Source of the DNA: a virus
Lineage: Duplodnaviria; Caudoviricetes
Reading direction: 5' to 3' (one strand)
Length of the DNA stretch: 39,106 bases
Virus record (IMG/VR): IMGVR_UViG_3300037851_000969
Location: 1-39,106 of that record
Shown one piece after another: positions 1 to 39,106 of the stretch. Every line of letters starts with the position of its first letter. Position 1 is the first letter of the stretch. A program made the translations under genes and the position numbers. Below the pieces are notes generated by a model. The model was not told the DNA's origin. It saw nothing but the letters and a program-made list of their open reading frames with translations, and did no database searches.

Positions 1-2
1 AC

Positions 3-446
3 GGTGGGGGAGGAGGAGCTGGTGGCGGCGGCAGCACCTTCGGCGGCGCAGGAGGCAACGGCGGCGGAGGCGGAGCAGGCAACTCTGGAACGAACTACAA
101 CGACTCCGGCGGCGGGGGCGGTGGCGGCGGCGGTAGTGGCGGGTTCTTGTGCATCGTCTGCCAAGACAACAACAGCACCATCACGATAACCGCGAACGGG
201 GGCAACGGCGGCACGGGTGGGAACGCGAGCACCGACGGAAACGGCGGGGGCGGCGCAGGAGCAGGCGGCGGGGGCGGTGGGGGCGGGATCATCTTCGTCT
301 TCAGCAACGCCGCGTTCAGCAGCGTCACCGTCGCGGGCGGCAGCCTTGGAGCCGCCGGAACTGCAGGCACGCCAGGCGGCGGCAGCGCGAGCGCGGCGAT
401 CGCAGGAAGCACGGGTGTGAAAGTCGAGGCGACGTACTTCGCGTAG
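3..446 (+). CDS. Glycine-rich tail/virion protein, C-terminal part (5'-truncated; probably continues the ORF starting at 38435)
   Basis: Frame 3 is open from base 3: GGGGGAGGGGSTFGGAGGNGGGG...GGSGGFLCIVC...GGIIFVFS...EATYFA*; same Gly-loop style as the ORF at the window end. Confidence 0.8.
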   Translation, partial: GGGGGAGGGGSTFGGAGGNGGGGGAGNSGTNYNDSGGGGGGGGGSGGFLCIVCQDNNSTITITANGGNGGTGGNASTDGNGGGGAGAGGGGGGGGIIFVFSNAAFSSVTVAGGSLGAAGTAGTPGGGSASAAIAGSTGVKVEATYFA

Positions 447-458
447 AGAGGCTTTGCT

Positions 459-1271
459 ATGATTCGACGACTCCTGTACAAACTCCTCCGGCCACAGCCT
501 AAGATCAGGAACGTGCTCGAAACCGGGACCGGTCTCCTCGTCCACGCAACCCCTGATCCGCGCGACTACTATGCCTTGGCGCCGGAGAAAACGTACCCGA
601 CAACATTCTCGCTGCGGAGAGAACAGAGCAAGGTTGAACACCAAGGATTCTACAACTCCTGCGTGGCGCACGCGCAGACGAGCGCGATCGAAGCACTCGC
701 GATCAAGAACGGGTGGCCGGTAGAGTACGAACTGAGCAGGATGGACCTGTTCAACCAGGGACGACAAGCAAGCGGGACGTACCCGGAGAACAGAGGGTGC
801 TTTATCAGAGAGTCGTGGAAAGCCGCGCAGAAGAATGGCGTCACTGTGGAGAAGCTCTTCCCGTACCAGGACAATAACTTCAACGGCGACCTGGACTTGT
901 TCGCGCGCAGCTTCCGAGGATGGCACGTCCCGTTCGTCTACGTCTGGGTGCGGGAACAAGACCACGAGGGAAAAGAACGAGCGATCAAGTACGCGCTGCA
1001 CCACGTCAAAGTGCCCGTCGTGTTCGGCATCAAAGTCGGCACGAGCTTCCGCAACCCCTCACAACCCTACGCGCCACCGAAAGGCGAAACGGGAGGGGCG
1101 CACGCGATGATCATCACAGGGTGGGATGACGAAGAAGGAACGTTCGAGATCCAGAACAGCTGGGGAGAAGGCTGGGCGCGAGGAGGATACTTGCGCGTCC
1201 AGAAGAAATGGCTCCTCGGCAACAGCTTCGATCTGAGCTACCCGCAGGAAAGAGAGGTGAAGCAGCTATGA
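459..1271 (+). CDS. Papain-like cysteine peptidase (C1 family), candidate endolysin analogue
   Basis: HQGFYNSCVAHA (oxyanion Gln, catalytic Cys), GAHAMIITGW (His), QNSWGEGWARGGY (Asn); N-terminal PDPRDY as in prokaryotic C1 enzymes. Confidence 0.9.
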   Translation: MIRRLLYKLLRPQPKIRNVLETGTGLLVHATPDPRDYYALAPEKTYPTTFSLRREQSKVEHQGFYNSCVAHAQTSAIEALAIKNGWPVEYELSRMDLFNQGRQASGTYPENRGCFIRESWKAAQKNGVTVEKLFPYQDNNFNGDLDLFARSFRGWHVPFVYVWVREQDHEGKERAIKYALHHVKVPVVFGIKVGTSFRNPSQPYAPPKGETGGAHAMIITGWDDEEGTFEIQNSWGEGWARGGYLRVQKKWLLGNSFDLSYPQEREVKQL

Positions 1272-1525
1272 CTGCGCGCAGCCACAACGGAGACACCTTC
1301 GTCACGAAGAAAGTGACGAACAACGACATCTACGACCTCGTCGAGACGCTGAATAAGCGAGTCCCGCGAGATCTGACCGAACGCCTCGGCGCGATCGAAG
1401 CGCAGACGACGCGCACGAACGGGAGCGTGCGCGTGCTCAAAGTCAACGTGAAGGGCCTGTGGGCGATGATCGCCGGGATGATCGGCGTGCTCACCTACCT
1501 CGTGACCCTTCACATCGTGAGGTGA
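1268..1525 (+). CDS. Coiled-coil protein with C-terminal transmembrane helix (XhlA/holin-accessory-like)
   Basis: ATG overlaps the protease stop (ATGA), GAGGTGA RBS upstream; ends LWAMIAGMIGVLTYLVTLHIVR. Confidence 0.65.
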   Translation: MTARSHNGDTFVTKKVTNNDIYDLVETLNKRVPRDLTERLGAIEAQTTRTNGSVRVLKVNVKGLWAMIAGMIGVLTYLVTLHIVR

Positions 1526-1529
1526 AACA

Positions 1530-1817
1530 GTGGAACCGTGGATCGTCGGATTATGGACTGCGGGCGGAGCCCTCGCCTACAATGTGTGGGGCTTTATTCG
1601 CGCGTACAACGAAACGAAGAAGACCGCGCTCGAGGAGCGGTTCGAGTGGACGCGGAGTATCGTCACCGTCGCACCCGTTCTCGTCGTTGGTTTCCTGGCT
1701 GGGTACCAGTTGACGCCGAGTACGGTGACGGATATCGTCGGCCTTGTCCTAGCAGGGTTCGGTGCGGCGAGCGCTGCGACGAAGCTCGGGATCGAGAGCT
1801 TCTTCAGGGTCAAGTGA
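1530..1817 (+). CDS. Holin-like small membrane protein (about 3 TM helices)
   Basis: 95 aa, three hydrophobic segments, basic C-terminus, GAGGTGA RBS, last gene before an oligo-T terminator. Confidence 0.65.
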   Translation: MEPWIVGLWTAGGALAYNVWGFIRAYNETKKTALEERFEWTRSIVTVAPVLVVGFLAGYQLTPSTVTDIVGLVLAGFGAASAATKLGIESFFRVK

Positions 1818-1819
1818 GG

Positions 1820-1832
1820 AAAAACTTTTTTT
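1820..1832 (+). terminator. Oligo-T terminator ending the late/lysis operon
   Basis: AAAAACTTTTTTT directly after the stop; the same motif recurs at 10792-10804. Confidence 0.6.
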
Positions 1833-1893
1833 GATTCGCGCTCCCTTGTTGACGACGGAAGTAGGCGACTATTTCAGGGAGGGATTGGAGTTC

Positions 1894-2106
1894 GTGACAG
1901 GCCTGTTATTCTCTCAACACCCCCCGAAACGCGGGCCTGTCACCTCCACTCCTGTCGCAACGACGAAGACCATAGTCACGAGTGCTGATTGTCCACGCTG
2001 CTACGACGGCAAGATCGCAGCGGTGCGCGTGGATCAAGAATTCTACCTGCAGTGCGAGCGGTTCCCGTTCTGTGTGTACCAGGAACGGCTCGAGAAAATT
2101 TTATAA
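1894..2106 (+). CDS. Small protein with topoisomerase-I-type C4 zinc ribbon
   Basis: CPRCYDGKIAAVRVDQEFYLQCERFPFCVYQE; start uncertain (TTG 1885 or GTG 1894). Confidence 0.6.
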   Translation: MTGLLFSQHPPKRGPVTSTPVATTKTIVTSADCPRCYDGKIAAVRVDQEFYLQCERFPFCVYQERLEKIL

Positions 2107-2109
2107 ATA
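2094..2109 (+). promoter_or_regulatory. Archaeal-type BRE/TATA box candidate
   Basis: GAAAATTTTATAAATA in a GC-rich genome, upstream of the non-coding control region. Confidence 0.45.
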
Positions 2110-2148
2110 CGAAGCATCGTGATGGTGCGTAAAACGAGGCCCTCCGAG

Positions 2149-2370
2149 GAGGTAATACCTCAGGGTAAGTCTCGAAAAGAAAGAACTAGAGATATTTTAG
2201 ACCCGGCTCGCAACGGGGTCTAAATCTCGCTGGTTTTTAAGCTTTTCGAGTTTGAGCCTATTAGCAGGTTAGGGAAAAAACGAGCTGACGCGCGCGCACA
2301 GCGGCGCAAGCGCGGCGGCAAGGACTCCCTCATAGCGAAGTGGCTCAGTATTACCCGCAGGTATTACCTC
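2149..2370. repeat. 24-bp imperfect inverted repeat flanking a nested hairpin (operator/origin candidate)
   Basis: 2149-2172 GAGGTAATACCTCAGGGTAAGTCT vs reverse complement of 2347-2370 GAGGTAATACCTGCGGGTAATACT (20/24); inner stems 2171-2179/2242-2250 and 2196-2204/2216-2224. Confidence 0.8.
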
Positions 2371-2415
2371 AAATTTTCGGCTGGCGAATCGTAGCAAGTG
2401 GAGGCGAGACCCCCA

Positions 2416-2757
2416 ATGAAGAAACGTGAATGGATCAGCAGCGTGAAATGGAACGATAAGGCAAAGTTCTACCTTGGGCTCTTCGGCTACCTGGACAGCC
2501 GGACCGGCCGAACGAGGCCGACAGGGCCGAGCTTGAATCGGTTCATCAATGAGGTCGTGATCTCAGCATTCGAGAACCCTGCCAGAAGCCCTTCAGGGGC
2601 CGATTCCAGGGCTGCTGAGCGCGCGCATCTTATCTACCGGCTCCAGACTGCCCAGGCGCGTCGCGACGCGCTGGAGGGGGATATGCGCGCTCTGGCGCAG
2701 CGGATCAACGAGCTCGGCCGGAAAGATGAAAAGGTGATTAGTGTCACTCTCGGGTGA
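2416..2757 (+). CDS. Putative ribbon-helix-helix-like DNA-binding protein with C-terminal coiled coil
   Basis: ISSVKW strand, then helix SLNRFINEVVISAF; heptad tail; GGAGG RBS before ATG 2416; follows the inverted-repeat region. Confidence 0.5.
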   Translation: MKKREWISSVKWNDKAKFYLGLFGYLDSRTGRTRPTGPSLNRFINEVVISAFENPARSPSGADSRAAERAHLIYRLQTAQARRDALEGDMRALAQRINELGRKDEKVISVTLG

Positions 2758-2783
2758 CTCTAAGGACGCGACAACCAGCCACA

Positions 2784-2797
2784 ATATTTATATATAT
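2784..2797 (+). promoter_or_regulatory. TATA box candidate, early operon promoter
   Basis: ATATTTATATATAT about 30 nt upstream of ATG 2828. Confidence 0.55.
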
Positions 2798-2827
2798 GCC
2801 TCCCCTGTGAGTGGCTTGGTGAAAGCG

Positions 2828-2968
2828 ATGAAGAACCCTACATCGACGGTACTGAACGCGAACGACCACCGACAGCTCAAGTGGGCCCTCGAAATTGCCA
2901 CGCAAGAATACGCTGGCGACCTGGCAGCGCTCCTGCGCGCGTGCGACGCGCCAACAAAGGGGTGGTAA
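2828..2968 (+). CDS. Small hypothetical protein
   Basis: GGTGA RBS, ATG 2828, first of a chain of tightly coupled ORFs. Confidence 0.55.
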   Translation: MKNPTSTVLNANDHRQLKWALEIATQEYAGDLAALLRACDAPTKGW

Positions 2969-2969
2969 G

Positions 2970-3161
2970 ATGATCCGCCACCCCCCAGCCGAGTCTATCG
3001 GCGACGGACCCTGTCCCCTGTGTGAGGAGCACAAGACCATCGAGATCAACGGGTTCTGCCCGTCGTGCAACGGCCGAGCCCTGCACGAACTCGAATGGGA
3101 CGAGCTCCTCAGAACGCACGAGCGAGCGATCGACGAGTTCTTCACCGAGGCGGCCCGATGA
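2970..3161 (+). CDS. Small zinc-finger protein
   Basis: CPLC...CPSC; ATG 2 nt after the previous stop. Confidence 0.7.
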   Translation: MIRHPPAESIGDGPCPLCEEHKTIEINGFCPSCNGRALHELEWDELLRTHERAIDEFFTEAAR

Positions 3162-3403
3162 AGAACCACTCACCCTATCAGGGAGACATCAAAGTCTCCG
3201 GGTACATTCCCGTAGCGAAGGCGGTGAGATTCTACGGCGAACGCGATGCACCAGAACAGATCGATCGCGCTGAGAACGATCTGATCGAGCAGACCTTCTA
3301 CTGCGGCCACAAGGCCAGCAGCGCCTCGAAAGTGGTCTGCCGATTCCTCGCGATTGGCGTCATCCCAACGATCCACGCAACCCTCAAGGAGGACGAACGA
3401 TGA
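3158..3403 (+). CDS. Hypothetical protein
   Basis: ATGA overlaps at both ends. Confidence 0.65.
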   Translation: MKNHSPYQGDIKVSGYIPVAKAVRFYGERDAPEQIDRAENDLIEQTFYCGHKASSASKVVCRFLAIGVIPTIHATLKEDER

Positions 3404-3753
3404 TTCTCACCGCGACGATCCACCAAGGATACCCTGATGAGCGCAAGGTCACGATCAACCGTGGCGACGTGCAAGCCTTTCGGCTGCAACACGTCCAGGA
3501 CAAGCACGGCCTCTACTTGTACGCCGAGCTCACCAAGACAGCAGGCGAACGGTTTTTTCCCGAGCGAACAATCCCCGTCAGGGTCTTGATTCTTGCGAAA
3601 GACAACCCGCGCTGCGCGCCGAAGATCAAGGCGAACATCAGGGCGGAGAAACAAAGACGAGCCGACGGGATCAACCCCGGAACCCCCGTGATGAGGGTGT
3701 GGTATTACTGGTGGCTCGACGCGGAACGAGCCTTCAAGGGGTGCACGCAATGA
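3400..3753 (+). CDS. Hypothetical protein
   Basis: ATGA overlap, GGAGG RBS. Confidence 0.7.
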   Translation: MILTATIHQGYPDERKVTINRGDVQAFRLQHVQDKHGLYLYAELTKTAGERFFPERTIPVRVLILAKDNPRCAPKIKANIRAEKQRRADGINPGTPVMRVWYYWWLDAERAFKGCTQ

Positions 3754-3929
3754 GCAGATGGTGTCAGAGTTGCGGACGGCCCATCGAGACGGGCGACGCA
3801 GTAATCAGGGTCACGTACGGACGATTCGTTCCGACAAGACGAACCGACCGGCTCAAGGCGACACGCACAGACGACTTTCACCGAACTTGCCAAGTGGCAA
3901 TCTCCACCAGTGAGGAGGCGTTCCGATGA
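3750..3929 (+). CDS. Small zinc-finger protein
   Basis: CQSC...HRTC; ATGA overlaps. Confidence 0.7.
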   Translation: MSRWCQSCGRPIETGDAVIRVTYGRFVPTRRTDRLKATRTDDFHRTCQVAISTSEEAFR

Positions 3930-4054
3930 GCAACGACGAGCTCTACGACGAGCCGTCACGCCGGACGAGGTGCTGGAACTGCGGCGCCACCGCAACGACG
4001 AGCGTCGGCTGGCGAAGCCTCTGCACTGACTGCAGCCACTACTTCACAGAATGA
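3926..4054 (+). CDS. 42-aa zinc-finger protein (absent from the ORF track)
   Basis: MSNDELYDEPSRRTRCWNCGATATTSVGWRSLCTDCSHYFTE; GAGGAGG RBS, ATGA overlap. Confidence 0.7.
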   Translation: MSNDELYDEPSRRTRCWNCGATATTSVGWRSLCTDCSHYFTE

Positions 4055-4076
4055 AAAACTACGAGGTGAATCGACT

Positions 4077-4574
4077 GTGACGAAGAAAAGGAAGAACTTC
4101 AAGACCGTCGTCGCAAAACCATCTCAGCGCAAGCAGCGACGATCCAAACACATAGAGATGACGACCAAGAACCCGCCTTCGACACCCAGAATGGATGATT
4201 GCGTCGCCGCGATCGCGACGAACGACAAAGTAACTGGCCTGATCGCACGCAAGCGATACTACGACGGGCTCGAATGCGCAATGAGAAAAGGACAGACTGA
4301 AGCGGAATTTCAGGACGGAATCCTCGGACCACAGCAACCAGCAACCGATTCTGCGGAGGAATCGGCGCCCGCCCAGCCGAAGAAGAAACGCAACCTCACC
4401 CTCGCGGAGACTGAGCTCGGCGTCACGATCGTTCTCAGCCACGAGGACTGCCACGCGCTCGGCTACCAGGACGACCAGCAAGCAAGCACGATCCGCCAGG
4501 ACGTGCGCGCCAAGCTCGGCCTGCAGAACCGGAAGCTTTCAAGGACCACCGGGAAGGAAGAGGTCGCCGAGTGA
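4077..4574 (+). CDS. Hypothetical basic protein
   Basis: GAGGTGA RBS, GTG start, 165 aa. Confidence 0.7.
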   Translation: MTKKRKNFKTVVAKPSQRKQRRSKHIEMTTKNPPSTPRMDDCVAAIATNDKVTGLIARKRYYDGLECAMRKGQTEAEFQDGILGPQQPATDSAEESAPAQPKKKRNLTLAETELGVTIVLSHEDCHALGYQDDQQASTIRQDVRAKLGLQNRKLSRTTGKEEVAE

Positions 4575-4798
4575 AAGGGGACTTCAACGCGGCCGCCGCC
4601 ACGCAAGCCGACTGGGACCGATGTCCGGGTCTGCGTGACGAAACAACGAAGGTGGCTGCCACGATGAAAAACCGTGGCGGCCCCTTCGTGCGGCGACTCG
4701 GCGAGGCGCTCGAGCACGCGAACGCGCAAGAAGCCGTGAAGGCTCGTCTCGCCTACCCGGAATACTGGCATTATTTTCTCAAATCGGGGTGCGAGTGA
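4571..4798 (+). CDS. Hypothetical protein
   Basis: GTGA overlap; GGPFVRRLGEAL...PEYW. Confidence 0.7.
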   Translation: MKGDFNAAAATQADWDRCPGLRDETTKVAATMKNRGGPFVRRLGEALEHANAQEAVKARLAYPEYWHYFLKSGCE

Positions 4799-5046
4799 TG
4801 AACATCAAAAAGCAAGGCGACTACACGTACGCGGAGAGCACGACACACAAAGACCTCGAAATCCTGCTCAAGCTGAGCAAGCTCCTCGGAGTCCTGAACG
4901 CGCCGCACCGCCACTTCAACACGACCGACAAAGACGGCCCAGGACTCTACGCGGCGATCGTGTACCGCAGCGAAGACGTCGAGCGGTTCTTCAACGCGCT
5001 CGAAGACAAGGGACTCATCACGAACATCGCACAAGCAACGAGGTGA
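4798..5046 (+). CDS. Hypothetical protein
   Basis: Start overlaps the previous stop (GTG 4795 or ATG 4798). Confidence 0.65.
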   Translation: MNIKKQGDYTYAESTTHKDLEILLKLSKLLGVLNAPHRHFNTTDKDGPGLYAAIVYRSEDVERFFNALEDKGLITNIAQATR

Positions 5047-5053
5047 ACGCAAG

Positions 5054-5515
5054 ATGGGATATGATCGTGAACAAGAAATCAACCGTTCAGACGAGTTTGT
5101 GAGCGAGCCCATTCTGAACCGGAAGATGCTTGAGAAAGACGGCTACCGACCGATGCTCGAAGGACTTGTCGACTTGCCGGAGAAGCTCCGCGCTGTGCGC
5201 AACGAGCTCCTCGCAACGAGACGCAAACTCGACGGCGTCCAGTCCGAACGCCAGGATATCGAACGCCGAGTCTTCAGTGAGATTTGCGCGCAGAAAAGCG
5301 AAGACGGAAAGAACGCGTATACGAACGAGAAAGCGCGGGAGACGGCAACGGCGGAGAAACTGAAGAAGGACTCGCGCGACCAGGAACTCTGCGTCCAGGA
5401 GAGCGAACTCATCTACAAGCAGCACGACGCGACGACGAGACTCGAATACCTGCAAGACGTGCAACGCAGCTTAAAACTCATCATCCAAGTGCTCGATCTG
5501 AAACGGGAGGACTGA
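5054..5515 (+). CDS. Coiled-coil protein
   Basis: GAGGTGA RBS; long heptad helices around YTNEKARE. Confidence 0.75.
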   Translation: MGYDREQEINRSDEFVSEPILNRKMLEKDGYRPMLEGLVDLPEKLRAVRNELLATRRKLDGVQSERQDIERRVFSEICAQKSEDGKNAYTNEKARETATAEKLKKDSRDQELCVQESELIYKQHDATTRLEYLQDVQRSLKLIIQVLDLKRED

Positions 5516-5519
5516 AAAA

Positions 5520-5924
5520 ATGACGACTCACGAAGAAGCCAAGAAGACGCGCCGCCTGGAAGAACGCGGCAAAGCAATCGCTGACGACAAGATCGCTGCG
5601 ATGAGGAGCGCCACGTGCGCGTGGCCGGGTTGCAGCAAGAAGAACTTTATGTTCTGCAGCCTGCAGCTGTTCAAGACGGAAGGAGAAGGCGATCCCGTGC
5701 CGGAGAAAGGTGTGAGCGTGCCGATACCGTACTGCGATCTGCACTTCCACTACGCCGCCGCCGGACTCATCCAAGTCGTGAAGCGGCCAGACCAGGAAGG
5801 CACGGACAACGTCGGCGTGAACGCGAACTACCAGGCTATCGAGCTGTGCGAAGCAGTCTTCAAGGCGCTCACGATGCACGAGAAAATGAAAGGCGCACAC
5901 CAACCGGAGGAGGATGCAGAATGA
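5520..5924 (+). CDS. Hypothetical protein with Cys/His metal-binding motifs
   Basis: CAWPGC...YCDLH; GGAGG RBS. Confidence 0.7.
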   Translation: MTTHEEAKKTRRLEERGKAIADDKIAAMRSATCAWPGCSKKNFMFCSLQLFKTEGEGDPVPEKGVSVPIPYCDLHFHYAAAGLIQVVKRPDQEGTDNVGVNANYQAIELCEAVFKALTMHEKMKGAHQPEEDAE

Positions 5925-6571
5925 TCGTGGAACAACCAGGCTTCAGTGTCGTTATCAAAGTGGAGAAGGTCAGCGTGCAACAGGGCAAGCGCACCGGCGT
6001 CGCAGCGAACGGCGTCTGGTACAACGCCGTCACGGACGAAGCGGACGCGCGCCTCAAAGCGATCGATGAAGGCGACACGGTCAAGCTCACCGGGCAAGTG
6101 AACGAATGGAAGGGGAAGAAGTACCTGAACGTAGACTCTGTCGATGTCATCGAAGCCTCGAAAGAGAAACCCCTACGGGAAGAGCGCGTCGGCACGAAAA
6201 AAGGTGTGAGCACGAGCTACCGGGAACTCTGCGGAGAAGAGAACATCATCGAGCTCCAGGGGAAGGAATACGTGACGCACCAGGGACTCGTCAACGCGGC
6301 GCACAAGCTCGGCCTGCAGAGCATCACGACCGAGATCATCAGCCACGATCCGGTCAAGCAGCAGGCCATCATCAAGGCGACGGCGACGATGAAAGACGAG
6401 GACGGGACGCGTACCTTCCAGGGGATTGGTGACGCGAGCCCGGAAAACCTGAGCGGAATGGTGAAAGCAGCGTACATCAGGATGGCCGAGACGCGAGCAG
6501 TCAACCGCTCATTGCGCCTCGCGACGAAGATCGCCGTGACGAGCATCGAAGAGCTCGACAGAGACAACTGA
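5921..6571 (+). CDS. OB-fold domain fused to a Rad52/Sak-like single-strand annealing domain
   Basis: N-terminal beta-rich GDTVKLTGQVNEWKGKKYLNV; C-terminal LQGKEYVTHQGL...FQGIGDA...IRMAETRAVNRSLRLA...SIEEL; true start ATG 5921 after GGAGG. Confidence 0.7.
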   Translation: MIVEQPGFSVVIKVEKVSVQQGKRTGVAANGVWYNAVTDEADARLKAIDEGDTVKLTGQVNEWKGKKYLNVDSVDVIEASKEKPLREERVGTKKGVSTSYRELCGEENIIELQGKEYVTHQGLVNAAHKLGLQSITTEIISHDPVKQQAIIKATATMKDEDGTRTFQGIGDASPENLSGMVKAAYIRMAETRAVNRSLRLATKIAVTSIEELDRDN

Positions 6572-6589
6572 AAAAAGGAGGAGAAGACG

Positions 6590-6847
6590 ATGGTAGAACT
6601 ACGAATCGAAGCGACCGTGAAGAAGATCAAGAAAGTGGACGAGCGAGACAAAGACACGGAGAACGACTACGCCGTGATCAGCTTCGAGCGCGCGATCGGG
6701 CCGAACTTCAACATCAAACTGAACAGCAACGAAGCCATCGGCCTCACACCGAAAGACCCGGTGATGCTCACCATCAAGAGTGCGCAGCAGACAGTGACGG
6801 AAGCAATGCAAGGCGTCAAGGACAAGCCGAAAAAGCCACGGAAGTGA
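6590..6847 (+). CDS. Hypothetical protein
   Basis: AGGAGG RBS, 85 aa, beta-rich. Confidence 0.7.
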   Translation: MVELRIEATVKKIKKVDERDKDTENDYAVISFERAIGPNFNIKLNSNEAIGLTPKDPVMLTIKSAQQTVTEAMQGVKDKPKKPRK

Positions 6848-6854
6848 AGCCTTG

Positions 6855-7136
6855 ATGGATGACGAGACGATCGCACGCGCCAAGACGATCGTGAAGCGCG
6901 GAGAACTCCTCGAATGCGAGGACAGCACGCCGAGCTTTAAACACTTCTTCGTGCGGCAACGACGAGGCTGCGAGACGGAAGTGTGGCTGATGGAAGGCCC
7001 GCACGGACCAATCTGGAGCTGCAACGCCGTCGCCGAAGGAGGACAATGGGGTTGCGTCCAGCACCGAGGGGACCGGAGCAAGCCGTTCTGCAGCCACACC
7101 CTCGCCGTCGCAATCAAGACTGGAGGGGTGCGATGA
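6855..7136 (+). CDS. SWIM-like zinc-finger protein
   Basis: WSC...GC...FCSHTLAV. Confidence 0.6.
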   Translation: MDDETIARAKTIVKRGELLECEDSTPSFKHFFVRQRRGCETEVWLMEGPHGPIWSCNAVAEGGQWGCVQHRGDRSKPFCSHTLAVAIKTGGVR

Positions 7137-7535
7137 ATGGGACGCGGAAAGTTCACGGCGGCCGAAAAGAAACGACACAGCGAAGCGATGAGAAAGGCGT
7201 GGGTGACGCGCCGAATCCGCGCGCAGAAGAAACAATGGGGTGTTCAGAACGGCGCGCTCGTCTGGCACAAGAACGCGATGTTCAGGAAAAGAGGACGTCC
7301 CGCAACGGTGCGCGCCCCTGCAAAACCGTGGAGCGGCACGATGGTCAGACCACGGAAAGACGAGGAGTATATGACGCGTCAACGCGCCGAAACCAAAGCC
7401 CGAGAACGATCGGAAGACACTGAAGAATACCCCGGATTCAACCGGATGGGAGGACCTGATGGACGAGGATCAAACACGCATCAGAGCAGAGTTCAAGACG
7501 ATGAAGACCACGGTCCGGGAAGTCTTGGCTGCTGA
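7137..7535 (+). CDS. Basic putative DNA-binding protein (AT-hook-like RKRGRP)
   Basis: Highly basic N-terminal half; 3' end overlaps the next gene by 77 nt. Confidence 0.5.
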   Translation: MGRGKFTAAEKKRHSEAMRKAWVTRRIRAQKKQWGVQNGALVWHKNAMFRKRGRPATVRAPAKPWSGTMVRPRKDEEYMTRQRAETKARERSEDTEEYPGFNRMGGPDGRGSNTHQSRVQDDEDHGPGSLGC

Positions 7536-7866
7536 CGCGCGCAGCCGCAACGACGACAAGTGGCTCATCATCCAGACGCTCCGACGCATCGGCAAGGACG
7601 TGAGAATCGAAGGTAGCCCGTACAATGATGGTGACGAGACGTCGCACATCATCTGGGTGATCCCGGTGAACGAGCTCGGCACGATTCCCAGTTTCGAGAC
7701 GATTCGCCGGGTGCGCGCGGAGATCCAGAACGTTGACGGAGAATACCTCCCGACCGACCCGGTCGTCTTGCTCAAGCGCAAGATCCGAGAAGCCGTGATC
7801 AGGCAATACTACCAGGGGCAGACGATCCTGCAGGAATACCTGGACCTCGTGTACAATGTGAAATAA
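7459..7866 (+). CDS. Viral helix-turn-helix-like protein
   Basis: RSRNDDKWL...PSFETIRRVRAEIQN.DGEYLPTD; GGAGG RBS. Confidence 0.7.
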   Translation: MDEDQTRIRAEFKTMKTTVREVLAADARSRNDDKWLIIQTLRRIGKDVRIEGSPYNDGDETSHIIWVIPVNELGTIPSFETIRRVRAEIQNVDGEYLPTDPVVLLKRKIREAVIRQYYQGQTILQEYLDLVYNVK

Positions 7867-7909
7867 ATCACCAAAGAGGTTAAAAAGTGGCTTATAAAAA
7901 GAAAAAGAC

Positions 7910-8227
7910 GTGCCTCGGCGTCACAGTCACGACGAGCTCACCAGCGAACTCGCCGACCGGCTCAAGGATTCGGGCAACTACCGAAGCCTCAACCTCTACG
8001 AGACCTACCAAGCCAAAGGCTACTGCGGCGAGTACGACATCGCCGCGCGACGACACAACGGCCGCTTCGTCTACTTCGAAGTCAAGAGCAGCGACCACCA
8101 CTCGTGCATCAAACGCGCAGAAGCGCAATTCATCAGATTCTTCAAAGCGTACCCGCAACGAAACGCGGTGTGCGTCCTGTACACGCCGAAAAGAGTCCGG
8201 CTCTACCATCGAGACCACTTCTCATAA
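7910..8227 (+). CDS. PD-(D/E)xK endonuclease (resolvase-like)
   Basis: GEYDIAAR...VYFEVKS; preceded by AT-rich intergenic sequence 7861-7906. Confidence 0.75.
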   Translation: MPRRHSHDELTSELADRLKDSGNYRSLNLYETYQAKGYCGEYDIAARRHNGRFVYFEVKSSDHHSCIKRAEAQFIRFFKAYPQRNAVCVLYTPKRVRLYHRDHFS

Positions 8228-8231
8228 CAAG

Positions 8232-8444
8232 ATGCCGAAGAGTCCGAGCATCGAGAATCTGCGAGAACGACGAGGGCGCATCAGCAAGCGCCTCCAACGA
8301 GAAATCGCGGCGAGCAAAGCGCTCCGAACCGAATGGGAAGTCGACACGATCGGCCTGTTCCGATGCCGGAGTTGCCGCAAACAACTCCCCGACAACCTCC
8401 GTCACGAGAAAGGACGGTGCAAACTGTGTGACGGCGAGGCGTGA
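8232..8444 (+). CDS. Small zinc-finger protein
   Basis: CRSC...CKLC. Confidence 0.65.
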   Translation: MPKSPSIENLRERRGRISKRLQREIAASKALRTEWEVDTIGLFRCRSCRKQLPDNLRHEKGRCKLCDGEA

Positions 8445-8450
8445 AGAAAA

Positions 8451-8627
8451 ATGGGCGAACGAACCTGTCCAGGACAAGAAGCGCTCCTCGAGATGAACCG
8501 GAAATACGGAAAGACGATGCTCGACGCGATCGTGAATGACGACTACTGCCAGAGTTTCAACAACGGCCGAGGATGCAAGCACTGGCACGAAAGGAGGTGC
8601 AATGCTCGTGAAGAACGAATCGACTGA
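8451..8627 (+). CDS. 58-aa Cys-rich protein (absent from the ORF track)
   Basis: MGERTCPGQEALLEMNRKYGKTMLDAIVNDDYCQSFNNGRGCKHWHERRCNAREERID fills the gap between neighbours. Confidence 0.55.
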   Translation: MGERTCPGQEALLEMNRKYGKTMLDAIVNDDYCQSFNNGRGCKHWHERRCNAREERID

Positions 8628-8832
8628 ACTACTCTCAGAATTCGCGCCAACAGACCCGCTCCTCCTCAGAATCAAAGACTTAGAAGTGAAGCTCGAGCGT
8701 GTCGAACGCGTCAGCGCGAACGATCGCGCCGACCAGTGGACGATGATCAGCGCGCTCACCAGAACCATTGAAGCTCAAGAACGGAGGTTGAGAGAATGCA
8801 GGAACAAGAAATCGAAAGCATCGTCGTGGTGA
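8602..8832 (+). CDS. Small coiled-coil protein
   Basis: AAGGAGGTG RBS before ATG 8602. Confidence 0.6.
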   Translation: MLVKNESTELLSEFAPTDPLLLRIKDLEVKLERVERVSANDRADQWTMISALTRTIEAQERRLRECRNKKSKASSW

Positions 8833-10358
8833 AGAACCCGCGCAAAGACTACGGCGACCTGGAAGAGCTCGCGCGAAGCATCAAAGAGGTCGGCGTGCTC
8901 GAGCCGATCCTCGTGAACACGAAAGGAGAACTCATCGCGGGCGAACGACGACTACGAGCGGCCAAGATGGCAGGCCTGCAGAAGGTGCCAGTACGCGTCA
9001 TCGACCTGACGAAAGACGAGACTGAGGCCGTCAAGCTCGTCGAGAACGTGCAGCGCAAAGACCTGAACCCGTTCGAAGAAGGCGAAGCGTACGCGGCGTT
9101 TCTCAAGGACAAGAAGCACGGGAGCGACTGGCTCGAGCAGAAACTCGGCAAGAAGAAAGGCTACGTGCAACGACGAGTCAACCTGACGCGACTCGGCGAG
9201 GACGGACGCAAAGCACTCCTCGCTGGGAAGTTGCAACTTGGTCACGCGAGCATCCTCAGCCAGCTCAACCCTGACGAGCAGAAGAAGGTCCTCAAGACGG
9301 TTCTCGAGCACGAGCTCAGCATCCAGGAGCTCCGCGACGCGCTCGCTTTCACCGACTTGGATTTTGAAGGACTCCCGGCGCGTCTCCGCAAGGACACGTA
9401 CGCCCAGACCACCCTGTTCAGCGATCTTGGCAAGGAGCTCAAAGTGGACGACAAAGATCTGCACGACGTCTTGAAGGCGCGGATCGCGAAGTATGTGGAA
9501 GAGCAGCGAGCGAAGCTCCGCGCGAAGAACGTGCGCGTCTATGCGAAGCCGGGAGATCTCCTCAAGGCGAACCCTGAGAGCGTGAAGCTGAGTGAGTACG
9601 ACTACGGCTCGAAATTCCCTGTTCCGTACCACGAAGCTGTGAAGAAGTTGCCGGGGAGCCAGGACTACGCGGTCGTCTTGTACTACGATCACTGGATAAA
9701 GACGGACGTGTACTGCACGAACCCGGCGAGCGTGAAGAAGACTGCTCAGGAACAGCAAGCACGAAAAGAAGGCAAGAAACCTTCTCAGAAAGACGAGGAA
9801 GCAACCGAGAAGCTGCTCGAGCAGAACAGGGAGGACCGTCTCAAAACGAGAGTCGCCGAGTACCGCCTCGACGTGCTGCGCAAGCTCGCGCCGAAACACC
9901 ATTATGACTCAGAAACGCTGAGCAAAGCAGTCACGGCCTTCCTCGCCTGGAAAGGAGCGTACGGCCTCGACACGGATGTGCAAGAACGACTGCGCAAAGA
10001 AGGCGTAGGCGTCAGCATCCCACAGTACGGAGGGACGCCGAGCCTCGCGAACTTCCTCAAAGCAGGCAAAGAGCTCGACAAAGTCCTCCTGGCAATAAAC
10101 CAGAAAGCAGTGGAAATCCTGCCGCCGGACGACTTGGAAAGCTTCCACGCCTCCGCGAAGACAGACCTCTCGCAAGAATGGACGGTCGATGAGGAGTTCC
10201 TCGAGCTGCACACGAAAGACCAGCTCGGAAGCCTCGCGCGAGAACTCAATATCAGCCTGGAGGATGCGTCCAAGAAAGACGCGATCATCAAGGCGATCAT
10301 CAAAGCCAAACCGAAGGGCAAGGTGCCGAAGGTCCTCGCCCGGAAAACCACGAGGTGA
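8796..10358 (+). CDS. parB: ParB/Spo0J-family protein with long C-terminal extension
   Basis: LARSIKEVGVLEPILV, IAGERRLRA arginine patch, ENVQRKDLNPFEE, HTH region; 520 aa. Confidence 0.9.
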   Translation: MQEQEIESIVVVKNPRKDYGDLEELARSIKEVGVLEPILVNTKGELIAGERRLRAAKMAGLQKVPVRVIDLTKDETEAVKLVENVQRKDLNPFEEGEAYAAFLKDKKHGSDWLEQKLGKKKGYVQRRVNLTRLGEDGRKALLAGKLQLGHASILSQLNPDEQKKVLKTVLEHELSIQELRDALAFTDLDFEGLPARLRKDTYAQTTLFSDLGKELKVDDKDLHDVLKARIAKYVEEQRAKLRAKNVRVYAKPGDLLKANPESVKLSEYDYGSKFPVPYHEAVKKLPGSQDYAVVLYYDHWIKTDVYCTNPASVKKTAQEQQARKEGKKPSQKDEEATEKLLEQNREDRLKTRVAEYRLDVLRKLAPKHHYDSETLSKAVTAFLAWKGAYGLDTDVQERLRKEGVGVSIPQYGGTPSLANFLKAGKELDKVLLAINQKAVEILPPDDLESFHASAKTDLSQEWTVDEEFLELHTKDQLGSLARELNISLEDASKKDAIIKAIIKAKPKGKVPKVLARKTTR

Positions 10359-10364
10359 TGAACA

Positions 10365-10589
10365 GTGACTCTGAGCCAAGTCGTAAACCGTTTTCTCGGA
10401 CGAGACAGGAAAGGACGCTATAGCGACCGGGAACTCTTGAGCCGTGAACGCCACGAAGCCAAGTACGTGCGGCGCACGTGCGCGAGAATCCTCCAACGAA
10501 CAGCACGGATGACGGGGAAGGAGACGATCCCACTCTCCATCGGCCAGCTGCGACGGATCTGCCTGTATGCGCTGCGGAGGCAGGGCTAA
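10365..10589 (+). CDS. Small basic hypothetical protein
   Basis: GAGGTGA RBS; stop overlaps the next start (TAATG). Confidence 0.6.
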   Translation: MTLSQVVNRFLGRDRKGRYSDRELLSRERHEAKYVRRTCARILQRTARMTGKETIPLSIGQLRRICLYALRRQG

Positions 10590-10792
10590 TGGCCGATCCT
10601 GGTGAGATCATCACGTTTCTCGTCCTGGCGAGCTTGTACCTCTTGCCGAGCATCTTCGCGTTCGGCCGGGGGCACCAGCAGCGCGGAACGATCGCGGTGA
10701 TCAACCTGTTCTTGGGCTGGACGATCATCGGCTGGATTGTCGCGCTCGCGTGGGCGTGGGGAGGACTCGAGGAACCGCGTCGACGACGATAA
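10589..10792 (+). CDS. Superinfection immunity protein (T4 Imm-like membrane protein)
   Basis: YLLPSIFAFGRGH...IAVINLFLGWTIIGWIVALAWA matches the Imm_superinfect consensus. Confidence 0.88.
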   Translation: MADPGEIITFLVLASLYLLPSIFAFGRGHQQRGTIAVINLFLGWTIIGWIVALAWAWGGLEEPRRRR

Positions 10793-10804
10793 AAAACTTT
10801 TTTT
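10791..10804 (+). terminator. Oligo-T terminator
   Basis: AAAAAACTTTTTTT at the stop codon, same motif as 1820-1832. Confidence 0.6.
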
Positions 10805-10805
10805 C

Positions 10806-10824
10806 TACATTGTTTTACAATGTA
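10806..10824. promoter_or_regulatory. Perfect 8-3-8 palindrome, protein-binding site candidate
   Basis: TACATTGT-TTT-ACAATGTA in AT-rich intergenic DNA. Confidence 0.6.
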
Positions 10825-10862
10825 ACGCACATAAATGCAAATGATGCGGAGGGACCAGCACA

Positions 10863-11282
10863 ATGACGACCAGAATCAAAACAATGCTCGCGAACACGCG
10901 CCAAACCAGGGACTGCCTCACCATCAGCTACCGCAACGTCGTAAAATGCAGCAAAGCCCCTGCAGAGTCGCCGGAGCATCGCAACGTGAAATGGTGGCTC
11001 GCCTGCTTTTGCTGGGACCACGCGCTCAACTTCCACACCGAAGCCACGTGGACTGGCGGGAGCGGACGAGCAGACTTCATCGTCGAAGAATGGGCGGTCT
11101 GCTTCGAAATCCTCGAAACCGAAGAAGCGAAGACGTTCGAGAAGAAGAACTACCCGCTCTGCACGATCCCGATCCGGACAACGAGCGACCTGATCGAACT
11201 GCACGCAGCCCTGCGAGAGCTCTACGACACAGCAGGAGGTGCGGCAGACTTCTACAGAAAGTTATATAAAGGACGTTTATAA
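10863..11282 (+). CDS. PD-(D/E)xK-like nuclease
   Basis: HRNVK...FHTEA...GRADFIV...CFEILETE. Confidence 0.7.
   Translation: MTTRIKTMLANTRQTRDCLTISYRNVVKCSKAPAESPEHRNVKWWLACFCWDHALNFHTEATWTGGSGRADFIVEEWAVCFEILETEEAKTFEKKNYPLCTIPIRTTSDLIELHAALRELYDTAGGAADFYRKLYKGRL
11255..11270 (+). promoter_or_regulatory. BRE/TATA box candidate
   Basis: CAGAAAG-TTATATAAA upstream of the structured non-coding region. Confidence 0.55.
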
Positions 11283-11333
11283 CTGCAGTCAACAGGTGGA
11301 AGCGATGACGAAGATTCTTTCATTACACTCATC

Positions 11334-11502
11334 GAGGAAATCCTTGCGGGGACGGTTGAGGGATTCATCGCTTTCACCAGAGGCCGAATTCTTCACTACC
11401 CCGCAAGGACCTCAGAGCCTTCACGATTCCACAGCGGATAACCGGACAGCACTCCAGAGGTTAAAGCCCTCTGGCACGGGACGAGCCCACACTCGTCCCG
11501 TG
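11334..11502 (+). ncRNA. Candidate structured RNA or long 5' leader (three hairpins)
   Basis: Stems 11341-11351/11399-11409 (11 bp perfect), 11357-11366/11386-11395 (two G-U pairs), 11454-11460/11468-11474, 11475-11485/11492-11502 (11 bp perfect). Confidence 0.55.
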
Positions 11503-11528
11503 TTCAAACTCACAAGAGGGAATCAACG

Positions 11529-12783
11529 ATGATCCCGCCAGTCGAAACCATCGAGACGACCAAGCTCCAGACTGACGGGCAAAACCCGAACCGGCTCACG
11601 AAAGCGCAAGAAAAAGCCCTCTCCGCGAGCATCAAAAAATACGGTTTCCTCTTCCCTATCGTGACGAACAAAGACCTCGTCGTCGCGGACGGGGAGCACC
11701 GATTGCAAGCCGCGAAGAACCTCGGCCTCGAAGCAGTCCCCGTGATCAGGCTTCCCATCCAGGAGGTCGACCGGCGCATCCTTCGCCAAGTCCTCAACAA
11801 GATCAGAGGCGAACACGATCCGCGCCTCGACTTGGAAGAATTCAAAAGGCTCTACGCGTCACAAGTAGACTTGTCAGAGCTCGGTGTCCTCCTCGCGAAA
11901 GACGAAGAATATTTCCGGCGACTCCTCGGAACGGACAACTTTGAAGGACGAACAGACCCGGATGCAGTCCCTGAATGCGTTAAGACGATCGTGAAGGAAG
12001 GAGAACTCTGGTTGCTCGGCGAGCACCGGCTCCTCTGCGCGGACAGCACCGTGCCAGAGAACGTACAAAGAGCTGTAGGGGGGGGGGAAGATCGATCTCA
12101 TCTTCACCGACCCGCCGTATGGCGTGGATTATGTGAAGCTGCGCGAGAGCTATCGGAAGAGCGAAGAACGACGAACCGGCGAAGCGGCGAGCAAGGGCGA
12201 CTGGGACGCGATCGAAGGGGACGATCTGCGCGGCGACGATCTGAAAAACTTCTGCAAGACGTTCATCAACGCGAGCAGAGAATCCTGGAAGAACAACACG
12301 AGCGTGTACATCTGCTTCGCAATGAAGAATGTCCACCACCTCATTGCCGCCGTGGACGAGCTCAATCTCAACTACGCCATCCCCCTCATCTGGAACAAGG
12401 ATCGAATCAATATCAGCTGGAACCGCTACCACCCAGACTACGAAGTCATCGTGTACGGAGGCCCAGGCAGCGTCCCAACGGGTCCGAAGAGTCGCTGGCA
12501 CGGACCAAACAACGAACGATGCGTCTGGACGATCACGAACGTGACGAAAGGCTACGTGCACCCAACGCAGAAGCCAGTCGAGCTCGTCGAACGAGCGCTC
12601 AGGAACAGCACGGCCGCCGAGGAGATCGTCCTGGACCAGTTCGGCGGAAGCGGAACCACCCTCATCGCAGCTCACAAGACGAACCGCCGAGCAGTCATCC
12701 TGGAGAAAGACGCATCGTACTGCAGCACGATCATCAAGCGCTGGGAGGAATATACTGGCCTGCAAGCCGTGAAGGGATCGTGA
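11529..12783 (+). CDS. ParB-N domain fused to an amino (m6A/m4C) DNA methyltransferase, frameshifted at a G10 tract
   Basis: First frame: SIKKYGFLFPIV, DGEHRL, LWLLGEHRLLCADST; second frame after the G-run: KIDLIFTDPPYG, HPTQKPVELV, VLDQFGGSGTT; removing one G gives a 417-aa intact enzyme. Confidence 0.9.
12078..12087 (+). repeat. G10 homopolymer at the methyltransferase frameshift
   Basis: GCT GTA GGGGGGGGGG AAG ATC GAT; G9 would be in frame. Confidence 0.9.
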
Positions 12784-12787
12784 TCGC

Positions 12788-13060
12788 GTGACGTACTGGT
12801 GTCCGAACGGCTGCGGAAAAAGCGTGACGGGATTCCCAAAGCAAGGATTCGACTGCCCACGCTGCAACGAATGGTGGCCAAGCAAAAAATGCCTGGTGCG
12901 AGCCCAAGAGCTCAGCGAGAACCACACAAACCCCCTCGTGCACGTGTGCAGACACTGCAGAGGACGAGGAACAACAGAAAACACCAGCACGTGGACGAAA
13001 GAACCGTGCACAACCTGCAAAGGAACAGGACGAATCACCACACCAAAGAGGAAAAAATAA
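12788..13060 (+). CDS. Double zinc-ribbon protein with DnaJ-type CxxCxGxG motifs
   Basis: CPNGC...CPRC, CRHCRGRG, CTTCKGTG. Confidence 0.75.
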   Translation: MTYWCPNGCGKSVTGFPKQGFDCPRCNEWWPSKKCLVRAQELSENHTNPLVHVCRHCRGRGTTENTSTWTKEPCTTCKGTGRITTPKRKK

Positions 13061-13542
13061 TGCCTAAAGTCAAACCCGGAAGCCCATACAACGAGAAAAG
13101 AAATCAAGCAAAAAACCGCGCGTACGAACTCTACTACATCTTCGACAAAACAACCAGCGAAATCGCCCGCGAACTCAAAGTCGAAAGAAAAACAATCGAC
13201 CGATACCTGGAAGAACTCAAAAAAGAACACAACCCCGCAAACACCGACAGACAAGAAACCCTAAGACAACGAATCATCGCAAGAACAGAGACCATCCTCA
13301 CAGACCAAATGATCCACCGACTCGCAACCGGACAAGGAAACGCGAGAGTCAAAACAAACGAAGCAGTCAGCAGAACACTCAAAAATTGCACCGACCTCCT
13401 CTGCGACATCGGAGCACTCAACAAAACACCACTCAGCATCGAAACCACCATCAAAAAAGAAACCCTCCCCGAAGACATCCAAGAAAGCATCATCAAAGCC
13501 TACGAAGAACGAATAAAGAAAAAGGAGAAAAACACACAATGA
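13060..13542 (+). CDS. terS: Terminase small subunit (HTH), putative
   Basis: TTSEIARELKVERKTIDRYL HTH, helical oligomerisation-like region; downstream of the MTase and upstream of TerL; start at TAATG overlap. Confidence 0.65.
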   Translation: MPKVKPGSPYNEKRNQAKNRAYELYYIFDKTTSEIARELKVERKTIDRYLEELKKEHNPANTDRQETLRQRIIARTETILTDQMIHRLATGQGNARVKTNEAVSRTLKNCTDLLCDIGALNKTPLSIETTIKKETLPEDIQESIIKAYEERIKKKEKNTQ

Positions 13543-13814
13543 ACCGCTCATCGCCAACCGAAGACCAAAACGGTCGGTGCAGCCAGAAACCCCGCAACCG
13601 CGCGAGCGCACGACGCACCAGGACTCACCTCACAAACCTTCCTGGCGGGGTTGGTGATGGTTCAGGCTTCGCGGCCCGGTTGGCGATGATGTTCTCCGTA
13701 GCAGTGCTTAAAGTTTTTGCGTTCGTTCCGGGTGCTTTTTTGGTTTTTGGATTTTCCGTATTATGGAATATTTCTGAAACTTCTAAGCAGCATTTAAACG
13801 GGGTGTCTGCTTGA
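13539..13814 (+). CDS. Possible small membrane protein spanning the skew switch
   Basis: AAGGAG RBS, ATGA overlap at start and TTGA overlap at end; hydrophobicity could merely reflect T-richness. Confidence 0.35.
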   Translation: MNRSSPTEDQNGRCSQKPRNRASARRTRTHLTNLPGGVGDGSGFAARLAMMFSVAVLKVFAFVPGAFLVFGFSVLWNISETSKQHLNGVSA

Positions 13815-14341
13815 CCGGCATCACGATCACCAAGCCAGAATTAATCGGCACGATCGAAGAACGGGTGAAAGCAGGCGAAGAAGGGCCTCGTTGCGAAGAC
13901 ACGATGCTCCTGAGCATCACGGACCAGGAAGGCGAGCTCTACCTCATCGCGCCCGTCTCGGATGTGAGCGTAAAGAACAAAGTATACAATCCCGGCGAGA
14001 GCCCTCTCGAAGTCGACGTCGAGCTCGACCCATCAATCCCGGCCGAAAAAGCCTCGGAGATCAAGACGAAGATTCTCCGAACACTCGGCGACAGCCACCA
14101 CGTCGTCCAGCTCACGATTCGAACAACGATCCCTCGAAAGCTCGTCCCTCCCGTCTTCTTCTGCGCAAGCCTCACAGACGATCCGGGTCCGCGCTATGCG
14201 CACCAATGGGTGAGTCTTGGCTACAGCCGCCTCCTCTGGAACCTGCGAAGCGCGACCGTCCTGAAGCAGACGGATGACGAGATCGTCTTGCTCGGCTTGA
14301 AAAAAGGCTGGCTTTTCCAGCGACACGTCCCGGAACGGTGA
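13811..14341 (+). CDS. Hypothetical protein
   Basis: 176-aa ORF with typical codon style; TTG start uncertain. Confidence 0.65.
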   Translation: MTGITITKPELIGTIEERVKAGEEGPRCEDTMLLSITDQEGELYLIAPVSDVSVKNKVYNPGESPLEVDVELDPSIPAEKASEIKTKILRTLGDSHHVVQLTIRTTIPRKLVPPVFFCASLTDDPGPRYAHQWVSLGYSRLLWNLRSATVLKQTDDEIVLLGLKKGWLFQRHVPER

Positions 14342-14348
14342 GAATGAG

Positions 14349-14741
14349 ATGGAACGCCCCTCCCAGATCAGCTACACCGCCGCGAGCGTCCAGACGGCGA
14401 GCGCGATACTCCCGAGCCTGGAAGAGTTCCGGATCGTCGAAGCCCGGATGAACGAGCCAGGCGGAGAATTCGCCGAGCTCATCGACTGGGTGTTCTACGG
14501 ACGGTACGGGCCGGAATACCTCAAGGTCACGACCGTCTTCAAGAACGGGAACGGATTCACCGCGATCGTGAAAGAGGACACGCGCACCTTCTTCGTTGAC
14601 AATCTGCACGCCATCGTCGCGACGTACTCGACGCTAAAAGCCGCCGAGTTCGGCCACGACTACTGGGTGGAGCGAGCGCGACAACGAGACTTGGAGGTGG
14701 GGGATGGCACACATCATCTTCGTTGCGTACGCGAGCCCTAA
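14349..14741 (+). CDS. Hypothetical protein
   Basis: GGTGA RBS, 130 aa. Confidence 0.65.
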   Translation: MERPSQISYTAASVQTASAILPSLEEFRIVEARMNEPGGEFAELIDWVFYGRYGPEYLKVTTVFKNGNGFTAIVKEDTRTFFVDNLHAIVATYSTLKAAEFGHDYWVERARQRDLEVGDGTHHLRCVREP

Positions 14742-15150
14742 AAAGCACGCGATGATCCAGCAGGCCGTGAACGAGCAGCTCGCGTACGACCGGCAGGGAA
14801 AGCTGCGTCGAGGCAAGGACCGGCCCGTTCTCAGCGAGGTTCGCTTGTATGACATCAGGGTGAAGCGGCAGTTCATCCCGGAAGTGATGCGCGACCTGAA
14901 CATTAACGGCCTCGCGTACGACAAGAACGCGAAGTACGCGCGCGCCACGAAGAAAGGCGGGTGGTTCAGCGGGTACTGGATCGGACACTTCGGATTCCTC
15001 GTAAGGATCGGACGGCGAATCCTCCGACTCAAGAACCCCCCCGCCCCGGCGCCGGAAGCGGAGCGAAAGCTCACCCTTCCGGGCTGGCACTATGCGGCGT
15101 GCGTTGGCCTCATCGATGATATGATCGATGACGACGAGGACATCCTATGA
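14704..15150 (+). CDS. Hypothetical protein
   Basis: GGAGGTG RBS, acidic C-terminus. Confidence 0.7.
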   Translation: MAHIIFVAYASPKKHAMIQQAVNEQLAYDRQGKLRRGKDRPVLSEVRLYDIRVKRQFIPEVMRDLNINGLAYDKNAKYARATKKGGWFSGYWIGHFGFLVRIGRRILRLKNPPAPAPEAERKLTLPGWHYAACVGLIDDMIDDDEDIL

Positions 15151-15272
15151 TGCGCCCGCGCGAAGCGGATTTGCTCTTTGCGCACCGCGAAGAGAAAGAC
15201 GACGACGGGAACGTCGTGTGCCGGTTGTGCGGTATCATCGCGCACGCAAAGAAAAACGAGGAATCGCGATGA
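15147..15272 (+). CDS. 41-aa protein (absent from the ORF track)
   Basis: MMRPREADLLFAHREEKDDDGNVVCRLCGIIAHAKKNEESR; ATGA overlaps at both ends. Confidence 0.55.
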   Translation: MMRPREADLLFAHREEKDDDGNVVCRLCGIIAHAKKNEESR

Positions 15273-15604
15273 AAGCGCTGTGCATTCAAGAACCCTGGGC
15301 GAGCTTGATACGATCAGGCCGGAAGACGATCGAAACGAGAACGTGGTACACGAAGTACCGAGGACCCGTCCTCTTGGTCGCGAGTAAGAAGCCTATCGGG
15401 CCTCTCAGCGGCCACGCGTTCGCAGTCGCGAGGATCACCGACATTCACCTGATGACAAAGAAACACGAGGAAGCGGCTTGTTGCGAGGTCTATCCTCGTG
15501 CGTGGGCGTGGAGACTCGAAGAGATCCGCCCGATCAAGCCGATCAAGCGTACCGGCGCGCTCGGATTGTACAACGTCGTCGGACTCCCGGAGGACTTTGA
15601 ATGA
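15269..15604 (+). CDS. ASCH domain protein
   Basis: MKALCIQEPWASLIRSGRKTIETRTWYTKYRGPVLLVAS (GxKxxExR). Confidence 0.9.
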   Translation: MKALCIQEPWASLIRSGRKTIETRTWYTKYRGPVLLVASKKPIGPLSGHAFAVARITDIHLMTKKHEEAACCEVYPRAWAWRLEEIRPIKPIKRTGALGLYNVVGLPEDFE

Positions 15605-15957
15605 ACGGCGTGTACCAGAGGATCACGAACAACCAGGGTGTCCGTCTACTCTATGGGGCGCGGTGGTACTTCAACCTCGGCATCGCGCAAGTGAGCTGGG
15701 TGACGGGCAAGCTGCCCGAGCTGATGGCTTTCCTGTTTCTCGCAGATTACCTCGGGTTTCCCGTGCCAAGAGACGCGGTGCCGCCGCTGATCGGGGCGGG
15801 CGTGCTCGCGCTCATCCTCCTCGGCTGGTGCTGGAAGCACGCCGGGTTCTACGACACGGAAGCGTACGTGAACGCTCGCAAAGACCCAGTCCAGGCGGAA
15901 CTCCTGGAAGCGGCGAGGATCATCAAAGCCGCGAACGATCGGAGGAAGCAACGATGA
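15601..15957 (+). CDS. Membrane protein (2 TM)
   Basis: Two hydrophobic segments followed by a charged tail. Confidence 0.7.
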   Translation: MNGVYQRITNNQGVRLLYGARWYFNLGIAQVSWVTGKLPELMAFLFLADYLGFPVPRDAVPPLIGAGVLALILLGWCWKHAGFYDTEAYVNARKDPVQAELLEAARIIKAANDRRKQR

Positions 15958-16052
15958 ATACCTGTAGGCACTGCAAGAAAGAACGACCCTTGAGCTCTCG
16001 AGGGCTCTGTGTGAGCTGCGAGCTCGACACGATGAACGACCAGCAACGATGA
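15954..16052 (+). CDS. 32-aa zinc-finger protein
   Basis: MNTCRHCKKERPLSSRGLCVSCELDTMNDQQR; GGAGG RBS, ATGA overlaps at both ends. Confidence 0.6.
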   Translation: MNTCRHCKKERPLSSRGLCVSCELDTMNDQQR

Positions 16053-17443
16053 GCATTCTTGACAATCCAGAAACGCACCGCGCAATAGCTCTGAAGCACC
16101 GCGCCTTCTTCCACCAGTACTACCTTGACCCCGAACGCCTGCCGCCACCGCACCAGCTCGAGATGTTCCAGTTCATCGACAGCACGAACCTCGGCCTTAT
16201 TCTCGAGCCGAGAGGACACATCAAGACGACGACGGTCGGGTTCAGCCTGCCGATCCAGGAGATCTGCCGGGATGTGAACGTGAGGATTCTCATCGTGCAG
16301 AAGACGTCGGACGCAGCGAAGAAGACTGTCCGGCAGATTAGGGACGCTCTCAGCACGAATGCGAAGCTCCGACGGGACTTCCCCATCGTATTCGAGAAGG
16401 ACACGGAGCAGATGATCTACCTTCGCCGCACGAAGAACCTGCGCGACCCGACCATCGAAGCCGTCGGCACCGGCGGCGCGATCACGGGCGGGCACTTTGA
16501 CCTGATCATCTTCGACGATCCGGTGGACGAGGAGAATGTGAAGACGGCGTACCAGCGCGATCTCGTCAAGCAGTGGTTCTACGGCACGATCAACTTGCTC
16601 AAGGAGCCGTGGAGCCGGATCATCGGGATCGGGACGAGGAAGAACTACGCGGACTTGTACGCTGATATCAAGCGGAACCCGCTCTGGGCCGTGCTCGAGC
16701 GCAAGGCGATCATCAAGTATCCCATCTCGTGGGAGTTCGCCAAGAACCCTGAAGGACGCATCATCGGTATCGCGAATATCAAAGGAGAGCACGCCGTGCT
16801 CTGGCCAGCGAAGTGGCCGATCACCACTCTGCTCTTGGAGAAACAGAATATCGGCAGCTTGCTCTTCAACCGGGAGATGCAAAACGAGCCGCTCAGCGAC
16901 GAGGACAGTCCGTTTAAGTATGCGTGGCTCCAGTTCTACGACGAGCTCCCAGTGGATCTGAAAGGCCGGTGGGGCGCGGTGGACCCGGCAATCAGCCCGG
17001 ATAAGGGCGCGGATTTCTTCGCGCTTCTCACCATCGCGATTGATCGTCAGAACAACATCTACATCGAGCCGTACATCCACGATCATCTCACCTTCCCGGA
17101 GCAGGCCCGGACGGTCAGCACGGCCTTGCGACAGCGCGACTACGTCCGGTTCGGGATTGAGGCGAACGCCTACCAGATCGCCTTGCAGCAGCATTTGCAG
17201 ACACAGGAGGTCCGGCCGATCGTCCCGATCAAGAACACGCGTAGCAAAGAAGAGCGAATCCTCAGCCTGGCGCCGTATTTTGAGAGCAAACGTGTCTTCC
17301 TGCGCAAGGATATGCACGCGCTGATCGAGCAGTACGTCCAGTTCCCGAAGAGCGAGCACGACGACTTGCTGGACGCGCTCGAGATGGCGGTCCGGCTCGC
17401 GGTTGGTGAACCTCGAGGAACAGCAGCTTTTAAACTCATTTGA
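16049..17443 (+). CDS. terL: Terminase large subunit
   Basis: PHQ adenine motif, PRGHIKTT Walker A, ITGGHFDLIIFDD Walker B, IGTR, nuclease AVDPA, GIEANAYQ, HDDLLDALE. Confidence 0.95.
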   Translation: MSILDNPETHRAIALKHRAFFHQYYLDPERLPPPHQLEMFQFIDSTNLGLILEPRGHIKTTTVGFSLPIQEICRDVNVRILIVQKTSDAAKKTVRQIRDALSTNAKLRRDFPIVFEKDTEQMIYLRRTKNLRDPTIEAVGTGGAITGGHFDLIIFDDPVDEENVKTAYQRDLVKQWFYGTINLLKEPWSRIIGIGTRKNYADLYADIKRNPLWAVLERKAIIKYPISWEFAKNPEGRIIGIANIKGEHAVLWPAKWPITTLLLEKQNIGSLLFNREMQNEPLSDEDSPFKYAWLQFYDELPVDLKGRWGAVDPAISPDKGADFFALLTIAIDRQNNIYIEPYIHDHLTFPEQARTVSTALRQRDYVRFGIEANAYQIALQQHLQTQEVRPIVPIKNTRSKEERILSLAPYFESKRVFLRKDMHALIEQYVQFPKSEHDDLLDALEMAVRLAVGEPRGTAAFKLI

Positions 17444-17453
17444 ATGATTGAAG

Positions 17454-17476
17454 AATGGAGGATTGATCCACGATGG
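17454..17476 (+). repeat. 23-nt dispersed repeat covering RBS and start codon (copy 1; copy 2 at 38416-38438)
   Basis: AATGGAGGATTGATCCACGATGG vs AATGGAGGATTGATGCACGATGG, 22/23 identical. Confidence 0.8.
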
Positions 17477-17706
17477 CGATGCACTTAGTCGTGAAATACC
17501 TGGAAGAGCACCGAGGCGTCGGGTTCACGGTCGAACAGCTCGCGGCCGTCTTTGGCGAGTCAGAGCAGTCGATGCGGAACAAGGTGAGCCGGATGAGGCA
17601 GCATCCTGCGTACCGGGAGAAATTCACCACGTTCTACCGGAAAGAATCCGGTACTGAACGCGCCTACCTGGCTTGCGGCGAGGAACTTCCTGGCAGAACC
17701 TTATAA
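17473..17706 (+). CDS. Small winged-helix DNA-binding protein
   Basis: VVKYLEEHRGVGFTVEQLAAVFGESEQSMRNKVSRM followed by a beta hairpin. Confidence 0.7.
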   Translation: MAMHLVVKYLEEHRGVGFTVEQLAAVFGESEQSMRNKVSRMRQHPAYREKFTTFYRKESGTERAYLACGEELPGRTL

Positions 17707-17715
17707 TATTTAAAC
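17700..17715 (+). promoter_or_regulatory. TATA-like late promoter candidate
   Basis: CTTATAATATTTAAAC; TTTAAA lies about 27 nt before the portal ATG, which has no clear RBS (leaderless spacing). Confidence 0.55.
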
Positions 17716-17740
17716 AATGATTGCCCTTCAACGCGCGTAG

Positions 17741-19822
17741 ATGGGCCTTCGCACCGCAATCGTCGACGCTATTAGTGCAGTCACTCTCGCCACGAAAGAA
17801 CGTCTCTTTAAATTTCGTGGCCGCACGAGCCTCTTCAGCTACACGCATCAGCGCTACTGGCTGGACAGCAGCCGGATCACGATCGACGTTCTGGACGAGC
17901 TGTACGAGCGCAACGGTCTCGCGCACAATGTCGTCGACCTTCTCGCGGATAAAAGCTTCAACAAATGGTGCGAATACCATAGTGATGACTCGAGCGTCGC
18001 CGAGACGCTCGAGCACTTGTGCGAGAAGAAGCCATACGAAGTGCGCAAGAAGCTCAAGGAAGCATTCAAGTTGAAATGGCGGCACGGGTACAGCCTGCTC
18101 ATTATTGGGTACAAGGACGCAGGGGAAGATTTGAGCCAGCCGGTGAAGAAACCGCTCGGCATCACCGCGATCGAAGTCGTCGGGAAGCGGGCCGTCAAAG
18201 AATTCTTGTACGAGGACCAGTTCCGCAAAGGCGGCGAGATTATTGGCGTCAAGCTGAACCAGAGCTATCTCGGCAGCGAAGGCGACCTGGAAGTGCACGC
18301 GAGCCGGTTCATCATCATCGGCGACACGCGAGAACAAGGAGTCCTCTTCCCCGCGTACAACTGGCTGAACGTATTCGACAATATCATCTGGGCGATGGGG
18401 CAGAGCTTCTGGCGCTACGCGTCCGGCTTCCCATTCCTCCAGATCGACAAAGCAACACCTGACGAGCTGAAAGAAGCGCAGGAGCTCTGGGAGAACGTCA
18501 CCGCGCGGAGCGGCTTCGTCGGAACGGAACGCCACAAGCTCGACTTCCTCGGCGCGAACGGCCGCGCACTTCCCGTCAAGGACTACTTCGACGCGGGTCT
18601 TCGTTCGTGCGCCATCTCGATGGGCGTCCCGTTCGCGCTGATTGAGGGTGCGCACGCCGGGGCAGTCACGGGAAGCGAGACGAACAGCGGCGAGTTGTAC
18701 GACAAGATCGCCGCGATTCAGGAAACGGAGATCGAGCCAATCCTGCACGACCTCTTTGCGCGCTTCGCTGCCGTGGACTTGTTCGACGAGGATTCTGAGT
18801 ACGAGATCTCGTGGGTGCCGCTCTGGCAGCTCGACGAGAAGGAACGCGCAGAGGTTGAGAAGCTCCACGCCGAAACCGACCTGTTGCGTCTCCAGGCTGG
18901 CGTGGTGAGTAAGAACGAAGTGCGCCGCGCGCGAGGCCTGCGTCTCTCCGACCCGGACGAGGAGTATGACATCCCCTGTGGTGACGAGTACGTCGCGATT
19001 CCGACTGGTGCGGTGGCAACAATGCCCCCTCTCAACACTCAAACCGCAGCGACGACGAGGAACGATGTCGTTGCCATCCGCACCCAAACTATCACGCTGA
19101 GCAGGCTCGAGGACAACAACGAACTCGAAGCGCACATCTCCTCGGCGGTGGCGAAGCTCTCCGGGCTCATCAACTACGACGCGCTCATCAAAGCGATCGA
19201 CGCGCTCACAGCGAAACAACGCACTGACGACGATCAGGCGGAGTTCCTCGCGAAGGTGGACGTAATCATTGACAGCAACCTCGCGGACGCTCGCGAAGCG
19301 ACGGACTTCATCATCGACCAAAGCTGGGTGATGGGGGCTGACAGCGCGAAATCAATCCTTGGTGTCGAGCTCACGCTCAGCGCGCAAGCACTCCTACGCA
19401 AGGGCGAGCTGAAAAGCGCCGTGTTCGAGATCGTGAAAGGACTGAACGGGGATGTGAAGCGGCAGCTACGCAACACCCTCCTGGACGAGCTGCAGAAAGT
19501 CGAAGGCACCGACTTGACCAGCGTGAAGAACGCCCTGAAAGAAACCCTCACCGATTTGCAGGAAACGCTCCCTGAGACCCGTCTCCGAACGATCGCGCGC
19601 ACCGAGAGCAACCGAGCCTTCACGGACGCGAGCCAGCGCGTCTACCAAGAAGCAGGCGTCAAGCAATGGCAGTGGATCACAGCGCGGGACGATCGCGTCA
19701 GGCCAGACCACGCACGCAACGAAGGACACATCCGCCGGATCGGAGAACTGTTCCCGAGCGGTCACAGCAAGCCGCCTGCCGGGCCGAACTGCCGGTGCGA
19801 CGTCATCCCAGTCGTGGAGTGA
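17741..19822 (+). CDS. Portal protein (DUF1073-like) fused to an SPP1 gp7/Mu gpF head morphogenesis domain
   Basis: LYERNGLAHNVVD, GVPFALIEG..AG...GSE, EISWVPLWQLDEKERAE, NEVR; C-terminal RTIARTE, WQWITARDDRVRPDH, PNCRC. Confidence 0.9.
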   Translation: MGLRTAIVDAISAVTLATKERLFKFRGRTSLFSYTHQRYWLDSSRITIDVLDELYERNGLAHNVVDLLADKSFNKWCEYHSDDSSVAETLEHLCEKKPYEVRKKLKEAFKLKWRHGYSLLIIGYKDAGEDLSQPVKKPLGITAIEVVGKRAVKEFLYEDQFRKGGEIIGVKLNQSYLGSEGDLEVHASRFIIIGDTREQGVLFPAYNWLNVFDNIIWAMGQSFWRYASGFPFLQIDKATPDELKEAQELWENVTARSGFVGTERHKLDFLGANGRALPVKDYFDAGLRSCAISMGVPFALIEGAHAGAVTGSETNSGELYDKIAAIQETEIEPILHDLFARFAAVDLFDEDSEYEISWVPLWQLDEKERAEVEKLHAETDLLRLQAGVVSKNEVRRARGLRLSDPDEEYDIPCGDEYVAIPTGAVATMPPLNTQTAATTRNDVVAIRTQTITLSRLEDNNELEAHISSAVAKLSGLINYDALIKAIDALTAKQRTDDDQAEFLAKVDVIIDSNLADAREATDFIIDQSWVMGADSAKSILGVELTLSAQALLRKGELKSAVFEIVKGLNGDVKRQLRNTLLDELQKVEGTDLTSVKNALKETLTDLQETLPETRLRTIARTESNRAFTDASQRVYQEAGVKQWQWITARDDRVRPDHARNEGHIRRIGELFPSGHSKPPAGPNCRCDVIPVVE

Positions 19823-19830
19823 AGAACCCT

Positions 19831-20022
19831 ATGGAAACGTACCCGATCGACCCGAAAACGCTCAGCCAGGCGTGCGACGCCGTGATAGACGCGCTCGAAC
19901 CGTACCACCCGAGCGTCAAGATCGCCGCGCTGCACACGCTCATCGACACGTTCCCGGAAACGTACCTCATCGCGGAGACGACGATCAGGAAACAGCAGAT
20001 TGGAAGCAGAGGTGCCCTTTGA
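19831..20022 (+). CDS. Small hypothetical protein
   Basis: 63 aa filling the gap between portal and protease; stop overlaps the next TTG. Confidence 0.55.
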   Translation: METYPIDPKTLSQACDAVIDALEPYHPSVKIAALHTLIDTFPETYLIAETTIRKQQIGSRGAL

Positions 20023-21164
20023 ACAAGCTGATGCTCATCGAGAAGGTTAAGACGCGCGTCCGTGAAGGACGAGTTGACCAGGAACCGTTCCGGTACGCGG
20101 ACGTGGTGAGCGTGGACGTGCCGAACCTCAAAGTCGACTACCTGCACGACGATGTCATCCTCGTGCACGATGTCCCGATCACGAAGGCCGGGGTGCAAGC
20201 GTACGGTGACGGGCGATACCTGAAGAGTGTTGATGCATTGCGCGGACTCGCTCCCCAATATACCCCGGTGAGCATCAGCCATCCGGACCGGTTCTTCAGC
20301 GAGAAGAACGACGACGAGTTCCTCCGAGATCTCGTCGGGTATCAGGGCGACCACTACTTCGATGAGGACCTGAAGAAGAACTACGCGAACTTGTACCTCT
20401 TCGCCGACAAGCTCTCCGAGACGGTGCAAGGCAAGATCATTCTCGACCGGCTCAAGGCGAAGAAGAGCATCGACGTGAGTATCGGGTTTATGGTCGAAGC
20501 CGTCCCAGAAAAAGGCGATTATGACGGTGAGTCGTACGATTTCCGCGACACAAAAATCGACATCGACCACACTGCCCTCCTCCCGTCAGAAGTCGGGCGC
20601 TGGAGCTACCCGGACGGGGTCGGCATCGGCGCGGATCACGCTCCCGCACGCGACGCGTGCAGCGAGAAAACAGACGAGGTGCAGCGAATGAGCGATGAAA
20701 CGACCGCTCAGAAGCCCACCGAGGACGAGAAGCGCACGGACGAGCAAGCCGCGCCTGTCCAGGACGCCGCGAAGGCGCTCGAGGATGTGAAGAAGGAGCT
20801 CGCCGACGCGCAGAAAGCCCTCGAGGACTTCAGGGCGAAGGAACAGGCGCGTCTCGATGCGGAAGCGAAAGCTGACGCTGCGGCACGCGACCAACTCGCA
20901 GACAGTCTCACCGCCAAGCTCTGGAAGGGCAAGGACGAGGCGTCAGCGACTGAGTTCCGGACGTTCTGCCAGCGGCTCGACCGTGCAGGCCTGAATTACC
21001 TGTCAGGACTCCTGGATGCGGCCGTCGTGCGAGACAACCGGCTCATCGTGCCGATCGAGCCCCGCGAGGACGTCGGCCGAGCGAAGAACAACGACAGACT
21101 CTCCCAAGCGCGTGCGAAGCAGCGTGAGCTGATCGACAAGGCGCAGGGCAAGAAGAACGAGTAG
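20019..21164 (+). CDS. DUF2213-type prohead protease with C-terminal scaffold
   Basis: VPITKAGVQAY, PVSISHP, VSIGF, GDYDGESYD, DHTALL..EVGR, then an acidic coiled coil; start TTG 20019 or ATG 20031. Confidence 0.85.
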   Translation: MNKLMLIEKVKTRVREGRVDQEPFRYADVVSVDVPNLKVDYLHDDVILVHDVPITKAGVQAYGDGRYLKSVDALRGLAPQYTPVSISHPDRFFSEKNDDEFLRDLVGYQGDHYFDEDLKKNYANLYLFADKLSETVQGKIILDRLKAKKSIDVSIGFMVEAVPEKGDYDGESYDFRDTKIDIDHTALLPSEVGRWSYPDGVGIGADHAPARDACSEKTDEVQRMSDETTAQKPTEDEKRTDEQAAPVQDAAKALEDVKKELADAQKALEDFRAKEQARLDAEAKADAAARDQLADSLTAKLWKGKDEASATEFRTFCQRLDRAGLNYLSGLLDAAVVRDNRLIVPIEPREDVGRAKNNDRLSQARAKQRELIDKAQGKKNE

Positions 21165-21176
21165 AGGTGACCAACT

Positions 21177-21614
21177 ATGGCGACCTTCAACCTGCTCGTG
21201 GGCGGCCCGAAAGGCGCTGAGCTCACGAAGAAGGCAGACGGGATCGTCCTGATGGGCGCTCTCGTCGTCAAGGGGACGGCGAGCGGCGACGTCAAGGAAG
21301 CAACGAGCGCGACGGAAGTACCGTATGCAGTCGCGCTTGTGGATGAGCGCATCGCGCGCGAGAACGAGAGCGCTGGAGCGAGCGTGTTCCAGTACGCTGA
21401 CAACCAACAGGCCCGGATTATGACCCTCTGCGACGGTCAGGTCCTCAACCTGAAGGCGGTCGGCAGCGTCTCAGAGAACGAGACTGTCATCGCGCACAGC
21501 GACGGCAGCGTCGCAACCGGAACGGGCAACCTCGTCGTTGGCCGTGCCCTGGAAGCGATCACCGACGGCAGCCGTGGCCAGGTTGTGATCCAACTGGCTG
21601 CGAGAACCACGTAG
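21177..21614 (+). CDS. Capsid decoration/cement protein
   Basis: Small Gly/Ala/Val-rich beta protein between scaffold and capsid; VVGRALEAITDG. Confidence 0.75.
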   Translation: MATFNLLVGGPKGAELTKKADGIVLMGALVVKGTASGDVKEATSATEVPYAVALVDERIARENESAGASVFQYADNQQARIMTLCDGQVLNLKAVGSVSENETVIAHSDGSVATGTGNLVVGRALEAITDGSRGQVVIQLAARTT

Positions 21615-21623
21615 GAGGTGAGA

Positions 21624-22505
21624 ATGATGATGGACCAAAACGTCAAGGCAGACAGCGTCCGAACTCGCCTCCAGGACAGCGTATTCCTTCAGAAGGAAGA
21701 GTACGCGTACATCCTCCAGGAGGTCATCGAGACGCCGATCGGCGCGAACAACCTGATCGGGGCGTTCCCGATCGAGGACGGCGTGGACCCATTCCAGACG
21801 TACTACGAGTACACGAAGCTGGACAAGTACGGGAACGCGACGGAGAGCGACGTGCCCGGCGATGCCGACGCCATCACGGTGAACGGCAGCAAGGTGCGCG
21901 TGGCGATCCCGTTCTACCACGCGGACTTCACCGTGAGTGAGTTCGACCTGAACACTTCGCGTCGCCTCGGCACGAAGCTGGACGCGGTGATGGCTCGCGC
22001 AGCGGCGGAGAAGGTGAACACAGCCTTGAACGAGGCGCTGTGGAACAAGAGCAGCGTGTTCGGCACGCTCGGCGCGTACGGCCTCTTCACCGGGACCGCG
22101 AGCGCGGCGACTGAGTGGACGAGTGCGAGCGCGGAGAGCATCTTCAACGATGTGAACTCCTGGCTCAGCGCCATCCCCGAGGCGTACCAGAGCGACCAGA
22201 ACGTGCTCATCTTGAATCAGACCCAGTACTTCGAGATGGGCAAGGCGAACACGTACGGCCTGAGTGCGAGGAAGATGCTCCAGGAGGCTTACCCCGGCCT
22301 GCGCATCCTCTTCAACAAGCAGGTCACCGCGACGTACGGCCTCATCTACCCGTTCAGGAAGGATGTCGTGCACCTCGTGCTCGGATTCCCCCTCACCACG
22401 GTGGAATGGGATGTGAAGCGCTTCGAAGCGCGGTACAAGGTGCTGCGGTCGGCGCGCCTCGTCGTCGTCACCCCGGCGGCAGGCATCAAGCTGAGTGGCT
22501 TGTAG
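21624..22505 (+). CDS. Major capsid protein (HK97 fold, DUF2184/encapsulin-like type)
   Basis: Position, about 293 aa, GGAGGTGA RBS; F..SEFDL.TSRRLG.KLDA.MARAA...LNEALW...YGL. Confidence 0.85.
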   Translation: MMMDQNVKADSVRTRLQDSVFLQKEEYAYILQEVIETPIGANNLIGAFPIEDGVDPFQTYYEYTKLDKYGNATESDVPGDADAITVNGSKVRVAIPFYHADFTVSEFDLNTSRRLGTKLDAVMARAAAEKVNTALNEALWNKSSVFGTLGAYGLFTGTASAATEWTSASAESIFNDVNSWLSAIPEAYQSDQNVLILNQTQYFEMGKANTYGLSARKMLQEAYPGLRILFNKQVTATYGLIYPFRKDVVHLVLGFPLTTVEWDVKRFEARYKVLRSARLVVVTPAAGIKLSGL

Positions 22506-22526
22506 GCTTTCCGAGGGGAGGAAACA

Positions 22527-22544
22527 TTTTTTTCAATCTTTTTT
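22527..22544 (+). terminator. Tandem oligo-T terminator after the capsid gene
   Basis: T7-CAATC-T6. Confidence 0.65.
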
Positions 22545-22571
22545 CATATGAGCATTGAGAGGTCCATCCTG

Positions 22572-22859
22572 ATGTCCGGAACCTACCTGTTCCTCCACCC
22601 AGTCCCCCTCACACCGTGCTGGTTGAACGACATCGGATTTCACGCTCGCGCCGGGGACACGATCACGATCACCGAGCAGCAAGAAGCCGATCCGCGAGTC
22701 CAAGCACTCCTCAAAGCCTCTGGCAACCAGGCGCTCGCGCGGCTCGAGCGCGTCGTCACGACGGCCGAGCTCGCACAACCGATTCCTGCGCGCCCGTCTG
22801 AAATTCCAAAATCGACTCCTCGCTCTGCTTTGAGTCCTTCAAAACGGAGGAAGACGTAA
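22572..22859 (+). CDS. Hypothetical head-associated protein
   Basis: Directly after the capsid gene; GAGGT RBS; low-complexity basic tail. Confidence 0.55.
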   Translation: MSGTYLFLHPVPLTPCWLNDIGFHARAGDTITITEQQEADPRVQALLKASGNQALARLERVVTTAELAQPIPARPSEIPKSTPRSALSPSKRRKT

Positions 22860-22861
22860 AG

Positions 22862-23269
22862 ATGAGCACGGAAACCACGACACCCACAGCTGGGGAAGCC
22901 CGAGACCTCCTCGGCCTGAACGAGGACGCGCTGAGCGACTCGAAATTCACCACGTTCCTCAGCATCGCCCGCCGCGAAGTGACGAACACGAACGACCACA
23001 ACGCGCTCCTCTACTACGCGTGCTGGAAGATCGCGCAAGGAGCCGCGTGGAGCCACGTCACGAGGATGGGCGAACAAAGCTACAGCGCCCCCGACCCGGA
23101 GATATGGAAGGAAGCATACGTTCGCCGATGCCAAGAACTCAACGTCACCCCGATCAGCACGGGCGCAAGCGTCCGACTCCGCAAGGTGCACAGCGAACGC
23201 GACGACTACCCGGAGAACTGGAGCGAGAGCGAGACCGACACTGACTACGTCGAAGGCGAGGACTGGTGA
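22862..23269 (+). CDS. Head-tail adaptor, putative
   Basis: Synteny; helical N-terminus ARDLLGL...ALLYYACWKI, then RMGEQSYS. Confidence 0.65.
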   Translation: MSTETTTPTAGEARDLLGLNEDALSDSKFTTFLSIARREVTNTNDHNALLYYACWKIAQGAAWSHVTRMGEQSYSAPDPEIWKEAYVRRCQELNVTPISTGASVRLRKVHSERDDYPENWSESETDTDYVEGEDW

Positions 23270-23276
23270 GGATCAA

Positions 23277-23606
23277 GTGGTGTTCATCCCGTACGGGAAA
23301 GGCGAGCACGCGGTGAACGACGCGGGCCAGGAGATCGACATCTACGACGACTCCGGCATCGTCACGACCGTGCGCGCAGTCATCCGCACCGTGGACGAAA
23401 CAAAACAAGCACTCACGAAGACGGGCGTCCGGCCTGCCGTTGATCTCGTCGCGTACGTGGCGAGCAGCGTCACCGTCCAGCGAGGCTGGAAGGTCGTCTG
23501 GAACAGCACGCAATACGAAGTCAGCCAGGTCGAAGACCAGCACAATGACACGCTCCGCCTCGGACTGGTGGAGCAAGCACGCGGCGGGGTGAACTTGACC
23601 ACGTGA
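23277..23606 (+). CDS. Head closure (stopper) protein, putative
   Basis: Synteny; beta-rich VQRGWKVVWNSTQYEVSQVED. Confidence 0.65.
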   Translation: MVFIPYGKGEHAVNDAGQEIDIYDDSGIVTTVRAVIRTVDETKQALTKTGVRPAVDLVAYVASSVTVQRGWKVVWNSTQYEVSQVEDQHNDTLRLGLVEQARGGVNLTT

Positions 23607-23926
23607 TCCGCACGAACGCGAAGACGGTCAGCCTCCAGTGGGAAGCGAAGCGTCGAAGCCTGCTCAAAGCCGCGCAGGCGATCGTGCAGAACGCGACATT
23701 CAAGCTCACTGCCGAAGCCAAGAAAGAAAGCCCGGTCAGGACTGGGTTCCTGCGTAAGAGCATCAACGCGGAGATCGGCCCGTTCCGAGGAAGGGTCCAA
23801 GCGTCCGCCTCGTACGCGGGGTACGTGCACGACGGGACGAGGCACCAGGCGCCGAACCCGTTCCTGAGCCGCGCCCGTGCCACGACAGTGAACTGGTTGC
23901 GCGGGCAGCGCATCAAGATCGAGTAA
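23603..23926 (+). CDS. HK97 gp10-like neck/tail completion protein
   Basis: SPVRTGFLRKSI...YAGYVHDGTRHQAPNPFL. Confidence 0.88.
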   Translation: MIRTNAKTVSLQWEAKRRSLLKAAQAIVQNATFKLTAEAKKESPVRTGFLRKSINAEIGPFRGRVQASASYAGYVHDGTRHQAPNPFLSRARATTVNWLRGQRIKIE

Positions 23927-23949
23927 AACCGTCGAAACCGTTTTAAACC
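23927..23949 (+). promoter_or_regulatory. TATA-like promoter candidate for tail genes
   Basis: GAAACCG-TTTTAAAC about 34 nt upstream of ATG 23981. Confidence 0.4.
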
Positions 23950-23980
23950 ATCCGAGCGCCAGTGGGTGCAGAGGAAGAGA

Positions 23981-24508
23981 ATGGCCCTGTACGAAGTCAC
24001 CGATGCGATCAAGGCGGTCCGGAACGTGATCCAGGATTCGACCGAGAACCCATACACGAGCAGCAGCTCGTACGGGAGCAGCACGAAGTACGTCTTCTTC
24101 TTCAGCAAGAAACCCGCAGGCGCAACACCGTCAGCAACGGAGAGGCGCGCCCTCGTGAGCCGCGAACGAGATCTCCCAATCATCCTGGACTTGACACTCA
24201 TCAACGACCTCCCACTCGTTAACGTGCAGAAACGACACGAACTCACCGTCCTCGTGCGGTGCTTTGTCAGAGCAGACACGTACGCGACGTTCAACGGCGA
24301 GAACAAGGAAGCGCACGAGCTCGCCATCGAGAAGCTCAACGAGGTTAAATACAAGCTCGAGACGGACGCGAGCATCAGAACAACGCTCGCGAATGCAGGA
24401 CTCATCCTGCGACGGATCGGGCTCGGAGGACTGCGCCCAGTCGAGACTGATGGCCAGGATTTCGGCTACGCGTTCGAGCTCACGCTCTGGCGCGCCAGCA
24501 GAACGTAG
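23981..24508 (+). CDS. Tail terminator protein, putative
   Basis: Synteny between the gp10-like gene and tail tube; GAGG RBS. Confidence 0.6.
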   Translation: MALYEVTDAIKAVRNVIQDSTENPYTSSSSYGSSTKYVFFFSKKPAGATPSATERRALVSRERDLPIILDLTLINDLPLVNVQKRHELTVLVRCFVRADTYATFNGENKEAHELAIEKLNEVKYKLETDASIRTTLANAGLILRRIGLGGLRPVETDGQDFGYAFELTLWRASRT

Positions 24509-24546
24509 AACGGGTCAACGAGAGCGACAAGCTGAGGTGAACAAGA

Positions 24547-25068
24547 ATGGCGGATCGAACGGTCGTCCAGGAAGCGATCCTGGCGGAAGAAACGATTTTC
24601 AAGCTGCGACGGAACGGGCAGACCGACTACAGCATCCTCACGGATGTGATCGACGAGACGGTCAGCTTCACCCCGGAAGGCGGCGAGACAAAGAGCTACA
24701 AGGCGATCAGCGGGAAGAGCATCGACATCCCAACGAAGATCTCGATGTTCACCACCCAATTCGCAATGTGGATGCACACGACGGACATCGAAGTCCTGAA
24801 AGGCGCTTTCGGCAACCCGACCATCACCGGCACGGGCCCCTACACGCACACGTTCAACCCGGAGACGATTAGCCAACAGATGGACGTGTACATCGAAGGG
24901 CTGCGCTACGGAAACACGGCGCAGAAAGTGACGATCACAGGAAGCGCCTCGAGCATCAAGTTCGACAGCCTCGACATCGAGAAGGAAGGCCTGATGAAGT
25001 TCCGATGCACGATCAAGATCCCGTCGCAGAACTTCGACCTCGCAGTCGTGAACAGCACGAGCCTGTGA
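24547..25068 (+). CDS. Major tail tube protein, putative
   Basis: GAGGTGA RBS; beta-rich, GTGPYTHTF; precedes chaperone and tape measure. Confidence 0.7.
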   Translation: MADRTVVQEAILAEETIFKLRRNGQTDYSILTDVIDETVSFTPEGGETKSYKAISGKSIDIPTKISMFTTQFAMWMHTTDIEVLKGAFGNPTITGTGPYTHTFNPETISQQMDVYIEGLRYGNTAQKVTITGSASSIKFDSLDIEKEGLMKFRCTIKIPSQNFDLAVVNSTSL

Positions 25069-25083
25069 GCCTGGTGACTGACG

Positions 25084-25302
25084 ATGCGACCGGGTCCTGA
25101 AGAATTCGTAAAGCTCAGCATCGACGGCGTCAAGCTGCGAGACGCGGAACGCTTCGACGAGCTCGCCCGCCGGATCTTCCCTGACGCTCAGAACCCGCGC
25201 AGAAACCTTTTTTATAACTGTTTATGGCTCGCCAGGGCCATTCGAGAACTATCTGCACCGCCAGTGCACGGAGATGATAATGATGAAACCAGCACCGAAT
25301 AA
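25084..25302 (+). CDS. Small putative DNA-binding (RHH-like) protein
   Basis: KLSIDGV...AERFDELARR; GGTGA RBS. Confidence 0.45.
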   Translation: MRPGPEEFVKLSIDGVKLRDAERFDELARRIFPDAQNPRRNLFYNCLWLARAIRELSAPPVHGDDNDETSTE

Positions 25303-25897
25303 GAAGCTCGAGAAGGCGGACCTCATCCACCTTCGCAGCGGGCCGGACCCGAGAATCCTGCAGCCAGTTCCTTTCAGCATCAGCATCTACCCGGCACTCC
25401 TGGACGAGCAAATCAGTCTTCTCCGTCTCGAACTCGAAAAAGTGCCGGAGGAAGACAGGGGGATCGTCCAGCAGAGCCTCAACGTCTTGCAAGAAGAGAA
25501 AGAGAACAGCCCTGTCTTCGAAGCGTTCTTTAGACCGATCAAGCTGGGCGAATGGAGTCGCTACCGGTCGGAGAAGCTGAAGACGTGGGAGGTCGTCCAG
25601 CGCCACGTCACAACGAGCAACGGCGAGCCATATTTCAGTCCCGACGAAGCCGAGAACGTGAGGAACCCGGTCTTTGTGAACGCGGTCTACGACCACCTGC
25701 TCGAAGCGAGCGGCCTCACGGGGGCTGAGATAAAAAATTACAGTCTCCTCTACCAGGCCACGATGATCGAGCTCGAAAGAAGGCGGCGATCAAGGCAGCT
25801 AAAGACCGGGAACGAGGAGTCCAACGAATCACGAGAAGCTTCACCGCCTTCCTCGTCAGAGAATGCGGCTTCAAGCCCTGGGAGGTCCCAGAATTGA
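25280..25897 (+). CDS. Tail assembly chaperone (gpG-like)
   Basis: Between tube and tape measure; contains slippery A AAA AAT at 25732-25738. Confidence 0.75.
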   Translation: MMKPAPNKKLEKADLIHLRSGPDPRILQPVPFSISIYPALLDEQISLLRLELEKVPEEDRGIVQQSLNVLQEEKENSPVFEAFFRPIKLGEWSRYRSEKLKTWEVVQRHVTTSNGEPYFSPDEAENVRNPVFVNAVYDHLLEASGLTGAEIKNYSLLYQATMIELERRRRSRQLKTGNEESNESREASPPSSSENAASSPGRSQN

Positions 25898-25965
25898 CGT
25901 ATCTCGAAGTGCACGAGCTCTTCAACGATTACGAACGAATGCACACGCCACGACAGGAGGAATGA
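25280..25965 (+). CDS. Tail assembly chaperone, -1 frameshift product (gpGT-like)
   Basis: The -1 frame from 25738 is open to TGA 25963-25965: LQSPLPGHDD...FLVRECGFKPWEVPELTYLEVHELF...; ends 6 nt before the tape measure ATG. Confidence 0.8.
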
Positions 25966-25971
25966 ACACCG

Positions 25972-27927
25972 ATGCCCCTCGACCCGCTCGTCCTTGAGCT
26001 CCTCGTGAAAGACGGCGCGAGCGCGAGCCTTGAACGCGTCCGGCGAGAAACGGAACGCGTGGATGACGCGGCGCGTCGAGCGGACGCTGGCGGATTGCGC
26101 GGTCTCGGAGCAAGCCTCGTGAAAATCGGCGCGGCCGTCGGCGCAGCCGTCGTCTTGAAACAAGTCGCAGGGTACCTCGTCGAAGCAGGGCAGGCCGCCG
26201 CGAAAGCAGAAACGAGCCTCGCCGCCTTGCAGCGAACCATCGGCGAGACAGCAGACGATCTCGTGCGCAACCTGCGCGTCGCGGCGAGAGGTACCGTTGC
26301 TGATTTCGAGCTCGTCGCCGGGGCGAACCGGGCGCTCGCCCTTGGACTGGACCAGAACAAGCTCGTCGATCTGATGGACGTCGCCGCTGCGCGCAGCAAA
26401 GTGATGGGAATCACGGTGAGCCAGGCGTTCGGCGATATCGTCACTGGCATCGGTCGGCAATCACCGATGATCCTGGACAACCTTGGCATCGTGATAGACG
26501 CGGAAGCCGCGTACAAGGACTACGCATCAACCCTCGGAAAGACTGAAGACAAGCTGACAGGGGTGGAACGCAAAGCCGCTCTCCTCAACCAGGTTCTCGC
26601 GAACAGCCGTGACCTCGTGGATGCGCAGCGCGGCGGCGCGGACTCGGCCGACGAGAGCTTTCAACGTCTCGGCGCAGATATGGAGAACCTGAAGATCGAG
26701 ATCGGACAAGAACTTCTCCCCATCTTTAAAGAGTTCGTCGACACGCTCCTGGAGAACAAGGATGACATCGTCGCTTCGCTCACCGCTATCGGCAAAGCGG
26801 CAAGCCTCACCCTCGGTGCCGGAAGCAACGTGGTCGAAGGATTCCGAGGCATCGGCGCTGGGATTCGCGAGCTCGCCATCGTGGCGAAAGAACGTGAGAA
26901 GGTCCTGAGCGATCGTGGCGCGACGCGCGAACAGCGTCAAGAGATAATGGGGATGAGCAACGCCGAACTCTTGCAGCGCCGCGCGAACGAATTGATGAGC
27001 GAATTCGGCAATCTCACGTTCATCCCGACGGACGAAGCGATCGAGATGCTCGCCGAGAACAATGCGGAGCTCAGCCTGCTCAAAGAACTAACGAAGGACA
27101 TCCGGGAGGAGCACGACTCGTACGCGAGAAGCCTCCACCAGACGGATGATGCGATTAAAGACTACGTGCTCACCCTGGACGAAGCGATCAGCCTACACCA
27201 GCGGGGTGTCATTGATGTTGAGAACCTCGATACGAGCATACAGAACCTTTACAAGCAGTTCACTGGCTTCCCGCAGGACTACCAGCTCAAGTTCACCCTT
27301 GAGGAATTGAAGACGAAGCTCGAAGCCGCGAAAACCCCTGCGGAAGAGCTCGTCGACGCGTTCACCAACTTGCAGAACACGCTCAACGTGGGCGACACAC
27401 GCCTGGACTTGCTTGGCAACATCCTCGAACAAACAAGCCGTACGGGGGAGCGGAACGTCGCGATCGATGAAGGTCTCGCTGCGAGGCTCGGTTTCGGAAG
27501 CAAAGGCGATCTGCAAGACTTCCTCAAAGAGATGGACATCACCAGCGTTGACCAGAAAGGAGAGAAGCTGAACGTTTTCGGCGCGCAGCGCGCGATCGAG
27601 CTCGCGAAAGAAGACGTGAAGCTCCGCCAGGAAGAATTGACGCTCGCGAACGAGATCGGCGAACTCGCCAAGACTGAAGCCGAACAACGCCTCAGCATCG
27701 CGCTCAGCCACGAGAAGAGTGTGACGAGCCTGAAAGACGAGGTGACGGCGACGCAGGAAATGTTCAGCGAGGTCACGACGAACGGGGACAACGTCGTTTT
27801 CATTCTGAAACAAAAGGCTGACGCGAACGAGCGCAGCGCAGACGCCGCCGAGCGCGAAGAACGAGCCTTGCGCGCCATCATCGGCCTGAATGACAAGCTG
27901 AAAGGACGAGGCAGCGGAAAGAGGTAA
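25972..27927 (+). CDS. Tape measure protein
   Basis: 651 aa, Ala/Leu-rich helical, IVTGIGRQSPMILDNLGI motif, position. Confidence 0.9.
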   Translation: MPLDPLVLELLVKDGASASLERVRRETERVDDAARRADAGGLRGLGASLVKIGAAVGAAVVLKQVAGYLVEAGQAAAKAETSLAALQRTIGETADDLVRNLRVAARGTVADFELVAGANRALALGLDQNKLVDLMDVAAARSKVMGITVSQAFGDIVTGIGRQSPMILDNLGIVIDAEAAYKDYASTLGKTEDKLTGVERKAALLNQVLANSRDLVDAQRGGADSADESFQRLGADMENLKIEIGQELLPIFKEFVDTLLENKDDIVASLTAIGKAASLTLGAGSNVVEGFRGIGAGIRELAIVAKEREKVLSDRGATREQRQEIMGMSNAELLQRRANELMSEFGNLTFIPTDEAIEMLAENNAELSLLKELTKDIREEHDSYARSLHQTDDAIKDYVLTLDEAISLHQRGVIDVENLDTSIQNLYKQFTGFPQDYQLKFTLEELKTKLEAAKTPAEELVDAFTNLQNTLNVGDTRLDLLGNILEQTSRTGERNVAIDEGLAARLGFGSKGDLQDFLKEMDITSVDQKGEKLNVFGAQRAIELAKEDVKLRQEELTLANEIGELAKTEAEQRLSIALSHEKSVTSLKDEVTATQEMFSEVTTNGDNVVFILKQKADANERSADAAEREERALRAIIGLNDKLKGRGSGKR

Positions 27928-27934
27928 GAGTGGG

Positions 27935-28351
27935 ATGAGAATTCGCAACCAAGCCAACACGACGACGCTCTTCCAATTCAGCGACGCCGACCAGGTCAAC
28001 ACGGGCACCGGGCACGCAGTCATCTTGAACGAGCAGAGCTTCGCCGAGACGTTCAGCTTCGAGACGCAACTCAAGCCTCGTTACGGGCAGAAAGGCATCG
28101 TGAAACGGCAGGTCGGCGCGATCAACCGGGAATTCCCCCTGCGAATCCTCATCCTCGGGAGCAGCCGGGACACAAAGCTCGCAGAACTACGCAGCGTCCT
28201 CACAACGAACGAGTTCCTCTACTTCGACACGGAAAGTTACCTGACAAGCCTTGACGGCGTGTACGCACCCGTCGGGACTTGGCGACAGAAGAAAGACGAA
28301 TGGGAAAACACGATCACCGTGGACGTGCGCCTCGTCGAGAAGGAGACGTGA
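27935..28351 (+). CDS. Distal tail (Dit)-like protein
   Basis: Immediately after the tape measure; 138-aa beta-rich protein ending VRLVE. Confidence 0.55.
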   Translation: MRIRNQANTTTLFQFSDADQVNTGTGHAVILNEQSFAETFSFETQLKPRYGQKGIVKRQVGAINREFPLRILILGSSRDTKLAELRSVLTTNEFLYFDTESYLTSLDGVYAPVGTWRQKKDEWENTITVDVRLVEKET

Positions 28352-28358
28352 TGCTCTA

Positions 28359-28766
28359 ATGGCTGACGAAGTCAATCTCACCCAGGAAACCCTGAACCTC
28401 GTGATGCAATACGTCAGGGACAACCTCTTCTTGTACCTCGCAACCGGAACGGGAAATAACGCGATCACCCTCACGAGCGAAGATCTCGAAAGCCCCGTCC
28501 AGACCGGCAGCAGCCAGCGCAACATCCCTTCAGCGAGCACGAGCACGATGAACAACTTCGTCCGTTTCAAGTTCCGCCTCACGAGCGCGATGCCGTACGC
28601 CCTCCCGGTGAGCCTGCAAGAATTCGGTTTGCACAAGACGGCGACCGCGACGAGCGACTTGGTCGCGGGCTGGACGCTTCCCGTCGCGAACACGAAAGAC
28701 AACCAGAGCCAATGGGACGTGACAATCAGCGTCCGGGCCGTCGAACTGGAGAGGAGCAGCCTATGA
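28359..28766 (+). CDS. Tail collar/fibre attachment-like protein
   Basis: YLATGTG...T.EDL...LQEFGL...KDN pattern. Confidence 0.6.
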   Translation: MADEVNLTQETLNLVMQYVRDNLFLYLATGTGNNAITLTSEDLESPVQTGSSQRNIPSASTSTMNNFVRFKFRLTSAMPYALPVSLQEFGLHKTATATSDLVAGWTLPVANTKDNQSQWDVTISVRAVELERSSL

Positions 28767-30379
28767 CTGAATACGTCAAGGTGGATTGGATGAGCAAGAA
28801 TGCCTCCTCCTGGGTTGACGTGACGAGCTACGTCGTCGGCACGAACCGCTGCAGCCTCGGCAAAGGCAGCAAGATTCAAAAAGGGGGTGTCATCACGTTC
28901 GACGACACGCTCCAGTACACGATCGAACCGCACGACGCGATCAAGCTGAGCATCTACGACGGGACGACAACCAGGTTCTTCGAAGGGTTCTTCATTGAAC
29001 CCGCTACGGAAGACGACGACTACTCGTGGCGATTCGAGCACTACGAACGACTCCCCAGCATCCGCAAAGCGACGAACGTCTACACTGCCTTGACGGATAT
29101 CGAGATATTCAAAGCCCTCGTGGACGAGTACCTCGTCGAGTTCACGTACGATGATACGAGCATCCCGCCCGAAACGCTGGACGATCGCGATATGCGCTTG
29201 AACGCCGTCCTGATCAGCGACGTGTTTGACGGGATCGCGCAGCGCACTGGTCGGAACTGGTGGGTTGACGACGACAAGAAGATCTGGCTGAAAGAGCTCA
29301 CGTTCACTGCGAGCGGGTACACCATCACTGCGTCGGAGATTCACGGGCGGCCCAGAGTCGTCCAGGACACGAGCAACTGGCGCACGAAGGTCCGGGTCGA
29401 AGGGGAACGGACCGAGACGGCGTACCAGAAAGATTTCAGCGTCGGCGGCGCGACCGGGACGACAAGCTGGACGCTCGACCAGGCATACGCGAGCATCGAA
29501 GTGAAGCAGATCCCGAGCGGGAGCGATGAGGCGGCTGTGGCTCCGAAGAGAGTCATCTTGGAAGGGAGTGATGTGGAGAGTGACGTCGTTGATTTCTACT
29601 GGAACCCGGCGACGAAAGTTCTCACACGAAACACTGCACGCGTCACGCTGAGCGTGAACGACACGATCAGGGTGAAAGGATTCACAGTCAGCCAGGTCGT
29701 CGGGGAAGCGGTGAACCCGACCGCGTACGCGAAGTACGGCCTCATCGAAGGACGCACCGAGGTGAACCGTCTCATCACGAGCGACAGCCAAGCGGAAACG
29801 ATCGCGCAGAGTCTCGCGGACGAGCAGGGAGAACCGGTGAGCATCCCGACCTTCGCGACGGTGTGGGACAGCAGGGTACTGCCGGGAAATAGCATTACGA
29901 TGAATGCTTACGGGATCGCTGGGTCGTACAACGTCGTCGAGCTTCTCATCGAGTGGGCGGGCAACTCGACGCCCGCGTACCACGTGACGCTGAACAACTT
30001 CAACTACACATTCGACAACGAGTTTGACGAGCTCGAACGACGGGTGCGCCAGCTGGAGGATCGCGACCTGGACGCGCAGACGTTCGTCAAGAAGACGTAC
30101 TTCCCATTCGCGAACATCGCTGTTGATCTCTACCGGGTGTACGTGCACGACTACGGCATCACGAACGCGTTCACCCTCGACCAGTCTTACACGGCCCTCG
30201 ACACTGCCGGGGACTACCTTGATGGGAACGATGGAGGGGGCTCCTTGCGAGACGATGGCGTCTTGTACGTGTGGAACCCGAACGACAAGGTCCGTCTCTT
30301 CCTCAACAACGATGAAGACTGGGACACGGGAGGAAGCACCGCGACGCTCAGCACGACGAACTGCACCATCACGTTTTGA
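28763..30379 (+). CDS. Baseplate hub/Tal-like tail protein
   Basis: IAQRTGRNWWVDDDKKIWL, TKVRVEG, AKYGLIE, AETIAQSL, LPGNSI; start ATG 28763 with ATGA overlap. Confidence 0.75.
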   Translation: MTEYVKVDWMSKNASSWVDVTSYVVGTNRCSLGKGSKIQKGGVITFDDTLQYTIEPHDAIKLSIYDGTTTRFFEGFFIEPATEDDDYSWRFEHYERLPSIRKATNVYTALTDIEIFKALVDEYLVEFTYDDTSIPPETLDDRDMRLNAVLISDVFDGIAQRTGRNWWVDDDKKIWLKELTFTASGYTITASEIHGRPRVVQDTSNWRTKVRVEGERTETAYQKDFSVGGATGTTSWTLDQAYASIEVKQIPSGSDEAAVAPKRVILEGSDVESDVVDFYWNPATKVLTRNTARVTLSVNDTIRVKGFTVSQVVGEAVNPTAYAKYGLIEGRTEVNRLITSDSQAETIAQSLADEQGEPVSIPTFATVWDSRVLPGNSITMNAYGIAGSYNVVELLIEWAGNSTPAYHVTLNNFNYTFDNEFDELERRVRQLEDRDLDAQTFVKKTYFPFANIAVDLYRVYVHDYGITNAFTLDQSYTALDTAGDYLDGNDGGGSLRDDGVLYVWNPNDKVRLFLNNDEDWDTGGSTATLSTTNCTITF

Positions 30380-30398
30380 AACATAAAGGTGACCACGA

Positions 30399-30905
30399 AT
30401 GACGAAGATCAGCCTCCGCACATTCACGAACAAGGTGGGCACGAGCTACACGCCTGGCGCCACGACGAAACCGTACGCGGAGGACCTGAACCAGCTCAAG
30501 GACGCCCTGCAGAGCGGCGTGCGGGAAGTCCTGCTCAAGGTGTGGAACGTGACGACGCTCGAGCGCGACGCGTTAAGCGGCACGGCTGGGATGATCGTCT
30601 GGAACACGGATGAAACGGAACTCCAAGTGTACGATGGCAACGCGTGGGGAAGCCTCGCGGGCGGCGGCGGTGGGATCGACAGCCGAACCAGGAAGAACGG
30701 GTCGGACTTCACCGGCTCGACCGGCGGCACCGGTCGGACGTATGTTCACACAAGTGGGATCAGCCTGAAAAACCTTGTGATGGTCAGCGGAAAAACCCTC
30801 GATCCGAACACGGAATACAGTCTCACGACGACGAGCGTTGTGAACGACACGCTCGTCATCACCGGTCCACTATTCGATGAAGAGGTGGTTGTCCTATGGC
30901 AATAA
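30399..30905 (+). CDS. Short tail fibre-like protein
   Basis: TTLERDAL...GMIVWNTDETELQVYDGNAWGSL fibre module; AGGTGA RBS. Confidence 0.65.
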   Translation: MTKISLRTFTNKVGTSYTPGATTKPYAEDLNQLKDALQSGVREVLLKVWNVTTLERDALSGTAGMIVWNTDETELQVYDGNAWGSLAGGGGGIDSRTRKNGSDFTGSTGGTGRTYVHTSGISLKNLVMVSGKTLDPNTEYSLTTTSVVNDTLVITGPLFDEEVVVLWQ

Positions 30906-33427
30906 AAAAAATCCTGGCGATCGTGTTCACCGCGTTACTGCTCCCATTCCTCGCACACGCGGCGGATTTCAATCCGCGCGGCGACATCAACGGGTACGGC
31001 TTGTACAACATCAATGGCATAGTGAACACGACCACGACGAACCTGTGGGCATCAGGCGATGCAGTCTTGAACGGGACACTCACGCAAGACGGGAACGTGA
31101 TCCTCACCACGAACAGCATCCTGATTAACCTCCTCTGGCAAGGCAGCGCGATCGCTGACCTATACCTGGCGAACGCCTCCGTGTGGCACGCGAAGGCCGG
31201 AACGGGCGCTTGCAGCGCCGGGTACGTCGTGATGAACACGACCACTGCTGGCGTGCAATGCGTCCTGGATAAAGACACGACGTACACCGCCACCAACCCG
31301 TACCTCGTCCTCTCAGGGACGGCGTTTTCGTGGAACGAGACGAAAGGCAACGCGACGTACGTGAACGAAGGACAAACAGATAGCATCACGAGCGGGATGG
31401 TCGCGTTCAACTACGCGAATGGAATCACGGCCGGGACGTGCATCCAGGTCAGCGGCACCGCTGGCGAAGCGTGGAGCCCGAACGTGAGCACGAACAATAC
31501 GTGCCTCGACGCGAGCTTCGTCGGCCAAAGCGAATACGCGAACCTCGACACGGACAGCACGAACGATCTCACCACGGGCACGACGTTCGGTGGGGACGTG
31601 AGCGGAACTTACAACGCGATCATCGTAGCGGACAACAGCCACGCCCTGCACTGGGACAACGTCACGAGCAAGCCCGCGAACCTGGATACTGACTCGACTA
31701 ACGACCTCACCACCGCGACGGCCTGGGGGGGCGACCTGGGTGGCACGGGCAGCAGTCCAAGCGTGACGGACAACAGTCACAACCACGGTAACAGCACCAT
31801 CACCGACCTCGACTACGTGAAGCTTCAAACCTACCCGTCAGCGTGTGGTGCGGGCACGGCAATAACGATGCTCGGCGACACGCCAACGTGCACCGCGTTC
31901 CTGCAAAGTGAGACGGGAGATATCAGCGCGGTGAACATCGACACGAGCGGGTACCTCACCGGCGGAGCCGCGAGCGGCTCCGCAACGATCGGCTTCAATG
32001 AGACGAAGCTGAACGCGACGATCGACGCGCGCGATGACAGCCCGACGTATGCGAACAGCACGGGACTCGGACTCTCCACTTTCACGTTCAGTATCCTCAC
32101 CACATACCAGCTCCCGCAAGGCTGCAGCGACGGGTACGTGGCGAAATGGAACACGACGAGTCTATCCTGGTACTGCGCCGTGGACAGCACCGGCGCTGGT
32201 GGGGGGATGACGAGCTGGCTGCTCAGCGCGAACGGCGCCGCGACGATCGACGTGACAGACGGTGAGACGGTCGACTTTGCTTCTGGATCGGGCTTGAACG
32301 TTTCCCGAAGCACGCAGACAATCACGTTCAGCCATAATGACACGAGCACGCAGAGCAGCGTGGACTCGAGCAATGGGAACGTCGTCCAGGACGTCAGTCT
32401 GGATACATACGGACACGTGACGAGCCTGACGAGCTACGACTTGGACAACCGGTATTTCACCGAGACGGAGAGCGACACGAACTTCGTCAGCCGAGGAACG
32501 TGGACGGACCACGACAACTACGCGCCGGACTGCAGCGCCGGAAACTATGTGTACGGTCTTGGCGATACGCTTAGCTGCAGCATCCCGCCTGGCGCGAACA
32601 ACGGTCACACGCACGACTCTGCGAACATCACATCAGGCACCATCGTCAACGCGCGATACAACACGAGCTACCTCCTCACAACGAGCGGGTTCGACGCCGC
32701 GAACCTGACAAGCGGGACCGTACCAGACGCTCGGATCAGCACGACGATCGCGCGCAGCGGCACCTTCCAATGCGGCGGAACAGACCAGCTCTACAACCTC
32801 ACCGTGAACAGCACGGGCGTCTACGGATTGTGCAGCGCACAAGGAAGCGCAGGCGGAAGCAACAGCTTCGTCACGTGGGACGCGCCGAGCGGTACCGACC
32901 CGGTCGCTGACACGACGAGCGACACGATGATTCTGACAGCTTCAGGAATCGTCAGCATTACGGGAGATGAGAGTGCCGACAGTCTTACCATCGGCGCGGT
33001 CGAGGTTGACGGGAGCACGACGAACGAGTTGCAGAATCTCTGGGCGACGATGAGTTCTGATTCTGGGAGCGTTGCTGCGAACTCGCAGACGGACACGTTC
33101 ACCATTGCTGGCGGGACTGACGGCTTGGATACGAGCATCACTGGGGATACGGTGACGTTCGCGGTTGACCCTTCAGAGTTCGCGACTGACGATGTGCCGG
33201 AGAGCAAGATGGATTTTGACACGACTTGTGGTAGCACGAGCAAACTCTATGTGAGTGGCAACGACCTCGCGTGCAACCCTGACGACACGGCCTCGTGGAC
33301 GAACACGACGACAACCGTCACGACGACCCTGGACGTGAACATCACCGGGCACAAGCTCTACCTCGGCAATGGTGGATGCTTGTATCAGAACGCGACGCAC
33401 TGGAGGATGATGGGCACGTGCAGCTAA
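30896..33427 (+). CDS. Secreted Thr/Ser/Asn-rich fibre-like glycoprotein
   Basis: Sec signal MAIKKILAIVFTALLLPFLAHA; more than 20 N-x-S/T sequons by manual count; Cys pairs; internal repeats (GGDVSGT...DNSH). Confidence 0.85.
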   Translation: MAIKKILAIVFTALLLPFLAHAADFNPRGDINGYGLYNINGIVNTTTTNLWASGDAVLNGTLTQDGNVILTTNSILINLLWQGSAIADLYLANASVWHAKAGTGACSAGYVVMNTTTAGVQCVLDKDTTYTATNPYLVLSGTAFSWNETKGNATYVNEGQTDSITSGMVAFNYANGITAGTCIQVSGTAGEAWSPNVSTNNTCLDASFVGQSEYANLDTDSTNDLTTGTTFGGDVSGTYNAIIVADNSHALHWDNVTSKPANLDTDSTNDLTTATAWGGDLGGTGSSPSVTDNSHNHGNSTITDLDYVKLQTYPSACGAGTAITMLGDTPTCTAFLQSETGDISAVNIDTSGYLTGGAASGSATIGFNETKLNATIDARDDSPTYANSTGLGLSTFTFSILTTYQLPQGCSDGYVAKWNTTSLSWYCAVDSTGAGGGMTSWLLSANGAATIDVTDGETVDFASGSGLNVSRSTQTITFSHNDTSTQSSVDSSNGNVVQDVSLDTYGHVTSLTSYDLDNRYFTETESDTNFVSRGTWTDHDNYAPDCSAGNYVYGLGDTLSCSIPPGANNGHTHDSANITSGTIVNARYNTSYLLTTSGFDAANLTSGTVPDARISTTIARSGTFQCGGTDQLYNLTVNSTGVYGLCSAQGSAGGSNSFVTWDAPSGTDPVADTTSDTMILTASGIVSITGDESADSLTIGAVEVDGSTTNELQNLWATMSSDSGSVAANSQTDTFTIAGGTDGLDTSITGDTVTFAVDPSEFATDDVPESKMDFDTTCGSTSKLYVSGNDLACNPDDTASWTNTTTTVTTTLDVNITGHKLYLGNGGCLYQNATHWRMMGTCS
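31538..31714 (+). repeat. Intragenic 138-nt-period repeat (ANLDTDSTNDLTT x2)
   Basis: Copies at 31538-31576 and 31676-31714: identical peptide, 7 of 13 codons differ. Confidence 0.8.
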
Positions 33428-36400
33428 AGACCATCTTGGCAATCGCGGCAGTCCTCCTCCTTGTAGGTTGCGGCCACGAAACAACCCCCTCAGATGATCT
33501 GATCTCGGGCGGGTCAATCCTCGCCGGAGAAGAACAAGAACTGAGCGCATACGGTGGTGGGGGGCTTATCGGGGTGATCAACGAGACGGAATTCGAGAGC
33601 GTCCAGATTACGAGCCTCACCGGCCTCGAAGCGCGATTCAACTGGACCGTGAACCGTGTGAACGCGACGCACTGGCGCGTCAGCGCGGTTATCCCTTCAA
33701 CCTTGCGCAGCACGCTCGAGACGCAACGAAGCAAGACGTGCGGGAACGCTGGCTGGACGACGATCAAGAACAGCCTCAATCTTTCAGGAAAGACCGCGAC
33801 GCAGCTGTGCAACGACATTAAGAACTTTGAGAACTTCCCGACAGCAAGCCCGGACGGCAGGGTCTCGTTCGAGAATGTGAAGGCAAATCTCTCCACTGGG
33901 CAGATCGAAGCGGAGATCAGCTTCCCGGAAGGCATCGTTGACGGGTTGCGAGCGAGTCTCGGATTCGGCACGGTGAACTTGACCGCGACGACGTACACCA
34001 CCTATTTCCTCAAAACACGCAGGGGCGTGTGCAGAACGAGCAACAACTACATTCACGTCCTCTATCCTGGCACGCAGACTGCAATCTACTACGCGCGAAG
34101 CACTGATGGTGGAGCATCGTTCACGGTCAATACGACCGCGTTCACCGGTGCGGGTGCGGGAAACAAGTTCTCGCAGAGCATTGATTGTGAAGGCAGCACG
34201 GTTGTCGCGTTCTTTCATAATGGGAGCACGAACGTGCAGGTCTGGAAGAGCACAAATAATGGTGATTCGTGGAGCAACGTGCACACGAGAGCAGAAACCG
34301 TCCTCACCGGATACAACGCTCAGATTCGCGTCAAAGGCAACGAGATCTACGCGTATTGGTGGGGCGCCACTGAGGAGAATTTCTTGAACAGTAGCGACGG
34401 GGGGACGAGTTGGACGTACACGAACCTGACGAATCTCCTCCCGAGCCTTTCAGACACGAGCGGCGGCGCGGACATCTTCATCGACTGGAAAGGCAACACT
34501 GACCCGACGGACAACCGCATCATCATCGGGTATCGCCGACCAAGCACGAACGCGTACCAATGGGCGGTCAGTCTGAACGGCGGATCAACGTGGACGAACA
34601 GCACGACTAGTGCTTGCCTTTCGCAGACAGGCGGACACTTGGTCGGCGTTCAAAACAACGGGCGCCTCTGGCAGACAAGCGGGCAAGACACGGGGACTTC
34701 TTGCTGGGTATATGCTCATTACAGCGATGACAACGCTTCGACGTGGACGACGAGCTATGTGCACCAGAGTGTCGGGCAGAACGCGTTCACCACGGCCGCG
34801 ATGGATGACGACACCGGATACCCGCACGTCATCTACGAGACGGGAATCCTCAACACGAACAAAGACATCCGCTACGCGGTGAAGAACAGCACAAGCAACC
34901 CGTCAATCCTGTGGAACCTGACGAACGACGCGCTCGCCGACACGACGCCGAGCGCGGTGCACCAGAAGACGAACGGCACGATTGACTTCGTCTGGCTGCG
35001 AGGAACAAACAGCCTCTACCACAGCTACATTGATTTGACGAACAAAAGCAGCACCATCACAGGCGTGCCATCCCCAAGCACGACGATCCCCGCGTGGGGA
35101 TCAACGGTCGAGTGCCGCGCAGTCTACACCGGAAAAGACTCCGGTGGGAATGTGAGCTTCATCTGGTACAAGAATGGTGCCGTCGAGCCTTATCACAACA
35201 GCAGCGTCAGCGTAAGCGGCCAGATCGCGGTCGCGACGAGCGGAAGCGTCACGGCGAACACGAGCAATCTCGGCTCGTGGATTTGCAGCGCTCGCAGCTA
35301 CAACGGCAGCGTGTACAGCGGGTACGTGAACAGCACGCCAGTCACGATCAGCGATTCTGTCCCTCCGCAGTACGCGCTCGGCGCGATCAGTGGGAACATC
35401 ACCTACGGGGCGAACGTGTCTCTCTTGAGCAACTGGACGGACAACGTGAACCTGAGCACCGCAAGGCTCTTCTGGAATGCGAGAGGCTACTGGGAACAAC
35501 TCACGAGTTGCACGCTGACCGGGACGAGCAGCAGCTGCAACGTGTCGAAGAACGTGACGGGGTATGCCGGGCAAGTGTGCTGGTTCGCGTGGGCAAACGA
35601 CACGACGAACAACATCAACGCGATCGGATTATCAACTCCCGCTTGCTTCAACATCACGACACCATCCTACACGGTTACGATGACTGCGCCCACGACCGCG
35701 AGCCCGGCAAGCGTGACCGGCGGCGAGTCCTTCACGGCGAACTTCACCGTGAGCAACGAGCTCGGCAGCGTGACCGGCGGGCTTGGATTGTGGAACGCGA
35801 CGATTGGCACTGGCCAGCTCAGCTTTGAAGACTGGGACCGACGATATAAAGGCCAGTTTCTTTCGAGGACGAGCATCCTCAACACTTCAACTTCATTATT
35901 CGGCGGACCGGCCTTTTCAAGAATGGTTTGGTACGATCGTCACACGAACAGGTGGTACACGTTCTACATTGACACCGCCTACGACATACGCGCGCTCTGG
36001 AGCGAGAACGGGTACACTATCGGTCAAGACCAGGTAGTGATTGCGGGGACTTGGACTGATGATGACTATGACGTTTGGCTCACGGATCACGGGACGTACA
36101 GCAGGTTGCACGTCGTCTACACGGACAGCACGCAAGAATATCTCGATTATATCGCGTGCAACATAACCACGAGCACGAGCCTCGCTTGCAGCGCGAGCCA
36201 GAGAATCTACCTGGCGAGCTCACAAGGCAACAGCGCAACTGATGATGTAGCGCACCCCGCAGTCGCAGCGGACAGCCAGAATTGCCTCCTCGTTGCGTGG
36301 GACTTCGAGGACGACAGCGAAGCGACCGCTGACGAGCACGAAGTGGTCTTTATAAAAGAGAACAGCACGGACTGCGATAATGGCGGCCCAGACAACGGCT

Positions 36401-37515
36401 GCGGAGATGGCGTCTTCAACCGGACGTGCTACGACGCGGGATTTCCGATTTACAGCGTCCAGACGGACGTACTCGGATATAATGCTGAAATGCTCACCGG
36501 AATCGTTCCGTACGGCGACTTAGACGCGCAAGTTTTCTGGAGCGACACCGACAGCAGCACGGCGGTCGAGTTCGCCACCATCTTCTATAATGGCACAACA
36601 AGAACCTTCCCATCCGCGCAGGTCGCATTGAATGCTGATGTTGAGACCGATCTGACGAATCAGATCTGGCTGGAAGGCGCGGTTATCGTAACTGGGAACA
36701 CAACGATTGGGTTCGCAGTTGTCGATGCAGCCACGACGATCACCGCGTACATCCTTGATGGGAAGACTGACACGACGAGCCGAAGCGTCTCGACAGGCAT
36801 CACCATCCCCACTACGAGCACAAATCATAAAGATCCCTTCGCCGGAGTCGTTGATACCCGATCAAACGGGGGAGATGATGTGTACCTCTTCGCGTTGAAC
36901 GGGACGACCGGCACTACCAAACTCGTGGTTGTGAACAGCACGAACGCGGGGACGACGTGGGGAACCGTCCAGACGCTCAGCACTGACGTGACAGGAGCAC
37001 CGGACGGTGCTCCTGTCACGGGGTACCTCAGCGCGGGATTCAGCAATGAAACGTGCGATATAGTTGTGAGATACGAGACGAATAGCTTGCTCTACTCAAC
37101 GAGAAACGGCTGGACGTGGACGTTCAACACTGGCAGCTGCAACACCGCGAAGAACCTAACCTACTCGGGCGGTGCCTGGCATTACAATTTCACCGTGCCG
37201 GGAGGAATGACTGGATTGCAGAACTTCAACATCCTCCTCAACGACGTCAATGTCATCTTCGCGAACGCGACGAAGACTGAAACGAGCGCGTTCAACTACG
37301 GCGGCGCCGGGGACCCGTGCGCGTATACGAGCGGCACGTGGAACCTGCCGTGTGGGTGCAACCTGACCAGTCCGCAAGGCATCAGTGGCAACGCGATCGT
37401 GATCACCGGGAGCGGCGTGATCAGGGTAGAAGCCGCGATCACGGGCGTGACGAGCATCACGAGCCCGAACACGTGCGACCTGCTCGGAACAAGCAGCGGG
37501 TACATCGGCACTTGA
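33418..37515 (+). CDS. Large lipoprotein with Asp-box (BNR) beta-propeller and Ig-like domains
   Basis: GTG 33418 after GGAGG; MQLKTILAIAAVLLLVG-C lipobox; Asp-boxes STDGGASF, STNNGDSW, SSDGGTSW, SLNGGSTW, SDDNASTW, STNAGTTW; about 40 N-x-S/T sequons; 1365 aa. Confidence 0.85.
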   Translation: MQLKTILAIAAVLLLVGCGHETTPSDDLISGGSILAGEEQELSAYGGGGLIGVINETEFESVQITSLTGLEARFNWTVNRVNATHWRVSAVIPSTLRSTLETQRSKTCGNAGWTTIKNSLNLSGKTATQLCNDIKNFENFPTASPDGRVSFENVKANLSTGQIEAEISFPEGIVDGLRASLGFGTVNLTATTYTTYFLKTRRGVCRTSNNYIHVLYPGTQTAIYYARSTDGGASFTVNTTAFTGAGAGNKFSQSIDCEGSTVVAFFHNGSTNVQVWKSTNNGDSWSNVHTRAETVLTGYNAQIRVKGNEIYAYWWGATEENFLNSSDGGTSWTYTNLTNLLPSLSDTSGGADIFIDWKGNTDPTDNRIIIGYRRPSTNAYQWAVSLNGGSTWTNSTTSACLSQTGGHLVGVQNNGRLWQTSGQDTGTSCWVYAHYSDDNASTWTTSYVHQSVGQNAFTTAAMDDDTGYPHVIYETGILNTNKDIRYAVKNSTSNPSILWNLTNDALADTTPSAVHQKTNGTIDFVWLRGTNSLYHSYIDLTNKSSTITGVPSPSTTIPAWGSTVECRAVYTGKDSGGNVSFIWYKNGAVEPYHNSSVSVSGQIAVATSGSVTANTSNLGSWICSARSYNGSVYSGYVNSTPVTISDSVPPQYALGAISGNITYGANVSLLSNWTDNVNLSTARLFWNARGYWEQLTSCTLTGTSSSCNVSKNVTGYAGQVCWFAWANDTTNNINAIGLSTPACFNITTPSYTVTMTAPTTASPASVTGGESFTANFTVSNELGSVTGGLGLWNATIGTGQLSFEDWDRRYKGQFLSRTSILNTSTSLFGGPAFSRMVWYDRHTNRWYTFYIDTAYDIRALWSENGYTIGQDQVVIAGTWTDDDYDVWLTDHGTYSRLHVVYTDSTQEYLDYIACNITTSTSLACSASQRIYLASSQGNSATDDVAHPAVAADSQNCLLVAWDFEDDSEATADEHEVVFIKENSTDCDNGGPDNGCGDGVFNRTCYDAGFPIYSVQTDVLGYNAEMLTGIVPYGDLDAQVFWSDTDSSTAVEFATIFYNGTTRTFPSAQVALNADVETDLTNQIWLEGAVIVTGNTTIGFAVVDAATTITAYILDGKTDTTSRSVSTGITIPTTSTNHKDPFAGVVDTRSNGGDDVYLFALNGTTGTTKLVVVNSTNAGTTWGTVQTLSTDVTGAPDGAPVTGYLSAGFSNETCDIVVRYETNSLLYSTRNGWTWTFNTGSCNTAKNLTYSGGAWHYNFTVPGGMTGLQNFNILLNDVNVIFANATKTETSAFNYGGAGDPCAYTSGTWNLPCGCNLTSPQGISGNAIVITGSGVIRVEAAITGVTSITSPNTCDLLGTSSGYIGT

Positions 37516-37525
37516 GGAAAAACAG

Positions 37526-37768
37526 ATGGTACGAAAGCTTATAAAGACGAATGATGGGTACGCGGAAGCAGGACTCGGCACGTACGAGCTCGGAACGTGG
37601 GAACTCGGCGACTCATTCACCGACGTGGACGGGAACGAGACTGCCAAGCTGAACGACACGCTCACCACAATCCTCGTGGACGACGACCTGCACGCGGAAC
37701 TCCTCGCACAAAACCCAACGACGATCACCATCAACGGACGAACGGTAGAACTCACGGAGGACTGGTAA
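37526..37768 (+). CDS. Small acidic protein
   Basis: 80 aa, GAGG RBS, follows the lipoprotein. Confidence 0.7.
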   Translation: MVRKLIKTNDGYAEAGLGTYELGTWELGDSFTDVDGNETAKLNDTLTTILVDDDLHAELLAQNPTTITINGRTVELTEDW

Positions 37769-37771
37769 AGA

Positions 37772-38116
37772 ATGGTCGACACTGCAAACCTGGCACTCAC
37801 TGACCTGTACGCGGGGAAGGCGTTCAAGCAAACCTTCCAAGTGAAAGAGAACGGCGTCGCCGTCAACATCACCACGTACGCGGACGACTTCACCTTCAAA
37901 TGCTGGAAAGCAAGCAGCCCCGGCACGATCGCACTCACAAAGTCGTGCCCTATCAGCGACGCGGCGAACGGAAAGTTCACCCTCACCCTCGCCACGACAG
38001 ACACTGATGATCTCGAACCCGGCGTGCCCTACGAATACCAGGTCGCGGGGACGGATACGGCCGGGGACAATTATGTCTGGACGACAGGCAGCTTCGTCCC
38101 GCTCAAAGCGCACTGA
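37772..38116 (+). CDS. BppU-like Ig-fold baseplate/adaptor protein
   Basis: AVNITTY...DAANGKFTLTLATTDT...YEYQV. Confidence 0.65.
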   Translation: MVDTANLALTDLYAGKAFKQTFQVKENGVAVNITTYADDFTFKCWKASSPGTIALTKSCPISDAANGKFTLTLATTDTDDLEPGVPYEYQVAGTDTAGDNYVWTTGSFVPLKAH

Positions 38117-38125
38117 GGAAGGTTG

Positions 38126-38410
38126 ATGACGTACCTGCAGAGCAAGGCGGTTTTCGCGGATGGACGCACCATCACGGGCGTCACGCTCTTGCAGAACGGG
38201 AAAGACAGCAACACGGCGACCGTGAGCGTCGCGACGGGAACAGCCGGAGGCTGGAACCCGTGGGAAGCCATCACGCTCGGCACGCTGAAAACCCTCACGT
38301 ACACAGGAACGAAACTCAAAGTGAAGGTCGAAGGAACGAGCAGCACGTACTACAGCAAAGACGCTCGCGGCGTCGAACAGCCGCTCGAGCTCGAGATCAC
38401 AACCGCTTGA
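38126..38410 (+). CDS. Small beta-rich tail protein
   Basis: WEAITLGT...TGTKLKVKV. Confidence 0.65.
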   Translation: MTYLQSKAVFADGRTITGVTLLQNGKDSNTATVSVATGTAGGWNPWEAITLGTLKTLTYTGTKLKVKVEGTSSTYYSKDARGVEQPLELEITTA

Positions 38411-38415
38411 CTTGA

Positions 38416-38438
38416 AATGGAGGATTGATGCACGATGG
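38416..38438 (+). repeat. 23-nt dispersed repeat, copy 2
   Basis: 22/23 identical to 17454-17476, again spanning RBS and ATG. Confidence 0.8.
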
Positions 38439-39106
38439 TCGGAGTGTTTCCATTCACGTACGGACAAAGCCCGGTGTACAGCGCGGACTTGAACGTGGCG
38501 ATGTACAAGTACCCGTTCGGGAACGGAAGCGACGGGTCTTCAACGATCAGCACGAACACGGACTGGGGCGTGGTTGTGAAGAACCTGACAAGCCTCACCG
38601 TGAACACGGGCGTCACCCTCACGATCGGGAGCGGGAGCGTCATCTGCGTGAGCGGCACCCTCACCTTGACCGGAACCGGGGCGATCGTGGTGAGCACGCA
38701 AGGCAGCGGCGGCACAGCCGGGTCAGCAGGTGCGAACGGTGGCAGCGGAGCCGCTGGCGGCGCTGATGGTGGCCGCGCGTGGATCTTCGCACAGACGATG
38801 GCTGGAAGCGGAAGCATCAGCGCGAACGGGGCGAATGGGAGCAACGGCGGCACTGCAAGCAGCGCTTCCGGCAACACGACAGGCGGTACTGGCGGCTCCG
38901 GCGCTGGCGGTGGGTTGTATAACTCGTTCACCTACGGCGGAAGCAATGGGGGCGGTGGGGGCGATCGCGGACAGAATAACGGGGCGGGCGGCACGGCCGG
39001 AACTGCGGGCGCCGGGGAAACTGACTGCGTCAAGCTCCTCAGAGCAGCTGACCTGTTCAGCGTGAACAAAGGCACTGGCAGCGGGGGCGGTGGCGGGGGT
39101 GGAGCT
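38435..39106 (+). CDS. Glycine-rich tail/virion protein, N-terminal part (3'-truncated; absent from the ORF track)
   Basis: MVGVFPFTYGQSPVYSADLN...FGNGSDGSSTIS...LTVNTGVTLT...CVSGTLTL...; open to the window end in poly-Gly. Confidence 0.85.
   Translation, partial: MVGVFPFTYGQSPVYSADLNVAMYKYPFGNGSDGSSTISTNTDWGVVVKNLTSLTVNTGVTLTIGSGSVICVSGTLTLTGTGAIVVSTQGSGGTAGSAGANGGSGAAGGADGGRAWIFAQTMAGSGSISANGANGSNGGTASSASGNTTGGTGGSGAGGGLYNSFTYGGSNGGGGGDRGQNNGAGGTAGTAGAGETDCVKLLRAADLFSVNKGTGSGGGGGGGA

What the first reader, a model, noticed from the sequence alone, without database searches (positions are those of the whole stretch)
30896..37515. Tail operon encodes two very large exported, sequon-rich surface proteins (Sec-type fibre and lipoprotein)
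Seen: an 843-aa protein with a classical signal peptide (MAIKKILAIVFTALLLPFLAHA) and a 1365-aa protein with a lipobox (LLVG-C), together about 17% of the genome, overlapping their upstream neighbours in the tail module. By manual count they carry more than 20 and about 40 N-x-S/T sequons plus paired Cys, while capsid, portal and tape measure show no such enrichment. Established: tailed virions assemble in the cytoplasm, so fibres normally lack export signals, and archaeal N-glycosylation by AglB occurs outside the membrane. Inference: the virus builds a glycosylated appendage on the host surface (receptor masking, or changing how a symbiotic host attaches to its partner), or its receptor-binding parts are exported, glycosylated and picked up at egress. 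This is my best candidate for an undescribed system.
Basis: partly seen in the sequence, partly recalled or inferred. Interest (0 to 1): 0.85.

Follow-up and report, generated by a model that had tools for sequence, protein, structure and literature searches.

The report
Exported glycoprotein fibres in tailed virus
A complete tailed virus, likely of a tiny symbiotic (DPANN) archaeon, spends 17% of its genome on a predicted three-stranded fibre and a predicted sugar-binding adhesin that both start with export-type leaders and carry excess sugar-attachment motifs, so the fibre is likely finished outside the cell membrane and likely joins the particle only at release, which is not how tailed viruses are normally built.

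Summary
Observation confirmed, with corrections. The window is a circular tailed-virus genome of about 39.1 kb, with no sign of host DNA. ORF A (843 aa) has a cleavable-type leader, 24 sequons (16 expected) and eight Cys pairs, and is predicted to be a homotrimeric fibre (ipSAE 0.70, best control 0.00). ORF B (1365 aa) has a lipobox-type leader, 44 sequons (24 expected) and two predicted beta-propellers resembling lectins and glycan-cleaving enzymes. Leaders and the Asn+2 Ser/Thr excess hold across both families. The lipobox and the tail-module position do not: related cassettes mostly sit among head and neck genes. Directly after the leader, A starts with a motif (FxPxGDIN) shared with other tailed viruses; of 15 distinct viral versions, 13 have a leader and 2 start with it at Met1 in the same gene slot. 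That favours a virion fibre given an export step. Against: DPANN chromosomes hold the same modules as surface proteins, and host, export, glycosylation and virion presence are unshown. This scan noted the phenomenon before on other DNA (e1-3436670, e1-5720563, e1-9712869, e1-9760575). My nine literature searches found no description of this assembly route.

The parts
30896..33427 (+). ORF A, 843 aa: fibre protein with leader; 24 sequons; 8 Cys pairs
   Evidence: relatives
30896..30961 (+). Predicted Sec leader of A (aa 1-22; two Lys, hydrophobic core, A-H-A before the cut)
   Evidence: sequence; hydropathy; leaderless relatives start at the equivalent residue
30962..31030 (+). Conserved mature N-terminal motif (FxPxGDIN..Y.I.N), inferred docking or trimer-start element
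30962..31855 (+). aa 23-320, predicted intertwined homotrimer
   Evidence: ipSAE 0.70, best control 0.00, pLDDT at least 81, runs agree in at least 90% of contacts
33017..33376 (+). aa 708-827, segment like T4-type gp9 fibre connector
   Evidence: phrog_677 E=1.6e-7; 57-64% identity over 45-50 aa to cyanophage gp9
33418..37515 (+). ORF B, 1365 aa: large adhesin-like protein with leader; 44 sequons
33418..33471 (+). Leader of B ending L-V-G-C (Cys18), lipobox-type; lipobox not conserved in relatives
33949..35055 (+). Predicted beta-propeller 1 (about aa 178-546; four Asp-boxes), closed by a strand from aa 45-56, with an inserted domain at about aa 60-170
35860..37146 (+). Predicted beta-propeller 2 (about aa 815-1243); also found in other viruses and in a cellular type IV pilus operon
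30399..30905 (+). Leaderless 168-aa tail-fibre-like gene overlapping A's start
   Evidence: phrog_30742 E=3e-4, phrog_1325
37772..38116 (+). Leaderless LtfC-like fibre collar gene
   Evidence: PF23926 E=0.003, below cut-off; phrog_1084 E=7e-11, phrog_3304
38435..39106 (+). Leaderless Gly-rich fibre-like gene, running off the window end; Gly-rich coding continues at the window start
16049..30379 (+). Context: terminase, portal-MuF, protease, cement, HK97 capsid, neck, tape measure, then unassigned tail genes

Best explanation
ORF A is a predicted trimeric virion fibre that is likely exported by the host Sec system, likely cut after residue 22, likely N-glycosylated and disulfide-bonded outside the membrane, and would dock on the finished particle at release through its conserved new N-terminus; ORF B is a likely membrane-tethered, likely glycosylated glycan-binding adhesin that would stay on the infected cell's surface or hold the fibre there. 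Shown: gene anatomy, coupling inside the virion operon, leaders and Asn+2 excess across the families, leader-bearing and leaderless versions with the same first residues in the same gene slot. Predicted: trimer of A, two propellers in B. Inferred: DPANN host, export, glycosylation, docking, and B's role.
For: (1) Trimer model passes: 0.70 vs best control 0.00; mark reached by 20 of 30 solved homo-pairs and 1 of 23 single chains, counts only roughly valid for three copies and my own alignment; pLDDT at least 81; at least 90% contact agreement. A shares pieces with annotated phage fibres. (2) Leaders: 13 of 17 relatives of A and 88 of 142 of B pass my rule, fragments included. (3) Asn+2 Ser/Thr excess: 17 viral leader fibres 2.13x with the search motif masked, 16 partner proteins 2.43x, 11 cellular exported proteins 1.95x, against 1.19x for 39 core virion proteins of the same viruses and 1.08x for 33 leaderless Ser/Thr/Asn-rich proteins of other phage contigs. 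(4) A DNA motif scan gave 17 IMG/VR contigs; 16 have head or tail genes, and the motif protein has a hydrophobic leader in 15 of 15 where its start is present. In 10 of 10 tailed contigs where the next gene is visible it too has a hydrophobic N-terminal segment, the A-then-B layout. (5) Scan for FTPxGDINL: 21 loci, 2 off-target, 19 true, giving 15 distinct N-termini: 13 behind a leader, 2 at Met1. The full-length leaderless one (784 aa, three contigs) is coupled by TAATG to the same head-tail connector gene, has 2 Cys, and lacks the sequons that all 13 leader versions have within 30 residues of the motif (0 of 2 vs 13 of 13; read). Leaderless forms nest among leader-bearing ones, next to one with 81% connector identity. 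A leaderless fibre cannot easily be a host surface protein, so the slot likely encodes a virion part. (6) The motif was not found in 301 genomes of the phylum of a Nanoarchaeota MAG and in 1 of 251 of another archaeal phylum, there inside a protein; control 3 of 3 virus records. (7) AglB/STT3 in 5 of 5 archaeal genomes that hold related modules; Sec and aglB are reported in Nanobdella (bioRxiv 10.1101/2023.10.27.564410, passages).
Against: No proteomics, no RNA, no SignalP. A's repeats occur in leader-bearing chromosomal genes of DPANN MAGs and a Patescibacteria MAG, and propeller 2 sits in a cellular pilus operon, so both module types serve on cell surfaces. Contigs without recognised tailed-virus genes share the cassette (L029, L067). 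The full-length leaderless fibre is a single virus and still has a sequon excess (27 vs 17, z 2.6-3.2; 1.56x, partly from repeats); the second leaderless form is only about 85 aa and may be a remnant. The motif resembles a general fibre repeat and may only start the trimer. A's own sequon excess is modest (1.45x; Asp+2 is 1.38x). No docking partner was identified, and the window has its own leaderless fibre candidates (30399, 37772, 38435). The trimer pass may come from likeness to solved fibres.
Confidence: 0.5

Rival explanations
1. Both proteins stay on the infected cell as a virus-built adhesive coat (fibre on a tethered base) that keeps the symbiont attached to its partner or to new hosts, or masks receptors; neither is in the virion.
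For: Same modules in chromosomal exported glycoproteins and in a type IV pilus operon. B-type partners mostly have uncleaved-looking N-terminal anchors. PMC11310336 reads LamG genes of DPANN viruses this way (passages). The cassette moves between head, neck and tail slots.
Against: Leaderless versions with the same first residues in the same slot; the N-terminal motif was seen at the mature start only in tailed viruses; tight coupling within the virion operon in a virus with no integrase found.
Confidence: 0.3
2. Particles leave wrapped in host membrane or carrying membrane patches, with B as an anchored spike and A bound to it.
For: B-type proteins are anchored; the same pair occurs on contigs with pilin-like hydrophobic proteins and no tailed-virus hits (L029, L067); no holin or endolysin family hit in the window.
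Against: Complete HK97 head and long-tail gene set; archaeal head-tailed viruses are described as lipid-free and lytic (PMC10384203, passages).
Confidence: 0.08
3. The leaders and sequons are leftovers of captured host surface genes; the proteins work in the cytoplasm as ordinary fibres from an internal start.
For: A leaderless full-length version exists and keeps a sequon excess; close chromosomal pieces at 60-72% identity.
Against: Leaders kept in 13 of 15 diverged versions with an A/S-x-A/S-type cut site right before the motif; sequon excess 2.1-2.4x in viral members; GC3 matches the virus.
Confidence: 0.07
4. The exported pair weakens the glycosylated S-layer for exit, with B's propellers acting as glycan-cleaving enzymes.
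For: Propellers match GH145/PL25-type enzymes and sialidases as well as lectins (Z 26-30); secreted viral proteins are proposed to aid exit in sheathed archaea (PMC11576556, section 11).
Against: Fold matches are tied with non-enzymes (PLL, BP39L lectins); catalytic residues not tested; does not explain a fibre.
Confidence: 0.05

Closest known systems
Concanavalin/LamG and glycosyltransferase 'cell-surface modification' genes of CPR/DPANN viruses (PMC11310336; passages only)
   Same: Adhesin-type genes in DPANN viruses; LamG proteins sit in the same cassettes of related viruses here (7 of 32 proteins scanned).
   Different: A and B have no LamG hit. The paper's main text has no 'signal peptide' and the passages seen do not place the genes in virion operons or propose virion fibres; its Supplementary Data 9 was not seen.
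Trimeric phage fibres and connectors (T4-type gp9; Celeribacter phage P12053L tail fibre; T5 L-shaped fibre with LtfC collar)
   Same: Predicted intertwined trimer; shared short modules; collar-like gene downstream.
   Different: Those are made in the cytoplasm without leaders (established knowledge); leaderless phage proteins of like composition show no Asn+2 excess.
Secreted sheath-like proteins of tailed viruses of sheathed archaea (PMC11576556; abstract and section 11)
   Same: Tailed archaeal viruses encoding signal-peptide proteins drawn from host surface families.
   Different: 159-288 aa amyloid-like proteins proposed to disrupt the sheath; not fibres or propellers.
HFTV1 capsid turrets and tail fibres (bioRxiv 10.1101/2024.12.09.627619; passages)
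   Same: Trimeric glycan-binding appendages on an archaeal siphovirus for first attachment.
   Different: No signal peptide mentioned in the main text; no sequence link tested.
Glycosylated spikes of enveloped archaeal viruses (HFPV-1, HRPV-1; PMC10384203, passages)
   Same: Viral surface proteins glycosylated by the host machinery.
   Different: Those viruses bud through the membrane; this one has an HK97 head and tail. The same paper reports glycosylation of some HRTV-DL1 structural proteins with no effect of aglB loss.
Exported phage-fibre-like adhesins of cells (DPANN chromosomal genes found here; Bdellovibrio mosaic adhesive trimers, recalled, no call)
   Same: Leader plus mosaic fibre modules on a cell surface.
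   Different: Cellular genes; they lack the viral mature N-terminal motif at their start.

Membership tests
Caudoviricetes, long non-contractile tail type | Terminase, portal, HK97 capsid, neck and tape-measure genes; no sheath | tested here: met
   no sheath family hit among 40 ORFs scanned
Trimeric phage fibre (A) | Intertwined homotrimer | tested here: met
   Predicted for aa 23-320 only; a model, not a measurement
Trimeric phage fibre (A) | Modules shared with annotated fibres | tested here: met
   short pieces only; no solved-structure sequence hit
Trimeric phage fibre (A) | Made in the cytoplasm, no export leader | tested here: not met
   Leader present and conserved
Trimeric phage fibre (A) | Present on the virion | not testable with these tools
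   needs proteomics or cryo-EM
Sec/SPI substrate (A) | Basic n-region, hydrophobic core, small residues at -3/-1 | tested here: met
   By hydropathy and sequence, no SignalP; leaderless relatives start at the predicted cut
Lipoprotein (B) | Lipobox Cys after a hydrophobic core | tested here: met
   L-V-G-C18 from the GTG start
Lipoprotein (B) | Lipobox conserved in relatives | tested here: not met
   3 of 142 pattern hits, none clearly canonical
AglB N-glycoprotein | N-x-S/T excess specific to +2 in an exported protein | tested here: met
   strong for B, modest for A
AglB N-glycoprotein | Host has AglB; glycans attached | tested here: inconclusive
   Host unknown; STT3 in 5 of 5 archaeal genomes with related modules; glycans not testable
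Asp-box beta-propeller lectin or glycosidase (B) | Propeller fold with Asp-boxes | tested here: met
   Z 27-30, rmsd 3.1-3.7 over 333-357 residues; five Asp-boxes
Sialidase / GH145 / PL25 enzyme (B) | Catalytic residues | not tested
   Model coordinates not inspected; no Pfam hit
LamG 'cell-surface modification' genes of DPANN viruses | LamG/concanavalin domain | tested here: not met
   No Pfam hit in A or B; present in cassettes of related viruses
DPANN virus | Host link by spacer or provirus | tested here: inconclusive
   Only indirect: names of A relatives, GAGGTGA ribosome sites, other cassette viruses binned in 3 of 401 MAGs as whole viral contigs

The most novel reading that the evidence does not exclude
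A large group of tailed viruses of DPANN archaea assembles its particle in two compartments: head and tail in the cytoplasm, fibres exported, cut, glycosylated and disulfide-bonded by the host, staged on the cell surface by a tethered viral adhesin, and clipped on at release through an N-terminal peptide freed by signal peptidase. The export step can be switched off by losing the leader.
Probability: 0.42. Interest if true: 0.9.

Novelty: new variant of a known kind. Interest (0 to 1): 0.72.

Why it matters
Tailed virions are taken to be wholly cytoplasmic products. If these fibres are exported and then joined to the particle, tailed viruses can use host secretion, N-glycosylation and disulfide chemistry to make virion parts, and the particle would wear its host's sugars, which bears on how viruses find ultra-small symbionts attached to other cells. 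If instead the proteins stay on the cell, viruses are remodelling DPANN attachment with very large adhesins. Either way the near-identical virus pair with and without the leader (L101 vs L104) and the conserved N-terminal motif make the question directly testable.

Tried and rejected
Close relatives of this virus were not found: terminase, ORF A and a capsid alignment gave no loci in IMG/VR, and the capsid had no match in the phage collection, so synteny in near kin is untested. The capsid alignment hit 1 of 301 MAGs, a viral contig at 24% identity with no cassette in the 19 kb held. The word-index search for B returned only itself; the full HMMER search of aa 1-1161 gave 143 hits including itself. 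ESM Atlas: A's model pTM 0.17, feature hits under 0.9, all viral clusters, leads only; nothing for B. Propeller 2 was not confirmed in the GTDB pattern scan; its core was not found in 301 genomes of one phylum (five hits to other parts) and was in 1 of 251 of another. No solved-structure sequence match for A or the motif. No RNA holder listed. The first repeat-motif scan returned 25 loci, mostly bacterial-type phages; 6 were read gene by gene and 21 supplied the leaderless control. Two of five handles were not held. Regions of B outside the propellers were barely tested by the fold searches. Rejected: misassembly or host DNA; composition as the sole cause of sequons; lipobox and tail position as family traits. 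Literature searches found no paper describing exported fibres joined to tailed virions; the library lacks most subscription papers, and no supplements were read.
Full report
The genome. The window is the whole record. Family scans show a one-strand virion operon: terminase 16049, portal fused to MuF 17741, protease 19872, cement 21177, HK97-type capsid 21618, neck genes, tape measure 25972, then tail genes. No integrase, holin or endolysin family was hit among the ORFs scanned. A contig of freshwater run X1, possibly the source of this DNA, covers 24000-39104 with no difference and continues into 1-9208; a second contig covers 9181-11649, closing a circle of about 39.1 kb. GC and GC3 of the two genes match the virion genes.

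The observation. ORF A (30896-33427, 843 aa) and ORF B (33418-37515, 1365 aa) each overlap the gene before by 10 nt and make up 16.9% of the window. B's GTG start has the better ribosome site. Both begin with a short basic stretch and a hydrophobic core; 0 of 58 chosen core virion proteins do (other viruses' tape measures were left out, and two were flagged). A has 24 sequons against 16.2 expected (p=0.015) and B 44 against 24.0 (p=0.0005); portal and tape measure have no excess, the capsid a small one. The excess is confined to Asn+2. A's 16 Cys form 8 close pairs.

ORF A. Its 17 database relatives are mosaic; 13 pass my leader rule and 11 have a sequon z above 2. The two named by taxon come from Aenigmarchaeota and Nanoarchaeota MAGs. 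Its central repeat lies in chromosomal genes of Nanoarchaeota, Altiarchaeota, Woesearchaeota and Patescibacteria MAGs (5 of 14 loci read), one in a run of five leader-bearing, sequon-rich genes. Short pieces match cyanophage gp9 and a Celeribacter phage tail fibre. Three copies of aa 23-320 fold as an intertwined trimer: ipSAE 0.70 against a best control of 0.00, pLDDT at least 81, runs agreeing in at least 90% of contacts; the mark was reached by 20 of 30 solved homo-pairs and 1 of 23 single chains, counts that hold only roughly here, and likeness to solved fibres may help the score.

ORF B. HMMER found 142 relatives; 88 pass the leader rule, 84 have sequon z above 2, and the lipobox is not conserved. 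Two AlphaFold models (pLDDT 78 and 82) give two beta-propellers with beta-rich domains between them. Best matches are CylK, a Bacteroides glycoside hydrolase, a rhamnose-glucuronate lyase and PLL/BP39L lectins (Z 26-30, rmsd 3.0-3.7 over 313-357 residues), with sialidases also listed. Binding or cleaving glycans is therefore a lead, not a result. Propeller 2 occurs in the head module of a complete tailed virus (L026), in a cellular archaeal type IV pilus operon behind a pilin-like N-terminus (L027), and on two contigs of leader-rich genes (L028, L029).

The cassette in other viruses. A DNA scan for a motif shared by A's relatives returned 17 distinct IMG/VR contigs; 16 have head or tail genes and one (L067) had no hit for four proteins tested. 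The motif protein has a hydrophobic leader in 15 of 15 cases where its start is held, and in 10 of 10 tailed contigs where the next gene is visible that gene also has a hydrophobic N-terminal segment, mostly without a clear cut site. The pair usually lies between portal and protease or between capsid and neck genes; tail-tip positions as in the window occur too (L072, L085). Asn+2 excess is 2.13x in 17 fibres with the search motif masked, 2.43x in 16 partners, 1.19x in 39 core proteins of the same viruses and 1.08x in 33 leaderless phage proteins of like composition. LamG domains are frequent in these cassettes.

The N-terminal motif. Right after the predicted cut, A reads like 11 of 14 assessable tailed-virus fibres from that scan. 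A scan for the motif itself gave 21 loci, 2 off-target; the 19 others hold 15 distinct N-termini, 13 behind a leader and 2 starting Met-Ser-Asp-motif. One leaderless form is a 784-aa gene seen in three contigs, coupled by TAATG to the head-tail connector gene; the other is about 85 aa. All 13 leader versions have a sequon within 30 residues of the motif start; neither leaderless one does. In a tree of 12 connector proteins the leaderless viruses form a 100/100 clade with a leader-bearing virus, inside mostly leader-bearing relatives. Another relative has leaderless appendage genes in the same slots (L093). The motif was not found in 301 genomes of the phylum of a Nanoarchaeota MAG and in 1 of 251 of another phylum, there internal; the same search found 3 of 3 virus records. 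Against: the long leaderless fibre keeps a 1.56x Asn+2 excess, partly from repeats.

Host. Not shown. Indirect signs point to DPANN archaea: names of relatives, GAGGTGA ribosome sites, and viruses with 62-69% capsid identity to cassette viruses binned as whole contigs in 3 of 401 MAGs, one with the leader cassette. Five of five archaeal genomes with related modules have STT3/AglB.

Mechanism. I commit to a two-compartment route (0.5): A is exported, cut, glycosylated and disulfide-bonded, trimerises, and docks on the particle at release; B is tethered by lipid or leader and binds glycans on the cell surface or holds A there. The main support is that the same slot and the same first residues work with or without a leader. 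That finished particles can take up fibres afterwards is established for P22 tailspikes and T4 long fibres (recalled). The chief rival (0.3) is a virus-built coat on the host, supported by chromosomal and pilus-operon relatives. Export, glycosylation, docking and B's role are all inferred.

What is known. PMC11310336 (passages) reports LamG and glycosyltransferase genes in DPANN viruses as aids to cell adhesion; PMC12647753 (passages) reports glycosyltransferases; PMC11576556 (abstract and section 11) reports secreted sheath-like proteins of tailed archaeal viruses; PMC10384203 (passages) covers glycosylated spikes of enveloped viruses and some glycosylated HRTV-DL1 proteins; bioRxiv 10.1101/2024.12.09.627619 (passages) shows HFTV1 turrets; bioRxiv 10.1101/2023.10.27.564410 (passages) describes Sec, aglB and lectin-like surface proteins in Nanobdella; PMC11705971 (passages) names two Woesearchaeales proviruses with no mention of signal peptides. 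Nine searches found no account of exported fibres joined to tailed virions; supplements were not read and may list such genes. This scan's earlier notes describe the same phenomenon on other DNA; they are leads, not independent support.

Verdict. Real, viral and family-wide; a new variant of phage fibre and adhesin genes, with a fair chance of a new assembly route. Interest 0.72.

Noticed in passing
L029 (whole), L067:2373-16241, L028: Contigs packed with leader-bearing and pilin-like hydrophobic proteins and no tailed-virus hits in the few proteins scanned; they share propeller 2 or the fibre motif and may be enveloped or filamentous viruses of DPANN archaea.
   Followed up: partly
L027:4890-11980: Cellular archaeal type IV pilus operon (KaiC-type ATPase, two T2SSF genes, pilins) in which one pilin-like protein of 743 aa carries ORF B's propeller 2 (37% identity), a candidate pilus-tip adhesin.
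   Followed up: partly
L001/L002:9245-13328; L004:2679-8908: Bacterial-type phages (Mu-like portal in L001) with several leader-bearing genes right after the capsid gene, including fibre-like ones, but with no N-x-S/T excess: the leader pattern is not limited to archaeal viruses.
   Followed up: partly
window 459-1271: Papain-family C1 peptidase directly after the last fibre-like gene across the circle's join, where lysis genes often lie; no leader seen; a candidate for S-layer cutting or processing.
   Followed up: no
window 38435-39106 and 1-446: Leaderless Gly-rich fibre-like gene spans the ends of the window; the second assembly has about 19 more bases at the join.
   Followed up: partly
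window 8796-10358 and 11529-12791: Two ParB-N domain genes, the second matching a phage methyltransferase family in its N-terminal part; an ASCH-domain gene at 15128-15604 lies before the terminase.
   Followed up: no
window 17741-19822: Portal fused to a MuF (minor head) domain in one 693-aa ORF.
   Followed up: no
L060:12263-12649, L070:13919-14314: ORF B's small C-terminal domain (about aa 1300-1360) occurs as a separate 130-aa leader-bearing gene in two other tailed viruses.
   Followed up: partly
L026:7499-10858: Propeller 2 is split by an insertion of about 360 residues in this virus, which also has a third 1343-aa leader protein after its tape-measure region (L072:2381-6412).
   Followed up: no
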